IMG/VR virus record: IMGVR_UViG_3300030330_005471
Source of the DNA: a virus
Taxonomy: Duplodnaviria; Caudoviricetes
Direction: 5' to 3' (one strand)
Length of the DNA: 64,000 bases
In this document: one piece after another, positions 1 through 64,000 of the stretch
Numbering within the stretch: the stretch's first letter is position 1
How the letters are laid out: each line of letters starts with the position of its first letter
Made by a program: the position numbers and the translations under genes
Notes under the pieces: model-generated
Told to the model about the DNA's origin: nothing
Databases searched by the model: none
Seen by the model: only the letters and a program-made list of their open reading frames with translations

Positions 1-296
1 GCAGACGTTCAGAAGAAAGTACACTGATGGGAGGTAAACTGTTGGACAAACAAAAAGTGTTTACCCAAAAATATATATCAGAGCTGCAAAAGTATAGTGT
101 TCCTTTTGACTTGACGAAGGTTGCTCCAAAAGATTGTTTGACGTTTCAAGACTTAACCTATCTAACAATTGATGAAGTGCAATCTCTAAAAGACACAGAG
201 AATCTGTTATTCATTACAAACAACAAAGAACACATTTACTATTTTGATGGAGCAGACTGTTCCTTAATAGACAATTATTATTTAATATGGAGATAA
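1..296 (+). CDS. hypothetical protein, 5'-truncated by window edge
   Basis: Frame of ORF 27..296 is open from the window start. Confidence 0.55.
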   Translation, partial: RRSEESTLMGGKLLDKQKVFTQKYISELQKYSVPFDLTKVAPKDCLTFQDLTYLTIDEVQSLKDTENLLFITNNKEHIYYFDGADCSLIDNYYLIWR

Positions 297-297
297 G

Positions 298-630
298 ATG
301 AAAGTAGATAAACCTTGGGGATACGAAATAAGATGGGCAATCAATGAAAAATATCTAGGAAAGATATTACACATTGATGCTGGTAAAAGACTATCCTTAC
401 AATACCACGAACAAAAAGATGAAACAATATATGTTCTAGAAGGAACCGCTGTAATACATCTGGATGATAAAACACACATATTGTCACATGGAGAATCATT
501 GAGGATACAGCCCGGTCAAGTCCATAGATTTTGTGCACCTGACAATTGCTATGTAAAACTGATTGAAGTATCAACACCAGAGATAGATGATGTAGTTAGG
601 GTTCAAGACGACTTTGGAAGATCATCCTAA
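298..630 (+). CDS. cupin, mannose-6-phosphate isomerase type II C-terminal-like
   Basis: KPWG, LSLQYH..KDETIYVLEG, PGQVHRF, EVSTPEIDDVVR.QDDFGR. Confidence 0.85.
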   Translation: MKVDKPWGYEIRWAINEKYLGKILHIDAGKRLSLQYHEQKDETIYVLEGTAVIHLDDKTHILSHGESLRIQPGQVHRFCAPDNCYVKLIEVSTPEIDDVVRVQDDFGRSS

Positions 631-1563
631 TATTTTAAGTCCATTGTTATAAGCCAAATCTTCCAAAATATTTTCATTATATATCTTATAACACTCCAGA
701 GCCATACGAAGCTCAAACATCATATCACCGTTGCAGTAAGGCTTATAGATGTCTTCAATGTTATCGGTACCAATACCAACAGTTAAGCCCCATTCCAACA
801 TTTCGTCAATTGGCGTCATTGAGTTGTGAGTGGGGCTTAATACTTCTGAGCGTGGATGGTCTATCCATGCAGACGGACAGCACACAAACTGCATTCCTGC
901 GTCTTTACAGAGCCTATATACGTGGTTTCTGTACATCTTTGGATGACATGCTAGGGATATGGAATGAACGGCGACAACTCGCCCTTCTAGACCATATTCT
1001 ATTGTTTTCTCAGCCAACCACTCAGTCTCTCTTTCTTCAACTATGTTGAGCTGATCAACGTGAACGTGAACCTTCTTACCAGTACTTTTAGCAACTGAGA
1101 ACAGTATGTCCAAATGTCTATCAGGGTTATCATCAGACTTTGGAAGACCACCAAGAAAATCAAGATTGTCGACATTGTTCTCAAACAATTTCAAATTGTC
1201 TCTTGTAAAGCCCCCGACTGTTTGATTCCCTATATACAATTCTACGCCATGGTCTAACAACTCTTCCTTGGCTCTCATTGCTCCGAGCAGTGCCTTGGAA
1301 TAAACCGTGCTGTCGAGATCAACAAATGATATAATCTTGTTAGTGTTGAACTCTTTCTGCTTGAGACAAGATGTTAATATATTTGAGTAGTAGTTGTACT
1401 GAGACAGCTCTCTTTTTACTTGGTTTACAAGTATCCACTTCTCTTGTAAATGTCTCTTTGTTAAAGATTTGTCAGTAAATTCTATCGTTCCAGCCCGATC
1501 AATATGGGCATGGCAGTTAATAAAACCGTTTGTAAGTTTGCTTTTAAGGCTTTGAATCGACAT
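622..1563 (-). CDS. metal-dependent amidohydrolase, cytosine deaminase-like
   Basis: HAHID, HVHVD, HSISL, GIGTDN metal ligands; start at MSIQ just after a CTATTTA motif; only convincing minus-strand gene. Confidence 0.8.
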   Translation of the reverse strand: MSIQSLKSKLTNGFINCHAHIDRAGTIEFTDKSLTKRHLQEKWILVNQVKRELSQYNYYSNILTSCLKQKEFNTNKIISFVDLDSTVYSKALLGAMRAKEELLDHGVELYIGNQTVGGFTRDNLKLFENNVDNLDFLGGLPKSDDNPDRHLDILFSVAKSTGKKVHVHVDQLNIVEERETEWLAEKTIEYGLEGRVVAVHSISLACHPKMYRNHVYRLCKDAGMQFVCCPSAWIDHPRSEVLSPTHNSMTPIDEMLEWGLTVGIGTDNIEDIYKPYCNGDMMFELRMALECYKIYNENILEDLAYNNGLKILG

Positions 1564-1645
1564 CTTTAGTAAATAGAGCCCGCAACAAAAAACATTGAAC
1601 GTTGTTTGTCTCATCTGCCCTCTAGTTACTAATAGGGGTGGAGTT

Positions 1646-2365
1646 ATGTTTTGGTTTATATTTTTATTTTTCTCTTGCCAAATGTTTTACTATGGTGACG
1701 AAGAAGTTCAGGAACTTGAAGTAACCCAAGTCTCCAGTGGATACAACATTGGTATCACAAAAGCAATAAGTAGTTCGTTAAAAATTCATGCATTTAATAA
1801 CGAACTAGGACACAGCCACGGCTCAGGAAATCTTTTCTATGTTGGCAATCACTTATTTGTTTTAACAGCTTCACATGTTGTTGATAATGCTGACAACATA
1901 TTACTAGAAGAGACCAATGGAAATATGCTGGCAGCAAAAGTAATTTACGAAAGTACTCAAAAAGATATTGCTATTCTCTTGCCATACGGAGAGTTTACGG
2001 AAGCTAAACCGACCGGGTATGTTAGAAACAAAAGTCGAGACATATTGGCAAAAAAACTACACTACTATGGCTATCCTGAGAATCTAGATGGTTTCTTGGC
2101 CACTGGTTTCGTTAGCCAGTCAGATTACTCAAAGATCCTAATGCAATCGTATGCTTGGATGGGGTGCTCTGGTTCTGTGGTCTTTGATTCTGCTGGTAGG
2201 ACGGTGGGGATCGTTCACGCTATTTTAATCTTGGCGGAGCCTGTCACAGGGTTACCATCTGCTATTGAAAGTGTCGTTGTTGTTAACAGAGTTTACGACT
2301 TGGAGAGGAATTTTATTAGGGAGCGTTTAGTCGATGCAAAAGCTAAAGATAGGAACTCTGATTAA
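1646..2365 (+). CDS. trypsin-like serine protease, probable lipoprotein
   Basis: LTASHV, DIAIL, GCSGS catalytic triad; hydrophobic N-terminus ending FFSC. Confidence 0.85.
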   Translation: MFWFIFLFFSCQMFYYGDEEVQELEVTQVSSGYNIGITKAISSSLKIHAFNNELGHSHGSGNLFYVGNHLFVLTASHVVDNADNILLEETNGNMLAAKVIYESTQKDIAILLPYGEFTEAKPTGYVRNKSRDILAKKLHYYGYPENLDGFLATGFVSQSDYSKILMQSYAWMGCSGSVVFDSAGRTVGIVHAILILAEPVTGLPSAIESVVVVNRVYDLERNFIRERLVDAKAKDRNSD

Positions 2366-2687
2366 AGATAACGATAAGTTGGGAGTCGTAACAAAAGTAA
2401 TTGAAATGGGCACCTTAGATGTTTCCGTTGACATCATCAACTGGAGAGCTAACTATGAAATACATTATGTAGATGGCATAGTATCAATCTTAGGATGCAA
2501 AACTGTTGAGAGATTGATCAAAGAAAACAAAATTGAAATTATATACGAGCCTACTACCCCCCTACCCCCCTCCTCCTCTTCTCAAGATATCTTGCGTGAG
2601 TACATGCACATGCAGGAAGAAAAAAGCAAAAACAAGAAAGGTCGGAGGAAGAAGTGTGCAATCGAAAGAACAAAAAAAGACCAATGA
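2334..2687 (+). CDS. GDLV-family small beta-barrel protein with basic tail
   Basis: KIGTLI...GVVTKV. Confidence 0.55.
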   Translation: MQKLKIGTLIKDNDKLGVVTKVIEMGTLDVSVDIINWRANYEIHYVDGIVSILGCKTVERLIKENKIEIIYEPTTPLPPSSSSQDILREYMHMQEEKSKNKKGRRKKCAIERTKKDQ

Positions 2688-2982
2688 GCTCATAAACCCC
2701 AACTGGACAAAGAAGCAAAAGTTGTTGTACTTTCTTTGGCTAGATGATCAGATTATGACCTATTGGTCTAGATATTTAGATTTAAAACATAATGAACCAG
2801 AAGATGAAATCTGGAGTAAAGAATACATAAGAAAGCTTGATGACTGCTTAATAGTGATTGATCACTTTGAAGCATATCAAAAACAAATAACAGATGAATT
2901 CACATACGAACAGATAGATCAGTTTGTTAGAGAGAATCCAGAGATATGTAAAAACTTTAGTTTTTTTCGCTTTTTTTCTTGA
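2656..2982 (+). CDS. hypothetical protein
   Basis: GGAGG then GTG start within ORF 2533..2982. Confidence 0.55.
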   Translation: MQSKEQKKTNELINPNWTKKQKLLYFLWLDDQIMTYWSRYLDLKHNEPEDEIWSKEYIRKLDDCLIVIDHFEAYQKQITDEFTYEQIDQFVRENPEICKNFSFFRFFS

Positions 2983-3007
2983 CAACTTTGGTGTTTTGTG
3001 TTATATT
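2979..3007 (+). promoter_or_regulatory. sigma70-type promoter
   Basis: TTGACA-N17-TATATT with extended -10 TG. Confidence 0.75.
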
Positions 3008-3073
3008 ATCTGTATCAAAAGCTCGCAAAGGTTGTTGAGAAAAATTATTTTTTTTGAAAAAAACTTCAAAAAT

Positions 3074-3149
3074 TTAATTGACATTTCGATGCACAGGGCA
3101 TTAATTGACATTTCGATGGGGGATTTATGAAATTAATTGACATTTCGAT
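3074..3149 (+). repeat. 3 copies of 17-bp TTAATTGACATTTCGAT
   Basis: Exact copies at 3074, 3101, 3133; also at 19626, 19652, 20911. Confidence 0.95.
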
Positions 3150-3306
3150 AGGAGACTTGGTAACGCATTTGAGCCACGATCTTGGGATCGGACTCGTTAC
3201 CGAGGTGAGAATGGATGTGCCAACAGGAGCATACAAGTGTATTTGGTCTAAAGCACCGTTTATGGAGCTGTTTATCTGTGGTTCATCGCTGAAAATTCTC
3301 TCTTGA
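3127..3306 (+). CDS. GDLV-family small protein (59 aa, not in ORF track)
   Basis: MKLIDISIGDLVTH...GIGLVTEV. Confidence 0.7.
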   Translation: MKLIDISIGDLVTHLSHDLGIGLVTEVRMDVPTGAYKCIWSKAPFMELFICGSSLKILS

Positions 3307-3410
3307 ATTATAAGGAACACATGTGCGAGAGTTCCAAACGGACATTTTTTGTCCTTTACAATATTCCCACCTGTGATATATTATTAGTAACATTCAACAG
3401 GAGGTGAATA

Positions 3411-3599
3411 ATGTTTAAAGTTGGTGACTTAGTACGGTGGCATGAAAAACTGTACATTGTAACACTTATTGATCCTAGATTTATTAGAGTCATGAGTGTT
3501 CATGATGGAGAATCTACAAGTGCTTTTCCACCCAACTGGCTTACTAAAGTCGAAACGGACAATTTCTGTCCTTTACAATCTTCATCAGACTCATTATAA
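3411..3599 (+). CDS. GDLV-family small protein
   Basis: MFKVGDLVRW; GGAGG RBS. Confidence 0.75.
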   Translation: MFKVGDLVRWHEKLYIVTLIDPRFIRVMSVHDGESTSAFPPNWLTKVETDNFCPLQSSSDSL

Positions 3600-3711
3600 T
3601 AAATGTATAAAGCAACGATGATGAAAAAAATAAAGTTGGACATTTTTTGACCTTTACAAATTAACATAACCTGTTATATTATATCTGTCAAATTAATTTT
3701 AGGAGAAATCT

Positions 3712-3900
3712 ATGGAAATTGGTAAATTATATAAGGTAATACGCAACGGACACACCTATCCACAAGTAGGTGATGTGATAATGTATGTACAGGGTCTTTA
3801 TAGAGGAGACATGCGTAGTGTATATTTCACAGGTCTGAATCTGAGAACTATGAAACAACACCATTATAAATATGAGGATGTGGAGGTATTATGCGAATAG
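3712..3900 (+). CDS. GDLV-family small protein
   Basis: IGKLY..VGDVI..VEVLCE. Confidence 0.75.
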   Translation: MEIGKLYKVIRNGHTYPQVGDVIMYVQGLYRGDMRSVYFTGLNLRTMKQHHYKYEDVEVLCE

Positions 3901-4079
3901 GATCATTAGTAAAATGCAAGTGGCTTGACAATACCCATTTTGGTATAGTTGAGAAATGTACCTATGATAAAGGTTGCCGTTATTGGCGAGTCCATTGGTT
4001 TGGTGATGAATTCCAAAATGGAGTTTTTTGGCCACAAACACTTGAAGATGAAGAAGATTTGGAGGTAATATGCGAGTAG
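3891..4079 (+). CDS. GDLV-family small protein
   Basis: MRIGSLV...LEVICE. Confidence 0.8.
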   Translation: MRIGSLVKCKWLDNTHFGIVEKCTYDKGCRYWRVHWFGDEFQNGVFWPQTLEDEEDLEVICE

Positions 4080-4231
4080 GTTCATTGGTAAGAGCTAGGC
4101 ATTGGGACGAAAAGGCTATTGGCATTGTCGTGTCCATCAGAAACCAACAAATATGCAAAGTGTTGTTGGTACGCAATCACGACTACAGATTTGATCAACT
4201 TATAAGAGACTTGGAGATAATATGCGAGTAG
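4070..4231 (+). CDS. GDLV-family small protein (53 aa, not in ORF track)
   Basis: MRVGSLVRARHW...DLEIICE. Confidence 0.8.
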   Translation: MRVGSLVRARHWDEKAIGIVVSIRNQQICKVLLVRNHDYRFDQLIRDLEIICE

Positions 4232-4395
4232 GAACATTAGTGAAAGGTAAAAACATAAATTGGATAGGGGTCATTGTCAAGGTTAACGAAAGAGACTTGT
4301 CATTCTATAAGTCTCACACATACTTGGTGCAGTTTTGTACTGTGAAAAGGCAACAATGGTGTAATAGCCAAGAAATGGAGGTAATATGCGAATAG
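4222..4395 (+). CDS. GDLV-family small protein (57 aa, not in ORF track)
   Basis: MRVGTLVKGK...MEVICE. Confidence 0.8.
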   Translation: MRVGTLVKGKNINWIGVIVKVNERDLSFYKSHTYLVQFCTVKRQQWCNSQEMEVICE

Positions 4396-4625
4396 GAGAC
4401 TTAGTAATGATAGGCGATCAGACCCTCATTATCGTAGCAAACAAGTGGAGTGTCGCTCAGAACGAATGGTATTGGGCAATTGCTCCTGTGGACGATCCAA
4501 GTGATGGAACTTGGCTACCCGAAGATGTTGTTAGCCATGCGTGGAGAGATTATATATGGTGGACAAAAAATGTCCTCGACAATAATATAAGGAATGGTTA
4601 TATTGTAGATAACAAAGGAGAATAA
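4386..4625 (+). CDS. GDLV-family small protein
   Basis: MRIGDLV. Confidence 0.7.
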   Translation: MRIGDLVMIGDQTLIIVANKWSVAQNEWYWAIAPVDDPSDGTWLPEDVVSHAWRDYIWWTKNVLDNNIRNGYIVDNKGE

Positions 4626-4626
4626 C

Positions 4627-4815
4627 ATGGTATACAATACAGGAGACATAGTTGTTTTCATCAATGGATGGGGAGAACATGAACTTGGCATAGTCGTAAT
4701 TCAATATGATAACTATGACACAGAGGTTATGTTCGCAGATGGAATACAATCTTTGGTGGATGGTTGGGATGTAAAAGATGGACACTTAATCCCATTGGAG
4801 GAAACATGCAAGTAG
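4627..4815 (+). CDS. GDLV-family small protein
   Basis: TGDIVV...LEETCK. Confidence 0.75.
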   Translation: MVYNTGDIVVFINGWGEHELGIVVIQYDNYDTEVMFADGIQSLVDGWDVKDGHLIPLEETCK

Positions 4816-5000
4816 GAGACTTAGTAAGATTCAAAAGACATGTGGTAGACATGGTATGCGATGGAGAAACATGGATAGGTCTAGTGGTAGAGTCCTCTAT
4901 TGAACATCAATTCGAAGGAGTGGTGGCTATGATACAATGGATGTGCTACAATACCCCTACTCCCGAATATGTTGATGACTTGGAGGTATTATGCGAATAG
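4806..5000 (+). CDS. GDLV-family small protein
   Basis: MQVGDLVRF...LEVLCE. Confidence 0.8.
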   Translation: MQVGDLVRFKRHVVDMVCDGETWIGLVVESSIEHQFEGVVAMIQWMCYNTPTPEYVDDLEVLCE

Positions 5001-5164
5001 GAACATTAGTAGCGTCCTCTTATGAAATAACAGGGAGATTTCACATAGGTGTTATTATAGATGATGATGGAGATAAACATTGGTTGGTTCACTGGCTAAC
5101 AGGAATATTCACAGGCGACATAGAGTCGTATCATGAGAGCGATTTGGAGGTACTATGCGAGTAG
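4991..5164 (+). CDS. GDLV-family small protein (57 aa, not in ORF track)
   Basis: MRIGTLV...WLVHW...DLEVLCE. Confidence 0.8.
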   Translation: MRIGTLVASSYEITGRFHIGVIIDDDGDKHWLVHWLTGIFTGDIESYHESDLEVLCE

Positions 5165-5313
5165 GCAATTTAGTATCAATAAGACTCACAGATGATACAA
5201 AACAAATTGGTGTCATAGTGGAGGCAAAAGCAGAGCATTGCAAAGTCCATTGGACTACAGGCAATAGAGGTTGGTATAGAATAGATTATCTTACGGAGGT
5301 AGTATGCAAGTAG
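5155..5313 (+). CDS. GDLV-family small protein (52 aa, not in ORF track)
   Basis: MRVGNLV...CKVHW...LTEVVCK. Confidence 0.8.
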   Translation: MRVGNLVSIRLTDDTKQIGVIVEAKAEHCKVHWTTGNRGWYRIDYLTEVVCK

Positions 5314-5519
5314 GAGATTTAGTAAGGATAAAAAAGGCTTGGATAGATATGTACGAGGGCTACGAGGATACTGTAGGGCTAGTGGTGTATGCCGATAGTG
5401 GCTATGGGGGAGAAAGACCTGTGGGATTTCGGAGGATCAGAATTCTACATGAAAACATAAGAGGACAAATCTATTCCGTATTCGCTGAAGAGGTTTTGGA
5501 GGTAGTATGTTCAAAGTAG
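5304..5519 (+). CDS. GDLV-family small protein
   Basis: MQVGDLVRI...LEVVCSK. Confidence 0.8.
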   Translation: MQVGDLVRIKKAWIDMYEGYEDTVGLVVYADSGYGGERPVGFRRIRILHENIRGQIYSVFAEEVLEVVCSK

Positions 5520-5764
5520 GTGACTTGGTGAGAATAAAGAAAGAACATGTCGATCATGAGTACCTCAAAGAAATTGCTTGGGATTCGCATTGGACGAAAG
5601 CCCCTCTTCCACCACCCGAAAAAGATTGGCTTGGGTTGGTGATGGGTTACTTAACTGGTGACGATGGGCATGTCATAAAGGACATGATATATATACAATG
5701 GCTGTGGAGTGGTCGCACCGTTTTAGAATACACCGAGCATTTGGAGGTGGTATGCGACAACTAG
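5507..5764 (+). CDS. GDLV-family small protein
   Basis: MFKVGDLVRI...LEVVCDN. Confidence 0.8.
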   Translation: MFKVGDLVRIKKEHVDHEYLKEIAWDSHWTKAPLPPPEKDWLGLVMGYLTGDDGHVIKDMIYIQWLWSGRTVLEYTEHLEVVCDN

Positions 5765-5940
5765 TTTACAAGGTTGGAGATCTGATCATCCAAATAAAAA
5801 CAGGTAGGCTCGGACTAATAACCAAGGTGGACGAACTCCAACCTTGGGGTGTTGAGATTCAATGGACAGACAATGGTGTTAAACAAATTATGCACTGGAC
5901 AAATATCGTCCATGAAGGTCTTTATAGAAAACGGACATAA
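5752..5940 (+). CDS. GDLV-family small protein
   Basis: MRQLVYKVGDLII; stop lies inside the palindrome. Confidence 0.75.
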   Translation: MRQLVYKVGDLIIQIKTGRLGLITKVDELQPWGVEIQWTDNGVKQIMHWTNIVHEGLYRKRT

Positions 5941-6002
5941 TTTGTCCTTTACATATTTTGAGAATAGGGTATATTATAAACATCAAACAAGTGGAGGTCG
6001 AT

Positions 6003-6185
6003 ATGCGAGTAGGTGATTATGTAAGGTTCAACAACAACGAGGGTGACTTGGACGAGACACTTTGGAAGGTTGTTGGTTTCGAGGAAAGAGGTGGTCGTGC
6101 CTTTGTTCTCGTAAAGCACCCCACCGTAGGTGGTAGGTATTCATTCCCTAAAGATGGGGTTGTGGAGGTAATATGCAACAAATAA
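6003..6185 (+). CDS. GDLV-family small protein
   Basis: MRVGDYVRF...VEVICNK. Confidence 0.8.
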   Translation: MRVGDYVRFNNNEGDLDETLWKVVGFEERGGRAFVLVKHPTVGGRYSFPKDGVVEVICNK

Positions 6186-6385
6186 AGGGATCGTTAGTGA
6201 GAAAGGGATCGTTAGTCATGTGGAATGTAAAAGGCTCACTCGATTATGGCGAACTAGGTGTGGTTACATCAGTAAAAGAACTTACATTAAACGAAGAATT
6301 TGATGTTGTGTGGGCAGATGGTACTGTGACAGAGTACGATCATAGTCAAATACAACATCAAAATATAAAAGTGGTCAAATTTTGA
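6173..6385 (+). CDS. GDLV-family small protein
   Basis: KGSLVRKGSLV (15-bp internal duplication). Confidence 0.75.
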   Translation: MQQIKGSLVRKGSLVMWNVKGSLDYGELGVVTSVKELTLNEEFDVVWADGTVTEYDHSQIQHQNIKVVKF

Positions 6386-6441
6386 CCTTTACAAATTTAC
6401 AACAACATATTATATTACATTTACAACAACAGGAGGACAAT

Positions 6442-6747
6442 ATGTTTACATCAATATCACAGATAAAAAAAGCAAACCGAGAGAATGGCTACCATTTTTT
6501 CAGCAAAGACACGATGGGCTTTTTCAAGTCCAAGACCCACAGGGGTGTGTACGGAGGTCGTTATTTCATAACCTCTGAGCAGTTTGTGTCTACTAGTGGG
6601 GAGGTATACCCCCGAATGTATACAATACGCAAGGCTCACTCTGATGGGGCTATCGACACTGTGGATACCTTTCAAAAATTTAAACACTTAGATCAGGCTA
6701 GAGACTATATCAAGTTCGAGATCTTGGGAGAAGAACAATGGGATTAG
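6442..6747 (+). CDS. conserved phage hypothetical protein
   Basis: Own promoter and AGGAGG; HFFSKDTMGFF..S...YGGRYFITSE. Confidence 0.75.
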   Translation: MFTSISQIKKANRENGYHFFSKDTMGFFKSKTHRGVYGGRYFITSEQFVSTSGEVYPRMYTIRKAHSDGAIDTVDTFQKFKHLDQARDYIKFEILGEEQWD

Positions 6748-6884
6748 GGTCACTAGTAAAACATGAAGGTCTTTTACAAGAGATTGGCATTATCACAAAG
6801 ATCTGTGATGAATTGGCAACAGTTTTCTTCCCCGAAATGAATACGAAGGTACTGGTGTACCTTGATGACTTGGAGGCATTATGA
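6738..6884 (+). CDS. GDLV-family small protein (48 aa, not in ORF track)
   Basis: MGLGSLVKH...DLEAL. Confidence 0.7.
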   Translation: MGLGSLVKHEGLLQEIGIITKICDELATVFFPEMNTKVLVYLDDLEAL

Positions 6885-7084
6885 CAAAATTAAATATTAG
6901 GATAGGTTCTCTGTTACAATGGCAAGGAATAACGCAGTGTCGTGGAGAACTGGGAATAGTTATTGGGTTACTAAATGGCAATGGGTATGATGGCTTTGTT
7001 GTACATTGGAGTGTCGATGGTGAAATTGTGGACTATGTAAACGATGAAGCCATAAGTAACCTCATGGAGGTACTATGCAGGTAG
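6881..7084 (+). CDS. GDLV-family small protein
   Basis: IRIGSLL...MEVLCR. Confidence 0.75.
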   Translation: MTKLNIRIGSLLQWQGITQCRGELGIVIGLLNGNGYDGFVVHWSVDGEIVDYVNDEAISNLMEVLCR

Positions 7085-7248
7085 GTAGTTTAATAAAATG
7101 GACAGAGGCAGATGGACATATCTATTACGGGATTGTCACCAAGGTCGAAGGACAGAAAACTTTCATCCTGTGGGCTGATGGACTTGAAATTGACTACTGT
7201 TTGACAAGCGATATAATGGACAGCCAAATGGAGGTAGTATGCGAGTAG
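7075..7248 (+). CDS. GDLV-family small protein (57 aa, not in ORF track)
   Basis: MQVGSLIKW...MEVVCE. Confidence 0.8.
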   Translation: MQVGSLIKWTEADGHIYYGIVTKVEGQKTFILWADGLEIDYCLTSDIMDSQMEVVCE

Positions 7249-7439
7249 GCGATCTGATAGAATATACTGAAAATGACGAAACATTCATCGGTCTTGTGGT
7301 CAAGGTCGGTCTTGCCTCAAATATGGGAAAAACAGCTATCAAGATCCAATGGTGTTTTCATGGTGAAGATAAAGATTTCTTCGATGAAACATCGTGGCTA
7401 TGCACAGACGAGGTATGTTTGATCTCAAAACGGACATAA
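7239..7439 (+). CDS. GDLV-family small protein
   Basis: MRVGDLIEY. Confidence 0.8.
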   Translation: MRVGDLIEYTENDETFIGLVVKVGLASNMGKTAIKIQWCFHGEDKDFFDETSWLCTDEVCLISKRT

Positions 7440-7480
7440 TTTGTCCTTTACAATAATTCTCATTAGGTTATAATGTTTAT

Positions 7481-7645
7481 ATGAAGATAAAAGTTGGAAA
7501 GATAGTTAAATACAGAGACAATATGCCTCCGAATCTTTGGATAGTACTGACGAAACTCTATGGTGGTCTATGGGAGGTAGCCGAGGTACAGTGTCTCACT
7601 AACAGGAAAATTGCACACACAAAAGACATAAAGGTGGTAAAATGA
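7481..7645 (+). CDS. GDLV-family small protein, probably leaderless (54 aa)
   Basis: MKIKVGKIVKY; ATG 6 nt after TATAAT, no SD. Confidence 0.65.
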   Translation: MKIKVGKIVKYRDNMPPNLWIVLTKLYGGLWEVAEVQCLTNRKIAHTKDIKVVK

Positions 7646-7803
7646 AAACAGGTACATTGGTAAAAGTCTATCACAAAGGTGTTGGTGTTATAGTGGATAG
7701 AGGTATCCACCATAATGGCGATTGGAAATATTTAATATTATTTATCAGCGATGGATATAGAGCATGGTGGACAGAAAACCATTTGGAGGTAATATGCGAA
7801 TAG
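7642..7803 (+). CDS. GDLV-family small protein (53 aa, not in ORF track)
   Basis: MKTGTLVKV...HLEVICE. Confidence 0.75.
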   Translation: MKTGTLVKVYHKGVGVIVDRGIHHNGDWKYLILFISDGYRAWWTENHLEVICE

Positions 7804-7949
7804 GAACATTGGTAACAACAGGTGGTTGGCTAGGAATTGTCGTGGCAATATATGATGATGATATTACATCTATTATGTATGAGATTCACTTTGAGGATGG
7901 AGACAGAGATGTTTTCTATATAGATGACTTGGAGGTATTATGCGAGTAG
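7794..7949 (+). CDS. GDLV-family small protein
   Basis: MRIGTLV...DLEVLCE. Confidence 0.8.
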   Translation: MRIGTLVTTGGWLGIVVAIYDDDITSIMYEIHFEDGDRDVFYIDDLEVLCE

Positions 7950-8125
7950 GGACATTGGTTAAAAGTAAGTGGGCAACGAATATCATAGGTATTCTTTTGG
8001 AAAAACTCACCCTCGGTGATGATGTAGAGTGGGAAGAAGAGTGTTGGAAAGTCTATTGGATTGGCAATGGAGCAATCTTCGACCAAACTCATGAAGAAGA
8101 AGAGGACTTGGAGGTACTATGTTAG
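7940..8125 (+). CDS. GDLV-family small protein
   Basis: MRVGTLVKSKW...EEEDLEVLC; close paralog of 3891. Confidence 0.8.
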   Translation: MRVGTLVKSKWATNIIGILLEKLTLGDDVEWEEECWKVYWIGNGAIFDQTHEEEEDLEVLC

Positions 8126-8280
8126 AACACTTGTTAAACTGTCATGGTGAATGGACTTATCTTTTATCCTTGATAGACTTGTTCCCCACACTACGGTATT
8201 ATCTAAACGGACAAATTCTGTCCTTTACAAAAACACACAACGAGTTAGATTGTAAATATGAAACAACGGAGGAAATATGA
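8119..8280 (+). CDS. small hypothetical protein (53 aa)
   Basis: Junction-repeat RBS; MLEHLLNCHGEW. Confidence 0.45.
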   Translation: MLEHLLNCHGEWTYLLSLIDLFPTLRYYLNGQILSFTKTHNELDCKYETTEEI

Positions 8281-8543
8281 GACTACTAAATTGGACTGAG
8301 GCTTTTATGGAAGGCATGGACTTTATAAAAAAGGTATGGATTGGTATGTACCGAGAGGAAAACGAGTGGAGGGGTACACTGGAAGAATTCTATCCTTCTC
8401 TTGCGATAGCAAACTTTAGTCAACAAAAACTAGAGGACTACCTAAAGGAGGCGATAGAGGGTAGGGCTTGGCTACCAAAGGGTATGCGAGTGTGCTATGA
8501 CGAGAATGAACAAATACTTATAACTGTAACCAAAGAGGTGTAA
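8277..8543 (+). CDS. hypothetical protein
   Basis: Promoter and GGAGG. Confidence 0.7.
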   Translation: MRLLNWTEAFMEGMDFIKKVWIGMYREENEWRGTLEEFYPSLAIANFSQQKLEDYLKEAIEGRAWLPKGMRVCYDENEQILITVTKEV

Positions 8544-8544
8544 C

Positions 8545-8823
8545 ATGGCTTATGTACAGAATTGGAATCCCGATAACAAGTTATCTGAGAAGGAGGCAAT
8601 AGCCTTCCTCACTAGGGTAGTACCCGATATAACAGACAATGCTTTCCATATACGGAAAGAGTCTGACGATGGTGGCTCTGTCATTTCAGTATACATAGAG
8701 ATGAATGAAGATGGATCTAGAGGCTATCACAACAAACCAGTAAAATATGATGAACTAAAAGGGTGGCGAGTCGTATGGCTCACCTGTCCTCCACAATATA
8801 CGAACAAATGGAGAAAAAGATGA
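8545..8823 (+). CDS. hypothetical protein
   Basis: GAGGTG RBS. Confidence 0.7.
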   Translation: MAYVQNWNPDNKLSEKEAIAFLTRVVPDITDNAFHIRKESDDGGSVISVYIEMNEDGSRGYHNKPVKYDELKGWRVVWLTCPPQYTNKWRKR

Positions 8824-9086
8824 TGAATCCAATGGAAATACTTAGATACGAACCGAAAAAGGGCGATGTTATCATCTATAATGATGGCTCATACACAGAG
8901 GTTTTACAAGACTTACAACAAGGTAGCCCATTTATCAAGGGCAAGTTTCACGCACTTGGTGTCGAGCCAAGCGAGATCAACATACACACTCCTCTTATAC
9001 GAACCCAAATGATACAAGGCAAATGCCACCTGTGTCGCAAGGAGGTTGAAGATGTACAAGATAATTCAGATACAACCTCAGAGTAA
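8820..9086 (+). CDS. hypothetical protein, GDLV-like (KGDVI)
   Basis: ATGA overlap with upstream gene. Confidence 0.6.
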   Translation: MMNPMEILRYEPKKGDVIIYNDGSYTEVLQDLQQGSPFIKGKFHALGVEPSEINIHTPLIRTQMIQGKCHLCRKEVEDVQDNSDTTSE

Positions 9087-9294
9087 CATGATCGTGGCTC
9101 ATATCAAACTCAATGACAAGTACTACTGTGTAGGGGATGATGGGTACTCCGTTATGATCTTCAAAGGTGACGAGGGTGGCAACATTGTTTCGTGGATAGA
9201 ACTAGCAAAATTTGACAATAAAATGCTGAAAGATGTTGTGCGAAACAAGTCATCCTTTCGGACTTGTTTGCGAATCGGACAAAAAATGTCCTAG
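9052..9294 (+). CDS. hypothetical protein
   Basis: GGAGG RBS. Confidence 0.65.
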   Translation: MYKIIQIQPQSNMIVAHIKLNDKYYCVGDDGYSVMIFKGDEGGNIVSWIELAKFDNKMLKDVVRNKSSFRTCLRIGQKMS

Positions 9295-9348
9295 ACAAAT
9301 TATCCATAACGCATTATATTACTAACATCATTCAACAACGAGGTTAAT

Positions 9349-9672
9349 ATGAAATGGAAACGAAACAAGGGAACATTCAGAGTCTATGGTGGTCATGGTT
9401 GGACAAACTATGAGGGTTCACACTATGTTTGTTATCCTTTTATGATCAATCGATCTCTCAACAATGAAAGCAGATGGGCTTTGACCCATATCGCTTGTGG
9501 CAGAGAGGTCGGAAACTTTAGAACACTGGCTGTTGCTAAAGAGTGTGCTTTAGCATTGCAACACTATAAACATTGGTTCTTACCCACAGAAGAACTTGTA
9601 TTAAAGTCTATGGTTGATAGTGGAGAGAAACAAGAGATCATGAATGTTGTCCAAGACCACAGAGTAAAATAA
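9349..9672 (+). CDS. hypothetical protein
   Basis: Promoter and GAGG. Confidence 0.7.
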   Translation: MKWKRNKGTFRVYGGHGWTNYEGSHYVCYPFMINRSLNNESRWALTHIACGREVGNFRTLAVAKECALALQHYKHWFLPTEELVLKSMVDSGEKQEIMNVVQDHRVK

Positions 9673-9748
9673 AAACGGACATTTTTTGTCCTTTACATAT
9701 TTTGAGAATAAGATATATTATATTTACACAACAACATAGGAGACTATT

Positions 9749-10090
9749 ATGAAGATAAAAGTATGCAGACACTGTGAGGACGAATTCGATTGTCGCTCCA
9801 CTCGAAAGGCTACCGTAGGGGGGTACATAGATGAATGTCCCGACTGTGTGGAAGAACTGGGAACAGAAACCCATGTCAAATACCAAGGAGTCATATCGGG
9901 AGAGGGTAAACAAGCCTGTATTCAGATATTGTCCTTCGAATCCAAAGCAGACGCTGAGGAATACAAGCGAAGATGGGAACGCAATAGTGGTTGGAACAAC
10001 CGAAGATCGGGTGGTCTAAACGATAGTTCTATCAAGTTCAAGAAGGTCGGTGAGACACGAGGGAACGCAAACCATAAAGGCAAAGGCTAA
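9749..10090 (+). CDS. zinc-ribbon protein
   Basis: CRHC...CPDC. Confidence 0.7.
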   Translation: MKIKVCRHCEDEFDCRSTRKATVGGYIDECPDCVEELGTETHVKYQGVISGEGKQACIQILSFESKADAEEYKRRWERNSGWNNRRSGGLNDSSIKFKKVGETRGNANHKGKG

Positions 10091-10101
10091 CAGGAGACAC
10101 T

Positions 10102-10299
10102 ATGCAAATAAAAGTAGGAGACTTGGTTTATAGAAAGCAACATTCGTATTTAAACATAAGGCACAATGACGAAATATGGCTTGTGATCGGCAAGGCTCAG
10201 AGGTGTGGCTTGGGCGAATTCCACCCTTGGATACAGATAGAGAATATTCACAACGGTAATAGGATTTCTTGTAAAGAACCTATGCTGATGAAAATATAA
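10102..10299 (+). CDS. GDLV-family small protein
   Basis: KVGDLVY. Confidence 0.75.
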   Translation: MQIKVGDLVYRKQHSYLNIRHNDEIWLVIGKAQRCGLGEFHPWIQIENIHNGNRISCKEPMLMKI

Positions 10300-10375
10300 A
10301 ACGGACATTTTTTGTCCTTTACAAACTTACAACAACATATTATAATACTTATACATTCAACAACGGAGGTCAATT

Positions 10376-11179
10376 ATGGCTATTAACAACAGAACAGATA
10401 ACAACTATCGTTCTTCATCAAGGTGTACATTCTGTCAAGGTAATCATACCATCACAGGTTGCACAAAAGTATATGAAGAGGCTGAACAGGCAAAGAAATT
10501 ATCATTCTCTCAGAGAACATTTAAGCAACACTATGCTATGCAATACATAGAACTCAAAGAATCTCGCTCCAAGAAGAGAAAAACTGGCACTAAAAAGTGT
10601 GGGTACTGTGGTGGTGCAGACCATACTCGCAGAAATTGCAGTGTTATGGAGGCAGATAGAGAATTTCTCTTGAGAGCCAACCAACTATGGAGAAGAATGT
10701 ATGCCCATCTATCGGTAGAGTATGGCTTTGCTCCAGCTAGTCTTATCAAGTACCGAGAGAGAGATAGGTACAACTACAACACACAAAAGTACGAAACCAA
10801 TGAGAATCTGTACCTTATTGGCTCTGAATTGCCGACCAATCTATCTGTCTTTGCCTTATCGGGAGATCACTCTCTGAGGCAAGAGATCAAAATTCCAGCT
10901 GTAGGTCGTGATAGACCAATGAGTGTGAGAGATTTCGTACATGGAAAGCCATGTCGCAAAGCCCTAACAGGGCATGGTTATTGGTGGGGTGACGATGATA
11001 GTATCGAGATCGTAACCAGATCCACCTATCAGTATCCCGAAGAATGGTTCGAGGGTGAGTGTGATGACATAGATTATGTTCTTAAAAAGTGGAACAGAGA
11101 AAGGATTGAAAGAGATATTCTGTCTCCAATCCGTTCAGAACTCATTCCATTTGCACAAACAACAGGCTTTGATATATAA
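10376..11179 (+). CDS. protein with two CCHC zinc-knuckle-like motifs
   Basis: CTFCQGNHTITGC and CGYCGGADHTRRNC. Confidence 0.7.
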   Translation: MAINNRTDNNYRSSSRCTFCQGNHTITGCTKVYEEAEQAKKLSFSQRTFKQHYAMQYIELKESRSKKRKTGTKKCGYCGGADHTRRNCSVMEADREFLLRANQLWRRMYAHLSVEYGFAPASLIKYRERDRYNYNTQKYETNENLYLIGSELPTNLSVFALSGDHSLRQEIKIPAVGRDRPMSVRDFVHGKPCRKALTGHGYWWGDDDSIEIVTRSTYQYPEEWFEGECDDIDYVLKKWNRERIERDILSPIRSELIPFAQTTGFDI

Positions 11180-11247
11180 CGGACATAATTTGTCCTTTAC
11201 AAACTTACAACAACATATTATATTATAAACATAAACAAGGAGTCGCT

Positions 11248-11649
11248 ATGACAAACTTAACTAGAGCAAAGAACTACTCAGAATTCTGTGAAAACTGGAG
11301 AGATGGTGTATCATGTTATTACACTGGATGGAAAGCTCTCACATGTGATGGTACAAGTATCATGTTAAATTGTGGTAGTGGGAGAGATCCCATAATAATA
11401 GCAGAGAAAGTGGGTGAATACCTTGTGGTTTACAACCACAGACCAAAAGACTATGCGTCCGATCTCATGAAATATTGGACTTGGACTACGAGAAGGTGTC
11501 CAAATTTGGTGTATGCTACTCTTGGTAAACCAAAAGATGTCACACATGATAGTTGGTTATCCAATCAGTTTTATGATGGGCTATTGTCTGTGGCTACCCA
11601 CCTACTACACCCCGATCAGTCCATAGAAGAATTGATGGATGGGTCATGA
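11248..11649 (+). CDS. hypothetical protein (paralog of 11836)
   Basis: MTNLT...YN...KDYAS.L. Confidence 0.7.
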   Translation: MTNLTRAKNYSEFCENWRDGVSCYYTGWKALTCDGTSIMLNCGSGRDPIIIAEKVGEYLVVYNHRPKDYASDLMKYWTWTTRRCPNLVYATLGKPKDVTHDSWLSNQFYDGLLSVATHLLHPDQSIEELMDGS

Positions 11650-11843
11650 TTGGGGTCGGTGACTTGGTAACTTGGAGGATCAAAGAGTCCCTAGAGTGGG
11701 CAGACCCCCCACTCGCTGTGGTCACAGATTCTATCGAGGTTCCCGATGGAAAATGGTTTAGAGTAACATTTTTAACAGGCTACAGAGCCTCTCAGACATT
11801 CGAACTAAAAGAAAAACAGATAAGGAGAATAGACAATGACTAA
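11646..11843 (+). CDS. GDLV-family small protein
   Basis: GVGDLVTW. Confidence 0.75.
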   Translation: MIGVGDLVTWRIKESLEWADPPLAVVTDSIEVPDGKWFRVTFLTGYRASQTFELKEKQIRRIDND

Positions 11844-12249
11844 TTTAACACACTTTCAAGAGGTACTATTAGGTAACACAGTTCACATAGGAAGAACCGA
11901 CATAGCAAGGCTAGGGAATACATTATATCGTAGATGTATTTACGACTATGACAAGAAGAACAATAGAATACGAGGTTGGTTGCCCATACTCAAACTAGAA
12001 GAAGGGCAATGGGTAGGTTATAACTATTCGGGCAAGGACTTTGCCTCGTATCTTCTGAACAACCAGTGGCAACGATCTCACTATTGGTCAGAATTAAAGT
12101 ATGTACAAATTGGTCGTGGTATCGGCTGTAAGGGTACAAAGAGATTATGGTCTTGGCAATGCTCGTTTAAACGGTTCATGACCAAGATGATCAACCCAAC
12201 AATGGATATGCTGTTGCCCGAAGATACTGTCTTTGACCTAGTAGGATAA
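11836..12249 (+). CDS. hypothetical protein (paralog of 11248)
   Basis: MTNLT...YN...KDFAS.L. Confidence 0.7.
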   Translation: MTNLTHFQEVLLGNTVHIGRTDIARLGNTLYRRCIYDYDKKNNRIRGWLPILKLEEGQWVGYNYSGKDFASYLLNNQWQRSHYWSELKYVQIGRGIGCKGTKRLWSWQCSFKRFMTKMINPTMDMLLPEDTVFDLVG

Positions 12250-12321
12250 AAACGGACATTTTTTGTCCTTTACAATATCTCATAACTTGTTACAATATAG
12301 ATATAAAAGGAGGACAGAACA

Positions 12322-12468
12322 ATGTCTAAAAAGAAGAAACAACAACCATCTAAACGCAATCCTATCCAACAAATGCATATAGAACAGAACCGTAAGGCAG
12401 GTGTGCATACGGATAAGAAGAAAGAGCGAAACAAGAAAGCATGTCGAGGGAGACAATATGACAGATAG
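12322..12468 (+). CDS. small basic protein (48 aa, not in ORF track)
   Basis: Own promoter and AGGAGG; MSKKKKQQPSKRNP...RKAGVHTDKKK. Confidence 0.65.
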   Translation: MSKKKKQQPSKRNPIQQMHIEQNRKAGVHTDKKKERNKKACRGRQYDR

Positions 12469-12595
12469 AGAATTTATAAAAAAACTACTAGAGATGATGG
12501 AGATCAACGCACTTGCCGATTGGATCACCAACGATCCTTGGGACGAGTTCGAGTCATTGAGGGTCATGATCGAAGAACATTTAAAACGGACATAA
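12458..12595 (+). CDS. small hypothetical protein
   Basis: GGAG RBS; MTDREFIKKLL. Confidence 0.6.
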   Translation: MTDREFIKKLLEMMEINALADWITNDPWDEFESLRVMIEEHLKRT

Positions 12596-12657
12596 TTTGT
12601 CCTTTACAATATTTCATAACTTGTTATAATATAGACATAACCAACAAGGAGTACATC

Positions 12658-13896
12658 ATGTCAGATGAAACAACAACAACTAAACAGGAAGAGATCCTAG
12701 ACTTTGATCTCGATCTTCACACTTATCGCTTGCTACAGGCAGAACCATTCTTCTCAGCCCTATCTCGTAGGATACACAAGTCCTCCACCACAGCTATACC
12801 CACAGCAGGTGTGAAGATGAACGAGGGGAGTGGTAACTTTGAGATGATCTACAACCCAAATTTCTTTGCCAAACTTTCGGACAAGGAAAAGCTCGGTGTC
12901 CTTATGCACGAGTTCTACCACATCATCTTTGAGCATGTCACAGGTCGGCTACCTCCCGAAGGTATGTCCAAGATGTGGAACATTGCCACAGACTTGGCGA
13001 TCAACTCTCACTTGATGGACTCACTCCCCGAACAAGGTCTTTTCCCAACAAGAGGTCGGTTTGAGGACTACCCTGTGGGTATGTCGGCTGAATGGTATTA
13101 CTCCAAGTTGCAACAGGATAAAGAGAATGGCGAAGGTGCTTTCGATCCTAAACATCAACAAGGCGAAGGTGGTGGCGAAGGTCAAGGTGGGGACAATATG
13201 CCCGACTCCCTAGACGATCACAGTGGTTGGTCTGATGTAGACCAAGACACACGACAAATGGCTCAAGAACGAATGAGACAAGCTGTTGAGGACGCTGTGA
13301 AAGAGGTACAATCTCGTGGTCAAGGTTGGGGTAATGTGTCTAGTGGTATGAGAGAACGAATCATTGATATGATCACACCAAAGGTTGACTGGCGAAAAGT
13401 TCTTAGATACTTTATCAAGACCTCCCAAAGACAGAACAAGAGGTCTACGGTACGGAGAGTCAACCCTCGCTATCCCTACATTCATGCAGGGAAGAAGGTC
13501 AACAGAACAGCAAAAATTGCGATCTCTATTGACCAATCGGGTTCCGTATCAGATGATATGCTCAGTGCCTTCTTCTCAGAACTCAATGGGCTTGCTCAGC
13601 AAGTCGAGTTCACTGTGATCCCTTTCGATACCCAAGTAGACGAGTCTAAAGTCTATGTATGGAAGAAAGGTCAGAGGAGACAAGTCGAACGAGTCCTTTG
13701 TGGTGGTACATGTTTCAATGCACCAACCAAGTTTGTGAATGACAATGGTGGCTTTGATGGTCATATTATACTCACAGATATGGAGGCTCCAAAGCCTGTG
13801 GCTAGTAAGTGTCAGAGAATATGGTTCACCACAGAACAGTGTGCCAAGAACCCATACTTTCAGACCAATGAAAAAGTTATCGGGATCAGTATGTAA
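12658..13896 (+). CDS. metallopeptidase (HExxH)-VWA domain protein, DUF2201-like
   Basis: HEFYH, WNIATDLAIN, IDQSGS MIDAS, GGT, ILTD. Confidence 0.85.
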   Translation: MSDETTTTKQEEILDFDLDLHTYRLLQAEPFFSALSRRIHKSSTTAIPTAGVKMNEGSGNFEMIYNPNFFAKLSDKEKLGVLMHEFYHIIFEHVTGRLPPEGMSKMWNIATDLAINSHLMDSLPEQGLFPTRGRFEDYPVGMSAEWYYSKLQQDKENGEGAFDPKHQQGEGGGEGQGGDNMPDSLDDHSGWSDVDQDTRQMAQERMRQAVEDAVKEVQSRGQGWGNVSSGMRERIIDMITPKVDWRKVLRYFIKTSQRQNKRSTVRRVNPRYPYIHAGKKVNRTAKIAISIDQSGSVSDDMLSAFFSELNGLAQQVEFTVIPFDTQVDESKVYVWKKGQRRQVERVLCGGTCFNAPTKFVNDNGGFDGHIILTDMEAPKPVASKCQRIWFTTEQCAKNPYFQTNEKVIGISM

Positions 13897-13929
13897 GATC
13901 CCGATAGAGTGACACCTCCTTATGAGGTG
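13878..13929 (+). other. tandem RNA hairpins at 3' end of VWA gene
   Basis: TATCGGGATC/GATCCCGATA 10-bp IR spanning the stop codon, then CACCTC/GAGGTG. Confidence 0.6.
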
Positions 13930-14033
13930 GGGTATGGGTGGGCAATAAGTTTTTTTAAAACGGACATAATCTGTCCTTTACAATAATTACTGAACAGGGT
14001 ATATTACTATTATACAGACTGAGGGATTCGATA

Positions 14034-14231
14034 ATGAAATTCAAAACAGTGGTTATCATTGAAACAGATGACGAGGGCTTTCTAACCCTTAAGGCTCTGT
14101 TACCCAATGATGGGATTGTTTGGACAAGAATTGTCGGGCAGAACAAGGTCGCAGTGAGACTTAAAGACGATATAGACATAGAATGGGTTGAGAAACAACT
14201 AAACTCATTACATAGAACACTAAACATCTGA
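14034..14231 (+). CDS. hypothetical protein
   Basis: Promoter and GAGG. Confidence 0.65.
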   Translation: MKFKTVVIIETDDEGFLTLKALLPNDGIVWTRIVGQNKVAVRLKDDIDIEWVEKQLNSLHRTLNI

Positions 14232-14236
14232 GGTGC

Positions 14237-14521
14237 ATGATGGCACAAGAATGGAAATACAGAGAACACAAGGGAAAGCAAGGAAGGTTCCGAATAGGCG
14301 ATCTCGTACAACTCTCAGCCTATGGTAAGAGTACTGATCAGAACACCAACCCACACTTTGATGGAAACGAACTTGGTCTTATCATTGAGATAGGAGGAAA
14401 CACTAGATTCGGTGGTGATATTCAAAAATACCCCATTGTAGTGCAGTGGATCAATGTCCCAAAGGGAACCAATGTTGCCAAGAGGTTCTTCTTCAGAGAG
14501 TTAAAACTAAAACGGACATAA
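14237..14521 (+). CDS. GDLV-family protein
   Basis: FRIGDLVQL...GLIIEI...VQW. Confidence 0.75.
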   Translation: MMAQEWKYREHKGKQGRFRIGDLVQLSAYGKSTDQNTNPHFDGNELGLIIEIGGNTRFGGDIQKYPIVVQWINVPKGTNVAKRFFFRELKLKRT

Positions 14522-14587
14522 TTTGTCCTTTACAATATTCAACCAACATATTATATTATAAACATCTTCAACAACAAGGAGTCTATC

Positions 14588-14815
14588 ATGGACACTAAAG
14601 ACAACAACAACATCACGATACAACTATCAGTATCAGATGAACTATTAAACAAGGTTCTCCGAGCCTTAGTAACACCACCCCCAAGCCCTATGGGTGGAGG
14701 TATGCCTATCCCTATGAGTTTGTTATCGGGTTTACTAGGTCAAGCCCCACCATCTGACGACGAAAAGTCTGAGGAAAAGCCAACCGTAGGTTTCAAAATT
14801 AAAGGAGCGAAATAA
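14588..14815 (+). CDS. Pro/Gly-rich hypothetical protein
   Basis: Promoter and AGGAG. Confidence 0.65.
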   Translation: MDTKDNNNITIQLSVSDELLNKVLRALVTPPPSPMGGGMPIPMSLLSGLLGQAPPSDDEKSEEKPTVGFKIKGAK

Positions 14816-15039
14816 TGACTATCATATCAACAAAGCAACTGAGCAATGGTTTAGGTCAAACTGTCATTACAACACTTGTGGTGCATAATGGAAACTACTT
14901 TGTAGTATCCGAGAATCCTAGAGAGACTCTGATATTCCCTAGCAACAGCAAAGGGGAACACAAGTTCCTTGAGGTAGGATCGGGTTTCGATACAGCAGAT
15001 TGCCTCAACCAAATCGAAAACGGACAAATTATGTCCTAG
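14815..15039 (+). CDS. hypothetical protein
   Basis: AGGAG RBS. Confidence 0.65.
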   Translation: MTIISTKQLSNGLGQTVITTLVVHNGNYFVVSENPRETLIFPSNSKGEHKFLEVGSGFDTADCLNQIENGQIMS

Positions 15040-15113
15040 ACTTTATTTTCAAACCTAGTTATATTATAAACATCATTCAAACGATAACTTAACAACAAAC
15101 AATGGAGACTATT

Positions 15114-16169
15114 ATGTCTATTGATTACAAAACCCTATTCACCATCCTTCCCCATGTCTTTGAGGCGAGATTCCCTGTCCTCTTACGAGGTCGGCATGGT
15201 ATCGGTAAGTCCACAGTAGTATACCAACAAGCCAAAGCAATGGGTTTGCCTGTGGTAGAAAGACGAGCCTCACAGATGACCGAAGGTGATCTACTTGGTC
15301 TACCCAAGATCGATGGTAATGTCACAGCTTGGCTTGCACCCGAATGGCTTGACAAGGCTTGCAAAGAACCAGTTATCTTGTTCCTTGACGAGGTTGATCG
15401 TGCTACCCTAGAGGTACGACAGGGTATCTTCGAATTGTGTGACTCTCGTAAGATCGCAGGTCACAAACTCCATCCCGACACACTTATCTTTGCTTGTGTC
15501 AATGGTGGTAAGCATGGTGCAGAGTATCAAGTCAACGAGTTCGATCCAGCCGAACTTGATCGCTACACTGTCTTTGATGTAGAGCCTACCGTAGAGGACT
15601 GGCTTGACTGGGCTAAAGGCAATGTCATTGACGAGATATGGGATTTCATCAACCACAATCACCAACATCTCGAACACAAGGATACCTTCGAGCCTAACAA
15701 GATCTATCCTTCAAGACGATCTTGGGAAAGACTCTCAGACGCATTGCAAAGTGTCGGTGAGGTAAAGCATAGTCCTACCCTATACCACCTTGCTCATTCT
15801 TTTATCGGCTTTGAGGGTGCTATGGCTCTGAATGACTATATCAAGAACTACTCTAAAGTTGTGACTCCCGAACAAATTCTTGACGAGGGTAAGGTAGACT
15901 TGACTGAAAAGTTCAAGATCAACGACCATAACAGTCTTATTGAAAAGTTCAAGGCTAAAGAGTGCTTTGATACGGAGTTATCTGACAGTCAGTTACAGAA
16001 TCTCGCTGAATACTTTGTGACACTCCCATCTGAGATCGCTATGACCTTGTGGCAAGCGATGGGATCGGGCAAGGAGGCAACCAAGAATGTCGCTAGGTTG
16101 CATGGTTTACAGACTAAAACTGGCTCTGTGCAAGACTTTATCGTCAGTATCCTAACAGCAGGTCAATAG
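15114..16169 (+). CDS. MoxR-like AAA+ ATPase
   Basis: Walker A GRHGIGKS, Walker B LFLDEVDRA, DPAELDRY, PSRRSW. Confidence 0.9.
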   Translation: MSIDYKTLFTILPHVFEARFPVLLRGRHGIGKSTVVYQQAKAMGLPVVERRASQMTEGDLLGLPKIDGNVTAWLAPEWLDKACKEPVILFLDEVDRATLEVRQGIFELCDSRKIAGHKLHPDTLIFACVNGGKHGAEYQVNEFDPAELDRYTVFDVEPTVEDWLDWAKGNVIDEIWDFINHNHQHLEHKDTFEPNKIYPSRRSWERLSDALQSVGEVKHSPTLYHLAHSFIGFEGAMALNDYIKNYSKVVTPEQILDEGKVDLTEKFKINDHNSLIEKFKAKECFDTELSDSQLQNLAEYFVTLPSEIAMTLWQAMGSGKEATKNVARLHGLQTKTGSVQDFIVSILTAGQ

Positions 16170-16178
16170 ACCTACTGA

Positions 16179-16211
16179 TCCTCCACCATGACAGTGTAGT
16201 CTGGTGGAGGA
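16179..16211 (+). other. RNA hairpin downstream of AAA gene
   Basis: TCCTCCACCA/TGGTGGAGGA 10-bp IR, no U-tract. Confidence 0.6.
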
Positions 16212-16293
16212 ACCTACTCGGACATTTTTTGTCCTTTACAAATTATTCTGAACCTATTATATTATAAACATCAACAACACAAGAGGTGATCAG

Positions 16294-16485
16294 ATGGAAC
16301 AAGATAATATACCCGATGTAGGAGATTTAGTCACAGTATTTAGATCAATCCCTAACGCAATAAACCGTATGGGATTGGTCATAAAGGTTGAGTACAGTAG
16401 TCAAGTACCCATATTCACTGTACAATTTCCAGATGGAACTGTTCGCACCTTGGGAAGATTGTGGATCGAAAAGATTAAAAAATAA
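16294..16485 (+). CDS. GDLV-family small protein
   Basis: VGDLVTV...GLVIKV. Confidence 0.75.
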   Translation: MEQDNIPDVGDLVTVFRSIPNAINRMGLVIKVEYSSQVPIFTVQFPDGTVRTLGRLWIEKIKK

Positions 16486-16563
16486 AAACGGACATTTTTT
16501 GTCCTTTACAAATTCTTTTAAACCTATTATATTACTAGTATAACCAACAACAAGGAGTTATCC

Positions 16564-16821
16564 ATGAGAATACGAAACAACCAAGGTGCTACAATGACCC
16601 CCAAGTGTGCGAACCTTATCCGAGACTTGAACAAACTAGTTCGTGAAGGTCTTTCCATTGAAGAGGCAGAGGAATACCTTAAACTTGAAAATTGGCGATG
16701 TGATCAAGGCTATGCACCTCACAAAGGCGATTGGAAAAAGGCTAAAAAGCGAATCCTCCAAGTAGCAGAGTTCAGAAAGACAGGTGCTACTACCCTCAAG
16801 GGTGGGTGGGGTAAGCGATGA
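16564..16821 (+). CDS. hypothetical protein
   Basis: Promoter and AGGAG. Confidence 0.65.
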   Translation: MRIRNNQGATMTPKCANLIRDLNKLVREGLSIEEAEEYLKLENWRCDQGYAPHKGDWKKAKKRILQVAEFRKTGATTLKGGWGKR

Positions 16822-17006
16822 ATATCGGAGACATAATGCTATACAACAATCGAGAAAACCCTCGCCTAAACGATACCTTAGTTCTCATAATGGGAAACAA
16901 TGGTCGTATCCACAGGAAAGTAATGTTCTTGAAAGATGGATTTATAACAGAGAACTGTTGGGTAGGTTACTTATTACCAATAGGAGATAACCATGTCAGT
17001 AGGTGA
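16818..17006 (+). CDS. GDLV-family small protein
   Basis: MNIGDIM. Confidence 0.65.
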   Translation: MNIGDIMLYNNRENPRLNDTLVLIMGNNGRIHRKVMFLKDGFITENCWVGYLLPIGDNHVSR

Positions 17007-17169
17007 AATTTATTTGTGGAATGATGGAGTGTTGGATCACTTGGTCATGATCGTACCATCGGGGAACGGAGTAGGGAATTGGGTTGGGTGGTGTTCAGTT
17101 CAGTTCATCAGTGGAGGACGAAAATTTCAAGTCCAACACTACCAACTTAAACCTTTGGAGAACAGATGA
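16993..17169 (+). CDS. GDLV-like small protein (58 aa, not in ORF track)
   Basis: AGGAG; MSVGEIYLW. Confidence 0.65.
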   Translation: MSVGEIYLWNDGVLDHLVMIVPSGNGVGNWVGWCSVQFISGGRKFQVQHYQLKPLENR

Positions 17170-17375
17170 AAGAAGAATTCAAGATAGGCGATCTCGTTGA
17201 GGTCAAGATTCTCAGAGATCATCCCGAAATTGGAATAGTGGTAGGCATTGAAGATCCCGAAAGAACCAACAATGGTCTATATGTATTGATCGAGGGTTGG
17301 ACTCCTAGTGGAGGCATGGTTAAGGCTTGGCTACCATTGAACAGAGTAAAAAAAATAAAAACGGACAAAATTTGA
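17166..17375 (+). CDS. GDLV-family small protein
   Basis: FKIGDLVEV...GIVVGI. Confidence 0.8.
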   Translation: MKEEFKIGDLVEVKILRDHPEIGIVVGIEDPERTNNGLYVLIEGWTPSGGMVKAWLPLNRVKKIKTDKI

Positions 17376-17435
17376 CCTTTACAATTTAAACAGACCTTGA
17401 TATAATACTAATACATTCAACAACAGGAGAACATT

Positions 17436-17639
17436 ATGTTAAAAAGAAGTAGGTACTCACAACAATATAAAACCATTCAACAGGCAAGGGCTTGGGCTTA
17501 TGAACAAGATTTTAATGATGTATGGTATCTTATCCACAACAGAGAGAAGAACAGATACCAGTTGGTAAATGATGGTCGGCTTTACTACCTACAACATTGT
17601 TGGGATCTTGACTTTGAAATTATTGAAACTTGGGAATAG
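17436..17639 (+). CDS. hypothetical protein
   Basis: Promoter and AGGAG. Confidence 0.65.
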   Translation: MLKRSRYSQQYKTIQQARAWAYEQDFNDVWYLIHNREKNRYQLVNDGRLYYLQHCWDLDFEIIETWE

Positions 17640-17641
17640 AT

Positions 17642-17842
17642 ATGAAGGTAGGTGATTTGGTGTTGCTCGACATAGGATATGGCAACCCATACGGTATGAA
17701 AAAGCCACCCGAATTAGCGATCATCAGAGGTATCAACACAGACTATAGCCCAACTCGATACTACCTAACAGTGGTGTCAACAGGAAAACGCAAGTGGGCA
17801 ACTCAAAATTTCATCGAACCAGTGGAGGAAACATGCAAGTAG
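17642..17842 (+). CDS. GDLV-family small protein
   Basis: MKVGDLV...VEETCK. Confidence 0.75.
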   Translation: MKVGDLVLLDIGYGNPYGMKKPPELAIIRGINTDYSPTRYYLTVVSTGKRKWATQNFIEPVEETCK

Positions 17843-18012
17843 GAGATTTAGTGTGGTCATTGTCAGATGACATCAAAGGCTCGAAGAAACGATTGGCGAT
17901 CATCCTCGCCTTAGACTATGACCATTGGAATCCATATTTCATCCAGTTAGTCGCTTGTGGGAGACAGGGAAAAACAGCAAGAAAGTATCTCGAACCATTG
18001 GACAGAGACTAA
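17833..18012 (+). CDS. GDLV-family small protein
   Basis: MQVGDLVW. Confidence 0.75.
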   Translation: MQVGDLVWSLSDDIKGSKKRLAIILALDYDHWNPYFIQLVACGRQGKTARKYLEPLDRD

Positions 18013-18092
18013 ACGGACAAAAAATGTCCTTTACAAATCCCAACCACCCTGTTATAATATAAACATCATTCAAACGAACCAAGGAGTTCAAC

Positions 18093-18410
18093 ATGACTTT
18101 AGTAGACCTTCAAGAACTATTCAGCGATTCACTCTCTCTAACACGAGAGGAGATCAGCAAACTCGATAAACAAGCCCTCGTGGAAAATGCTCATGGTGAT
18201 CCTAAACTCCCTCGGAGAGAACGAAACATTCAAGCGATACGAAACAATCTCTTGTTGAGTATGATCGAGTGGAACGAGATAGACCACGACAGCCTACTTG
18301 ATCGTTGGTATTTCATAACTAGCAGAGCGATTGAACTGGGAGATTTCTGTCCCGACTTGGCAAAGGTACATATGTTGGGTGTAGAGCATGTTTTATCTCT
18401 TCGGTCATAA
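18093..18410 (+). CDS. hypothetical protein
   Basis: Promoter and AGGAG. Confidence 0.7.
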   Translation: MTLVDLQELFSDSLSLTREEISKLDKQALVENAHGDPKLPRRERNIQAIRNNLLLSMIEWNEIDHDSLLDRWYFITSRAIELGDFCPDLAKVHMLGVEHVLSLRS

Positions 18411-18469
18411 TTTGTCCTTTACATTCTGAGACAACAGGTTATATTACTGATATGAACAACGGAGAAAAC

Positions 18470-18709
18470 ATGGAACCATTTTTAGATATAGGGACTCTCG
18501 TAATATACGAACTGTGGCGACCGAACATAGAAGATATGGAATTGGTTGTGGGGTTGATAACCAAGGTCAACCGAAAGATATGGAATAACCACAGAATCCT
18601 TATTCCAAAGTACAATATAGAAAGAATGGAGAACAGGTGCAAGATATACATCTTCACAGAGGAGAACTGGGACAAACTATACAAGGAGAGAGTAGCATGG
18701 AAAAACTAA
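18470..18709 (+). CDS. GDLV-family small protein
   Basis: DIGTLVI...GLITKV. Confidence 0.65.
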   Translation: MEPFLDIGTLVIYELWRPNIEDMELVVGLITKVNRKIWNNHRILIPKYNIERMENRCKIYIFTEENWDKLYKERVAWKN

Positions 18710-18903
18710 AGATCGGAGATCTTGTCAAGTATCCTAGAGGCATTAACGATGATAGCAACGGAATTTTGTGTATTGTGATAGAGATAAAAGGAAACACAGG
18801 ACAATACATAGTACAGAGCATAGCCACAGGTGAGCATTATGTAGCGATTGATCGTTGGCTCACACACCCACCCCTATACCCGAACCAACGGAGACAACAA
18901 TGA
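18697..18903 (+). CDS. GDLV-family small protein
   Basis: KIGDLVKYP..LCIVIEI. Confidence 0.75.
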   Translation: MEKLKIGDLVKYPRGINDDSNGILCIVIEIKGNTGQYIVQSIATGEHYVAIDRWLTHPPLYPNQRRQQ

Positions 18904-19148
18904 AAAATAATGTAGACTTTATTGAACCAACAACCAAGTACACCATAGGGGATCTAGTACAGTACCCCATGTCCAAAGCAGTAGAAGAAGGAAAAGTTAC
19001 ACCAACCCTATGTCTCGTTGTAGAGATACGGAATGGATACTATAGGCTTCAGTGTACTAGGACTCGGTTGTTTCATAACACCACAGAACAGTGGATAGCC
19101 CTACCCACCTACTACCCTACCCCTATGGGGTCACTAAAAACTCCCTAG
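18900..19148 (+). CDS. GDLV-family small protein (tandem paralog of 18697)
   Basis: TIGDLVQYP..LCLVVEI. Confidence 0.75.
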   Translation: MKNNVDFIEPTTKYTIGDLVQYPMSKAVEEGKVTPTLCLVVEIRNGYYRLQCTRTRLFHNTTEQWIALPTYYPTPMGSLKTP

Positions 19149-19272
19149 ATGGTCATTAAGGGCTTGTATGCGTACCTTGGAGTATATGTCCGTATTCGTT
19201 TGTACTCGCCTGTATATACTGTATCAAAGTCACCCTACGAGTGTAACTATCACCCCGAAAAGGAAAACGACA

Positions 19273-19491
19273 ATGAAAAACGAAAATACCCCGAAAAACT
19301 CACAGCAAACCCTATTTCCTCGCATTACAAGCGTATCACAGGCGATCATGTACATAGAGGATTACCACAGTGACGAGTTCTTTGTTGAGTCCTTCCAGTA
19401 CCTCATAGACACAGGCGTTGTATGGCAGTTGCAAGGTTGGTACGGTCGCACAGCCATAGACTTGATCAATACAGGCGTATGCACACGATAA
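19273..19491 (+). CDS. conserved phage hypothetical protein
   Basis: QYLIDTGVVWQLQGWYGRTA..LI..G.C. Confidence 0.7.
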   Translation: MKNENTPKNSQQTLFPRITSVSQAIMYIEDYHSDEFFVESFQYLIDTGVVWQLQGWYGRTAIDLINTGVCTR

Positions 19492-19710
19492 AGTCTTGAC
19501 AGACTTTCAAGCGACTCCTAGAGAGAATCGACTAAAGTTCTCGTTTAAATGGTTTAAACCGTAGGTTTAAATGGTATAAAAGTCTTGACATTTGGTATAT
19601 TTATATACCAATTGGCTTAAATAATTTAATTGACATTTCGATGTTTCAGATTTAATTGACATTTCGATATAGACTGTTTTCCGAATCGGTCAAATTCTGT
19701 CCGAAAACGG
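19490..19710. other. non-coding repeat/palindrome cluster (origin- or terminus-like)
   Basis: AAAGTCTTGACA x2, GTTTAAATGGT x2, GGTTTAAACC, TTGGTATAT-tt-ATATACCAA, 17-mer x2. Confidence 0.6.
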
Positions 19711-19780
19711 AATAAAAAAGATTTGACAGATCAGCCCAAACGAATTACATTACCTTTACATTCAAACCAACGAGGTAAAT

Positions 19781-20023
19781 ATGAAAATGAATAAAGGCGA
19801 TCTAGTTCAAGTAAACATTGGATACGGAGCCGTTGAGGGCGATCCTCTCAAGTGCGAGCTAAAGAAGGCTTGGGGCGTGATCACAGAGATCCGTAGAGAA
19901 GGCGAACGCCTTATGGTTCACTTTATCGAAGATGATCGTGAATACTTGATAAAAAGATTCAACATAAAGGTGGTCGTAAACAAGAACGGTCAAATTCTGT
20001 CCGAAACTAATATTGACAAATAA
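19781..20023 (+). CDS. GDLV-family small protein
   Basis: KGDLVQV...GVITEI. Confidence 0.75.
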   Translation: MKMNKGDLVQVNIGYGAVEGDPLKCELKKAWGVITEIRREGERLMVHFIEDDREYLIKRFNIKVVVNKNGQILSETNIDK

Positions 20024-20069
20024 ACCTAAACCGATTATAATATATATACATTCAAACAACGAGGTCACT

Positions 20070-20381
20070 ATGACAAACGAAGAACTTATTAAAGCATTTA
20101 TTAACAAGACTCACGAGTACGGAAAGAACGGCACAGGTGCGTTATCTTTCGTAGGAAACAGGATCTATTCTTACAACCTCCTTATAGGAGAATACATAGA
20201 TCGCTCTGAAGAGGGTTTTATCGGACTCCTTATCCACGACCACATGGCAACAGGATTGGGATTCATCTCGGCTACAACCTCTCAGCATGTCTCTCTCCTT
20301 AAGAGACTCACCGAGTATCACCCTAGAAGGATCAACTCTACCGAGACATCAATCTTTGGTGCACCGTATCACAGACAATAA
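20070..20381 (+). CDS. hypothetical protein
   Basis: Promoter and GAGG; MTNEELIKAF. Confidence 0.7.
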   Translation: MTNEELIKAFINKTHEYGKNGTGALSFVGNRIYSYNLLIGEYIDRSEEGFIGLLIHDHMATGLGFISATTSQHVSLLKRLTEYHPRRINSTETSIFGAPYHRQ

Positions 20382-20428
20382 CCCTACTACCCTACTATAC
20401 CCCCTTAACCCATACCATGAGGTAAATT

Positions 20429-20599
20429 ATGAAAAACATCCTTATACCCTTCTTCTTCTCTCAACTCCCTTTCGCTCTCCTTCTCTTCGCAATTGGTTGC
20501 TTTAAAGCAAATGCTGAAACCGAAGAGGCTCCAATCGCCACTGTGACAGTGGTAGACTCCGAGATCGAGATCATTGACGCTACAACCGTAAACCAGTAG
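20429..20599 (+). CDS. small exported/lipoprotein candidate (56 aa, not in ORF track)
   Basis: GAGG; MKNILIPFFFSQLPFALLLFAIGC followed by acidic tail. Confidence 0.6.
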   Translation: MKNILIPFFFSQLPFALLLFAIGCFKANAETEEAPIATVTVVDSEIEIIDATTVNQ

Positions 20600-20608
20600 G
20601 AGACACTT

Positions 20609-20845
20609 ATGAATTACGATACAGACAACACACTTTCAGCAACCACACGAGAGGCTAAGCAACTAGCAAACGAGATCCGACAAAGAGTATTTGTCCTCTA
20701 TTACCCTGCCGATGACGAATTCGACTATAGCGAGTTCAAGCCCGACCGAGACGATATGACTGTTTCAGTCATGAGAGAGGTCAAGCCCGATCCTATCCAA
20801 TATGAGGAAGGTTGCAACGGACTCAAGTACAATACCGTAAGGTAG
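20609..20845 (+). CDS. hypothetical protein
   Basis: AGGAG RBS. Confidence 0.65.
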   Translation: MNYDTDNTLSATTREAKQLANEIRQRVFVLYYPADDEFDYSEFKPDRDDMTVSVMREVKPDPIQYEEGCNGLKYNTVR

Positions 20846-20866
20846 GCATGGGCCCCCACGTTTAAA

Positions 20867-20899
20867 CAGCCGACAATGGAGGATTGTCGGTTGGTTTTT
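20867..20899 (+). terminator. intrinsic terminator
   Basis: CAGCCGACAAT/ATTGTCGGTTG stem followed by T-tract. Confidence 0.75.
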
Positions 20900-21047
20900 C
20901 ATTTTTTTAATTAATTGACATTTCGATGTCACATGCATGTGTGATCGAGCTTCCTACGGAAGTCGGACAAATTCTGTCCGTTTTACGGTTGCTCGATCAA
21001 TCCGAATTGGTTATAATATATATATGAAAACAACAAAGGAGATTCAT

Positions 21048-21641
21048 ATGAAAGAATTTGTCATCACAATTAACCCCTTCCGAGCCCCTTTTATGAGAGA
21101 ACGAATGATCCCCGTTCAGACCGTATGCAAGTATCGCAACGGATCCAAGTACGAGTATAGCGAATATGCGTACGGTAAGCCCCATTGTGGTCGTGTCTAC
21201 CGATGGACTGACACACCCGAATCACTTGCCGAAAAAGAGCGTCATATCCCTGCTTTTATGGAAAGAGTAGAGAGGACATATGAGAAGGCTAGAACACGAT
21301 TCAGTAAGACCTATCAAGGGATCTCCCACGAGGACGAGGTTGTTAGAACATACGCACCTTATCCACAGTGCCCACAAGCGATCAAGTCCGTTATGTCCGA
21401 TAGATGGAACCAGTACATAGCCGATAGACAATTTCTGTCCAACATTGTGTCTCGTATGAGGATCCAATTCGGACATTTAATGACCAGTGCTCAGACTGGC
21501 GAGTATGACAGGATAGGCGACTCGCTTTATCGAATTCATTCTATGTATATGACTCTATCGGCTATGTGTCGACCCGATCACCATAGAGTAGAATACAGGA
21601 AGATCAAGGGAGTTGACCCTCTACTAGCGAATAGAAGATAG
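21048..21641 (+). CDS. hypothetical protein
   Basis: Promoter and AAGGAG; contains two palindrome-like sites (21426, 21471). Confidence 0.7.
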   Translation: MKEFVITINPFRAPFMRERMIPVQTVCKYRNGSKYEYSEYAYGKPHCGRVYRWTDTPESLAEKERHIPAFMERVERTYEKARTRFSKTYQGISHEDEVVRTYAPYPQCPQAIKSVMSDRWNQYIADRQFLSNIVSRMRIQFGHLMTSAQTGEYDRIGDSLYRIHSMYMTLSAMCRPDHHRVEYRKIKGVDPLLANRR

Positions 21642-21727
21642 TCGGTCAATTTCTGTCCGTTTCACAGTTGCACACTCTGTTCGAATTTGTTATATTATAT
21701 ATATGAAAACAACCAAGGAGGTTTTTC

Positions 21728-21820
21728 ATGCTACAGTTCGCGATAATTTTCACTTACACGATCCTGATCGTTCCTTCCTTCTGTGTGGTGTGGAGAGTAA
21801 TCCACGAAGAATATTTTTAA
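21728..21820 (+). CDS. 30-aa hydrophobic peptide
   Basis: Dedicated promoter and AAGGAGG; MLQFAIIFTYTILIVPSFCVVWRVIHEEYF. Confidence 0.6.
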   Translation: MLQFAIIFTYTILIVPSFCVVWRVIHEEYF

Positions 21821-21909
21821 ACTGGACAAATTCTGTCCGTTTCCAACTTGCACACTTTAACCAAATCGATTATAATATATATATGAAAACAACAAAGGAG
21901 TATTTCATT

Positions 21910-22206
21910 ATGTCACAATATCATATGACCAGTCAACAACGCAAAGCCCTCAACGCCTCGATCAATAGACAGATCGCTCAATCATACGAGAGACTTATGG
22001 ATCTCTGTAACGAGAGATTTGACGAGAACCACGAGGATCCCAAACTCGCTGCTTTAAACAAGCGATTGAATGAGGGTGCTGTTGCTATCGAAGATCTTAT
22101 CCTCTCTATATGGGATGACGAGATCGACCAAAAAGATGATCAACTCTCTAAAGAAGAGATCGCTCTTATCAAAGAAGAAATCGCTGACGAGTTTGGCGAA
22201 GAATAA
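21910..22206 (+). CDS. acidic helical hypothetical protein
   Basis: Promoter and AAGGAG. Confidence 0.7.
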   Translation: MSQYHMTSQQRKALNASINRQIAQSYERLMDLCNERFDENHEDPKLAALNKRLNEGAVAIEDLILSIWDDEIDQKDDQLSKEEIALIKEEIADEFGEE

Positions 22207-22259
22207 ACAACCCTTTTCAACTAACTACTACAATAACCCTATCCAAAGGATAAACTAAT

Positions 22260-22580
22260 ATGTCTAATTTCTCTATCTATGAATCTCCGATCTATCGTGG
22301 CTCTTACTATGTCGTCAACAACTCCACTGGTGAGCGTGTCGACTGTCATAACCTTGCAACAGCCCTTCAACACATTAGAGATCGCGAAAACCCTCAGAAC
22401 CCTGTCACTCACGAGCCTAAGCAAGTAACACTTGAAGAGCATTTCGGTTGCTTAACTGGTGGTATGGGCTACACTCCTGCGATCACTTGGACTTTAACAG
22501 GTCGTGTTGAACGCGTTCACAACTGGGCTACAGCCAAAGAGATCGCTCGAACCTTTCCTAAAAAAACTTGGTTACAATAA
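22260..22580 (+). CDS. hypothetical protein
   Basis: AAGGA RBS; internal repeat TGERVDCHNLATA / TGRVERVHNWATA. Confidence 0.7.
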   Translation: MSNFSIYESPIYRGSYYVVNNSTGERVDCHNLATALQHIRDRENPQNPVTHEPKQVTLEEHFGCLTGGMGYTPAITWTLTGRVERVHNWATAKEIARTFPKKTWLQ

Positions 22581-22618
22581 CCTACTACCCTATCACCCCT
22601 TCACCCTTGGAGAATACC

Positions 22619-22798
22619 ATGGAAACATTACCCACTACTATCGATTCGATTAACCTCGCTCGATCCTTTACCCTTCACAATATTATTAAACAACTAGATG
22701 AAATGAAATCAATTGATGGATATTCTCCACTAGAGATCTCACTACTTGAAGAATTATTAAATGAGATCATTGACTCTATCACACCACTTGAGGAGTAG
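22619..22798 (+). CDS. small acidic protein
   Basis: GGAG RBS. Confidence 0.6.
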   Translation: METLPTTIDSINLARSFTLHNIIKQLDEMKSIDGYSPLEISLLEELLNEIIDSITPLEE

Positions 22799-22799
22799 C

Positions 22800-22895
22800 A
22801 TGCCGATTGAACCTTTTATTTATTGCTTTATCACCCTGTTTTTCATTAACACTTTATTCTTATTTTTAATGTTCATTAATTTTGTTGATGATTAA
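22800..22895 (+). CDS. 31-aa membrane peptide
   Basis: GAGGAG; MPIEPFIYCFITLFFINTLFLFLMFINFVDD. Confidence 0.5.
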   Translation: MPIEPFIYCFITLFFINTLFLFLMFINFVDD

Positions 22896-23125
22896 AACGG
22901 GGGGATCCCCTCCCCCTCCCACTGATGGAACCTCGAAATAAGTACTTAGAACCTTTGTTTTCGGCCGGGCCGGCCTGATACGTTGAATATACGCACGGAA
23001 ATTTTCCAGATTTAGAACTTATGCCACTTGGCATAAAACGGTTTTAACACATTTCATAAAAAGTTTGTACCAAGTGGACTAAAAAAAACACCCAGAAAAA
23101 ATTTCTCAAATAGGAAGGTAATCCA
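22896..23125. other. palindrome-dense early/late boundary
   Basis: GGGGATCCCC, TAAGTACTTA, GGCCGGGCCGGCC, GGAAA-T-TTTCC, TTATGCCA-CT-TGGCATAA. Confidence 0.6.
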
Positions 23126-23151
23126 CTATTTATACCAAGAGGTATAAACTT

Positions 23152-23610
23152 ATGAAACTCACAAGCAAACTTTTAAGAAAACTTATATTGGAAGAGTACG
23201 CTAGAATTACAGGTGACATAGATCAAGAATATGAATACCCAGAGTATCAAGATAAACTAAGAACATTGGCCAAGAGCGATTCGAAGCAAGCAATGAACCT
23301 TGCACAATCCCTCGATGAACCATTAGACGTTGAATTCGACCCAGATAATATTAAGACGTTGGGTAAACACAGAGCAGCTATTGATGACTTGTTCAGCGAT
23401 GATAGAATGTTCTATGAAAAATACTTAATGTGGCTATATCGTAATACAGATAGACGTCCCCAGTTTAAGGACCCAATCGACCCCAAGAAAGCATATGAAT
23501 ATGCATTGGAAATTGGCGAAAAACCCCAGAAGGTCCTTAAGCACCTTGAGCTCCAACACCAGAAGTATATGTTGCAAACATATATTAAACCATTGGAGTT
23601 GGAACAATAA
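23152..23610 (+). CDS. putative virion internal protein (MKLT..L..LI.EE leader)
   Basis: MKLTSKLLRKLILEE. Confidence 0.65.
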   Translation: MKLTSKLLRKLILEEYARITGDIDQEYEYPEYQDKLRTLAKSDSKQAMNLAQSLDEPLDVEFDPDNIKTLGKHRAAIDDLFSDDRMFYEKYLMWLYRNTDRRPQFKDPIDPKKAYEYALEIGEKPQKVLKHLELQHQKYMLQTYIKPLELEQ

Positions 23611-23771
23611 TGCTTACACCAGAAGAAATAAAACTCCATCAAGAAATAGTTGATGCACACAAACGAATGATAGAATATCATAAAAAACAAATAGCAAAGC
23701 TGCATGCGAAGCTATACCCAGAGCGTTGCTGCTTTGAAGATAACCGAAAGAGGCTCCCAGTAATCAAATGA
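23610..23771 (+). CDS. small hypothetical protein (53 aa)
   Basis: TAATG and ATGA overlaps with both neighbours. Confidence 0.55.
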   Translation: MLTPEEIKLHQEIVDAHKRMIEYHKKQIAKLHAKLYPERCCFEDNRKRLPVIK

Positions 23772-24343
23772 AACTTACAAAGAAAAAACTATACAAACTA
23801 ATAAACGAGCAGTTTAGTCTCGAACAAGAAAAGAAAATATATTATTTAATAGATAGGACCCGCGAAGACCTGCTTACGTTGGAAGACGTTGCTCACTTTT
23901 TTCCGCCACTGATTAATGATGTATATTCTGTTCCTGATAGGGAACAAGCAAAATTTGAAAGACTTGTCGATGATAAATTTTTTAGACCATATATCATGAA
24001 GCACTACTATGCTCTCAAAAGAATGAGCGAAATTCTCTATGAAGTAAACTCATACTTAGTTCTCTTAAGGGACTTGGAAATCGAAAAAGAAGAGCTACTA
24101 AAGGCCATTGAAGAGATGTTAAATATGTCCTTGATGCTTGGGGCTGGGCGAGCAAGTATTCAAGTTAATTTAAGCCAAGCATTAAGCTTAATGGACACGG
24201 GAATAATGTTTTTAGAAGACCTCAAAGCAACAGATCCCAAATATTTTGGCGATGATATTGACTTTAGAGGCTCGCTGTCGCCAATCATGGCTTTTGAAGA
24301 AAACTATAAAGATTTGAAAGACTATCTGGAAAGTATGCGATGA
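23768..24343 (+). CDS. putative virion internal protein
   Basis: MKLTKKKLYKLINEQ. Confidence 0.65.
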   Translation: MKLTKKKLYKLINEQFSLEQEKKIYYLIDRTREDLLTLEDVAHFFPPLINDVYSVPDREQAKFERLVDDKFFRPYIMKHYYALKRMSEILYEVNSYLVLLRDLEIEKEELLKAIEEMLNMSLMLGAGRASIQVNLSQALSLMDTGIMFLEDLKATDPKYFGDDIDFRGSLSPIMAFEENYKDLKDYLESMR

Positions 24344-25035
24344 AACTTACAAAGAAAAAATTATACAAACTGATAATCAAAGAAATAAAAGCTTTTTATC
24401 AATCTCCACGTCCAATGAAAAAACGTCTTATGGCTGACCCTGATGTCGACAAAGCAACTGCGATGAAGCTTTATCGCATGCTGGATTCCGAAGATGAAGC
24501 CGATAGGGAATCTGCGGCGGAACTAATGGCTGCTTTGGGAATTGGTGAGTACGGAGAAGACGACGAAGACATAACGGTCATGGACACTCCCGAATTCGAT
24601 ACCGAAAGAGATACTCCACAATACTCTCCCATGTATAACCACAATATCGAGCAAGAACTTAAACTTACCGCTAAAGAAAAAAACCGACTTCGTTTAATTG
24701 CTTCTGCTTCGGATAATATTTCACACAAAATTACCATAATTGACAAATTGGAAGAAAAAGCCAAACGAGACTTTAGAAGAATATTACCGTTTCTGATGGA
24801 ACCTGAAGATTTGCCAAAACGTGGCGAAATGAATCAAGCCGCTAAAGATGCGATGGATCTTATGGAAAAAGTAATTGATATTTTTTATGAAAATGTGGAA
24901 GATGCTTTCAAGGATTTGCAAGACACTAATTTTATCGCTTATGAATCGTATTATGACAAACTTTCAAGATATATGTTAGATTACTTTGATGATGTTTCAA
25001 AGGGTAGAAAACAAATGGAACCGTGGGACCGATAG
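24340..25035 (+). CDS. putative virion internal protein
   Basis: MKLTKKKLYKLIIKE. Confidence 0.65.
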   Translation: MKLTKKKLYKLIIKEIKAFYQSPRPMKKRLMADPDVDKATAMKLYRMLDSEDEADRESAAELMAALGIGEYGEDDEDITVMDTPEFDTERDTPQYSPMYNHNIEQELKLTAKEKNRLRLIASASDNISHKITIIDKLEEKAKRDFRRILPFLMEPEDLPKRGEMNQAAKDAMDLMEKVIDIFYENVEDAFKDLQDTNFIAYESYYDKLSRYMLDYFDDVSKGRKQMEPWDR

Positions 25036-25092
25036 AAGGTTTATAATTATTGTAAAAAATTTTTTAGGCGAAGACTTTAAAGGAGTAAAACT

Positions 25093-25368
25093 ATGAAAAT
25101 AACAAAAGAAGAGCTGCGACAAATTATTCGAGAGGAACTTGAAGCTGTGGTTGATGAGGGATTATTTGGATCAAAGGTTGGAAGACAACTTTCTCCCGAC
25201 AAATATCATTATGATAAAAAAGATAAACCAAAGAAAAAAGCAAATTCTGAATATAAAGGTGATGACTATGACGTTGATGATATCAATCAAAAAATGGCAA
25301 AGAAATTTGGTGCTAAATATAAAAAACTAAAAGAAGAAGAGGAAGAGTCTGAAGAACAAGACTCGTAA
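25093..25368 (+). CDS. putative virion internal protein
   Basis: MKITKEELRQIIREELE. Confidence 0.65.
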   Translation: MKITKEELRQIIREELEAVVDEGLFGSKVGRQLSPDKYHYDKKDKPKKKANSEYKGDDYDVDDINQKMAKKFGAKYKKLKEEEEESEEQDS

Positions 25369-25408
25369 ATAAAAGATAAAACGACATAGTTACTTTATAG
25401 GAGCTATT

Positions 25409-25957
25409 ATGTTATTTTTTTTAAGTTTGCTTGGTTGTACACCAGATAAGGTGCCGGATAGTGGTGCTAAGGTTGTAGTCGAAGAGCCCAACCCAATACA
25501 TTGGGAAGAATGTTCGTATAAAGAAAATGAACACATCTGTGACTTTACTTATGCAAATGTTTTAGATACAACAACAACTCTGTATGATTATTACGGACAA
25601 ATTGTTGTTATTGAATATTTTGTTGAATGGTGTAACTATTGTCGAGTGGCTGCTGAACAGTCAGAAAGTTACATTGATGAAGATGTTGTTTTTCTTTCTG
25701 TGATGTTAGAGAATCAATATGGGATCACTCCAAACCAAGAAGACATTGAGCGATGGGCTAGTGCTTTTAGACTTCCTGAAGATAAGGTTTTACGAGCTGG
25801 AACTTATATATTGGACGGCAATGCTGAAGATGGACCTGACATTACTGGTCTTCCGGGTTTTATCATCGTTGATGAGGACATGGTTATTAAATATAAGATT
25901 CGTGGGTGGTCTCTGCAATTAATGCAACAAACTATTGCCGAACTAAAATCTGACTAA
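25409..25957 (+). CDS. thioredoxin-fold (TlpA/AhpC-like) lipoprotein
   Basis: Lipobox LLGC; WCNYC; GLPGFIIVD. Confidence 0.8.
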   Translation: MLFFLSLLGCTPDKVPDSGAKVVVEEPNPIHWEECSYKENEHICDFTYANVLDTTTTLYDYYGQIVVIEYFVEWCNYCRVAAEQSESYIDEDVVFLSVMLENQYGITPNQEDIERWASAFRLPEDKVLRAGTYILDGNAEDGPDITGLPGFIIVDEDMVIKYKIRGWSLQLMQQTIAELKSD

Positions 25958-25980
25958 TAGTTACTCTTGGAGGGGTTGCT

Positions 25981-26958
25981 ATGTTTGTATTATTATTTTT
26001 TATTCTTGGGTGTTTTTCGGATCACGGGTTGACACACGAAGTTATCAAGGAGGTGGAAGTAGTAGTTTACGACACAGCATATGTAGAAGTCGAGGTTGAA
26101 GTTGAAGTAGAAGTCGAGGTTGAAGTTGAGGTCGAGGTTCCTGAGCAGTATCCTCTCTGGGTACAGTCTGTAGAACAGCCGAAATTGGCCAATGGTATTG
26201 ATATTCTTTGGGTAGTAGACCCTTCGGGCTCCATGACAAATGATATGCCCAGAGTAGCCGATGGAGTGGCTCAAATGATGGCAGCTTTGCCAACCAATGT
26301 CTTTTGGAGATTGGAGATATTATCAACAGATTATGTTGCTGCAATGAATATGAGCTCTTTTCCTTTGCTGCCCGGCGATTCAGATTTGGATGCTCAAAAC
26401 CAAATGAATAATAATGTATCAGGCCATCGAGAAGGTGGACTTGAATCTGTTAAATATTTTATGTCTCAGAACATTGATGCTTATCAGTGGTTAAGAAGTG
26501 ACGCTGCTTTGCTAATTGTTTTTGTGTCCGATGAAGACGACAGAAGTACTGGTTTTGACGCAGGAGCTTTTATTGATTGGATAAAGTTGAGAAGAGAGAT
26601 TGTATATGTAACTGCTATCGTCAATCAAGATGTTGCAATTAGTGAATGCCCCGGACAGTTTAGTGCATTAAATGATGTAGGAAACGAATATATGGATGTT
26701 GCAAATTATTTTGGTGGAATTATCATTGACATCTGTTCCAATGATTGGACAGCTGGTGTAGCTCAAGCATCGAATCAGTTGCAATTGGTTGAGGAAATAA
26801 AGCTCGATCACCTTCCTGTCTCTGAACAACATATTGAAGTTTTTGTTGATGGGGCGATTTGGACAGACTGGACTTATGACATTGCAACCAATATTGTAAC
26901 CTTTACAGTCATCCCACCAGAAGAATCTCTTATAGAAGTTGTGTACAATTACCAATAG
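25981..26958 (+). CDS. VWA-domain lipoprotein
   Basis: Lipobox ILGC; DILWVVDPSGSM; IVFVSDEDD. Confidence 0.8.
   Translation: MFVLLFFILGCFSDHGLTHEVIKEVEVVVYDTAYVEVEVEVEVEVEVEVEVEVPEQYPLWVQSVEQPKLANGIDILWVVDPSGSMTNDMPRVADGVAQMMAALPTNVFWRLEILSTDYVAAMNMSSFPLLPGDSDLDAQNQMNNNVSGHREGGLESVKYFMSQNIDAYQWLRSDAALLIVFVSDEDDRSTGFDAGAFIDWIKLRREIVYVTAIVNQDVAISECPGQFSALNDVGNEYMDVANYFGGIIIDICSNDWTAGVAQASNQLQLVEEIKLDHLPVSEQHIEVFVDGAIWTDWTYDIATNIVTFTVIPPEESLIEVVYNYQ
26083..26139 (+). repeat. (VE)n coding repeat
   Basis: GT(A/C/T)GA(A/G) units with a 24-bp period. Confidence 0.85.
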
Positions 26959-26989
26959 AATATACTATTTATTCCAGAGGAATATTTGT

Positions 26990-29440
26990 ATGAAAATAAG
27001 AATAATAAAAGAAGGCTCTTTTACAGATGCTCTCGACCAAATGATAGGTTCGGATTTAGATAGTGTTTCTGGTGAAGAAAGTACGCTACCACCACAGGGT
27101 GCAAAAAAAAGAAAGCCACCACCTCGGGGAATGCAAACAAAGAAAAGATATGAACTCATACTCGAGAAAAGAGGTTACAATATTGAAAACATAGTTGAAC
27201 TTGGAAGCGGGATGTACGGCAGTGTTTTTAAGGTAATAAGCCCTGAAGGTGATGAGGTTGCTGTCAAGGTAATGCATGAAGGTGGTATTGGTGATATGGC
27301 TCTCAACCAAGAGATGTCAAATTATAGAACGGTTCAAGGAGCCAGAGAACAAAGCGAACTTGTGGCAAAACATTTTCCGGAAGTTTTTGACATGTTCAAA
27401 GAAGATCGATATGGTTTTATTGTTATGGAACTTCTAACCAACAAGGGCGGAAGAATGAGTCTTGTACAAGATATCTTTCAAGGACGAGAAGGATTGGTTG
27501 CTCCCACAGGAGACACTATTGAGCAAGGAGTTTATAAAAACATTAGAAGAAGAATGTATACATACCTCACGAACGACAGAGCAAGAAATAAGATTATCTC
27601 TACCCTTTTGGATGGAGTAGCTGAAAGTATTGTGGAAAGAGTTCAGCAAGAATTGTCTAGCTTACCCTTCCTGCAGATACCTGCTTTCGAAGCTGGTAAG
27701 GATGATGAACTTTACTTTAAGATTCTCAACAGGATGAATGAAGCATTCTTGTATACAGCTAGGGATGCGTTCCTTGATGGCTTTGGAGAACTAAAAAAAG
27801 AGTACCTAACAAACCCCGGTCTCTTAGTTTTTATTATTAAAGTTATGGAGATACTCAAAGAAGAAAGCATGATGGATTATTATCAAAGAAATGTTGGTAT
27901 TGCAATGGCATGGACTGACTTTCTTCGTAAAGGTTCGGCAATCGGTGTTCATAACCGTCCAGAAATGGCCAGAATGGACCGTGGAGGGGCTCCGGCAGAA
28001 GTAGGTGATGCAATAGGGGAGGCAGCTTCTATACGTGAAGCCATTGAGGAGCTAGAGCGTTTAACAGGACTTGCCGGTAGAGATATGCATGAAGGCAATG
28101 TTATGATACGTGAGTACACTGGTGATATTGTCATTGTTGATCTCGGATTATTTAAGCCTCGCTCTGAAGTTGTTGAGGAAAGAAAAAAGAAACGCAAAAA
28201 GCGTCGCAAAAAAAGAAGAAGCCCAAGACGTGCGGTCTATTGGGGTGGATACGGATACTATGACCATAGCGACTCTGGTGGAGACTTTGGTGGTGATGGT
28301 GGCGGTGGAGATGGTAAACGTGATGATGATAAGGAGAATGTTATGAAAAAAACCATTAAAGTAAAAGTTTTAAAAGAAAGGTGTGAAAAAGGATACAAAA
28401 CACACCCAACACAAAAGACAAAAGAAATGTATGGCAAGACATATAGAAACTGTGTTAAAGCAGATGAAGGTCAAATAAACGAAGAAGAAGTGGAAGAAGG
28501 AAAAATTTGCGATGCTGGTATCAGTTATGTTATTCGTACCGACCCCGGTGGCAAAGACATCAAGCGTGGAAAAGATACTGATGGAGATGGAAAGGGTGAA
28601 TTGAAAAATTGGTCAGCAAGGGCTGCTCAGATTGCATCTAAATATTGTAAAGACCCTGATTATGGTAAGGGACGCGGAAAAGATGCAAAAAATGAAGAAT
28701 TATCACCTGAAGATGAACAAGAACTGAAGGATATTGAATCAGAACTTGCAAAAGCGTCCAAGATGCACAAAAGTCAGAAGGTAAGAATTAAAAAAATTAG
28801 ACAAAAGCTTGACGAACGAAAGAAAAATTGTGGCTGTGGTCAAGATCCTTGTAAAACTTATGGAATTCAAGAAAAAAAAGACGGAGGTCTAAAAGATTGG
28901 GAAGAAGAAGATTGGACTCACTCCGATGGCAGTCCTTGTGGGGAACCAAAAGATGGTGGCGACGGTTCAGATAGTCGCTGTAAGCCATCCGCTAAATGGA
29001 AAACAATGTCATCAGCAGAAAAAGCAGCAGACAATAGGAAGAAAGCTGCTGGTACTAAAAAAGGCAAGCAATATGTAAAGTCAAATCATCCTGTTACTAA
29101 AGCTCACACCAAAAGAAATGAGAATTTAACTGAAGAAAAACACAAAACTGTTAAAATTAAGGTCAAGCAAGAACTTGATGAAAAGAAAAAGAAAAGAAAA
29201 AAGAAGCCTTGTAAGAAAGCAAAGGGTAAAAGATACGTCAAACGCGTAAATGGCAAGTGCAGATCTTACGGTCAAGCAGGAAAAGCCAAGGGAGGCGGTG
29301 ATAGGATTCGCCCCGGAACTAAAAAAGGTGATGCTTATTGCGCTCGATCAGCTAAAATCAAAAAATGTAAGAATCCACCATGTGCAAACGACCTTTCTAG
29401 AAAGAAATGGAAGTGCCGTGGCTCCAAATCTATGAAGTAG
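26990..29440 (+). CDS. protein kinase domain fused to a chain of small basic/Cys-rich modules
   Basis: LGSGMYGSVF, VAVK, RDMHEGN, DLG; then CEKGY..RNCVK, NCGCGQDPC, GDAYCARS..KKWKC modules. Confidence 0.75.
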   Translation: MKIRIIKEGSFTDALDQMIGSDLDSVSGEESTLPPQGAKKRKPPPRGMQTKKRYELILEKRGYNIENIVELGSGMYGSVFKVISPEGDEVAVKVMHEGGIGDMALNQEMSNYRTVQGAREQSELVAKHFPEVFDMFKEDRYGFIVMELLTNKGGRMSLVQDIFQGREGLVAPTGDTIEQGVYKNIRRRMYTYLTNDRARNKIISTLLDGVAESIVERVQQELSSLPFLQIPAFEAGKDDELYFKILNRMNEAFLYTARDAFLDGFGELKKEYLTNPGLLVFIIKVMEILKEESMMDYYQRNVGIAMAWTDFLRKGSAIGVHNRPEMARMDRGGAPAEVGDAIGEAASIREAIEELERLTGLAGRDMHEGNVMIREYTGDIVIVDLGLFKPRSEVVEERKKKRKKRRKKRRSPRRAVYWGGYGYYDHSDSGGDFGGDGGGGDGKRDDDKENVMKKTIKVKVLKERCEKGYKTHPTQKTKEMYGKTYRNCVKADEGQINEEEVEEGKICDAGISYVIRTDPGGKDIKRGKDTDGDGKGELKNWSARAAQIASKYCKDPDYGKGRGKDAKNEELSPEDEQELKDIESELAKASKMHKSQKVRIKKIRQKLDERKKNCGCGQDPCKTYGIQEKKDGGLKDWEEEDWTHSDGSPCGEPKDGGDGSDSRCKPSAKWKTMSSAEKAADNRKKAAGTKKGKQYVKSNHPVTKAHTKRNENLTEEKHKTVKIKVKQELDEKKKKRKKKPCKKAKGKRYVKRVNGKCRSYGQAGKAKGGGDRIRPGTKKGDAYCARSAKIKKCKNPPCANDLSRKKWKCRGSKSMK

Positions 29441-29501
29441 TACTGGTTATTTAACCGCTTTTGGCACTACTTACTATGTAAAGCATCGGAGGCACTATGA
29501 A

Positions 29502-29765
29502 ATGGAGATTTTACTTGAATCATTAGCACAATATGGACCACTTGGTCTGTGGACTGCATCATTATTATACGCAAATTATCAAACTCGTAAAGACGCAAAG
29601 GAAGAAGAACGACTTTTGCAAGACAAAGTTATAGATAAGCTGCATAAACAACATGCAATGTTAGAAAAAGCTCTAGAAAAGTTAGATGCTGGTCTTATAA
29701 CTATGCGTGAAAAATATGCTGAAGAAAGATTAAGAAATTTACAGAATAATAACAATAATAATTGA
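29502..29765 (+). CDS. holin-like small membrane protein
   Basis: N-terminal TM segment QYGPLGLWTASLLY followed by coiled coil. Confidence 0.5.
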   Translation: MEILLESLAQYGPLGLWTASLLYANYQTRKDAKEEERLLQDKVIDKLHKQHAMLEKALEKLDAGLITMREKYAEERLRNLQNNNNNN

Positions 29766-29847
29766 TTAATTCTAAATTAATAATCATGTATATATTATAA
29801 CCTTAATTAAAAGAAAATATATAAAAGAAAAAACTTTCATAAATCAT

Positions 29848-29876
29848 TTGACAAACCCTCCCAAGTATGTTATATT
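29848..29876 (+). promoter_or_regulatory. sigma70-type promoter
   Basis: TTGACA-N17-TATATT with extended -10. Confidence 0.75.
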
Positions 29877-29920
29877 GTAATTGTTACAGTGGAATGAAAC
29901 AAAAAACTATTTATAATAAT

Positions 29921-29949
29921 ATTATAACATGATTTAAGGAGGTTGTCAA
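29921..29949 (-). promoter_or_regulatory. consensus antisense sigma70 promoter
   Basis: Reverse strand reads TTGACA-N17-TATAAT with TG extension. Confidence 0.7.
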
Positions 29950-31341
29950 GTGAAATATAAAAAAATATCTTTTGATTGGGACAATACAATAGCTATGAGC
30001 TATATGATTGACTCTGAAGAAGACTCAGAGTTACCAATTTATAACTTTCAGGGCTACAATATAGACATTATTGAGAAAATTAAAGAATATCATTCTCAAG
30101 GAGTTGAATTGTACATCGTTACTTCAAGAAAAAGGTCTCTTGAAGAGTATTATCCTGAAGATTCAGTGGAATTTCAACTAAAAAGGTTAAAATTAGACCA
30201 CATCTTCCCCTCAGTAAGGGTTCACTATACCGAAGGAGACTTAAAAGCAAAAACTTTGAGGCAATTGGGCATAGAATTACACCATGATGACAGCATGGAA
30301 GAGATATTAGAGTGTCAAAGGTACGGAATTGAAGTACTTTCTTCTCTTAAAAGCTATAAAGACTCAAATATTGTCACTAAAGGTATCATTACAGACATTC
30401 ATAACAGTATTTTGTTACTTAGAAGAACAGATGAAGGTACTAAATGGGACATTCCGGGTGGTCATATCAAAAATATTGAGGTTGAACGCGGTCTAAAAGG
30501 TATTGCTGATGGTTATGAGCGTGAAGTAGCCGAGGAAACTGGCTTAATTGTACCTCAATCGAGGTTAATTCATCAATATACTCACACTTGGAAGGGTGAA
30601 GACATGGATATGCACATATTATGGACAGATTATGCCGTAGAAGAACCACCAGTTGACCTATTTGTACAAGATTTTCAAGAAAATTCGGAGTTTGTATGGG
30701 CTCAAGAGGAAGATTTGCACATATATATGGCAAATATGACTGAAGTAGCCTCAATTGCTATACAATTTTACCTTGATAATACAGATAATCCCGAAATTAT
30801 GGAAGGAAAATACCTTCCATCACAGTCTCAGTCGTGGGCTAAGATGAAAAAGAAGCTAACAGAGATAAAAAAACCACAAATTACAAACGTTTCCGAAGAA
30901 AGGGAACGAAAAAAAAAAGAATTAAGGTTAAAATTATCAAAAATATTAGCAAAAACTACTAAAAGTTCCTCAAAAGGTAAGCGAGGTGGCAATATATTGG
31001 ACATTTTAAACGATATGGATAGCATATTAAAGGGCAATCCAATGATAAATGCCTCTCAAGAAGAGAAAGATTTGTATTTTGCGGAAACATTGAGTAAATT
31101 CATGAAGGATTCGAATGGAAATCCGTTTGAACAAGTCAAAATTAAGGGCGAAGGGTATGGTTATTACTACTCAATGAGCGATAAGAAGACAATTTTGGTC
31201 CCAAGAGCTGGAGAATACTACTTAATCTCCAATAAAGCTGACCACAAAGGCCGATTAAGGTTGTATTCTCACTATAAATTCACCACAGGGATAGTTATTT
31301 TGGTTCCGGAAGACGAAATTGAAAGAATTGGGTGGAATTGA
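29950..31341 (+). CDS. HAD-like + NUDIX hydrolase fusion
   Basis: SFDWDNT; WDIPGGH...REVAEETG. Confidence 0.75.
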   Translation: MKYKKISFDWDNTIAMSYMIDSEEDSELPIYNFQGYNIDIIEKIKEYHSQGVELYIVTSRKRSLEEYYPEDSVEFQLKRLKLDHIFPSVRVHYTEGDLKAKTLRQLGIELHHDDSMEEILECQRYGIEVLSSLKSYKDSNIVTKGIITDIHNSILLLRRTDEGTKWDIPGGHIKNIEVERGLKGIADGYEREVAEETGLIVPQSRLIHQYTHTWKGEDMDMHILWTDYAVEEPPVDLFVQDFQENSEFVWAQEEDLHIYMANMTEVASIAIQFYLDNTDNPEIMEGKYLPSQSQSWAKMKKKLTEIKKPQITNVSEERERKKKELRLKLSKILAKTTKSSSKGKRGGNILDILNDMDSILKGNPMINASQEEKDLYFAETLSKFMKDSNGNPFEQVKIKGEGYGYYYSMSDKKTILVPRAGEYYLISNKADHKGRLRLYSHYKFTTGIVILVPEDEIERIGWN

Positions 31342-31472
31342 TGACCGAATTTGTTGAAAAATGGCTTATTTTTCTGTTATCTGTGGTCTTTTTTATGATA
31401 ATTTACTATTTTAGTGGGTTCGAGGTCACAATCATCCTGATTTTACTAGTTATTTTGAACAAAATGAGGTAA
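31341..31472 (+). CDS. 43-aa two-TM membrane protein
   Basis: MTEFVEKWLIFLLSVVFFMIIYYFSGFEVTIILILLVILNKMR. Confidence 0.55.
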   Translation: MTEFVEKWLIFLLSVVFFMIIYYFSGFEVTIILILLVILNKMR

Positions 31473-31479
31473 TTTGCAC

Positions 31480-31866
31480 ATGAAAATCACAAAAAATAAG
31501 CTATTAGAGTTAATTCAAGAGGAATTTGCCCTTGTAAAAGCCGAGGATACCCCTCAAAATAACCCAATTTCGGCCCCAAATAACCCTTATTTCGACTATC
31601 CTGACGAGGAAGGAAAGATGGCAAAACGCCAATTAGAGCAGTTATCTGACTATTCTAACGAACTTTTGGGTATGTTGAATGACAATGAACAGCTTGAATC
31701 TTGGGTTCAAAGTAAGATTACCAAGGCTGTTGACTATATTTCGACTGTAAAGCATTATTTAGAGTACGAAATGGGTATGGGTAATGAAGAAAGTGGTGGT
31801 TGTGGCTCAAATCCTCACGATATGAGTGGAGAAAAGCTCCATATTTACGAAGAAGAAGAAACCTGA
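31480..31866 (+). CDS. putative virion internal protein
   Basis: MKITKNKLLELIQEE; LESWVQSKITKAVDYI. Confidence 0.7.
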   Translation: MKITKNKLLELIQEEFALVKAEDTPQNNPISAPNNPYFDYPDEEGKMAKRQLEQLSDYSNELLGMLNDNEQLESWVQSKITKAVDYISTVKHYLEYEMGMGNEESGGCGSNPHDMSGEKLHIYEEEET

Positions 31867-31908
31867 CCTGATAAAATGTAGATCGGTCGATTTACAATAG
31901 GATAAATA

Positions 31909-32151
31909 ATGACTCTGGGACAAACGTATCTAGATAAATTTAAAATTGGAGATTATGTTCATTGGAGAACAATAATTAGAGATTCAAATTACGATGAATA
32001 CTATAAAGAATACTGGGGCATAATAACAAGCTTCGAAAATGTAAAAAATAGAAATAAAAGAGATGTCTGGTATGCTCTCGTGCTAGAAAACAAAAGCGGA
32101 AGAACAATACCAGTATTATTGCATAAAATACGAAAAGTGGAGACTAATTAA
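31909..32151 (+). CDS. GDLV-family small protein
   Basis: FKIGDYVHW. Confidence 0.65.
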   Translation: MTLGQTYLDKFKIGDYVHWRTIIRDSNYDEYYKEYWGIITSFENVKNRNKRDVWYALVLENKSGRTIPVLLHKIRKVETN

Positions 32152-32154
32152 TAT

Positions 32155-33264
32155 ATGTCTTGTAAAATACACAACAACTCTGACTATGATATATCTGAGA
32201 TGAAACCTTTGATAAGAAATCTGTATGGTTTCGCAAAGGATAGGTTTGGTTTTAAGAAACCGCCTTCAATTGATTTTGTCTCGGACCAAACGAACCACCC
32301 AATGCTTGGTAAAACAGCACACTATGAGCCTACATCAATGAAGATAACCATATATACTGATGGTCGTCATCCAAAAGATATGATGCGTTCTATTGCTCAT
32401 GAACTGGTTCACCATATGCAGAATGAGAATGGCCATTTTGACGACGAAATGATGACTCAAATGGGTTATGCCCAAAAAGATCCACATTTGAGAAAAATGG
32501 AAGAAGAAGCCTATTTAGAAGGTAATATGTGTTTTAGAGATTGGGAAGATCAATACAAAACCAAAAACAAAGATATTTTTTACGAAAGGAGAATACGCAA
32601 AATGTCAACGAAAAAATGGAAAAACAAGGAGCTTAATGGGCTTTTAAACGAACGTTGGGGATTCTCCATGAATCTCGATAAACTAAACGAAGGTAGTAAA
32701 AAAAAGAAACCTGACGAAGATGGAGACGGTGTTCCTGACTGGGCTGATAAAAAACCCGGAAAAGATGATCACGAAGAAGAGAAAGAAGAGAAAGAAGAAG
32801 AAGTTAACGAGATAAATATGAAAAATGCTCTTTCTGGTGACACTGATGAAACACCAATGAGTGATCTTGAAGCTCAAGAAGAAGCACCCAATACTCTTCA
32901 AAATGCTCCGAAAGAAAATCTTGACGCACTAATAGCAGCAGTAAAAGATGCTGGAACGCAACAACAGGTTGATGAACTAGCTGAGATGATTAAAGCATAT
33001 TTATCAACACTCACTCCATCACCTGAAGATGTACAAGAGGCTGCTGATTTATCTATTGGTGACGTATCAGAAAAACAAGCCAAGATTAGAACTGCCATAA
33101 TTATGGCTATAAAAAAAGCCACTGGACTGACACTTAAGCCTGAAAATGTTAGTGATGTTGTAGATACTGTTCTAGCTGCCGTGCAGGGTTATTCAACAAC
33201 TCGTCAAGCTGCTGTAAAACACTTGGCTCAAACACCATCTAAAGAAAAAACTAATGAAAATTAA
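32155..33264 (+). CDS. zinc metallopeptidase-domain (HExxH) protein
   Basis: IAHELVHHMQ...EEEAY; DEDGDGVPD motif. Confidence 0.7.
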   Translation: MSCKIHNNSDYDISEMKPLIRNLYGFAKDRFGFKKPPSIDFVSDQTNHPMLGKTAHYEPTSMKITIYTDGRHPKDMMRSIAHELVHHMQNENGHFDDEMMTQMGYAQKDPHLRKMEEEAYLEGNMCFRDWEDQYKTKNKDIFYERRIRKMSTKKWKNKELNGLLNERWGFSMNLDKLNEGSKKKKPDEDGDGVPDWADKKPGKDDHEEEKEEKEEEVNEINMKNALSGDTDETPMSDLEAQEEAPNTLQNAPKENLDALIAAVKDAGTQQQVDELAEMIKAYLSTLTPSPEDVQEAADLSIGDVSEKQAKIRTAIIMAIKKATGLTLKPENVSDVVDTVLAAVQGYSTTRQAAVKHLAQTPSKEKTNEN

Positions 33265-34183
33265 AATTAATAAAAAAGAAGAAATAGAGGAAGTCTCTGC
33301 TGTGGGTGTAGGGGCAATACAAGGAAGTGCTGTTAGTAATATGGCATCTCACCCACCAAGACAAGGGACGGATAAAAGAATGAAACAAGATGAACAAACT
33401 GAACAAATGTTAAGAGAATACATCAGAAACAAGATCAGGCAAACACTAGATGAAGAAAAGAAACAAGAACAACAACTTCGAGAAGTGATTCGTTCGATTA
33501 TCAAAGAAGCCAAAGATCAGGCTAACCCTCACCCAAGTACTGGTATTAATAAACTTCGTGATGCTTTTCGTAAAGCAAAGCCCTCTATCAAATCAAAGTT
33601 TCAACAATTAACAACATCAGAAGAGCAGAGAACATCTTTTACGGCTCATCTTTTGAATGCATTCATAAGCCTCTTTCAACAGATGGACGCGTTAAATGCT
33701 CAAGGTGGGGACCCCGAACCTGTACCAGATGCAGAGATAGCGGGACCTTCTTTGGCCGCTCCTCCTGAAGGAGAAGATGTCCAAGCAGATATAAAAGATG
33801 ATATCTCAAATCTTCTACAAGAGATATCTGTTGATATAGAAGACGACGAAAACATTGATGTAGTAACAGATGAAGAAGAACCAGCACCACAATCACAAGT
33901 AGAAAAGGATGTTGAGAAAAAGAAGAACTTAAATGCCGAAAGAGAAGAATTTGGTTCTGGTCTCTCCGATATGGATAAGACCGGTAGAAACCAATCCTTT
34001 GATGCATTTCGTTTAGTACAGTCATATTTTTCTGATGCTTATCTGGACTTAGATAATGAAACAGATAGACAGATGTTTAAAGATTGGTGTCTGTATAATC
34101 TCGAACTGTTGCTTAAGTCATATGAGTCTGAGCTCAACCCTGCTCTTGAAAAACCTGAGATTGAGAATCCGGAAGGTGCCTAG
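33254..34183 (+). CDS. hypothetical protein (scaffold/internal-protein-like)
   Basis: LREVIRSIIKE repeats; acidic. Confidence 0.65.
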   Translation: MKIKINKKEEIEEVSAVGVGAIQGSAVSNMASHPPRQGTDKRMKQDEQTEQMLREYIRNKIRQTLDEEKKQEQQLREVIRSIIKEAKDQANPHPSTGINKLRDAFRKAKPSIKSKFQQLTTSEEQRTSFTAHLLNAFISLFQQMDALNAQGGDPEPVPDAEIAGPSLAAPPEGEDVQADIKDDISNLLQEISVDIEDDENIDVVTDEEEPAPQSQVEKDVEKKKNLNAEREEFGSGLSDMDKTGRNQSFDAFRLVQSYFSDAYLDLDNETDRQMFKDWCLYNLELLLKSYESELNPALEKPEIENPEGA

Positions 34184-34536
34184 TGTGGCAAAAGAAAAAC
34201 AATGAATATAAAGGCAAGTCTTATTATTACTCAACGATAAACAAACTAAAGAAAGAAAAGAAGATAAACGATAAGTTTGAAAACATGCTATCTGCTCTAA
34301 CTCTAGAAGAAATAATAGCAGTTAAACTTGAGCTTTCCGCGAGATATCTCAACAACAGAATGTACAACTTTCAGATTTGGAAGTCACTGGAGTCTATTTG
34401 CAAAGAAGCTGTTGTTCGTTTTGCTCTTTCTTCATGCCGCTCAAAACTTGACGCCGCAAGCTTTTTAGGATTAAGTCTTGGTGAATTAAATATTAATTTA
34501 AAAAAAATGAACATTTTTCTTGACAACAAAGAATGA
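34183..34536 (+). CDS. Fis-type helix-turn-helix protein
   Basis: C-terminal ALSSCRSKLDAASFLGLSLGELNINLKKM resembles the Fis/NtrC HTH. Confidence 0.6.
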   Translation: MWQKKNNEYKGKSYYYSTINKLKKEKKINDKFENMLSALTLEEIIAVKLELSARYLNNRMYNFQIWKSLESICKEAVVRFALSSCRSKLDAASFLGLSLGELNINLKKMNIFLDNKE

Positions 34537-34548
34537 ACGTGTTATAAT
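34520..34548 (+). promoter_or_regulatory. sigma70-type promoter
   Basis: TTGACA-N17-TATAAT. Confidence 0.8.
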
Positions 34549-34565
34549 ATAGTTGTAGGTGGAAA

Positions 34566-35393
34566 ATGAAAAACATTGTTTTATTTGACATGGATGGAAC
34601 TCTTACCAAACCAAGGAAAGTGATCGAAGATGGTATCATCCCTGCTTTAAGGGAACTATCAAAGGTATCTGAAATTGGTATTGTTACTGGTTCTGATTAT
34701 GATTATGTCCACCAACAAATAGGAATGCTGCTGGAGAAGTCGGAGTTAAGATACCGAATTCATATCCTCCCCTGTAATGGCACAAAATATTATCCTCCTC
34801 CCAACAGTGCCAACAAAGAGTATCGAATAGCTCACCAAGTTAATATGAGAGAAAAATTAGGTGAAACCAAGTTTAGAGCTGTTATTTCGTACCTTCTCCA
34901 GCGGCAGCACCTTATGAAATTGTATGATATCCCTTTCACAGGTCACCATATAGATTATAGAGGTTCTCTTATCAACTGGTGTCCGATAGGACGAAATGCC
35001 AATGAAGCGGATAGAACACAATTCATAGAATTTGATACTAAGGGCAGCAGCACCGACACATTTCGACACGACGAAATAAGAGGTTTTAATGTTCGAGTTA
35101 TAAATGACATGCTTATAAAGGATATTACAATTAAAATGGGCGGAGATACATCGTTTGATATATTCCCAATAGGATGGGATAAAACATATTGCCTAAGACA
35201 TTTTAAAGATTATCAACCAGCTTATTTTGTTGGTGATCGTTGTGAGCCAAACGGAAATGATTGGGAAATATACAACGCTCTTAGTTACAATGGCCGAGCT
35301 TTTAAAACCACAGGCCCTGAACAGACATCTGAAATTATCTTTGATCACATTATTCCTTCTATCCTGCGTAGCGGGGAACAAGATGATAGATGA
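34566..35393 (+). CDS. phosphomannomutase, eukaryote-type HAD-IIB (PMM2/Sec53-like)
   Basis: LFDMDGTLT.PR, GSD, NWCPIGR, GG.TSFDIFPIGWDKTYCL, GD...GNDWEI. Confidence 0.88.
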   Translation: MKNIVLFDMDGTLTKPRKVIEDGIIPALRELSKVSEIGIVTGSDYDYVHQQIGMLLEKSELRYRIHILPCNGTKYYPPPNSANKEYRIAHQVNMREKLGETKFRAVISYLLQRQHLMKLYDIPFTGHHIDYRGSLINWCPIGRNANEADRTQFIEFDTKGSSTDTFRHDEIRGFNVRVINDMLIKDITIKMGGDTSFDIFPIGWDKTYCLRHFKDYQPAYFVGDRCEPNGNDWEIYNALSYNGRAFKTTGPEQTSEIIFDHIIPSILRSGEQDDR

Positions 35394-35808
35394 AGAGTTG
35401 ATGAAACAACTAAAAGAAACCATTCTCAAGACTTTGAATAATGGTATTGCTTATACTCATATGACTGAACTTGAAAGAGACGAGAAGGAGCAAGAAATAG
35501 TAGAACACCTCAAGTCAAAGGGATATGATGTATTCATTGAAGAGTGCATGATATATGTCTTGGGAAAACAATGGAGTAAGATTCTTATGATGGAATTGAC
35601 CAGAAATACGCTATATTTTACACCATTTAAAGTCTCAGAAGTATCAGAAGTAGTATTTTATATTTTACAATTAGTGTCTAAGAAATATTTAGATAGTATG
35701 CCAAAGGTTGAACCTAAAGCATCAGAAAAAGAAGAGGAGATAGAAGAGGATACTGATGAAGACACGGAAGAAGATCCGAAGCCTCCACCAGATTTCTCTT
35801 TCTTATAA
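35383..35808 (+). CDS. hypothetical protein with acidic tail
   Basis: ORF in operon context. Confidence 0.6.
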   Translation: MIDEELMKQLKETILKTLNNGIAYTHMTELERDEKEQEIVEHLKSKGYDVFIEECMIYVLGKQWSKILMMELTRNTLYFTPFKVSEVSEVVFYILQLVSKKYLDSMPKVEPKASEKEEEIEEDTDEDTEEDPKPPPDFSFL

Positions 35809-36137
35809 TGATTATGAAAATGTTTTACTTAAAAAGATTAGAAGATGAATCGGGAGTTTCCGGAACCGGAAGAGTAGCTCAAGGTTTTATCTTTGATAAT
35901 GGCAAGGTTGCTGTAACTTGGCTCTCAGAGCATCCATCAGTAACTATCTATGACAATATTGGAGAAGTCCACGCCATTCATTCCCACGGAGGAAAAACTG
36001 AAGTGGTGATGGAGCCTGATTATAAAAGAGCATTTGGAGAGCTTAAATCGTTTATTGACGAGTTCTCTCTGGCCGATGCTTGTTTGTCAAAAGTTTCAAG
36101 TGAATCATCAGCGGGTAAACTGATAACTAAAAACTAG
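35808..36137 (+). CDS. conserved phage hypothetical protein
   Basis: FYLKR.EDESGVSGTG.VAQG..FDNG. Confidence 0.75.
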   Translation: MIMKMFYLKRLEDESGVSGTGRVAQGFIFDNGKVAVTWLSEHPSVTIYDNIGEVHAIHSHGGKTEVVMEPDYKRAFGELKSFIDEFSLADACLSKVSSESSAGKLITKN

Positions 36138-36144
36138 TTATTTT

Positions 36145-36636
36145 GTGACTCCTAAATACACTCTCAAACTCGATGCATCCTATCGTCCGATAGAGATAAT
36201 ACCCGTCCATAAAGGCTTTAATATGGTCTATTCTGGCCGTGCAAAATGTTTGGAGTCTTACCACACCGGTCCAACAAGAAACACGCTTTATCCGTCCGTT
36301 ATCGTCCTTAAAACGTATATATCAAAACGACGGTTGACTATAAGTTGTAATCGGAGAAATGTCATATGGAGAGACAAGAACACCTGCCAATATTGTGGAG
36401 GTGTTTTTTTGTATAAGGAACTTACGATGGATCATGTTTACCCAAGATCCTTGGGAGGTCAAAAGTCTTGGGACAATATTGTTGCAAGCTGCAAACGATG
36501 TAACAGTCGCAAGGGACACAAAACAATTGAAGAATTTGGAAAAAAACCCTTGACAAACCCGAAAAAACCTGCTATAACTATAAGAGAGTATTATAGAAAT
36601 ATTCCTTTTCCTATATCGTGGGAAAGATACATTTAG
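36145..36636 (+). CDS. HNH endonuclease
   Basis: RD..CQYCG..TMDHVYPRSLGG..WDNIVASC..CN..KG. Confidence 0.9.
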   Translation: MTPKYTLKLDASYRPIEIIPVHKGFNMVYSGRAKCLESYHTGPTRNTLYPSVIVLKTYISKRRLTISCNRRNVIWRDKNTCQYCGGVFLYKELTMDHVYPRSLGGQKSWDNIVASCKRCNSRKGHKTIEEFGKKPLTNPKKPAITIREYYRNIPFPISWERYI

Positions 36637-36644
36637 GAGTTATA

Positions 36645-37070
36645 ATGGATAAACCGCTAATAGCCGTTTCCGGAGGCTTTGATCCGGTACATATTGGCCA
36701 TGTAAGAATGATAAGAGATGCTTCTCGATATGGAGACGTGCTAGTTATTATTAATTCTGATGAATGGCTTATGAGAAAGAAGGGATACGTTTTTATGCCT
36801 TGGAAGGAACGAGCCGAAATCATGGGAAATATCAAAGGAGTAACTGTCGTTACATCTGTTGATGATTCTGATGGAACTGTGTGTGAGGCACTTATAAGGT
36901 GCAAACCTCATGCCTTTGCAAACGGTGGAGACCGAAAAGATAAAAACACACCAGAAATGGACCTGTGTGACCACATAGGTATAGAAATGATGTGGGCTGT
37001 TGGTGGAAATAACAAACCACAATCATCCTCATGGCTAATTAACAACATAAAGGAGAAAGAAAATGGATGA
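36645..37070 (+). CDS. cytidylyltransferase-like (HIGH motif) nucleotidyltransferase
   Basis: SGGFDPVHIGH, NSD..L..KKG, ANGGDR, QSSS. Confidence 0.85.
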   Translation: MDKPLIAVSGGFDPVHIGHVRMIRDASRYGDVLVIINSDEWLMRKKGYVFMPWKERAEIMGNIKGVTVVTSVDDSDGTVCEALIRCKPHAFANGGDRKDKNTPEMDLCDHIGIEMMWAVGGNNKPQSSSWLINNIKEKENG

Positions 37071-37314
37071 ATCAATATCAGATCAATTAATGGAGGTTAC
37101 AAAACTCCTCCAAGAAGCAGATGATGAAACAAGAGCTTTGTTTGCCACATGTTTTGATGCTGCGAGACAGCTTGGTGAGAAAGGTCTCACACTAAAGCAA
37201 GTCCAAGTAATTGCAATGATGGGCCAACAGACAGCCGTCAATCCTCAACTAAAGCAAATGATGAAATATTTATCAAGTATGATGCAGTTTGATCCCGATG
37301 CAGAATTTAATTAA
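37063..37314 (+). CDS. hypothetical protein
   Basis: AAGGAG RBS. Confidence 0.65.
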   Translation: MDESISDQLMEVTKLLQEADDETRALFATCFDAARQLGEKGLTLKQVQVIAMMGQQTAVNPQLKQMMKYLSSMMQFDPDAEFN

Positions 37315-37319
37315 ACAAG

Positions 37320-37345
37320 AAGCAGGCAAAAAGCCTGCTTTTTTT
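37320..37345 (+). terminator. intrinsic terminator
   Basis: AAGCAGGC-AAAAA-GCCTGCTT followed by T-run. Confidence 0.85.
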
Positions 37346-37377
37346 CTATTTAAGTTAAACAAATAGGAACACAAATA

Positions 37378-39015
37378 ATGAAATTAAATGATATATTTCC
37401 TGCGGCGCTTAAGGATGAAAGAAAATTTGAAATTGATGAAGGTGCTCTAGGTATCTTTTTTCAATATAAACTACCTGAAATCCTGAAACAGGACTTTAAA
37501 GAAGGAGAACTTGTTGATAAAGCAATAGATGCCCTCTTGTTAGCTGTCCAAGCCTCCTCCAAAGCTAGTATTGGTACGACCAATGATGAAGGTGACCCAG
37601 TATCTATAACAGAAGAGGGTGTGATAAGAAATATTCTTGCAAAAGCCTTAGCTCCTTATTTTGTTGATGGAGCAGAACCAGATACAGATATTGCCAAGAA
37701 ACTTTTCTCAACAATACTAAAAGCAAAAGAAGAAAAATTTGGAACCGGAGGAGCAGAACTAAACTTTCAAGCAGCATATTCTCCTGTCATCGCAAAATTT
37801 AAAGCAGTTATATCAAGTGTGTTGTCAAAGCTTGATAAGCAAATAGCCACAAGTCCTGTCAACATAGAAGATTTACAAACATATAAAACAGAAGTACAGG
37901 CATATGATAAAGCAGTGGATGAAATGGCCACTGTTGTCAATTCAAAAACAAATCAAGAGTTCAAAAACAATTGGGCTAAAATTACGGGAACAGTCGGCGG
38001 AATATCAGAAACATTAACGAAGGGTGATAAGATAACTGATTTTGTTGATAATGTTGTTAAAAGTGATTCCTCTGCCCGAGAAGATATCAAAGTAGAGCAA
38101 GGACCAACAGATGATATCAAGATTATAAGTAAAATTATAAGCATGCAACTTCGCCTTATTGGAGCCCGAATGGATGTCATTACTGGCAAAAAACAAAAAG
38201 GAATATCAGATTCTGATGTTAAAACTAGCCTTCGAGATGCGGAAATCGACATCGGAGAAGATGAATATGAAGCCGCAAAAAAAGAATATGAAGGAGCAGA
38301 CAAATCATCATATGCAACAGGCTTGCTAGGCTTTATAAAAAGCTTATACACAAAAGGCTCTAGAGCATTTAAAAATTTGCTTAATATTAAAGAACCCAGC
38401 GACGCTCAAGCAGGGTTACTCGAAGATATTATAGGGAATGTATATCTTGAGGAAATATCTCGATTACAAGAATCATATGAAACAGCAGGATACAATATAA
38501 CCGATGCTGCCACAGATGATACAATAGTAAAAAATGTAGTCAGACAGCTTGTAAAAAAAACAGGTGAAAGAACTCCGCTTATAGTTGCACAAGACAAAGA
38601 AGGCATCATTTTCATACAGAGAAAGGGGACTACTTATGAAGCAATATCGAGACAGGTTATTACCAATATCGTACGAAAAGATTTATTAAAGATACCCGAG
38701 CTTAAAGACTTTATGGAAAATAAGAAAGAAATACAACCAGCAGAGATAGGAATTTGGTCCGAAAACCTCGCGAAAGACAGTAGAATGATCCAAAAACTAC
38801 CGAAAATAAACAACATTTACAAAGCGTTTGAAGTTTATCTGCCCGGTATTCAAAAAACCCAAACAGCAAACCTATTATCTTTAGCAGTAACACTACACAG
38901 AAACACAAAGAGACTACCTGAAGTCAAAAAAAGAAAAGCTGTCAAAAGCTTAATACACCTAATTGAAACAGAAATGAGAAAACATAAAAATCAAGCAAAT
39001 GTAAAAAGGATATAA
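37378..39015 (+). CDS. large helical hypothetical protein (late)
   Basis: 545-aa ORF after CTATTTA. Confidence 0.7.
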   Translation: MKLNDIFPAALKDERKFEIDEGALGIFFQYKLPEILKQDFKEGELVDKAIDALLLAVQASSKASIGTTNDEGDPVSITEEGVIRNILAKALAPYFVDGAEPDTDIAKKLFSTILKAKEEKFGTGGAELNFQAAYSPVIAKFKAVISSVLSKLDKQIATSPVNIEDLQTYKTEVQAYDKAVDEMATVVNSKTNQEFKNNWAKITGTVGGISETLTKGDKITDFVDNVVKSDSSAREDIKVEQGPTDDIKIISKIISMQLRLIGARMDVITGKKQKGISDSDVKTSLRDAEIDIGEDEYEAAKKEYEGADKSSYATGLLGFIKSLYTKGSRAFKNLLNIKEPSDAQAGLLEDIIGNVYLEEISRLQESYETAGYNITDAATDDTIVKNVVRQLVKKTGERTPLIVAQDKEGIIFIQRKGTTYEAISRQVITNIVRKDLLKIPELKDFMENKKEIQPAEIGIWSENLAKDSRMIQKLPKINNIYKAFEVYLPGIQKTQTANLLSLAVTLHRNTKRLPEVKKRKAVKSLIHLIETEMRKHKNQANVKRI

Positions 39016-39016
39016 C

Positions 39017-40345
39017 ATGGCTAAAAAAAACTTAGTGATCGATACGTCGGTATTTCTTTCTGATGCGAGTTGCATCTTCAAACTCGGCAATGCCGATATT
39101 TTCATTGCTTTCAAAGTTTTGGAGGAAATTGACAAGCACAAAAAGCGTCAAGACTCCGTTGGATACAATGCTCGAAAGATTATTAAAATAATGGACGAGT
39201 TTAGAGCAAAAGGGTGCCTTTCGAATGGAGTTCGTATTGGCAAAGGTAAAGGAATATTTAAGGTTGAAGAAGGAAGGGCAAAATTGCCTGAAGGTCTTTC
39301 AATGGATGTTTCTGACCATCAGATTATCGCAACTGCACTTTATGTCAAAGAGCAATATCCAAAAAGAAAAACTGTTATGTTATCTCGAGATATCAACTTC
39401 CGAGTCATATCAGATTCTGTTGGCATCCCTGCTGAAGATTATGTTACATCTCAAGTGGTTGACGATACAGATAAGATATTCACAGGACTTTCAGAATTGG
39501 TCGTTGATGATGAATTGATTGATCAGTTTTACGCTGATGAAGAGATTATCTTTGACAAACAGTTCCAACGAGAGAGAAAGATAAGACTATATTGCAATCA
39601 GTTTGTAATGCTTATCTCGTCCTCTAACGACAAAAAGACGGCACTTGGTAGGTACTTTAGTGATACGGCTCCTATTAAGCGTGTGAACGACCATAAAAAG
39701 GATCTTTCATGGGGTGTTGTTCCGAGAAACAAAGAACAATCTTTTGCATATGATCTCTTGTTTGACGACGATGTTCCTCTTATCTCCTTGATTGGACGAG
39801 CCGGCTCTGGTAAAACTTTAATGGCAATAGCTGCTGCAATGGAACAAACGCTTGGTTTTGGAGATAAGAAATATAATAAAATTGTTATATCTCGACCTGT
39901 TCAACCAATGGGTAAAGATATCGGGTTCTTGCCCGGAGACATGAAAGAAAAAATGTTACCATGGCTCATGCCTATTCAAGATAACCTCCAAACAATGGTT
40001 GGAGATAAAGTAATGCTGGATTCTTTTATCGAACAAGGAAAGATTGAGATCGAAGCTCTTACATATATTCGAGGAAGATCTATCAATAATGCCTTTATGA
40101 TCATTGACGAAGCCCAAAACCTAACAGCCCACGAAGTGAAGACTATTATAACCCGTGTTGGAGAGAACACAAAGGTGGTTTTAACGGGCGATATTGAACA
40201 AATAGATAACCTATATACTAACGAAACTTCCAACGGCTTAACGTACGCTGTTGAGCGTTTTAAAGAATACAACCTTGCTGGACATGTTACCTTTACAAAA
40301 GGTGAACGTTCCAGAATTGCGACATTGGCATCAAAGATTTTGTAA
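39017..40345 (+). CDS. phoH: PIN-domain PhoH-family ATPase
   Basis: VIDTSV PIN; GRAGSGKT; GFLPG; RGRS; DEAQN; GDIEQID. Confidence 0.92.
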   Translation: MAKKNLVIDTSVFLSDASCIFKLGNADIFIAFKVLEEIDKHKKRQDSVGYNARKIIKIMDEFRAKGCLSNGVRIGKGKGIFKVEEGRAKLPEGLSMDVSDHQIIATALYVKEQYPKRKTVMLSRDINFRVISDSVGIPAEDYVTSQVVDDTDKIFTGLSELVVDDELIDQFYADEEIIFDKQFQRERKIRLYCNQFVMLISSSNDKKTALGRYFSDTAPIKRVNDHKKDLSWGVVPRNKEQSFAYDLLFDDDVPLISLIGRAGSGKTLMAIAAAMEQTLGFGDKKYNKIVISRPVQPMGKDIGFLPGDMKEKMLPWLMPIQDNLQTMVGDKVMLDSFIEQGKIEIEALTYIRGRSINNAFMIIDEAQNLTAHEVKTIITRVGENTKVVLTGDIEQIDNLYTNETSNGLTYAVERFKEYNLAGHVTFTKGERSRIATLASKIL

Positions 40346-40383
40346 TTTCCTTTGCTCCGAGATAATTAAGTTATAAAAAAAAT

Positions 40384-40412
40384 TTGACAAAATATAGTGA
40401 GTATGTTATAAT
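40384..40412 (+). promoter_or_regulatory. sigma70-type promoter
   Basis: TTGACA-N17-TATAAT. Confidence 0.8.
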
Positions 40413-40434
40413 ACCATTATAGTAAGGAGAAGTA

Positions 40435-41112
40435 ATGAGTTGGCTAGAAAACTCTATGAAAGAAGCAAAAAACTTAAAGGATCACTACATTATGCAAGGG
40501 GTGGATATATTCATTAAAGACAAACTCGATTCAAACATTGATGTCGATTTCGTTGTTCGATATATCTCAACCCGTCTCCCAAAGCATTTAATGATCTCTG
40601 TCGACATTATCTATGTTGGACACTTTAAGATGCTTGTTGATAGAGAAGTAACAGCCATCTATGAGGATGGAGCTATTTACTTGTCAAATGAACAAGATTC
40701 TGAAATGGACATGATCGATGATCTTATTCACGAAATAGCACACTCAAATGAAAAAAGATATCAAGATATAATCTATGGAGACGGAAAACTTGAATCTGAA
40801 TTCTTAGCAAAGCGTAGAGCACTTCAAAATGTTCTTCTCAACCAAGAGAAGAAATACAAAGTGCCAATTCATTTTGCTTTAGATCCAACATATAGTAATG
40901 TAATCGATGATTTTTTATACAAAGATGTTGGGTATAGTGCGTTGTGGCAAATGGTTCCGGGAATATTCCCCTCTCCATACGCTGCGACGTCTCTTCGTGA
41001 ATACTTCGCGAGAGGCTTTGAAGAATACTTTATGGGTAATCCAAAAGAATTAAAAGAAGCCTGTCCTGTACTATACTCAAAGATGTATAAATTACACAAT
41101 ATGGAGGACTAA
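40435..41112 (+). CDS. zincin-like metallopeptidase
   Basis: HEIAH...YAATSLREYFA. Confidence 0.65.
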   Translation: MSWLENSMKEAKNLKDHYIMQGVDIFIKDKLDSNIDVDFVVRYISTRLPKHLMISVDIIYVGHFKMLVDREVTAIYEDGAIYLSNEQDSEMDMIDDLIHEIAHSNEKRYQDIIYGDGKLESEFLAKRRALQNVLLNQEKKYKVPIHFALDPTYSNVIDDFLYKDVGYSALWQMVPGIFPSPYAATSLREYFARGFEEYFMGNPKELKEACPVLYSKMYKLHNMED

Positions 41113-41891
41113 TGCATATATCATACTCAGAACTTAAACTATGGGCGGAGTGCGCATGGAAACACAAGCTTGTATATAAGGATAAAATAAAGAAATTTGT
41201 TGGAAACGAATACACGGCTTTTGGTAGAGCATTACACCTATTGTGTGAGAATGCTATTGAAGATAAGATTCAAGAAGAAGATCATGATGACTTTTTCGAA
41301 GCTGCTTTCCAAAAAGAGATTGTGGATCTCATGAGGAAAGAAGTTGAACTTGATCAAAAGATGATAGACGATATGCTTGAACAAGCAAAGAGAATCTCTC
41401 CAAAGATTATTCCTGAAGTTGTTAAATACTTTGACAATTATGAGGTTGTTTCTGTTGAAGAAAATCTTATGCTTCCAGTGAAAGAAGTTAAAGACCTATC
41501 ATACAACTTCAAGGGTTATATTGATTTAGTCCTGAAGACATCTGATGGTAAATATCACATTATCGATTGGAAAACTTGTTCATGGGGTTGGGACGCAAAA
41601 AAGCGTTCTGATAAATTTATAACATATCAGTTAACTCTTTATAAGAAGTTTTTCTGCCAAAAGCACGATATTGATCCAAAGATGGTTGAAACTCATTTTG
41701 CCCTCTTAAAAAGAACAGCAAAGAAAGATCACGTTGAGATCTTCCGAGTAACATCTGGTCCTCGTAAAACACAAAACGCCACAGACTTGCTTATACAGGG
41801 CATCAAAACAATAAATAGTGGTGTTCATTTTAAGAACAGAAACTCATGCAAATTCTGTGAATTCAATAACACTGAGCATTGCCCGAGATAA
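41112..41891 (+). CDS. PD-(D/E)xK nuclease, RecB/Cas4-like
   Basis: GYIDLV..IIDWKT, QL..Y, C-terminal CKFC..C. Confidence 0.85.
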   Translation: MHISYSELKLWAECAWKHKLVYKDKIKKFVGNEYTAFGRALHLLCENAIEDKIQEEDHDDFFEAAFQKEIVDLMRKEVELDQKMIDDMLEQAKRISPKIIPEVVKYFDNYEVVSVEENLMLPVKEVKDLSYNFKGYIDLVLKTSDGKYHIIDWKTCSWGWDAKKRSDKFITYQLTLYKKFFCQKHDIDPKMVETHFALLKRTAKKDHVEIFRVTSGPRKTQNATDLLIQGIKTINSGVHFKNRNSCKFCEFNNTEHCPR

Positions 41892-41916
41892 AAAAATAAA
41901 AAAATAAAAAAAATAT

Positions 41917-41945
41917 TTGACAAAGCCATCACAACGTGTTATAAT
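41917..41945 (+). promoter_or_regulatory. sigma70-type promoter
   Basis: TTGACA-N17-TATAAT. Confidence 0.8.
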
Positions 41946-41972
41946 ATAAGTAAAAACAAAATGAGGTGATAA

Positions 41973-43226
41973 TTGTCAAAAATTAAAGTGTTGACTTTGA
42001 GTGACCACCCACTTTCTCCATCGGGTGTTGGAACTCAAACAAAGTACATGTGTGAAGCTCTTCTCAAAACGGGAAGATATGAGATTATAAGTTTAGGTGG
42101 TGCGATAAAGCATAAAAATTATAATCCGGTTCAAGTCGAGCCATATGGAGAAGATTGGAAGATTGTTCCGGTCGATGGCTACGGAACTCAAGATATGATA
42201 CGCTCTATCTTAAAAACAGAGAAGCCTGACATTCTCTGGTTTATGACCGACCCCCGCTTTTATGGGTGGTTATGGGAGATTGAAAATGAAATACGTCCTC
42301 TTTGTTCAATGGTTTACTACCATGTTTGGGACAACTTTCCTACACCTATGTTTAACCGTAGGTATTATCTCTCTAACGATCATATTGCCACTATCTCTAA
42401 AGTTACTGATGAAATTGTTAAACAGGCAGCACCAGAAGTAGACAGAACATACATACCACATGCGGTTCACCCCGATGTTTTTAGACCTTTTTCCGATGAA
42501 GATATCAAGAAGATAAGAGAAAACTCTTTGATTCCTGAAGATCGGGAAAAGGTCATTTTCTTTTGGAACAATAGAAATGCTAGAAGAAAGCAATCTGGGA
42601 CTCTTGTCTGGTGGTTTAAAGAATGGCTTGATAAAGAAAACTTGCATGACAAAGCTTGTCTTATAATGCACACAGAGCCAAAAGATCCTCACGGACAAGA
42701 TCTTGAACATATCATCAATCATCTAAAGCTAGAAGATAGACAGATCATGCTATCAACTCAAAAGATCTCCCCTCAAGATCTAGCATCTATGTATAATATG
42801 GTCGACTGTACCATTAACATCTCAGACGCTGAGGGTTTTGGTTTGGCAACTCTTGAATCATTATCTTGCGGAACTCCCATCATTGTCAATATGACAGGAG
42901 GACTACAAGAACAAGTTACCGACGGAAACAACGAATTCGGAATACCCATCTTTCCTACCTCAAAGTCTGTCATAGGCTCTCAGCAAGTTCCATATATCTA
43001 TGAAGATAGGATAAGCAAGAAACAGTTTCATTCTGCTCTAAACAAGATATATAAGATGGGACAAGAGAACAGGAGACAGCTTGGAATGGATGGTCGACAA
43101 CATGTATTAGACAACTACAACTTTCTTAACTTTGAAAAGCAATGGGTTGAGACAATGGATTCGGTATATGAAAAGAAAAATAGCCGAGACATCATCAACA
43201 TTATTCGTTTTAAGGAGGTTGCATAA
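41973..43226 (+). CDS. GT-B glycosyltransferase (GT4-like)
   Basis: RNARRK; EGFGLATLESLSCGTP. Confidence 0.88.
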   Translation: MSKIKVLTLSDHPLSPSGVGTQTKYMCEALLKTGRYEIISLGGAIKHKNYNPVQVEPYGEDWKIVPVDGYGTQDMIRSILKTEKPDILWFMTDPRFYGWLWEIENEIRPLCSMVYYHVWDNFPTPMFNRRYYLSNDHIATISKVTDEIVKQAAPEVDRTYIPHAVHPDVFRPFSDEDIKKIRENSLIPEDREKVIFFWNNRNARRKQSGTLVWWFKEWLDKENLHDKACLIMHTEPKDPHGQDLEHIINHLKLEDRQIMLSTQKISPQDLASMYNMVDCTINISDAEGFGLATLESLSCGTPIIVNMTGGLQEQVTDGNNEFGIPIFPTSKSVIGSQQVPYIYEDRISKKQFHSALNKIYKMGQENRRQLGMDGRQHVLDNYNFLNFEKQWVETMDSVYEKKNSRDIINIIRFKEVA

Positions 43227-44464
43227 TGAAGAAGAAGATATTTGTAAGAGGTCCCGTATTATCACAGAGTGGATACGGAGAACAATCTCGTTTCGCTTTG
43301 AGAGCGTTGAAGAGTCGAGAAGACTTATTTGATATTTATATCCAACCTATTCCATGGGGAAAAACCGGATGGATATGGCAAGAAGATGAATTACGTGAAT
43401 GGATGGATAACAGAATAGCTGAGACTCAAATACTCGGACAACAAAAACGACTAAACCCAGATATTTCACTACAGATTACAATACCAAACGAGTTTGAGAA
43501 ACTATGTCCAGTAAATATAGCATACACAGCCGGTATTGAAACAAATAAATGTTCACCTCAATGGTTGCCTAAGTGTAATGAGATGGACAAGGTACTAGTT
43601 GTATCAAACCATGCAAAAACATCATTAGTTGACACGGTTGCAACAGCAAAGAATAACCAAACCGGCGAAGAGTTTCCTTATCGTTGTGAAACTCCCGTCG
43701 AAGTTGTGTGGGAAAACACACCAAGACACGAACCAGAGGAGATAAATGGATTCGAATTACAATATGATAATAACTTCCTTGTTGTATCCCAAATGGGACC
43801 AAGAAAGAACTTTGAGAACACCGTCAAATGGTTTGTTGAAGAGTTTATCGACCAAGAAGTTGGTCTTGTTATTAAGACGAATGTTCGCTCGAACTGTTTG
43901 ATGGATTTTGAAGCAACTGAAAACATTCTTAAGAATATGCTTTCAAACTACCCAGAACGCAAATGCAAGGTCTATTTGCTTCACGGGGACCTAACCCCCG
44001 GTCAAATGACTGGACTCTATAGGAACCCCAAAATAGCCGCTTTAGTGAACATCTCTCATGGTGAAGGATTCGGACTTCCAATGTTTGAAGCTGCGAGAGA
44101 AGGTTTGCCGGTTGTCGCAATCGGATGGTCAGGACAAGTTGACTTTCTTCATGATAATGGCAAAGACTATTTCCAAAAGGTTGACTTCACAATGCAACCC
44201 GTGCAACCACAAGCTGTATGGGACGGAGTAATTGAGAAAGAATCTATGTGGGCGTTTGCTGATCAGGGAAGCTACAAGATGACCTTGAGAAGAACGCTAA
44301 AGAATATTGATAAGTGTCGAGAGACTGCTAAGGAGCTACAAGAGATTGTGAATGAGCGGTTTAGTGATGAAAGATTGTTTGAAGGGTTTTGTCATTCAAT
44401 CTACAAACCTGACCCTGAAGTTGAAGAGTGGCTAGCTGAATTAGAGGAAATGGTAGATGCATAA
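43226..44464 (+). CDS. GT-B glycosyltransferase (GT4-like)
   Basis: SGYG; RKN; GEGFGLPMFEAA. Confidence 0.88.
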   Translation: MKKKIFVRGPVLSQSGYGEQSRFALRALKSREDLFDIYIQPIPWGKTGWIWQEDELREWMDNRIAETQILGQQKRLNPDISLQITIPNEFEKLCPVNIAYTAGIETNKCSPQWLPKCNEMDKVLVVSNHAKTSLVDTVATAKNNQTGEEFPYRCETPVEVVWENTPRHEPEEINGFELQYDNNFLVVSQMGPRKNFENTVKWFVEEFIDQEVGLVIKTNVRSNCLMDFEATENILKNMLSNYPERKCKVYLLHGDLTPGQMTGLYRNPKIAALVNISHGEGFGLPMFEAAREGLPVVAIGWSGQVDFLHDNGKDYFQKVDFTMQPVQPQAVWDGVIEKESMWAFADQGSYKMTLRRTLKNIDKCRETAKELQEIVNERFSDERLFEGFCHSIYKPDPEVEEWLAELEEMVDA

Positions 44465-45308
44465 AGAAATTATATTTTTATCTGATTTTTATTACCCTGA
44501 ATTCACAGGCGGTGCTGAATTAAATGATTATTCTTTAATTTCAAGACTCACAGAGGCAAGAAATTTAAAAATTTGTAAAATGAAATGTGCAGAGGTAGAT
44601 TTGAATTTTATTAAAGATAACAAAAGCAGTAAATTTATAGTTTCAAACTTTGTCACATTACCAGAAGCGGTTAAAAAGTATCTAATTTCTGACTGTAGAT
44701 ATATAATTTACGAACACGATCACAAATATCTAAAGAAAAGAAATCCTATTTTTTATAAGGATTTTGTTGCACCCGAGCAAGAACTAGCAAATCAACAATT
44801 TTATAAAAATGCCGAGTCTGTAGTTTGTTTGACAAAACTAGCAGTTGATGTCTTTAAAGCAAATACTGGTTTGAATAACGCTTCTAGGATAGGCTCCTCT
44901 GTATGGACTGATAGTGATCTTGACTATATTAACAAAATTAGAAAGAAAAATAAGAAAAATTGTTTTGCAATTATGGATAGTGAAAATCCAATAAAGAAAA
45001 AATATCAATGCATTGAATATTGTAAGAAAAACAATATAAATTTTGAATTGATAAAAGATAACAGACACAGACACTTTTTAGATAGATTGAGCGAATACAG
45101 TGGACTAGTTTTTATGACAGGGCACTTGGAAACGTGTTGTAGGATTATCGTTGAAGCAAAAATGTTGAATTTAAAAGTCATCACACAGAAAAAACTCATT
45201 GGAGCTGCTTCTGAGGAGTCTTTTAAATTAAACGGTGAACAGTTGGTCGACGAAATTAGAAGAGTATCTGCTAACTCGGTCAATTTATTTTTTGGAGGTA
45301 AACAATGA
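44457..45308 (+). CDS. glycosyltransferase-like protein
   Basis: GGAE; ETCCRIIVEAKML. Confidence 0.6.
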   Translation: MHKEIIFLSDFYYPEFTGGAELNDYSLISRLTEARNLKICKMKCAEVDLNFIKDNKSSKFIVSNFVTLPEAVKKYLISDCRYIIYEHDHKYLKKRNPIFYKDFVAPEQELANQQFYKNAESVVCLTKLAVDVFKANTGLNNASRIGSSVWTDSDLDYINKIRKKNKKNCFAIMDSENPIKKKYQCIEYCKKNNINFELIKDNRHRHFLDRLSEYSGLVFMTGHLETCCRIIVEAKMLNLKVITQKKLIGAASEESFKLNGEQLVDEIRRVSANSVNLFFGGKQ

Positions 45309-45598
45309 TTTATTATATTGATATTGATGAAACAATAGCGGAAACACCCGTTGACCGTGATTATACAAAAAGTAAGCCAATTATGAAGAACATAGATAAA
45401 GCTAACAAACTTTATGAAAAGGGAAATACAATAATTTACTGGACAGCAAGGGGTACCGTTAGCGGCTTAAATTGGAGAACTGTAACAGAAAAACAATTTG
45501 CTGACTGGGGTGTTAAATATCATGAGTTGAAATTCGGAAAACCAAATTACGACATTTTAATTTGTGATAAGGCAATGAATTCAGAGGATTGGGAATGA
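45305..45598 (+). CDS. small HAD phosphatase
   Basis: DIDETI, WTARG, GKP.YD..ICDKA. Confidence 0.8.
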   Translation: MIYYIDIDETIAETPVDRDYTKSKPIMKNIDKANKLYEKGNTIIYWTARGTVSGLNWRTVTEKQFADWGVKYHELKFGKPNYDILICDKAMNSEDWE

Positions 45599-46233
45599 AA
45601 ATAGTTTCAGTTATTACTGCTCGCGGAGGAAGTAAAGGTGTACCTAGAAAAAACATTGTTGATGTGAATGGAAAGCCACTAATTTGGTATTCTATAAAGG
45701 CATCTTTAGATTCCATTGTAGATGAAACTTGGGTGTCAACTGAGGATAAAGAGATAAAAAAGATTTCCCTCCTCAGCGGAGCAAAAGTTATAGACAGGCC
45801 TAAACATCTAGCAGATGATATTATAATGCCAGACCCAGCACTATTACATGCGGCTGAAAATATCGATTTTGATGTTTTAGTATTTATCCAACCTTGTGCT
45901 GCTTTGATAAAGCCAAAATTTATTAATGAAGGTGTGAATTTGATAATTGAAAAAGGCTATGATTCTTCATTTGCTGTTGTTAGAGAAAGTTGGATGCCCG
46001 TTTGGACACTTGATGTCAAACCTATTGACTGGGATATTCACAGTAGACCCCGTAGGCAAGATAAGGAAGAGTGGTATAAGGAAGCTGGTATGTTCTATGT
46101 TACAACTAGAGAAGCTCTACTACAAAGTGGCTTAAGGTACAGTGGGAACATTGGGACCGTAGAGATACCCCTAAAAGACAGTTTTCAAATAGACAACTAT
46201 CAAGATTTAGAACTCTTAAGGAAGGTTTTATGA
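45595..46233 (+). CDS. neuA: CMP-nonulosonate synthetase (NeuA/KdsB family)
   Basis: ARGGSKGVPRKN, GKPLI, VSTED, RPRRQD, QID. Confidence 0.88.
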   Translation: MKIVSVITARGGSKGVPRKNIVDVNGKPLIWYSIKASLDSIVDETWVSTEDKEIKKISLLSGAKVIDRPKHLADDIIMPDPALLHAAENIDFDVLVFIQPCAALIKPKFINEGVNLIIEKGYDSSFAVVRESWMPVWTLDVKPIDWDIHSRPRRQDKEEWYKEAGMFYVTTREALLQSGLRYSGNIGTVEIPLKDSFQIDNYQDLELLRKVL

Positions 46234-46979
46234 TAGTGGCAGAAATAGGTTTGAATCATATGGGTTGTGAGAAGTATTTAATGGATTATGTTAAGCATTT
46301 GATAGATTCTCCTGTCGATGCTATAACCCTACAGATAAGAGAAGAAAAATTTTATAAAAATACAAATTTTGGGGATTTGACCCTAGAACAGAGTGTCTAT
46401 GATAAAGTTCATAAAATAGTGTCTTCTAATAAAAAGAAATTTGGAATAGCAATTTCAGATTTAAGTTATCTTTCGTATTTTAATGACAAAGTTGACTTCT
46501 ATAAAGTTTTAAGTAAAGACTTAAACAATGATGAAATCATGAACAAACTTATCAATCAAGTTGATAAGCCTATTTTTGTCTCAACGGGCCTGTCTTCATG
46601 TGATGAGATAAATTTATTTATAAATAAAATAAAAGTTGACAAGAAGAAAAACATAAGTTTAATACATACAAGATTGAGCAATAGGGTTGAAGATACTAAT
46701 TTAAAAGCAATAGAGAAGATGAAAAAACAATTCAAACTACCAGTAGCTTTTGGAAACCATTGTGAGAATCCAATGGTCACATACGCAGCTCTAGCTTTTG
46801 AACCCTCCGCTATTTTTTTATACATTAAAGGAAACAAGACCATTCAGCATCCTGACAACAATCACGCAATTCTTTTAAAGGATATCAGAGAATATTCAAC
46901 AAATATTAAACAAATTGTAAAGTCTATTGGTAATGGACACAAAGAAATAACACATAACTCAATAAAGGGGCAAATATGA
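46230..46979 (+). CDS. NeuB-family nonulosonate synthase (short, divergent)
   Basis: IVAEIGLNHMG, KP..VSTG, HPD; lacks SAF domain. Confidence 0.75.
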   Translation: MIVAEIGLNHMGCEKYLMDYVKHLIDSPVDAITLQIREEKFYKNTNFGDLTLEQSVYDKVHKIVSSNKKKFGIAISDLSYLSYFNDKVDFYKVLSKDLNNDEIMNKLINQVDKPIFVSTGLSSCDEINLFINKIKVDKKKNISLIHTRLSNRVEDTNLKAIEKMKKQFKLPVAFGNHCENPMVTYAALAFEPSAIFLYIKGNKTIQHPDNNHAILLKDIREYSTNIKQIVKSIGNGHKEITHNSIKGQI

Positions 46980-47626
46980 GCAAAAAAGCAGTAGTAGTAG
47001 CAGGTTCCAGAGGTATAGGTAAAGCAATCGCGGACTGCCTCTCAGACTTAAATTTTGATGTACTGGCTACCTCAAAAAAAGACCTAGATACATCAAATTT
47101 AAAAACAGTAAAAGAATTTATAAATAAAAATCAAGAAACAGACGTCTTAGTACTAAACACAGGGGGTCCACCCGCTATTAACTTTTACAACATAACAGAA
47201 GATGAATTTCAAAAGTACCATAATCAACTATTCTTGAGTTTCTGCTTGATGCTGCAGAATATTGAGATAAGAGATGGGGGATATGTTTTCTTAATTTCTT
47301 CATTCAATATTAAGGAACCAAATCCGAAACTCTTACTTTCTAATTGCTACAGAATAGCATTTACTAGTGTTTTAAAGTCTCTTTCAAGAGAATTATCAAA
47401 GAGAAATGTAACCTGCATAAACATAGCACCCGGACCAATAAAAACTGAAAGGTTGTATAATTTGGTAGAGAACATGGAAGAGTTTGAAAAACAATTACCA
47501 CTACAGCGAGCCGCTGAACCATCAGAACTAGGACTTTTTGTAAAAACAATTGTTGAAAATAACATAAAATACTTGAATGGTGTCACAATTAATTTTGACG
47601 GTGGTCATTCAAATTATGTTTTATAA
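46976..47626 (+). CDS. short-chain dehydrogenase/reductase
   Basis: GSRGIG, NTGGP, IAPGPI.T, DGG. Confidence 0.85.
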   Translation: MSKKAVVVAGSRGIGKAIADCLSDLNFDVLATSKKDLDTSNLKTVKEFINKNQETDVLVLNTGGPPAINFYNITEDEFQKYHNQLFLSFCLMLQNIEIRDGGYVFLISSFNIKEPNPKLLLSNCYRIAFTSVLKSLSRELSKRNVTCINIAPGPIKTERLYNLVENMEEFEKQLPLQRAAEPSELGLFVKTIVENNIKYLNGVTINFDGGHSNYVL

Positions 47627-47652
47627 ATTTATATTTTAAAAAAGGAAAAAAA

Positions 47653-49110
47653 ATGTTTTATATTTTTGAAATGGCAAATAATCACCAAGGCAGCGTTGAA
47701 CATGCTAAAAAGATTATAGATGAATTTGCTGCTCTATCGGCTAAAATGAAAATAAGATCGGGCATTAAATTGCAATTTAGACAATTAGATACGTTTATTC
47801 ACAAAGACTTTAAAAATTCTGATTTAAAGTTTGTTAAAAGATTTAATTCAACAAGACTGTCGAAAGAGCAGTTTTTAGAAATAGTAGAATATATCAAGGA
47901 CTCTGGTATGGTTCCTATAGCAACACCATTCGATAATGAGTCTTTATCTTGGTTTGAAGAATTTGAAATACCAGTTGTCAAAGTAGCAAGTTGCTCTGTT
48001 GACGATTGGCCACTGTTGAATGAAATATGCAAAATTAATAAAAAAATAATTATCTCAACTGCTGGTGCTGATTTTAAAACACTGAAAAAAGTTTATAGAT
48101 TGTTTAAAACAAACAAAAGAGATTTTTCCTTTATGCACTGTGTTGGCGAGTACCCAACTCCTATTGAAAATTCAAATTTAGAAAGGATAGAGCTTTTAAA
48201 AGCTGAATTTTGTGATGTAGAAATTGGCTTTTCAACACACGAATCGCCAAACCAAAAATCAATGAGTCCATATGCTGTCGCAATGGGTTGTACTATTTTA
48301 GAAAAACATGTAGGAGTAGAGACTGACACTATCAAGCTCAATGCATACTCCAACACTTCTAAGCAAATGGAAGAAACAATAAGAGAAATACAATTAGTCC
48401 AATCCGCTATAACAGGTGTGTCTGCTATAGAAACAGAGTCGCTGCTAAGATTGAAAAGAGGTGCCTATCTCAAAAATAATTTAAAAGCAGGTCAAACAAT
48501 AAAAGAAGAAGATATCTATTACGCAATGCCAGTACAAGACAACCAGTTTAACGCGTCGAACATAGATTCTTATTTAAATAAAAAGGTTGCTGAAAATCTA
48601 AGAATGGACTCGCCATTGATGAAAAATTGCATAGCAAACGAAAATTCTGATACTATTGAAATCATCAAAGCAAAGATAGCTAAAATTCTTAGTGAGGCGA
48701 AAATTGCTATGTCTGGGTTTGAAAAAATTCAACTTTCTTGCCACTATGGTTTAGACAATTTTTATGAATACGGAGCAGTAATTGTCGATAAAATAAACAG
48801 AGAATATTGCAAGAAACTAATCATTATGATGCCTCAACAAAAACATCCATCACATAGACATATAAAAAAAGAGGAGGCATTTGAGCTGTTACATGGAGAT
48901 TGCACGTTATTTCTAAATGACAAAGAAATATGCTTACAAAAGGGTATGCCTGTGTTGATACCCAGAGGCGTTCGACATTCTTTTACTAGTAAAACAGGCT
49001 GTGTCATAGAGGAAATTTCAACAACTCATCACATTGGAGACTCAATTTACGAAGATGTGAAGATAAACACGTTAAATATTTCCGACAGGAAAATAAACAT
49101 AAAAGTATAA
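47653..49110 (+). CDS. neuB: NeuB-family synthase + SAF + cupin fusion
   Basis: EMANNHQG, TPFD, KVAS, HCV..YP, GFSTH, LEKH; C-terminal HPSHRH..KEE.F..H.F..EEIST. Confidence 0.85.
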   Translation: MFYIFEMANNHQGSVEHAKKIIDEFAALSAKMKIRSGIKLQFRQLDTFIHKDFKNSDLKFVKRFNSTRLSKEQFLEIVEYIKDSGMVPIATPFDNESLSWFEEFEIPVVKVASCSVDDWPLLNEICKINKKIIISTAGADFKTLKKVYRLFKTNKRDFSFMHCVGEYPTPIENSNLERIELLKAEFCDVEIGFSTHESPNQKSMSPYAVAMGCTILEKHVGVETDTIKLNAYSNTSKQMEETIREIQLVQSAITGVSAIETESLLRLKRGAYLKNNLKAGQTIKEEDIYYAMPVQDNQFNASNIDSYLNKKVAENLRMDSPLMKNCIANENSDTIEIIKAKIAKILSEAKIAMSGFEKIQLSCHYGLDNFYEYGAVIVDKINREYCKKLIIMMPQQKHPSHRHIKKEEAFELLHGDCTLFLNDKEICLQKGMPVLIPRGVRHSFTSKTGCVIEEISTTHHIGDSIYEDVKINTLNISDRKINIKV

Positions 49111-49119
49111 AGGAAAACA

Positions 49120-49899
49120 ATGAATTTTAAAGAAAAATTTGATAAGTTTGGTTTTTTAGTCCTTAGAAAAGCTTTTGATGTTGAAGCTTGTAAGGTTCTA
49201 AAAGAAACAATTTTAGAATATTTCACAAACGAACAAGGACAACTATTAAAAAATACGACCAAAAACTATAGAGACGGAAAACAATGCACTGCACCTATGG
49301 CTTTTAATAACGTGGAATTATATAAATTGAATACAATATTTAATAACAAAAAACTGAACGACACACTAAACGATATAACTGGAAATAAACTAATGTTTCT
49401 TCATCATTCTGATGCTCATGTGGATACTGTTGCTGGAAAAGGATGGCACACAGACGCCATAAACAATTCTGACGGTAGGCAAGGTCGACGATGGAAAGAT
49501 ATGTACATAACTAAGGATTTTTGGTCAATTCAAGATAAAGAAAAATATTGTGTAATAAGAATAGCACTATACCTGCAACAACACACAGATGATAAAAATG
49601 GCCTATTTGTCAGAGCTGGTAGTCACAATAAAGGCAAAATTCAAAAAGAGCTTTATGTTAAAACAAATTTAGGAGATGTCATATTATTTGATGCAAGACT
49701 CCAGCATCGTGGAGGCTCAACTGTTAGAAAAGGTGACAAAAGAGCAGCAATTTTTTGGGCCATGGGGCGAGATAACGTTTTTTCTCATGAACATGCCAAC
49801 GCAGCTATAGCAAGACAAATACACCAACTTGGGATACATGAATACATAATGAATATGCAAGTAAAAAAAATTTTAGATAAGAATAATATAGGATACTAA
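49120..49899 (+). CDS. 2OG-Fe(II) dioxygenase (PhyH-like)
   Basis: WHTD, GSH, GDVILFD.RL.HRG. Confidence 0.8.
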   Translation: MNFKEKFDKFGFLVLRKAFDVEACKVLKETILEYFTNEQGQLLKNTTKNYRDGKQCTAPMAFNNVELYKLNTIFNNKKLNDTLNDITGNKLMFLHHSDAHVDTVAGKGWHTDAINNSDGRQGRRWKDMYITKDFWSIQDKEKYCVIRIALYLQQHTDDKNGLFVRAGSHNKGKIQKELYVKTNLGDVILFDARLQHRGGSTVRKGDKRAAIFWAMGRDNVFSHEHANAAIARQIHQLGIHEYIMNMQVKKILDKNNIGY

Positions 49900-50829
49900 A
49901 TGAGTTTAGCAATTTTTATAAAAAGTGCTGGTGACAATATAAACAAAGAGAATCTAAAAGATACTTTATCTTCTATTGTCAAAAACACAAAAGAAGAATT
50001 TGAACTACATTTGGTTTTGGAAGAATCTCAAAAAAAAGTCTTAAATGGTCTGAAAATTGATAAACACTTAGGATCTGTAAAAACAGCAAATCCTAAAACA
50101 TCTTGGGCTGAAGACTTTAATATGTTTTTCGATTCGGTAAAAAATACTCATGAGTGGTTGCTTTATTGTCATGATGACCTTGAAATTTTAACACCGGGCT
50201 GGTTCACAAAAAGTAAAAAAATTGTAGGAAGTCGGCAAGATATTGGATGGATAACATATAGTCAACCAACTTGGTATATGCACTATGGCGAGCCAAGATC
50301 TCAAGTTGCAAGACCCGGTTTTCATTCTGATAGGTTTTCTTATCCTTGTATTCATGAGTGTCACAAATACGATAGAGGCCGAGACTGGAACAATAAAAAA
50401 TTAATGAAGGAAAAATTACATTTGCCAAAAAAGCCTGTAAAAATACATGGGCCATACTCTGTCTTTAATTTAATAAAAATGCATAACATGAAAAAAATTG
50501 GATTTTGTGAAGATTGGAATCCATACACAATGTTAATTGATGAGGATTGGGCACTTGAGTCGTTAAAAAACAATCTTATCAATATTTGGATTCCGAATGT
50601 GTTTTATCTACACCCATTAAGATGGAAAGAAAGAAAATCACCAGACCGGTTCAAAAAACAAGCTCAAAAAGGTTTTTTCAATAAATGGGGCTTCAACGGA
50701 GGAACAGCCCACATTACGGACAACGAAATAGAATATATCTGTGAGCGCTATGCTGATACCAATGTTCCTTGGTCTAGGAACAGACTTTCTTATGACTGGG
50801 AATATATAGAGGAAAATCATAATGAATAA
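49900..50829 (+). CDS. GT-A glycosyltransferase (GT2-like)
   Basis: YCHDD DxD-type motif; DEDW. Confidence 0.65.
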   Translation: MSLAIFIKSAGDNINKENLKDTLSSIVKNTKEEFELHLVLEESQKKVLNGLKIDKHLGSVKTANPKTSWAEDFNMFFDSVKNTHEWLLYCHDDLEILTPGWFTKSKKIVGSRQDIGWITYSQPTWYMHYGEPRSQVARPGFHSDRFSYPCIHECHKYDRGRDWNNKKLMKEKLHLPKKPVKIHGPYSVFNLIKMHNMKKIGFCEDWNPYTMLIDEDWALESLKNNLINIWIPNVFYLHPLRWKERKSPDRFKKQAQKGFFNKWGFNGGTAHITDNEIEYICERYADTNVPWSRNRLSYDWEYIEENHNE

Positions 50830-51418
50830 CGAAAATTATAGGTTTTGGAAAAAAGTTTGGAATTCGAAGGGAGAAAGCAACAGTGTAGATCTTTTGTTCC
50901 TAGATGGTTATGAACACTTAGAGTCCAATTTTTCAAGTCAACAAATTACACAAGAAATTATCAATAGCTTGAAAATTAATAATACAGATCGTGTCTTAGA
51001 AGTTGCTTGTGGTTGTGGGTTTTTATCCAGAGAATTTAATAATTTATGCACTTATGTAGGAGTTGATTACTCAAAACCAATAATTGCAAAGCACAAAGAA
51101 CTATTCAAACATGAGGTGTATGTTTGTGAGTCTAACAATTTGTTTTTTCAGGACAATAGTTTTGACCATGTGTTTTGTTATGGACTATTTCAGTACCTGC
51201 CAAATATAGAATATGCCGAACAGACTATAGCCGAGATGTGCAGGGTTTCAAAAAACGGTATTTATTTGGGAGATCTAAAGAAAACAAAAACCAGAGATCA
51301 ACACTTTGTTTATCCGGTGTTTAAATTACAAGATAAAGATTTTAGATTTAGCAAGTGTATACACACACCTAAAAATCAAGATCGGTTCAATGCGTACAAA
51401 ATAAAAGGAGAAGTATGA
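50822..51418 (+). CDS. class I SAM methyltransferase
   Basis: VLEVACGCG, GVDYS, DNSFD. Confidence 0.85.
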   Translation: MNNENYRFWKKVWNSKGESNSVDLLFLDGYEHLESNFSSQQITQEIINSLKINNTDRVLEVACGCGFLSREFNNLCTYVGVDYSKPIIAKHKELFKHEVYVCESNNLFFQDNSFDHVFCYGLFQYLPNIEYAEQTIAEMCRVSKNGIYLGDLKKTKTRDQHFVYPVFKLQDKDFRFSKCIHTPKNQDRFNAYKIKGEV

Positions 51419-51972
51419 TTTGGAATGAAATTTTATGCGTAGGAGATTCAATCACTTACGGAGCTAGAGATGAGTTTGGAAGATCCTTCCCAGCTGAATT
51501 GGCACAAATGTTGACAAATGAAACTGGTGAAGTGTATTTCTGTCACAATCATGGTGTAAACGGAGAAACAAGTTCCGACTTGTTGAGAAGGATTTGGAAA
51601 GCCTGCAGTTCGCACAAAGAGAGTAAGATAATGACTATTCTCATAGGAACTAATGATACACAAAAAGATATCCCCACTAACATCTATGAAGACAATTTGA
51701 GGCAAATTATAACAACGGGAAAAATTTTTAAAAAACACATCTTCCTCTTGACTCTTCCAAAACTGGACTTTACTCCTTTGTATTTAACAAATTCTAATAA
51801 CATAAATGAATACAATTTGATTATCAAAAAACTAGCATTGGAGTATAATTTAAATTTAATTAATCTAAATGGTGTTGAAAAACACTACATTGACGGAGTT
51901 CATTTTAAAAATTCCGGAAATATAGAAATAGCAAAAAGAATAAAAACGGTAATATTAAATTCACAAACTTAG
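51415..51972 (+). CDS. SGNH/GDSL hydrolase or acyltransferase
   Basis: GDSITYG, GTND, DGVH. Confidence 0.88.
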   Translation: MIWNEILCVGDSITYGARDEFGRSFPAELAQMLTNETGEVYFCHNHGVNGETSSDLLRRIWKACSSHKESKIMTILIGTNDTQKDIPTNIYEDNLRQIITTGKIFKKHIFLLTLPKLDFTPLYLTNSNNINEYNLIIKKLALEYNLNLINLNGVEKHYIDGVHFKNSGNIEIAKRIKTVILNSQT

Positions 51973-51981
51973 GAGAAAAAA

Positions 51982-52929
51982 ATGAAAATATTAATAACAG
52001 GTTGTAAAGGAGTTGTGGGTTCAAAATTATTTGAAGTTTTGTCAAATAATGGCCACGATGTTTTTGGAGTTGACCTTATGCATACTAATGATGTTTATGG
52101 CCACGGCCTTGGCTCCGTTGCTGAACAAAATTATTTTCGTTGTGACATTTCTGAATATAGACAAATATCTTCTGTCGTAGAATTTGTAAAACCAGATCTG
52201 ATTTACAATTGTGCTGCTGAATTTGGAAGATGGAATGGTGAACATTTTTACGAACATGTTTGGAGAACAAATACTATAGGTTTAAAACACATTATCAGAT
52301 TGCAAGAAAAGTATCGGTTTAAGCTAATACAATGTTCAACATCAGAAGTGTATGGTGATTATTATGATGTTATGTGGGAAAATGTTCTAAATAAAACACC
52401 AATTGTTCAATTAAATGATTATGCTATCTCAAAAAGAGCTAACGAGATGCAAATTTTTAATTCAAGAACACAATATGACACGGAAACAGTCATAGTTAGG
52501 ATATTCAACACCTATGGTCCCGGTGAGTGGTATCATCCATTTAGAAGTGTAAACTGCTTGTTTACATACAATTTATTACATAATAAACCAATAACTGTCT
52601 TTTCTGGTCATACGAGAACAAGTACCTATATTTATGATTGTGTTGATGCACTATCGGAAATAGCGAACAATTTTAAAAACGGAGAAATATACAATCTAGC
52701 CTCAACACAACATCATACAATAGAATATTTGGCAAATTTGATACTTGAAGAAACTGGTGCTGATCCTTCTTTGGTTAGTTGGTGTAACACCAGTGAAATT
52801 TTAACCACCAAAGACAAATTTGTAAATGCAGAAAAAGCTGCACGGGACTTAAAAATGAAAGAAAGTGTCACACTAAAAGAAGGAGTAAACAGAACAGTTA
52901 AGTGGATGAGGGAGTTTTACAGAGTATGA
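51982..52929 (+). CDS. NAD-dependent epimerase/dehydratase
   Basis: ITGCKGVVG, STSEVYG, YAISK, RIFNTYGPG. Confidence 0.9.
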   Translation: MKILITGCKGVVGSKLFEVLSNNGHDVFGVDLMHTNDVYGHGLGSVAEQNYFRCDISEYRQISSVVEFVKPDLIYNCAAEFGRWNGEHFYEHVWRTNTIGLKHIIRLQEKYRFKLIQCSTSEVYGDYYDVMWENVLNKTPIVQLNDYAISKRANEMQIFNSRTQYDTETVIVRIFNTYGPGEWYHPFRSVNCLFTYNLLHNKPITVFSGHTRTSTYIYDCVDALSEIANNFKNGEIYNLASTQHHTIEYLANLILEETGADPSLVSWCNTSEILTTKDKFVNAEKAARDLKMKESVTLKEGVNRTVKWMREFYRV

Positions 52930-53594
52930 AATTCTTACATAGTCTTAAAAATTGTAGAGCTTTCTTAAAAGGAGATATTCATCCAAGCGATACCTGTTCA
53001 GTCGTTGGAAATTCAGGTGTTTTATTGAAACAAAACAATGGCACCATAATAGATAGTGCAGAACAGGTCATAAGATTCAATTGGGCAAAGTGTAATGGCT
53101 TTGAAAATCATGTTGGCCGCAAAACAACAATAAGAGTGGTGAATTGTCATCTTATCTTAAACATAGATAACAAAGAATATTTTAAAGTGCAGAAGCAGAG
53201 ATACCCTTCATTAGATAGATACGAGTTGTACAATTTTAAAGATGAAATTATAGTTTTCAAAACAGATCCAAGCTGGCAACTGTGGAAGAAAAAAGAAATT
53301 ATATCAAAGGTTGAGAAAAATAATGAGGTATTCTTTATTCATGAAGATTTTTATAATTTAGCAAAAAAAATAAATAATAACAAAGAAGCATCAAATGGGT
53401 TTATTGGTGTTTTACTATCACTAAGAAATAATGTCACAACAAACTGTTTTGGATTTTCTTTTTATAAGGACAATGAAAAAAAACATTATTACGAAAAAGT
53501 AGTTTATGATAAACAACACTTGGGTCACAACTTTGATTTAGAACACAAGTGGTTTAGCTTATTTGAAAAGAATAAGTTAATTAAGATATATTGA
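52926..53594 (+). CDS. GT29-family sialyltransferase
   Basis: Sialylmotif L CSVVGNSG.L....G..ID....VIRFN.A...FE..VG.KT; S-like SNG..G.....FGF; motif III HYYE; VS H....E. Confidence 0.85.
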   Translation: MKFLHSLKNCRAFLKGDIHPSDTCSVVGNSGVLLKQNNGTIIDSAEQVIRFNWAKCNGFENHVGRKTTIRVVNCHLILNIDNKEYFKVQKQRYPSLDRYELYNFKDEIIVFKTDPSWQLWKKKEIISKVEKNNEVFFIHEDFYNLAKKINNNKEASNGFIGVLLSLRNNVTTNCFGFSFYKDNEKKHYYEKVVYDKQHLGHNFDLEHKWFSLFEKNKLIKIY

Positions 53595-53608
53595 AAAAAG
53601 GAGAAAAA

Positions 53609-53800
53609 ATGAAATTATCTGATCAAGCAATGGGAGCCATCATGATGGCGCTGCAAAAATCCCTATTAGAACAAACGGACATTGTCCCTGTTCTTAAAAA
53701 CTTTGAGCTGGAACTTATGGACGATGGAACTCTTCTTGTCAAGAATCCACCAGTTGTGAAAGCCAAAAAGACCCCAACAATCTTAACAGGAAAAGAGTAA
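53609..53800 (+). CDS. conserved hypothetical protein
   Basis: AGGAG RBS. Confidence 0.7.
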   Translation: MKLSDQAMGAIMMALQKSLLEQTDIVPVLKNFELELMDDGTLLVKNPPVVKAKKTPTILTGKE

Positions 53801-54051
53801 TGCCTAGGTATGTTTACGAATGCTCAGGTTGCGGTGGTCAATTTCAAACGGTTCATGGGATGAACGAAGAGCAACACAAGTGCGAGCTTTGCTTTTCGTT
53901 TGTCTCGGAGCTTAAGAGAATACCTCAAATGACCTACACTCAAAATAAAGAAACTCAATCAGCTCAGAGAGTAAAAGAGGCCATTGAAGAGAATCGAGAG
54001 ATTCTTAGACAAGCTTCAAAAGAAGCAAAGGACAAAACATATGACGGTTAA
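53800..54051 (+). CDS. FmdB-like zinc-ribbon protein
   Basis: MPRYVYECSGCG...CELC. Confidence 0.8.
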   Translation: MPRYVYECSGCGGQFQTVHGMNEEQHKCELCFSFVSELKRIPQMTYTQNKETQSAQRVKEAIEENREILRQASKEAKDKTYDG

Positions 54052-54427
54052 CATAGCTCTTATAATAGCCCTAGTAGTATCCATAGGTATCAATATTTTC
54101 GGGTTTTGGTATGTTAGGGATATATTAGGTAGGTTAACTTGGATAAGTCAAAATATCACTGATATTGCGCAAGTAATAGCTATTTATCAAGGCCACTTGA
54201 AAGCAATATTTAACCTAGAGCAGTTCTATGGAGATAAAGAGATTGAAGGTCTTGTTGAACATACAAGGGCGACGATAGAAATATTAGAGGATTACCAAAC
54301 AGCAGTTTTAGAATTAGAGCCTGTTGAAGTGGAGGACACAAACCAAGAGGAAATAAATAATGCCGAAGAAGAAGAAAGCATCGAAAAGGATGTACTTTAC
54401 GCAGGTACACGAAGACGCGATAGTTGA
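54041..54427 (+). CDS. membrane-anchored hypothetical protein
   Basis: N-terminal TM segment. Confidence 0.65.
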   Translation: MTVNIALIIALVVSIGINIFGFWYVRDILGRLTWISQNITDIAQVIAIYQGHLKAIFNLEQFYGDKEIEGLVEHTRATIEILEDYQTAVLELEPVEVEDTNQEEINNAEEEESIEKDVLYAGTRRRDS

Positions 54428-55052
54428 GTACTGCTTAGAAAACACAACGTTTAAAAGGAGATCTCAATTGTATGAAGATCTCATTCAACCAGCTTTTAGT
54501 GAGATGGTGGATAAGATAGTCTATACATATCGCTTTACAACGCTCCCAAACATTGATGAGCTGCGTGACGACTGTAAGGTATGGTTAACCACTATCTTAG
54601 CAAAATACGACCCTAATAGGGGTTCTAAGGCATTTTCTTACTTTAGTGTAATAACTAAGAACTGGTTCATCCATCAAGTAAAGAAGACATCTAAAAGAGC
54701 CAAGAGAGAAGTTGATTTTGATCTCGTTGCTGGAGAGGTATACAACAAAGTTATGATGGCTGAGGATGAATATCATCATATTCAAGAACAAAAAGAATTT
54801 TGGGAACAACTTTGGAACGAGATCAACAGTTGGGATTCTAAACAGATGTCCGAAAACGAAAAGAAGGTATATGATGCCGTTAAGGTTCTTTTAGAGTCAA
54901 TTGATGATATCGAAATCTTTAACAAAAAGGCTGTTTATCTCTATCTCCGAGAATTGACCGGCTTGTCTACAAAACAAATCGTATCTCAGCTCAACAAAAT
55001 GAGAAAAAAGTATCGTGTGTTTAGATCAGATTGGGATAACGGTAAAATTTAA
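54360..55052 (+). CDS. phage late sigma factor (gp55-like)
   Basis: Region-2-like YDPNRGSKAFSYFSVITKNWFI. Confidence 0.7.
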   Translation: MPKKKKASKRMYFTQVHEDAIVEYCLENTTFKRRSQLYEDLIQPAFSEMVDKIVYTYRFTTLPNIDELRDDCKVWLTTILAKYDPNRGSKAFSYFSVITKNWFIHQVKKTSKRAKREVDFDLVAGEVYNKVMMAEDEYHHIQEQKEFWEQLWNEINSWDSKQMSENEKKVYDAVKVLLESIDDIEIFNKKAVYLYLRELTGLSTKQIVSQLNKMRKKYRVFRSDWDNGKI

Positions 55053-55069
55053 ATATTTCTATTTATTGT

Positions 55070-55366
55070 ATGAGTAAAAAATTAGATGACATAATAGAGA
55101 AAGCTCTTAAAAACATTGAAAAGGATCGCGAGGTAACTCGAGATCTCTTGGATGATGCAATTAATTATCTTTCAAAAGATGAGTCTCGCCATCGAGACAT
55201 TGGCATGACATTGGCTAAATATGTTGAGGTTCTTCAACGTTCAAACGAGCAAATGGTCAAAGTCGCTTCTTTGGTTCAAAAAGAGGAAAAAACTGCCGAT
55301 GGCTTGTCGGAGAAAGATATGGAAGATATCTTCTCTATGATTGACAAGGAGAAGAGTAATGAGTAA
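55070..55366 (+). CDS. hypothetical protein (probably leaderless)
   Basis: ATG 4 nt after CTATTTA. Confidence 0.7.
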   Translation: MSKKLDDIIEKALKNIEKDREVTRDLLDDAINYLSKDESRHRDIGMTLAKYVEVLQRSNEQMVKVASLVQKEEKTADGLSEKDMEDIFSMIDKEKSNE

Positions 55367-56483
55367 CCCAGATCTTCGAGGCTATGGTTCAGGAAGAGGC
55401 ACCGAAGTTCATAATGACCCGGAAGCTCATTACCGCAAAAACTTAGAGGAAGCCAAGGAAGTTGTCAACAGAGATAGGCTTTATACAGACATAACACAGT
55501 GTGATGCTGTTGTCATATCTGACAGAGGTGGAGAGTATGGCGGAACAACAGATAGGGAAATTGAGACCGATCAGAGTGGTACAACCAAATATATTAGCGT
55601 TATTATAAGATTTATAGGCCCACCTGATAATCCAACAAGACACCCAGATCAGCACAAGAAAGACCCTTTATCTGCTAAAAACAAAGAAGAGTTTCTCAAG
55701 CTTCGAAGTTTGAACGCCACAAGAGCTGTGAAGGAGCCGATGCTTTATGGGTGGTTTGGAGAACCAGAAATAGGCAGCATTGTCAGGTGTACCAAAAGAG
55801 ACAATATTTGGGAAATAGATTTTGCTTATAATCGAAGTCACCAACCTTATGATGATTTTGTCAAAAGAATGGAGAATCCAACAGAAGGTTCCGGAAAAGC
55901 TGCGTTTGCCTCTGCCGGAAGTAATGGAGCTGGAGCTCCCGGCTCTTCTAATAACAGTCCTGCATCTTCACCAGCAGTTGTTAAGTTCGAATCGGATTTG
56001 CAAACAAAAATAACCGGCATGGGTTTAAAATTTAAAGTAACAGATCGTTCAAGAACTGTCGAAATGCAAATGGAACGAATAAAGAATAAGTTTTATAACA
56101 ATGGACCACAAGAGGTAATATCGTCCTATGGAAAGAACAGAGGCGCTGCTATGGTCAAGGCAATACAGAGCGCAGATGATGAAGCTCTAAAGAAATTAGC
56201 GGCAAAATCCAGTAAACACCTTAAAGGTGCTGCGATTGATATTAGGTCTTGGCACTATACTGATTCTGAAATTCCAATAGTGTTGGATACAATAAGAGAG
56301 CTTGGAGGAGACCCTTTATTAGAAAACACAGAAGGTTGCTGGACAAATTCAGGTAAGGGCGTCACCACAACACAAAGAATTTCTGGAGCGAAAGCCGGAG
56401 GTTCTGGTAGGAATACTCCGTGTCATAACGAACATATACATATTGATATCCCAGAAGATTATGATACAAAGTTAGAAAGTTAA
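55359..56483 (+). CDS. baseplate-hub-like protein with M15-type cell-wall peptidase
   Basis: R...Q, SKHLKGAAIDI, HIHI zinc ligands. Confidence 0.65.
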   Translation: MSNPDLRGYGSGRGTEVHNDPEAHYRKNLEEAKEVVNRDRLYTDITQCDAVVISDRGGEYGGTTDREIETDQSGTTKYISVIIRFIGPPDNPTRHPDQHKKDPLSAKNKEEFLKLRSLNATRAVKEPMLYGWFGEPEIGSIVRCTKRDNIWEIDFAYNRSHQPYDDFVKRMENPTEGSGKAAFASAGSNGAGAPGSSNNSPASSPAVVKFESDLQTKITGMGLKFKVTDRSRTVEMQMERIKNKFYNNGPQEVISSYGKNRGAAMVKAIQSADDEALKKLAAKSSKHLKGAAIDIRSWHYTDSEIPIVLDTIRELGGDPLLENTEGCWTNSGKGVTTTQRISGAKAGGSGRNTPCHNEHIHIDIPEDYDTKLES

Positions 56484-56501
56484 AAAGGAAGCGATATTTC
56501 T

Positions 56502-57428
56502 ATGTCGACATATAAAGTAGATAAATCTCAAAATAAAGAAAGAATTAATGCAACACGAAAAGTTTTAAAAACAAAGGGTACTGCTGGTTCACACCAGAAA
56601 GAACCTATCCCTCTTTACAATCAGACTCCTCGTGAGACAACTATCTCTAATAAAAATTCTTGGGTAGTCTTAGGAGGCGACAGACCAGCCAGCCCAGTTT
56701 CTGGTCAAGCAGGTAAAGGCTCCACACAAGCTAGTTCGATAGATTTGGTAGTAGGTAGAGGAGCAGGAAGAGATGGAGAACCTCCAGATAATGATGTAAT
56801 GCTTGATTCTAACTTTGCCGAAGACGCAGCTCGCATATATATAACTCAAAAAGGAGACGCCGATACATATTTTGGAATTGCCAAAGGTGTTTATGGTGAT
56901 TTTATGTCTTCGGACAAGAAATCAGCAATTGGCGTGAAAGCTGACCATATTAGACTAATGGCGAGAGAGGGTGTGAAGATTGTCACTGGTAAAGCCAAAA
57001 ATGCTTTTGCACAATCAGAAAAGAATTCTTTAGGAGAGGAAGTTGGAAAAGTTCCCCCAATAGAGTTCATAGCTGGAAACTACACAAATGATAATTTTGT
57101 TTTACAATCAAACAGGATTCTCCAACCTTTGGCAAAAGGAGAAAATTTGGTAGAGTATTTATTAGAACTTCAAACTTGGCTTGGAAAACTTTTAGGCATG
57201 GTACAACTAAATACTATGGATTTGGTGGCTTGTAATACAACCTTGACGGGCCTAACAGCTGCTTTAGCTCCTCCGTTATCCATTGTTCACGGCGGACTAG
57301 TGGTATCCGAAGGACTCAGATCAGGAATAATGATAGCAGATCAGATGAATTTAGCAGGTTTGCAAGTAAATTACCTAGATCCTGTTGGAAAGGTATATAT
57401 AAACAGTACACATGTGTTCACAACATAA
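56502..57428 (+). CDS. putative baseplate spike/gp5 C-terminal-like protein
   Basis: Beta-rich ARIYITQ..SAIGVKADHIRL.AREG.KIV; follows peptidase gene. Confidence 0.5.
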   Translation: MSTYKVDKSQNKERINATRKVLKTKGTAGSHQKEPIPLYNQTPRETTISNKNSWVVLGGDRPASPVSGQAGKGSTQASSIDLVVGRGAGRDGEPPDNDVMLDSNFAEDAARIYITQKGDADTYFGIAKGVYGDFMSSDKKSAIGVKADHIRLMAREGVKIVTGKAKNAFAQSEKNSLGEEVGKVPPIEFIAGNYTNDNFVLQSNRILQPLAKGENLVEYLLELQTWLGKLLGMVQLNTMDLVACNTTLTGLTAALAPPLSIVHGGLVVSEGLRSGIMIADQMNLAGLQVNYLDPVGKVYINSTHVFTT

Positions 57429-57437
57429 GGAAAGGGT

Positions 57438-60400
57438 ATGGCAAAGCGTTGGTATTTAGATATAGGAAGAAACTCGGGAAACTCTGGCAACTTTGTTAGG
57501 GTGTATTTAACACGCAGATTTTACACCAATTTAAAGCGTGATGACGAGTACGTCCCAGTTGAAGATCCATATAAAAACACTGGACAAGATGGCAACTTCA
57601 CAGAAGATTTTGTAAGACGTTTTAAAATAACGTTTTTTGCAAAAGGCAATGCTGGTTTTGAAATATTGAATAACAAACTCTCAACAGAAGGTAGAAAAAA
57701 TATAAAAATAGCTTTTAAAGGCGGAGATAAAAACAATGTAAATAAATTTGAAAAAGAGGTGTACCTTTATCTTACGCGATACATTGAGCATTATTATGAT
57801 GTTCACTATTACCAAAGCAGCCTTGGTTCACTAGATTCAGATCCGAAAATAAATTGGAAAATAGAACCGGTTCTATATCAGGACAACTCACCAGTTTATA
57901 TTGATTTTGACGAATATATTGATAGTAGTTATATGGAAGGTCTCTATAACGACGGCATAGGTACAGATCTTGTACCATATAAAGATGTACCAAACGACAC
58001 ACAGATGTTTGATAGCCCCTTCAAGTTTAACTATAATAGGTATGAAGAGTATGAAGATCCCAATGAAATTGGTTCAAGTTTGGGAAGTTTTATAACATCA
58101 GGCGTGAATCCATATTCAGAAGAAAGTCAACAACAAGAAGAAGAGACAGAATTGACTCAACAAGTGACAACAACAGAATCGACATCATATGGAGAACCCG
58201 GAGAGTTTGAACTGTGTAAAGATCTCGAAGATCCTGATGTACCGCCAATTTGCCCAGAGTGCAAACCTAATCCATCTTATATCGAACCAAATATAGTTTA
58301 CCATGATGGTTCGTATTATAACGAAAAGACTTGTGAGTATGTAATAGTTTTTGCACCACAAAATGGTTCTGTTCAATATGTCACTCAAAGATACGGAGAT
58401 GATATAGAGAAATATGTGATGGAAGACATCTTGATAGATCAACCAAACCTGCAAGATGAGACTGTGTTCTTATATGGTCTCAAAAGATTATCAAAAGACT
58501 TCGATAAAACTCAAATAAACAGCTACTTTGTTGGTCCGGTGGGTGAACTACTGGATATTAACGAAGAGCCCGTAGAACTGCCTTTACGACCGTTTACGAG
58601 GGTAGAATGGGCCATAAGAACAGATACGGGCCAAGTAAAGATCAAACTGTCTGTACAAAAGAAATATTTCGAACTGTTGCCTCAAGATAACTCTCCTGAA
58701 CCTAACGAAGATATACAAGCCGGAATTGACGAGGTTGAGTTCGATGCAACCAAGTTTTATGCTATGGTGTTGAGAGCAAAGGTGGGTGTAAAAGTATATC
58801 AGAAGTTCTATGAAGTTCACTTGTTGAAAGCAAGAGGGTATCTATACAAAGTGGATGATGAATATAAGAAACCCATATTTTCATCCGAATTTGATTCCTT
58901 GAGAAGAGATTTGAAGGCTTTTAGAAAAGATTTATTCAAATTAGTTCGAGACAAGGGATACAGAGTCAATTCGTTTGAGTCTTCCCTTCCATTCGCAAAT
59001 AACAAAATTGATAAAATAAAGATAAGGTTTGACAATTCGAACCCAGAAACTCCATATGTGATAAAAGCAATTAGTGTAAAGCCTTTTGGATGTCGATATC
59101 GACAGATATTCAATATCAAGAAGAATTCTGACTTGCGTTTCAATGGAGAAAAACCGATATTTCTAAAAGACCCAAGGGGTTTTACTTTCAATCCGTTTGC
59201 GATCATAGGAAATATAAACGATGTTGATGATGACCTACAAGCCTATGAACCACCCAGCTGGGAGCAGTTTTTTGTTAAATATCTTGTCCCCTCTGTTGAT
59301 TTGGAATATGGAACTCTCAACTCGCCATTGGAAGACAGGCAAAACAGCTTAGCTTGTGCGATGGAGCAATTTCCAAGCTTTGGAGAGTTTTTAAAATCTT
59401 CTCTTTTTAGTCTAGAAACAGTGTTCGAATTGTTGGCGTACGAATTCAATAGAATGACTTGTGCAGAAGACACAAAAAAAGCCATAGCAGAATTTAACGA
59501 AAGGTATGGTGACAAGGGAGGATTAGTTGATCAACTCAAAGACTCTATAAACCCAAACAGTGGAATAGCTTCTTATCTCGTATGGGCTCTTGGAAGTGAT
59601 ATGAACGGCAAAGAGATAATAGGTTCGCTAACTTTTTGTGAGTTAGATGGTCTATTAAGATTGATATTGGAATGTATGCTGGGCGGTATACCATTTGAAG
59701 AAGCACTACAAAAGATAGTTCAAAAACTAATATCTTCGTTGACTGCTCGACATATTGGAAAATTGATAGGATTTCTCCCAGCGTCACAACAGGCCGAGAT
59801 AGAAGCCAAAGTTCAGGGTATTATAGGAGCATATGTTCCAGATCCTTGGTCTAGTAATTTTGCTGGTGGCGTCGTACAAGATTCAAAACCAAGCAGCAGA
59901 TATAAAAACATGAAAGGTGTTAGCTCAGTAAAGAGTGATGAAGAAACAGATGATTCCTCTCAACCCGAAGTAAAGAAGCCCGGAGAATCAACAACATACG
60001 CTTTAGTTACTCAAGATCTCGCTGGTGCAACACCAGAACAGGTCGAACAGATGAATGTTGATAGTAAAGTCTCCCAAGTTACAACAGTTATTTTGGAAGC
60101 TTATATAGAAGCTCTGATGGATGTTGTTCCTATAGACGATCTCATAAGACAAGTGGACAGGTTGCCGATAACTCCTCTCATAAGAACTCTTATTGTAGCT
60201 GTGTTTAACCAATGCCAAGTCACGCCATTCAGCACATTTGCTGACTTGGGTATGCTTATACCAAAATTCAAAATTGATGTGTGTGACCCAATGTTAGCCG
60301 TTAGGATACCGAAAATTCCAACACTATATATACCAGCTGGTATACCAGATTTAATGAATGAATTGCGCAAAATGTTAGTTCAAATAGCACTGTCTGTTTT

Positions 60401-63400
60401 TACGAAGATGCTTTTATCGTTTTTGTTAAAAATATTAGCAGCCTTGGACAACATTCTGTGTCAAGGATTAGCAGCACTAGCCAGAGATGATGGTGACTTT
60501 GCTGACATCTTTGGAAATCTTTTATGCGGCTCACAGCCCGATAAAACGCGAGATATGCTAAAAGAGATGGTCGAATCTATGAGAGGTATGCCACCATCTT
60601 TAGCAGGCGATTGTGTCGATTGTATATTAAAATCTTTCTCTAGAACTTTATCTAAGAAGGAGATGTTGATGATAGCTGCCGGAGATCCTGTCGACATAAG
60701 TGTGTTTGATAGAGTTGCGAACTCTATATCCTTGACTTGTTCGGATTGTTCAATTTACTTTCCTGATGGAAACTCTGTGTCCGATCTTTGCAAAACATTC
60801 CCAGCGTTCCTTCCAGAGTCTGAGAGACGAAAAGCTCAAGATTTAATTTCTATTGCTGACGATTCTCCTATATGTGATTTGGTTTGCTTAAACAAGCAAC
60901 AACTAGATGACTGGGACGCTTTAAGAAGAAATGAGCTTGAAGATATGGGTTTATCTCCCGAAGCTGCTGCTGAAGAGATAGACAAATTGAACGATATCGC
61001 ATTGCAAGAATTTGACGATATGTTATCAGCTGGGGTTGGCCTGCAAGACATTATAGCTGATGAGTATGATAAATTATTAAATAGACCAGAGCAGTGTGAT
61101 GAGCCTTCCCCATGGAACACCAAGACAAAACAGATAGCTAACTTTGCTTCAAGTGTAGCAGAATATATTTTTACTCCTATTGAGATGGAGTTTTATCGCG
61201 AAATGACTGGAAAGAGAAAATCAGTTCTATCGCGAGTACTATCAGACACAAGAGGAAACACCTACAATGCACACAGGTTCTTTGCAAGTTCGATATTCTC
61301 TAGGTGGTATTATAAAGATTTTGATGAGGAAGACACCAGCTTCTTGGGTATAAAAATAGATACTTCAATAGGGCATTTTCCCGAAACCATTGGTGAAGAT
61401 CTCCGTTCGCAATTTGTAGAACCAGAAGAAGAGATAGAATATAATACAAACATGTTGACCAACACAAAACAACCAGAAATTATTGAAGTTGGGGGAATCG
61501 AAGTTCTTAGCCATTACAACAACTCTAAAAGGCCCGATTATTCATTCAGGTATGAAAGAACCGACGATATAGAGTATACTAGCAATACCAGTTTCATAAA
61601 CTCTATCAACACAGTTCTGCATCCGTACGAACCATTAGAAAATTTTGGATACACAATAAGCTCTAAAGAAGACAAAACACCAATAGTGTTTGAAAAGATA
61701 GATAATTCTATCTTAACACCGGATTCTTTAACTGGCAATAAACCATATGCAGTTAAATATTTTGATAGACATTTTACATCAATAACCTTGGTTAACAGCT
61801 CAAGGACAGATAATATATACGACAATATGTTTAATTCTTTGTTCCAGTTTATCAACAAAGGGGTTATATCTGGTGACGGCTTTGTATATGGAGCCACCTC
61901 CTCTTCTCTAGATGAGAGTGATATACAATATTTAAACCCAGAAGGTGGAGAATACAACAAAGAAGAAGAACAAAGAATACTTGGGAAATCTGGTCACCCA
62001 AGGGTCATATTTTTAGATCCTAAGATACACGGAGGCTCCTACACCAAGCCAAAAATATACATCAAACCAGAGGTTAACAAAGGATGGTTGTCACTTTATG
62101 ACGCCTTTTCTAACTATGATCCGGTTTGTGATGATATTGATGATAAGATATTGCCATTCAATGACATCAAAAAATATCATGACTCTTTGTTGGAGAACTT
62201 ACCAATTGACAAAAGATTGTATCAAGAACCCGAATGTCGAAAGGATATACCATTTGATAGAGTCTTTTCAACTGAGACTGCTGCACTTGTTGATGCAATA
62301 GTTAAAACAACAGTGATGTGTTATGCTGTTGATATGTCTATCAATGTTATGCCGATTTTGCTTTCTGTAAAATGGAAACCCGAAAACTACGACAGCATGT
62401 TCTCTCAGATTCTCTTTAAGAAAATAAAGAGTGAAATGATAAACGAAGTGGGAAGAAGTCGGACAAAAAACAATAAAAAGATTCGTCGACATAGGTATTG
62501 GTGCTTGTTTTTGGAACAAGTCGCACAATCTTTTCAACGACAAGTTGATATGGGAATGATACAACCAACAGAAGCTGAAGAAGCAGCATTGAGAGAAATA
62601 TTTTTAGTAAGAAAAAGGTACAAATATCCCGATAGAGAAGATATAAAAACACTTAGAAAAGAAGATGGAGTTTTCAATATGAATTTCGAAATAGGAGATT
62701 TTGCAAACTTTAAACTAGAAGACAACAGCTTCCAAAATCCTGAATTGTTTTACAAGTATGCTTTAGCGTATGATGAATATCAAGAAGATTTATATAATGA
62801 AGTTGCTGGAGGAGACGCAACACAAATAATAAAAGTTGATAACCCAAGACTCACAAGGCTTAAGAGATTTCGTCTTCAAACTAAGATATTTGCCATAAGA
62901 ACAGTGGAAGATAGTGTACGTGTTTTATTTGACAGGATTGTGTTTCAAGAGATGGATCGTTACCTCAACAAACTGCAAGACATAGTTCCACCAAAAATCA
63001 ACGACATAAGACATTATATGTTTCACCAAAATAACTTCTTTATAGGTTCAAGTTTGAGTATTGGAACAACGTCGTCTGAAGAGTTATACTCCTCCGGACA
63101 GAGAACTGGCTTCGGTGAAATAATTGAGCCCGAATATGATACGGATATCTTTGATTCCATCCAAGTATCAGAAGATAAGAAAGTAGAAATTTCTGAAAAA
63201 GGTTGTCTTATAGTCGAAAGATACGTCAATATTCAAGAAAAAACGTACAAAAACAGAGAAACTTTGACTCCAAACCAACGAGCATTTCTCCTTAGAAGGG
63301 AAATTGTTCTAGATCCAGAAACAGGAAATGAAAAATATTACGGCATTGTCAAACTGAAGGATTTTAGAGAATATGTTAGAAACACTCAACTAATCCATAA

Positions 63401-64000
63401 AGATAAGAATCTGTCTCATTATTTTGGAGGTGATGCTCCCGCCAACTTTGGTATAAGGATTAGTTACGTTTTCCCAGATGATTATGAAGACTATGAACCA
63501 ATTGGTAGTAATGAGCGAAGAAATAAGCTTATGAAGACTTATAAAAGGGGCGACAAGATTGTACAACCTTTGGCATCTTTCGAACACCCATTTATTGATG
63601 AAACTATTGAAACCTTCTTGAGTCAAGATTCGGTGAATAACTATGATAATCATTGTTTAGTCAAAAATCTAGTAAAGACGGAAGACTTCATAATGTTATT
63701 TGAAAAAATGCTACCAGTTAAGGCACCGCTATCAGTCGCAATGGCAACCCTTTATACATCTTTTTACAATTCAATAGGAGCCAATGATGGCTGGGACGGT
63801 GATAGAGGAAAAAACGATGCAGATCAATTTGAAAATGTTGAGAAAGGAGCGTTGAAAAATACAAAAAAACTTTTACAAAAAGCTTTTGAGTCTGCTTATA
63901 AAGATCAAGAGTTTGATGAGGAAGAATCTCGAGAGCACAAAAATTCAATGTTTGGCTTCTTGAAAAACATGATCCCAGACTTGAGATTGAATCTAGGAAA
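57438..64000 (+). CDS. giant protein >2,180 aa, 3'-truncated (probable virion protein)
   Basis: ATG 57438 (MAKRWYLD); absent from the ORF track, consistent with no stop before the window end; last codons in frame are open. Confidence 0.8.
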   Translation, partial: MAKRWYLDIGRNSGNSGNFVRVYLTRRFYTNLKRDDEYVPVEDPYKNTGQDGNFTEDFVRRFKITFFAKGNAGFEILNNKLSTEGRKNIKIAFKGGDKNNVNKFEKEVYLYLTRYIEHYYDVHYYQSSLGSLDSDPKINWKIEPVLYQDNSPVYIDFDEYIDSSYMEGLYNDGIGTDLVPYKDVPNDTQMFDSPFKFNYNRYEEYEDPNEIGSSLGSFITSGVNPYSEESQQQEEETELTQQVTTTESTSYGEPGEFELCKDLEDPDVPPICPECKPNPSYIEPNIVYHDGSYYNEKTCEYVIVFAPQNGSVQYVTQRYGDDIEKYVMEDILIDQPNLQDETVFLYGLKRLSKDFDKTQINSYFVGPVGELLDINEEPVELPLRPFTRVEWAIRTDTGQVKIKLSVQKKYFELLPQDNSPEPNEDIQAGIDEVEFDATKFYAMVLRAKVGVKVYQKFYEVHLLKARGYLYKVDDEYKKPIFSSEFDSLRRDLKAFRKDLFKLVRDKGYRVNSFESSLPFANNKIDKIKIRFDNSNPETPYVIKAISVKPFGCRYRQIFNIKKNSDLRFNGEKPIFLKDPRGFTFNPFAIIGNINDVDDDLQAYEPPSWEQFFVKYLVPSVDLEYGTLNSPLEDRQNSLACAMEQFPSFGEFLKSSLFSLETVFELLAYEFNRMTCAEDTKKAIAEFNERYGDKGGLVDQLKDSINPNSGIASYLVWALGSDMNGKEIIGSLTFCELDGLLRLILECMLGGIPFEEALQKIVQKLISSLTARHIGKLIGFLPASQQAEIEAKVQGIIGAYVPDPWSSNFAGGVVQDSKPSSRYKNMKGVSSVKSDEETDDSSQPEVKKPGESTTYALVTQDLAGATPEQVEQMNVDSKVSQVTTVILEAYIEALMDVVPIDDLIRQVDRLPITPLIRTLIVAVFNQCQVTPFSTFADLGMLIPKFKIDVCDPMLAVRIPKIPTLYIPAGIPDLMNELRKMLVQIALSVFTKMLLSFLLKILAALDNILCQGLAALARDDGDFADIFGNLLCGSQPDKTRDMLKEMVESMRGMPPSLAGDCVDCILKSFSRTLSKKEMLMIAAGDPVDISVFDRVANSISLTCSDCSIYFPDGNSVSDLCKTFPAFLPESERRKAQDLISIADDSPICDLVCLNKQQLDDWDALRRNELEDMGLSPEAAAEEIDKLNDIALQEFDDMLSAGVGLQDIIADEYDKLLNRPEQCDEPSPWNTKTKQIANFASSVAEYIFTPIEMEFYREMTGKRKSVLSRVLSDTRGNTYNAHRFFASSIFSRWYYKDFDEEDTSFLGIKIDTSIGHFPETIGEDLRSQFVEPEEEIEYNTNMLTNTKQPEIIEVGGIEVLSHYNNSKRPDYSFRYERTDDIEYTSNTSFINSINTVLHPYEPLENFGYTISSKEDKTPIVFEKIDNSILTPDSLTGNKPYAVKYFDRHFTSITLVNSSRTDNIYDNMFNSLFQFINKGVISGDGFVYGATSSSLDESDIQYLNPEGGEYNKEEEQRILGKSGHPRVIFLDPKIHGGSYTKPKIYIKPEVNKGWLSLYDAFSNYDPVCDDIDDKILPFNDIKKYHDSLLENLPIDKRLYQEPECRKDIPFDRVFSTETAALVDAIVKTTVMCYAVDMSINVMPILLSVKWKPENYDSMFSQILFKKIKSEMINEVGRSRTKNNKKIRRHRYWCLFLEQVAQSFQRQVDMGMIQPTEAEEAALREIFLVRKRYKYPDREDIKTLRKEDGVFNMNFEIGDFANFKLEDNSFQNPELFYKYALAYDEYQEDLYNEVAGGDATQIIKVDNPRLTRLKRFRLQTKIFAIRTVEDSVRVLFDRIVFQEMDRYLNKLQDIVPPKINDIRHYMFHQNNFFIGSSLSIGTTSSEELYSSGQRTGFGEIIEPEYDTDIFDSIQVSEDKKVEISEKGCLIVERYVNIQEKTYKNRETLTPNQRAFLLRREIVLDPETGNEKYYGIVKLKDFREYVRNTQLIHKDKNLSHYFGGDAPANFGIRISYVFPDDYEDYEPIGSNERRNKLMKTYKRGDKIVQPLASFEHPFIDETIETFLSQDSVNNYDNHCLVKNLVKTEDFIMLFEKMLPVKAPLSVAMATLYTSFYNSIGANDGWDGDRGKNDADQFENVEKGALKNTKKLLQKAFESAYKDQEFDEEESREHKNSMFGFLKNMIPDLRLNLG

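What the first reader, a model, noticed from the sequence alone, without database searches (positions are those of the whole stretch)
3127..8125. Self-chaining array of diversified KOW/SH3-like mini-proteins joined by a dual-frame repeat
Seen: 23 genes of 48-85 aa in about 5 kb (~40 in the window) share an N-terminal (V/I)G(D/T/S)L(V/I) and a central G(I/L)(V/I)(V/I). Many also share V.W and a C-terminal LEV(I/L/V)C(E/K)*, while the interiors are highly divergent. Seventeen junctions here (plus 17824) are one ~22-bp element, TTGGAGGTANTATGCGA(A/G)TAGG. It encodes the last strand and stop of gene n and also the SD, ATG and first strand of gene n+1, with invariant 9-nt spacing. Known: in small SH3/KOW barrels the first and last strands pair. 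Inference: crossover between any two junctions adds, deletes or swaps whole, correctly folded, translationally coupled genes. This would be a repeat-spacer cassette array whose spacers are protein scaffolds with variable loops, i.e. an expandable binder library for host takeover or anti-defence.
Basis: partly seen in the sequence, partly recalled or inferred. Interest (0 to 1): 0.92.

Follow-up and report, generated by a model that had tools for sequence, protein, structure and literature searches.

The report
Swappable SH3-like mini-gene chain in phage
An uncultured ~183-kb marine T4-type phage carries over 30 tiny genes for one unnamed barrel-shaped protein, about 24 of them chained by a short joint that both neighbours read, and relatives gain, lose and swap whole genes at that joint; what the proteins do is unknown.

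Summary
Window 3127-8125 (+) carries 25 back-to-back small genes, 24 of one family. An iterative HMM finds 32 members in the window, all on the + strand.

- **Junction:** twelve junctions match the 22-bp element within 3 mismatches (0 expected). Five more keep its 5' half, GGAGG exactly 9 nt before the ATG.
- **Fold:** a canonical member folds confidently (pLDDT 89) as a five-strand SH3-like barrel. Best matches are Spt5/NusG KOW, PsaE and Tudor. No Pfam or PHROG family fits.
- **Why the junction is conserved:** mostly double coding (LEVxC[E/K]-stop over M[R/Q][V/I]G) plus the Shine-Dalgarno site. Two synonymous preferences remain unexplained.
- **Recombination:** Homology blocks between related arrays end almost only at junctions. 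A 99.9%-identical Tara variant differs from the window by exactly one cassette, with the crossover inside 11 shared bases at 7081-7091.
- **Limits:** turnover is equally high at other boundary types, including PeSL-like promoter/stem-loop repeats. Orthologues evolve under purifying selection (dN/dS about 0.24).

The 'binder library' function is untested. This is a coding-sequence variant of PeSL-type modular shuffling in T4-type phages. The scan met the same family and junction earlier on other DNA (e1-5659238, e1-5652510, e1-5667113). I found no paper describing it.

The parts
3127..3306 (+). g1, 59-aa divergent family member behind its own promoter-like element
3411..3599 (+). g2, 62-aa divergent family member (MFKVGDLV...)
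3712..5940 (+). Chain 1: twelve mini-genes g3-g14 (52-85 aa) with no intergenic DNA. Eight 10-nt overlaps, two 13-nt overlaps and one 1-nt gap.
   Evidence: promoter-like site 3653-3682 upstream and palindrome at 5930 downstream
6003..6385 (+). Chain 2: g15 and g16 (60 and 70 aa), 13-nt overlap
6442..6747 (+). g17, 101-aa non-family gene (Pfam DUF7447) embedded in the array. It overlaps g18 by 10 nt.
6738..7439 (+). Chain 3: g18-g21 (48, 67, 57 and 66 aa)
7064..7091 (+). Polymorphic g19/g20 junction. Close variants carry one extra 58-60-aa cassette here. The window's junction is a hybrid, with the crossover inside GTAGGTAGTTT (7081-7091).
   Evidence: several assemblies end here
7481..8125 (+). 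Chain 4: g22-g25 (54, 53, 51 and 61 aa). In a 97.8%-identical lineage, extra cassettes sit at junction 7929-7950 and at 8105-8112.
3880..3901 (+). First of the 12 canonical 22-bp dual-coding junctions. The others start at 4059, 4211, 4375, 4795, 4980, 5144, 5293, 7064, 7228, 7783 and 7929.
   Evidence: 12 matches, 0 expected
3337..3392 (+). PeSL-like composite element (GGACA-N5-TGTCC palindrome, then TTTACA-N16-18-TATAWT). Further copies inside or beside the array start at 3554, 3635, 5930, 6370, 7429 and 8206. There are 23 copies up to 21855.
   Evidence: (D1-D4)
17630..18012 (+). Outlying pair of family genes (listed ORFs 17630-17842 and 17794-18012; reading the second from its ATG at 17833) joined by the same 10-nt-overlap junction (element starting at 17824)
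   Evidence: D9
10102..20023 (+). Dispersed family members at 10102-10299, 11646-11843, 14237-14521, 16294-16485, 16993-17169, 17166-17375, 18637-18903, 18855-19148 and 19781-20023. One more lies at 31909-32151.
   Evidence: (E 1e-7 to 4e-14, except 10102, which is below threshold)

Best explanation
This is a lineage-specific expansion of one uncatalogued family of ~50-85-aa SH3-like (KOW/PsaE/Tudor-type) beta-barrel proteins. There are at least 32 copies. It lies in the early, hyperplastic region of an uncultured ~183-kb marine T4-type myovirus (near-identical record: MK892766.1, GOV_bin_1807).

Expression (inferred): sigma-70-like promoters inside PeSL-like stem-loop/promoter repeats drive polycistronic chains of up to 12 mini-genes. 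Within a chain, each gene's last strand and stop (LEVxC[E/K]-TAG) overlap the next gene's start and first strand (M[R/Q][V/I]G) by 10 nt. A GGAGG sits inside the L-E-V codons, 9 nt before the ATG. Translation is therefore presumably coupled by termination and reinitiation.

Conservation of the junction (shown): it follows mainly from this double coding plus the SD.

Evolution (shown): because every gene boundary carries the same ~20 bases, recombination or replication slippage between junctions adds, removes or replaces whole intact genes. It works as a coding-sequence counterpart of the PeSL regulatory cassettes that shuffle genes in T4-type phages.

Function (inferred, weak): each cassette is a separately conserved small barrel with its own surface. 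It probably binds a distinct host or phage macromolecule early in infection.
For: Family and fold:
- Alignment A1 and the iterative HMM, 32 hits all on the + strand.
- AF2 pLDDT 89, five strands.
- VIA-align Z 8.4 (rmsd 1.8 A over 55 residues) to Spt5 KOW, Z 8.1 to PsaE, Z 7.6 to NusG KOW and Tudor. Foldseek gives TM 0.6-0.7 to CAP-Gly, Tudor, PsaE and YorP.

Real genes:
- Median dN/dS is 0.24 over 113 orthologue pairs, none above 1.
- 623 representative clusters in 1.84 billion proteins have E<=0.001.

Lineage:
- Relatives G001-G003 carry 20-23 copies each.
- G002 (187 kb, complete) has a T4-type gp23 (PF07068, E 2e-61). Its PhoH2 is 65% identical to the window's.

Junction:
- In 96 unique 10-nt-overlap junctions from 17 contigs, GAG 92:1 over GAA, TGC 94:2 over TGT and CGA/CAA are forced by the SD or the other frame.

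Shuffling:
- Orthogroup order differs between contigs. L012/L019 read 2-0-1-4-5, L013/L017 read 2-14-1-4-5, L010 reads 2-10-23-0-1-4, and the window reads 2-0-15-25.
- 91 of 106 homology-block starts lie at -20..+10 of a family ATG, and 93 of 116 stops at 0..+30. About 19-20 are expected in each case.
- L050 is 99.9% identical to the window on both sides of one extra 167-bp cassette at 7065-7099. The hybrid junction is seen in alignment A3.
- A 97.8%-identical lineage has two more cassette indels, at 7929-7950 and 8105-8112.
- A tandem paralogue pair occurs in L006 and L040.

Early promoters: 23 palindrome + TTTACA-N17-TATAWT repeats, matching the published PeSL description (PMC4122927).
Against: - Function is not tested at all. 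There is no named family, no homologue in cultured phages, and pI values are mixed (47% below 6, 28% above 8).
- Junctions are not shown to be hotter than other boundaries. Any viable whole-gene indel in a gap-free chain must end near a gene boundary, so selection could give part of the pattern.
- One mosaic breakpoint lies inside a cassette, so recombination is not confined to junctions.
- The window's own T4 affiliation is inferred from a relative.
- Transcription timing and translational coupling are inferred from sequence only.
- The divergent member g7 gave no confident model (pLDDT 49).
Confidence: 0.72

Rival explanations
1. Constraint only. The junction is conserved purely because it encodes the last strand, stop, SD, start and first strand. 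Recombination there is an incidental by-product of ordinary homologous recombination or slippage. It has no special role and no higher rate than at any other gene boundary.
For: All but two positions of the 22-mer are accounted for by the two reading frames and the SD. Follower turnover is as high at -4 overlaps (59%) and at intergenic gaps (82-87%) as at -10 junctions (67%). Only one cassette indel is seen among the near-identical (at least 99.8%) genomes. An intragenic mosaic exists.
Against: Crossovers map inside the shared junction bases. New adjacencies keep a perfect 10-nt overlap. Two synonymous sites free of the other frame are still biased: Val GTA 76% against 31% in gene interiors, and TTG:CTG 67:5 against about 3:1. 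This hints at homogenisation or another DNA or RNA-level constraint.
Confidence: 0.25
2. Function alternative. The mini-proteins are nucleic-acid-binding regulators or chaperones (KOW/LSm-like), for example modulators of host or phage transcription elongation or RNA stability, rather than a protein-binder or anti-defence library.
For: The best structural matches are the KOW domains of Spt5 and NusG. T4 itself has early SH3/LSm-like proteins (GoF, MotB.1, Frd.2), one of which affects mRNA stability when mutated (PMC12152347). 28% of members are basic.
Against: There is no sequence match to Pfam KOW or to T4 GoF or MotB.1 (hhalign probability under 1%). Nearly half of the members are acidic, with net charge down to -10. 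SH3-like barrels bind proteins as often as nucleic acids.
Confidence: 0.3
3. The chain is read as polyproteins by programmed frameshifting at the overlaps, making tandem multi-barrel proteins rather than separate mini-proteins.
For: The next frame is offset by one base within a 10-nt overlap. The representative search also returned a few long proteins with 3-9 matching stretches, some with SH3-repeat Pfam hits.
Against: There is no slippery heptamer in the junction. Each gene has its own ATG and an SD at fixed spacing. The long hits are unrelated multidomain proteins such as CHAP/SLH or RING-finger proteins.
Confidence: 0.03
4. The ORFs are spurious and the region is a non-coding DNA repeat array.
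For: The ORFs are short, have no database family, and sit beside a regular repeat.
Against: dN/dS is 0.24. A confident barrel model was obtained. All 32 HMM hits are on one strand. There are hundreds of distinct homologues. Rfam finds nothing.
Confidence: 0.01

Closest known systems
PeSLs (promoter-early stem-loops) of T4-type phages (Arbiol et al. 2010, PMC2839356; Comeau et al. 2014, PMC4122927)
   Same: Both are short conserved sequences at the boundaries of small non-essential early ORFs in hyperplastic regions of T4-type phages. In both, insertions, deletions and replacements between relatives have their end points at these sequences. The window also holds 23 true PeSL-like elements (stem-loop + TTTACA-N17-TATAWT).
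   Different: The 22-bp junction is not intergenic or regulatory DNA. It lies inside two overlapping coding sequences and has no promoter or stem-loop. It joins paralogues of one family rather than unrelated ORFans.
[quoted passage not shown] 2025, PMC12152347)
   Same: Both are small, early proteins of T4-type phages of unknown function with a five-strand SH3-like barrel. The T4 proteins were shown to be non-essential in the laboratory; this has not been tested for the window's family.
   Different: No detectable sequence relationship. The T4 proteins are ~120-140 aa with extra C-terminal domains. They occur as three dispersed copies, not as arrays with a shared junction.
Lineage-specific expansions of small domains in large phages, e.g. 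~35 zinc-ribbon copies in Bacillus phage G (Iyer et al. 2021, PMC7824862)
   Same: Tens of paralogues of one tiny domain in a single large phage genome, function unknown.
   Different: A different fold. As far as that paper describes it, there is no overlapping dual-coding junction and no cassette-level exchange.
KOW domains of NusG/Spt5 and other SH3-like barrels (PsaE, Tudor, NdhS)
   Same: Same size and five-strand barrel topology. These are the best structural matches (Z 7.5-8.4).
   Different: No Pfam KOW match. The proteins are stand-alone rather than domains of larger factors. Z about 8 is within the range that common small-barrel arrangements reach.
Integron gene-cassette arrays
   Same: A row of single-gene cassettes separated by a recurring short sequence at which cassettes are gained and lost.
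   Different: The junction shows no palindromic symmetry like that of attC sites, and no integrase was seen among the ORFs of the window that were scanned (about 20 of the 41 of 150 aa or more). Exchange appears to use general homology or slippage. The cassettes are paralogues and are co-translated.

Membership tests
SH3-like small beta-barrel fold (KOW/Tudor/PsaE class) | ~60-residue barrel of five antiparallel strands | tested here: met
   AF2 pLDDT 89 with strands 6-9, 17-26, 29-36, 49-53 and 57-61. VIA-align Z 8.4 to Spt5 KOW, 8.1 to PsaE, 7.6 to NusG and Tudor. Only one canonical member was modelled; divergent g7 gave pLDDT 49.
KOW domain family (Pfam PF00467) | Sequence match to the KOW profile | tested here: not met
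   No PF00467 hit for the 10 canonical members scanned at E<=1; the other 14 members of A1 were not scanned against Pfam. The profile search against PDB sequences gives only E 0.18 to eS4.
T4 LSm-like early protein family (GoF/MotB.1/Frd.2) | Detectable homology of the N-terminal barrel to GoF or MotB.1 | tested here: not met
   hhalign of A1 against T4 GoF and MotB.1 gives probability 0.5% and 0.3%. The A1 profile finds nothing in the T4 genome.
PeSL mobile regulatory cassettes (applied to the 22-bp junction) | Composite of stem-loop plus early sigma-70-type promoter in intergenic DNA | tested here: not met
   The junction lies wholly inside two coding frames and contains an SD and ATG but no hexamer pair or hairpin.
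PeSL mobile regulatory cassettes (applied to the 22-bp junction) | End points of indels and replacements between related phages fall in the element | tested here: met
   (83% and 80% of block ends).
PeSL mobile regulatory cassettes (applied to the intergenic GGACA-N5-TGTCC/TTTACA repeats) | Stem-loop followed by TTTACW-N17-TAYWAT-type promoter, repeated in a hyperplastic region of a T4-type phage | tested here: met
   23 copies and promoter scan hits. Published consensus in PMC4122927. T4-type capsid gene in relative G002. 35-40% of the homology-block ends that are not near a listed family gene start fall on these elements, against 13% expected.
Integron cassette array | attC-type imperfect inverted repeat between cassettes and an IntI integrase nearby | tested here: not met
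   The junction sequence has no dyad symmetry (read directly). No integrase appears among the ORFs of 150 aa or more that were scanned (about 20 of 41). The whole genome was not searched.

The most novel reading that the evidence does not exclude
The dual-coding junction is itself a selected, self-homogenising recombination module. It would be a protein-coding equivalent of PeSL or attC sites that keeps every SH3-like mini-gene exchangeable, in frame and co-translated. The phage lineage would then share an ocean-wide pool of plug-in barrel cassettes, each aimed at a different host factor or defence system.
Probability: 0.3. Interest if true: 0.8.

Novelty: new variant of a known kind. Interest (0 to 1): 0.62.

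Why it matters
Phage genomes are full of tiny early genes of unknown function, and how they turn over is poorly understood. This case is unusually clean. One fold is present in over 30 copies, with a boundary sequence that both neighbours translate. There is also direct population evidence, a one-cassette difference between 99.9%-identical genomes, that whole genes move at that boundary.

If the proteins are host-factor or defence binders, the arrays are a natural library of minimal scaffolds with a built-in way of exchanging members. The finding also extends the PeSL idea of modular shuffling from regulatory DNA to coding DNA. Finally, it warns assemblers: several metagenome contigs break exactly at the polymorphic junction.

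Tried and rejected
- **Cultured phages:** megablast of the array and tblastn of a member against 50,697 phage records gave no match. The A1 profile found nothing in HTVC008M, S-PM2, P-SSM2, Flavobacterium phage immuto or T4, although the same search found 20-23 copies in G001-G003.
- **Named families:** Pfam and PHROGs gave only sub-threshold hits such as HAS-barrel, MIB_HERC2 and phrog_11898. The ESM Atlas feature search gave only borderline leads (DsrB, DfrB, UBE2O SH3-C, KOW) at 0.84-0.90.
- **Own genome:** no whole genome is held for the window.
- **Second fold:** the AF2 model of divergent member g7 had low confidence.
- **RNA:** Rfam found nothing in 2500-22000, and there are no tRNAs.
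- **Near-clonal variants:** exact-protein look-ups for g2, g5 and g12 found only contigs with the window's order, apart from the g19|g20 cassette that reappears in L060 and L058. These contigs are at least 99.8% identical to the window (L058 99.3%), so identical order there says little.
- **Considered and rejected:** a DGR-like hypermutation library (orthologues are under purifying selection); programmed frameshifting (no slippery site); CRISPR-like or integron-like machinery (nothing of that kind seen).

Full report
**1. What is there**

ORF listing and a start-by-start table show 25 consecutive + strand genes between 3127 and 8125, followed by a 26th at 8119-8280. Twenty-four of the 25 align as one family (A1). 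Gly4 is invariant, and the shared skeleton is MxVGxLV ... GxV ... VxW ... LEVxCx. The exception is a 101-aa DUF7447 gene at 6442-6747.

An HMM built from ten obvious members and iterated on all six-frame ORFs of the window converges on 32 members at E<0.01. All are on the + strand. The outliers include 11646, 14237, 16294, 16993, 17166, 17630/17794 (the second read from its ATG at 17833), 18637, 18855, 19781 and 31909.

The 22-bp element has 12 matches with at most 3 mismatches, against none in 100 shuffles. Five further junctions keep the 5' half, with GGAGG 9 nt before the ATG, but use overlaps of 13, 4 or 7 nt.

**2. The proteins**

- No Pfam or PHROG family reaches significance.
- AlphaFold2 with A1 gives a confident five-strand barrel for 3891-4076 (pLDDT 89, pTM 0.74).
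- Foldseek against the PDB finds CAP-Gly, Tudor, PsaE, eS4, HspQ and YorP at TM 0.6-0.7 but with E>0.03.
- The exhaustive VIA-align search ranks an Spt5 KOW domain first (Z 8.4, rmsd 1.8 A over 55 residues). PsaE (8.1), NusG KOW, Tudor and NdhS follow. This is the SH3-like small-barrel class. By the tool's own calibration, Z about 8 shows the fold but not homology.
- BFVD and ESM Atlas matches are unnamed proteins of uncultured viruses.
- A divergent member (g7, 4386-4622) did not give a confident model (pLDDT 49), so a common fold is shown for canonical members only.
- Orthologue pairs from different contigs give a median dN/dS of 0.24 (n=113, none above 1). These are real, individually maintained genes.
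- Charges are heterogeneous: 47% have pI below 6 and 28% above 8.

**3. The phage**

- No whole genome is held for the window.
- Window proteins occur on contigs of up to 183 kb.
- IMG/VR relatives found through the junction pattern hold 5-17 members per fetched locus and 20-23 per long contig.
- One relative, complete at 187 kb, has a T4-type major capsid gene (PF07068, E 2e-61) and a PhoH2 65% identical to the window's. The lineage is therefore T4-like. For the window itself this is an inference.
- The family is absent from T4, HTVC008M, S-PM2, P-SSM2 and Flavobacterium phage immuto and from tblastn of all cultured phages.
- It has 623 representative clusters in the 1.84-billion-protein library. 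Of the top short representatives, 76% start M[RQK][VI]G and 50% end C[EK].

**4. Regulatory setting**

Region 3337-21855 holds 23 copies of a composite repeat: a GGACA-N5-TGTCC palindrome directly followed by TTTACA-N16-18-TATAWT. This is the architecture of the promoter-early stem-loops (PeSLs) of T4-type phages, whose published T4/PST consensus is TTTACW-N17-TAYWAT (PMC4122927).

These elements cut the array into chains: g3-g14, g15-g16, g17-g21 and g22-g25. I infer early polycistronic transcription by host RNA polymerase, and translational coupling across the overlaps. Neither is shown.

**5. Why the junction is conserved**

In 96 unique 10-nt-overlap junctions from 17 contigs, the consensus is TTGGAGGTAnTATGC(G/A)A(G/A)TAGG.

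- Glu is GAG 92:1 (interior usage 42%) because it is the SD core.
- Cys is TGC 94:2 (interior 30%) because TGT would put TGA or TAA in the downstream frame.
- Codon 2 of the next gene is CGA or CAA because it shares bases with the upstream Glu or Lys.
- TAG is made from the xTA of Val/Ile3 and the G of the invariant Gly4.

The C-terminal 'C-E' is thus largely a by-product of the overlap with M-R-V-G.

Two synonymous preferences are not forced by the other frame or by anti-SD pairing. Val is GTA in 76% (31% in interiors), and TTG:CTG is 67:5 (about 3:1 in interiors). These may reflect spacer preference or homogenisation.

A second junction class, LEV(I/V)NESR-stop over MKVG with a 14-nt overlap, also exists.

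**6. Test of the recombination idea**

(a) *Gene order.* Clustering 274 family proteins from 24 loci at 55% identity or more gives 46 orthogroups. Their order differs between contigs:
- L012 and L019: 2-0-1-4-5
- L013 and L017: 2-14-1-4-5
- L010: 2-10-23-0-1-4
- L009: 5-14-10-x-0
- the window: 2-0-15-25

Meanwhile, 3 kb upstream of the array stays collinear at about 74% identity.

(b) *Block ends.* In all-against-all blastn of the arrays, 91 of 106 homology-block starts lie at -20..+10 of a family ATG, and 93 of 116 stops at 0..+30. About 19-20 are expected in each case. Nominal p is about 1e-50, but the events are not independent. Almost none lie in gene interiors. Of the ends that are not near a family ATG on my list, 35-40% lie on PeSL-like palindromes, against 13% expected.

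(c) *The one-cassette variant.* Most contigs recovered by exact-protein look-ups are at least 99.8% identical to the window and have the same order. Tara scaffold_553 (L050) is the exception. It is 99.9% identical on both sides yet has one extra 167-bp cassette (60 aa) between g19 and g20. The two alignments overlap on window 7065-7099.

Alignment A3 shows that the window's junction is a hybrid. Its left part, including ATGCAG, is that of the cassette's own start. Its right part, AATAAAATGG..., is that of g20. The switch lies inside the 11 invariant bases GTAGGTAGTTT.

In both lineages that keep the cassette, 'MQ' belongs to the cassette, and g20 starts MK or MR. The window form is therefore most simply a precise one-cassette deletion.

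(d) *More indels.* A 97.8%-identical lineage (L054, L056) has this cassette plus a 56-aa cassette at junction 7929-7950 and a 55-aa cassette at 8105-8112. The 55-aa one is an orthologue of orthogroup 1 of other contigs, at 64% identity.

(e) *Assembly breaks.* MK892766.1, L051 and L053 end within about 80 nt downstream of the polymorphic junction (window 7091-7167), and L052 begins about 260 nt upstream of it, at window 6807. This is as expected for an assembly-graph bubble.

(f) *Tandem duplication.* Adjacent paralogues about 70% identical occur in L006 and L040. In L040 they share a ~45-nt identical tract that suggests gene conversion.

**7. Limits**

- Follower turnover is similar at -10 (67%), -4 (59%) and -13/14 (73%) junctions, and higher at gaps (82-87%). 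The junction is therefore a sufficient site of exchange, not a demonstrably privileged one.
- In a gap-free chain, only boundary-to-boundary events leave intact genes, so selection contributes to the pattern.
- The L050 and L054 copies of the extra cassette are identical for 108 nt and then about 75% identical. This is an intragenic mosaic, so ordinary allelic recombination also acts.
- Homologous recombination cannot be told apart from replication slippage between direct repeats.

**8. Comparison and novelty**

- The closest concept is PeSL-mediated modular shuffling (PMC2839356, PMC4122927). The setting and the outcome are the same, but here the shared sequence is coding and dual-frame, and the shuffled units are paralogues.
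[quoted passage not shown] They show no sequence relationship to this family.
- A ~35-copy zinc-ribbon expansion in phage G (PMC7824862) is a precedent for the scale.
- I found no paper describing this family or junction.
- Earlier notes of this scan describe the same family and junction in other genomes, with the same PeSL comparison. I read them after reaching my conclusions. They agree but are not independent proof.

**9. Verdict**

The fold and the cassette-exchange part of the interpretation are supported. The 'binder library for takeover or anti-defence' is plausible but untested. I class this as a new variant of a known kind, of moderate to high interest.

Noticed in passing
window 3337-21855: 23 copies of a PeSL-like composite: a GGACA-N5-TGTCC palindrome immediately followed by TTTACA-N16-18-TATAWT. 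They head most short operons of the early region. Some homology-block ends between relatives fall on them.
   Followed up: partly
window 3064-3150, 19616-19669, 20901-20928: Six copies of TTAATTGACATTTCGATG (three in tandem just upstream of g1). Possibly an operator or another promoter class; unexplained.
   Followed up: no
L050 10352-10377; many representatives: A second junction class in the same family: LEV(I/V)NESR-stop overlapping MKVG by 14 nt.
   Followed up: partly
L050 10195-10377 vs L054 1042-1218: The extra cassette is 100% identical for its first 108 nt and about 75% identical afterwards between two lineages. This is an intragenic recombination mosaic.
   Followed up: partly
L040 3923-4260 (also L006 9057-9388): Adjacent tandem paralogues about 70% identical. 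In L040 they share a ~45-nt perfectly identical tract, suggesting gene conversion between neighbours.
   Followed up: partly
window about 6807-7167: MK892766.1, L051 and L053 end within about 80 nt downstream of the polymorphic g19/g20 junction, and L052 begins about 260 nt upstream of it. This is probably an assembly-graph bubble caused by the cassette presence/absence polymorphism.
   Followed up: partly
window 2334-2687: A 117-aa ORF starts MQKLKIGTLIKDNDKLGVVTKV, which looks like a family-type N-terminal barrel fused to a Pro/Ser-rich basic tail. It is below the HMM threshold (E 0.42).
   Followed up: no
window 41973-53594: Glycosyltransferases and a NeuB-type synthase with a cupin domain. 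This is a phage sugar or nonulosonic-acid pathway, already noted by other readers of this genome.
   Followed up: no
window 12520-16169: A DUF2201 (VWA/metallopeptidase-like) gene and a MoxR/AAA_5 ATPase lie in the same early region.
   Followed up: no
window 26939-29440: An 833-aa ORF with a weak protein-kinase domain match (Pfam Pkinase, E 7e-6, below the cut-off).
   Followed up: no
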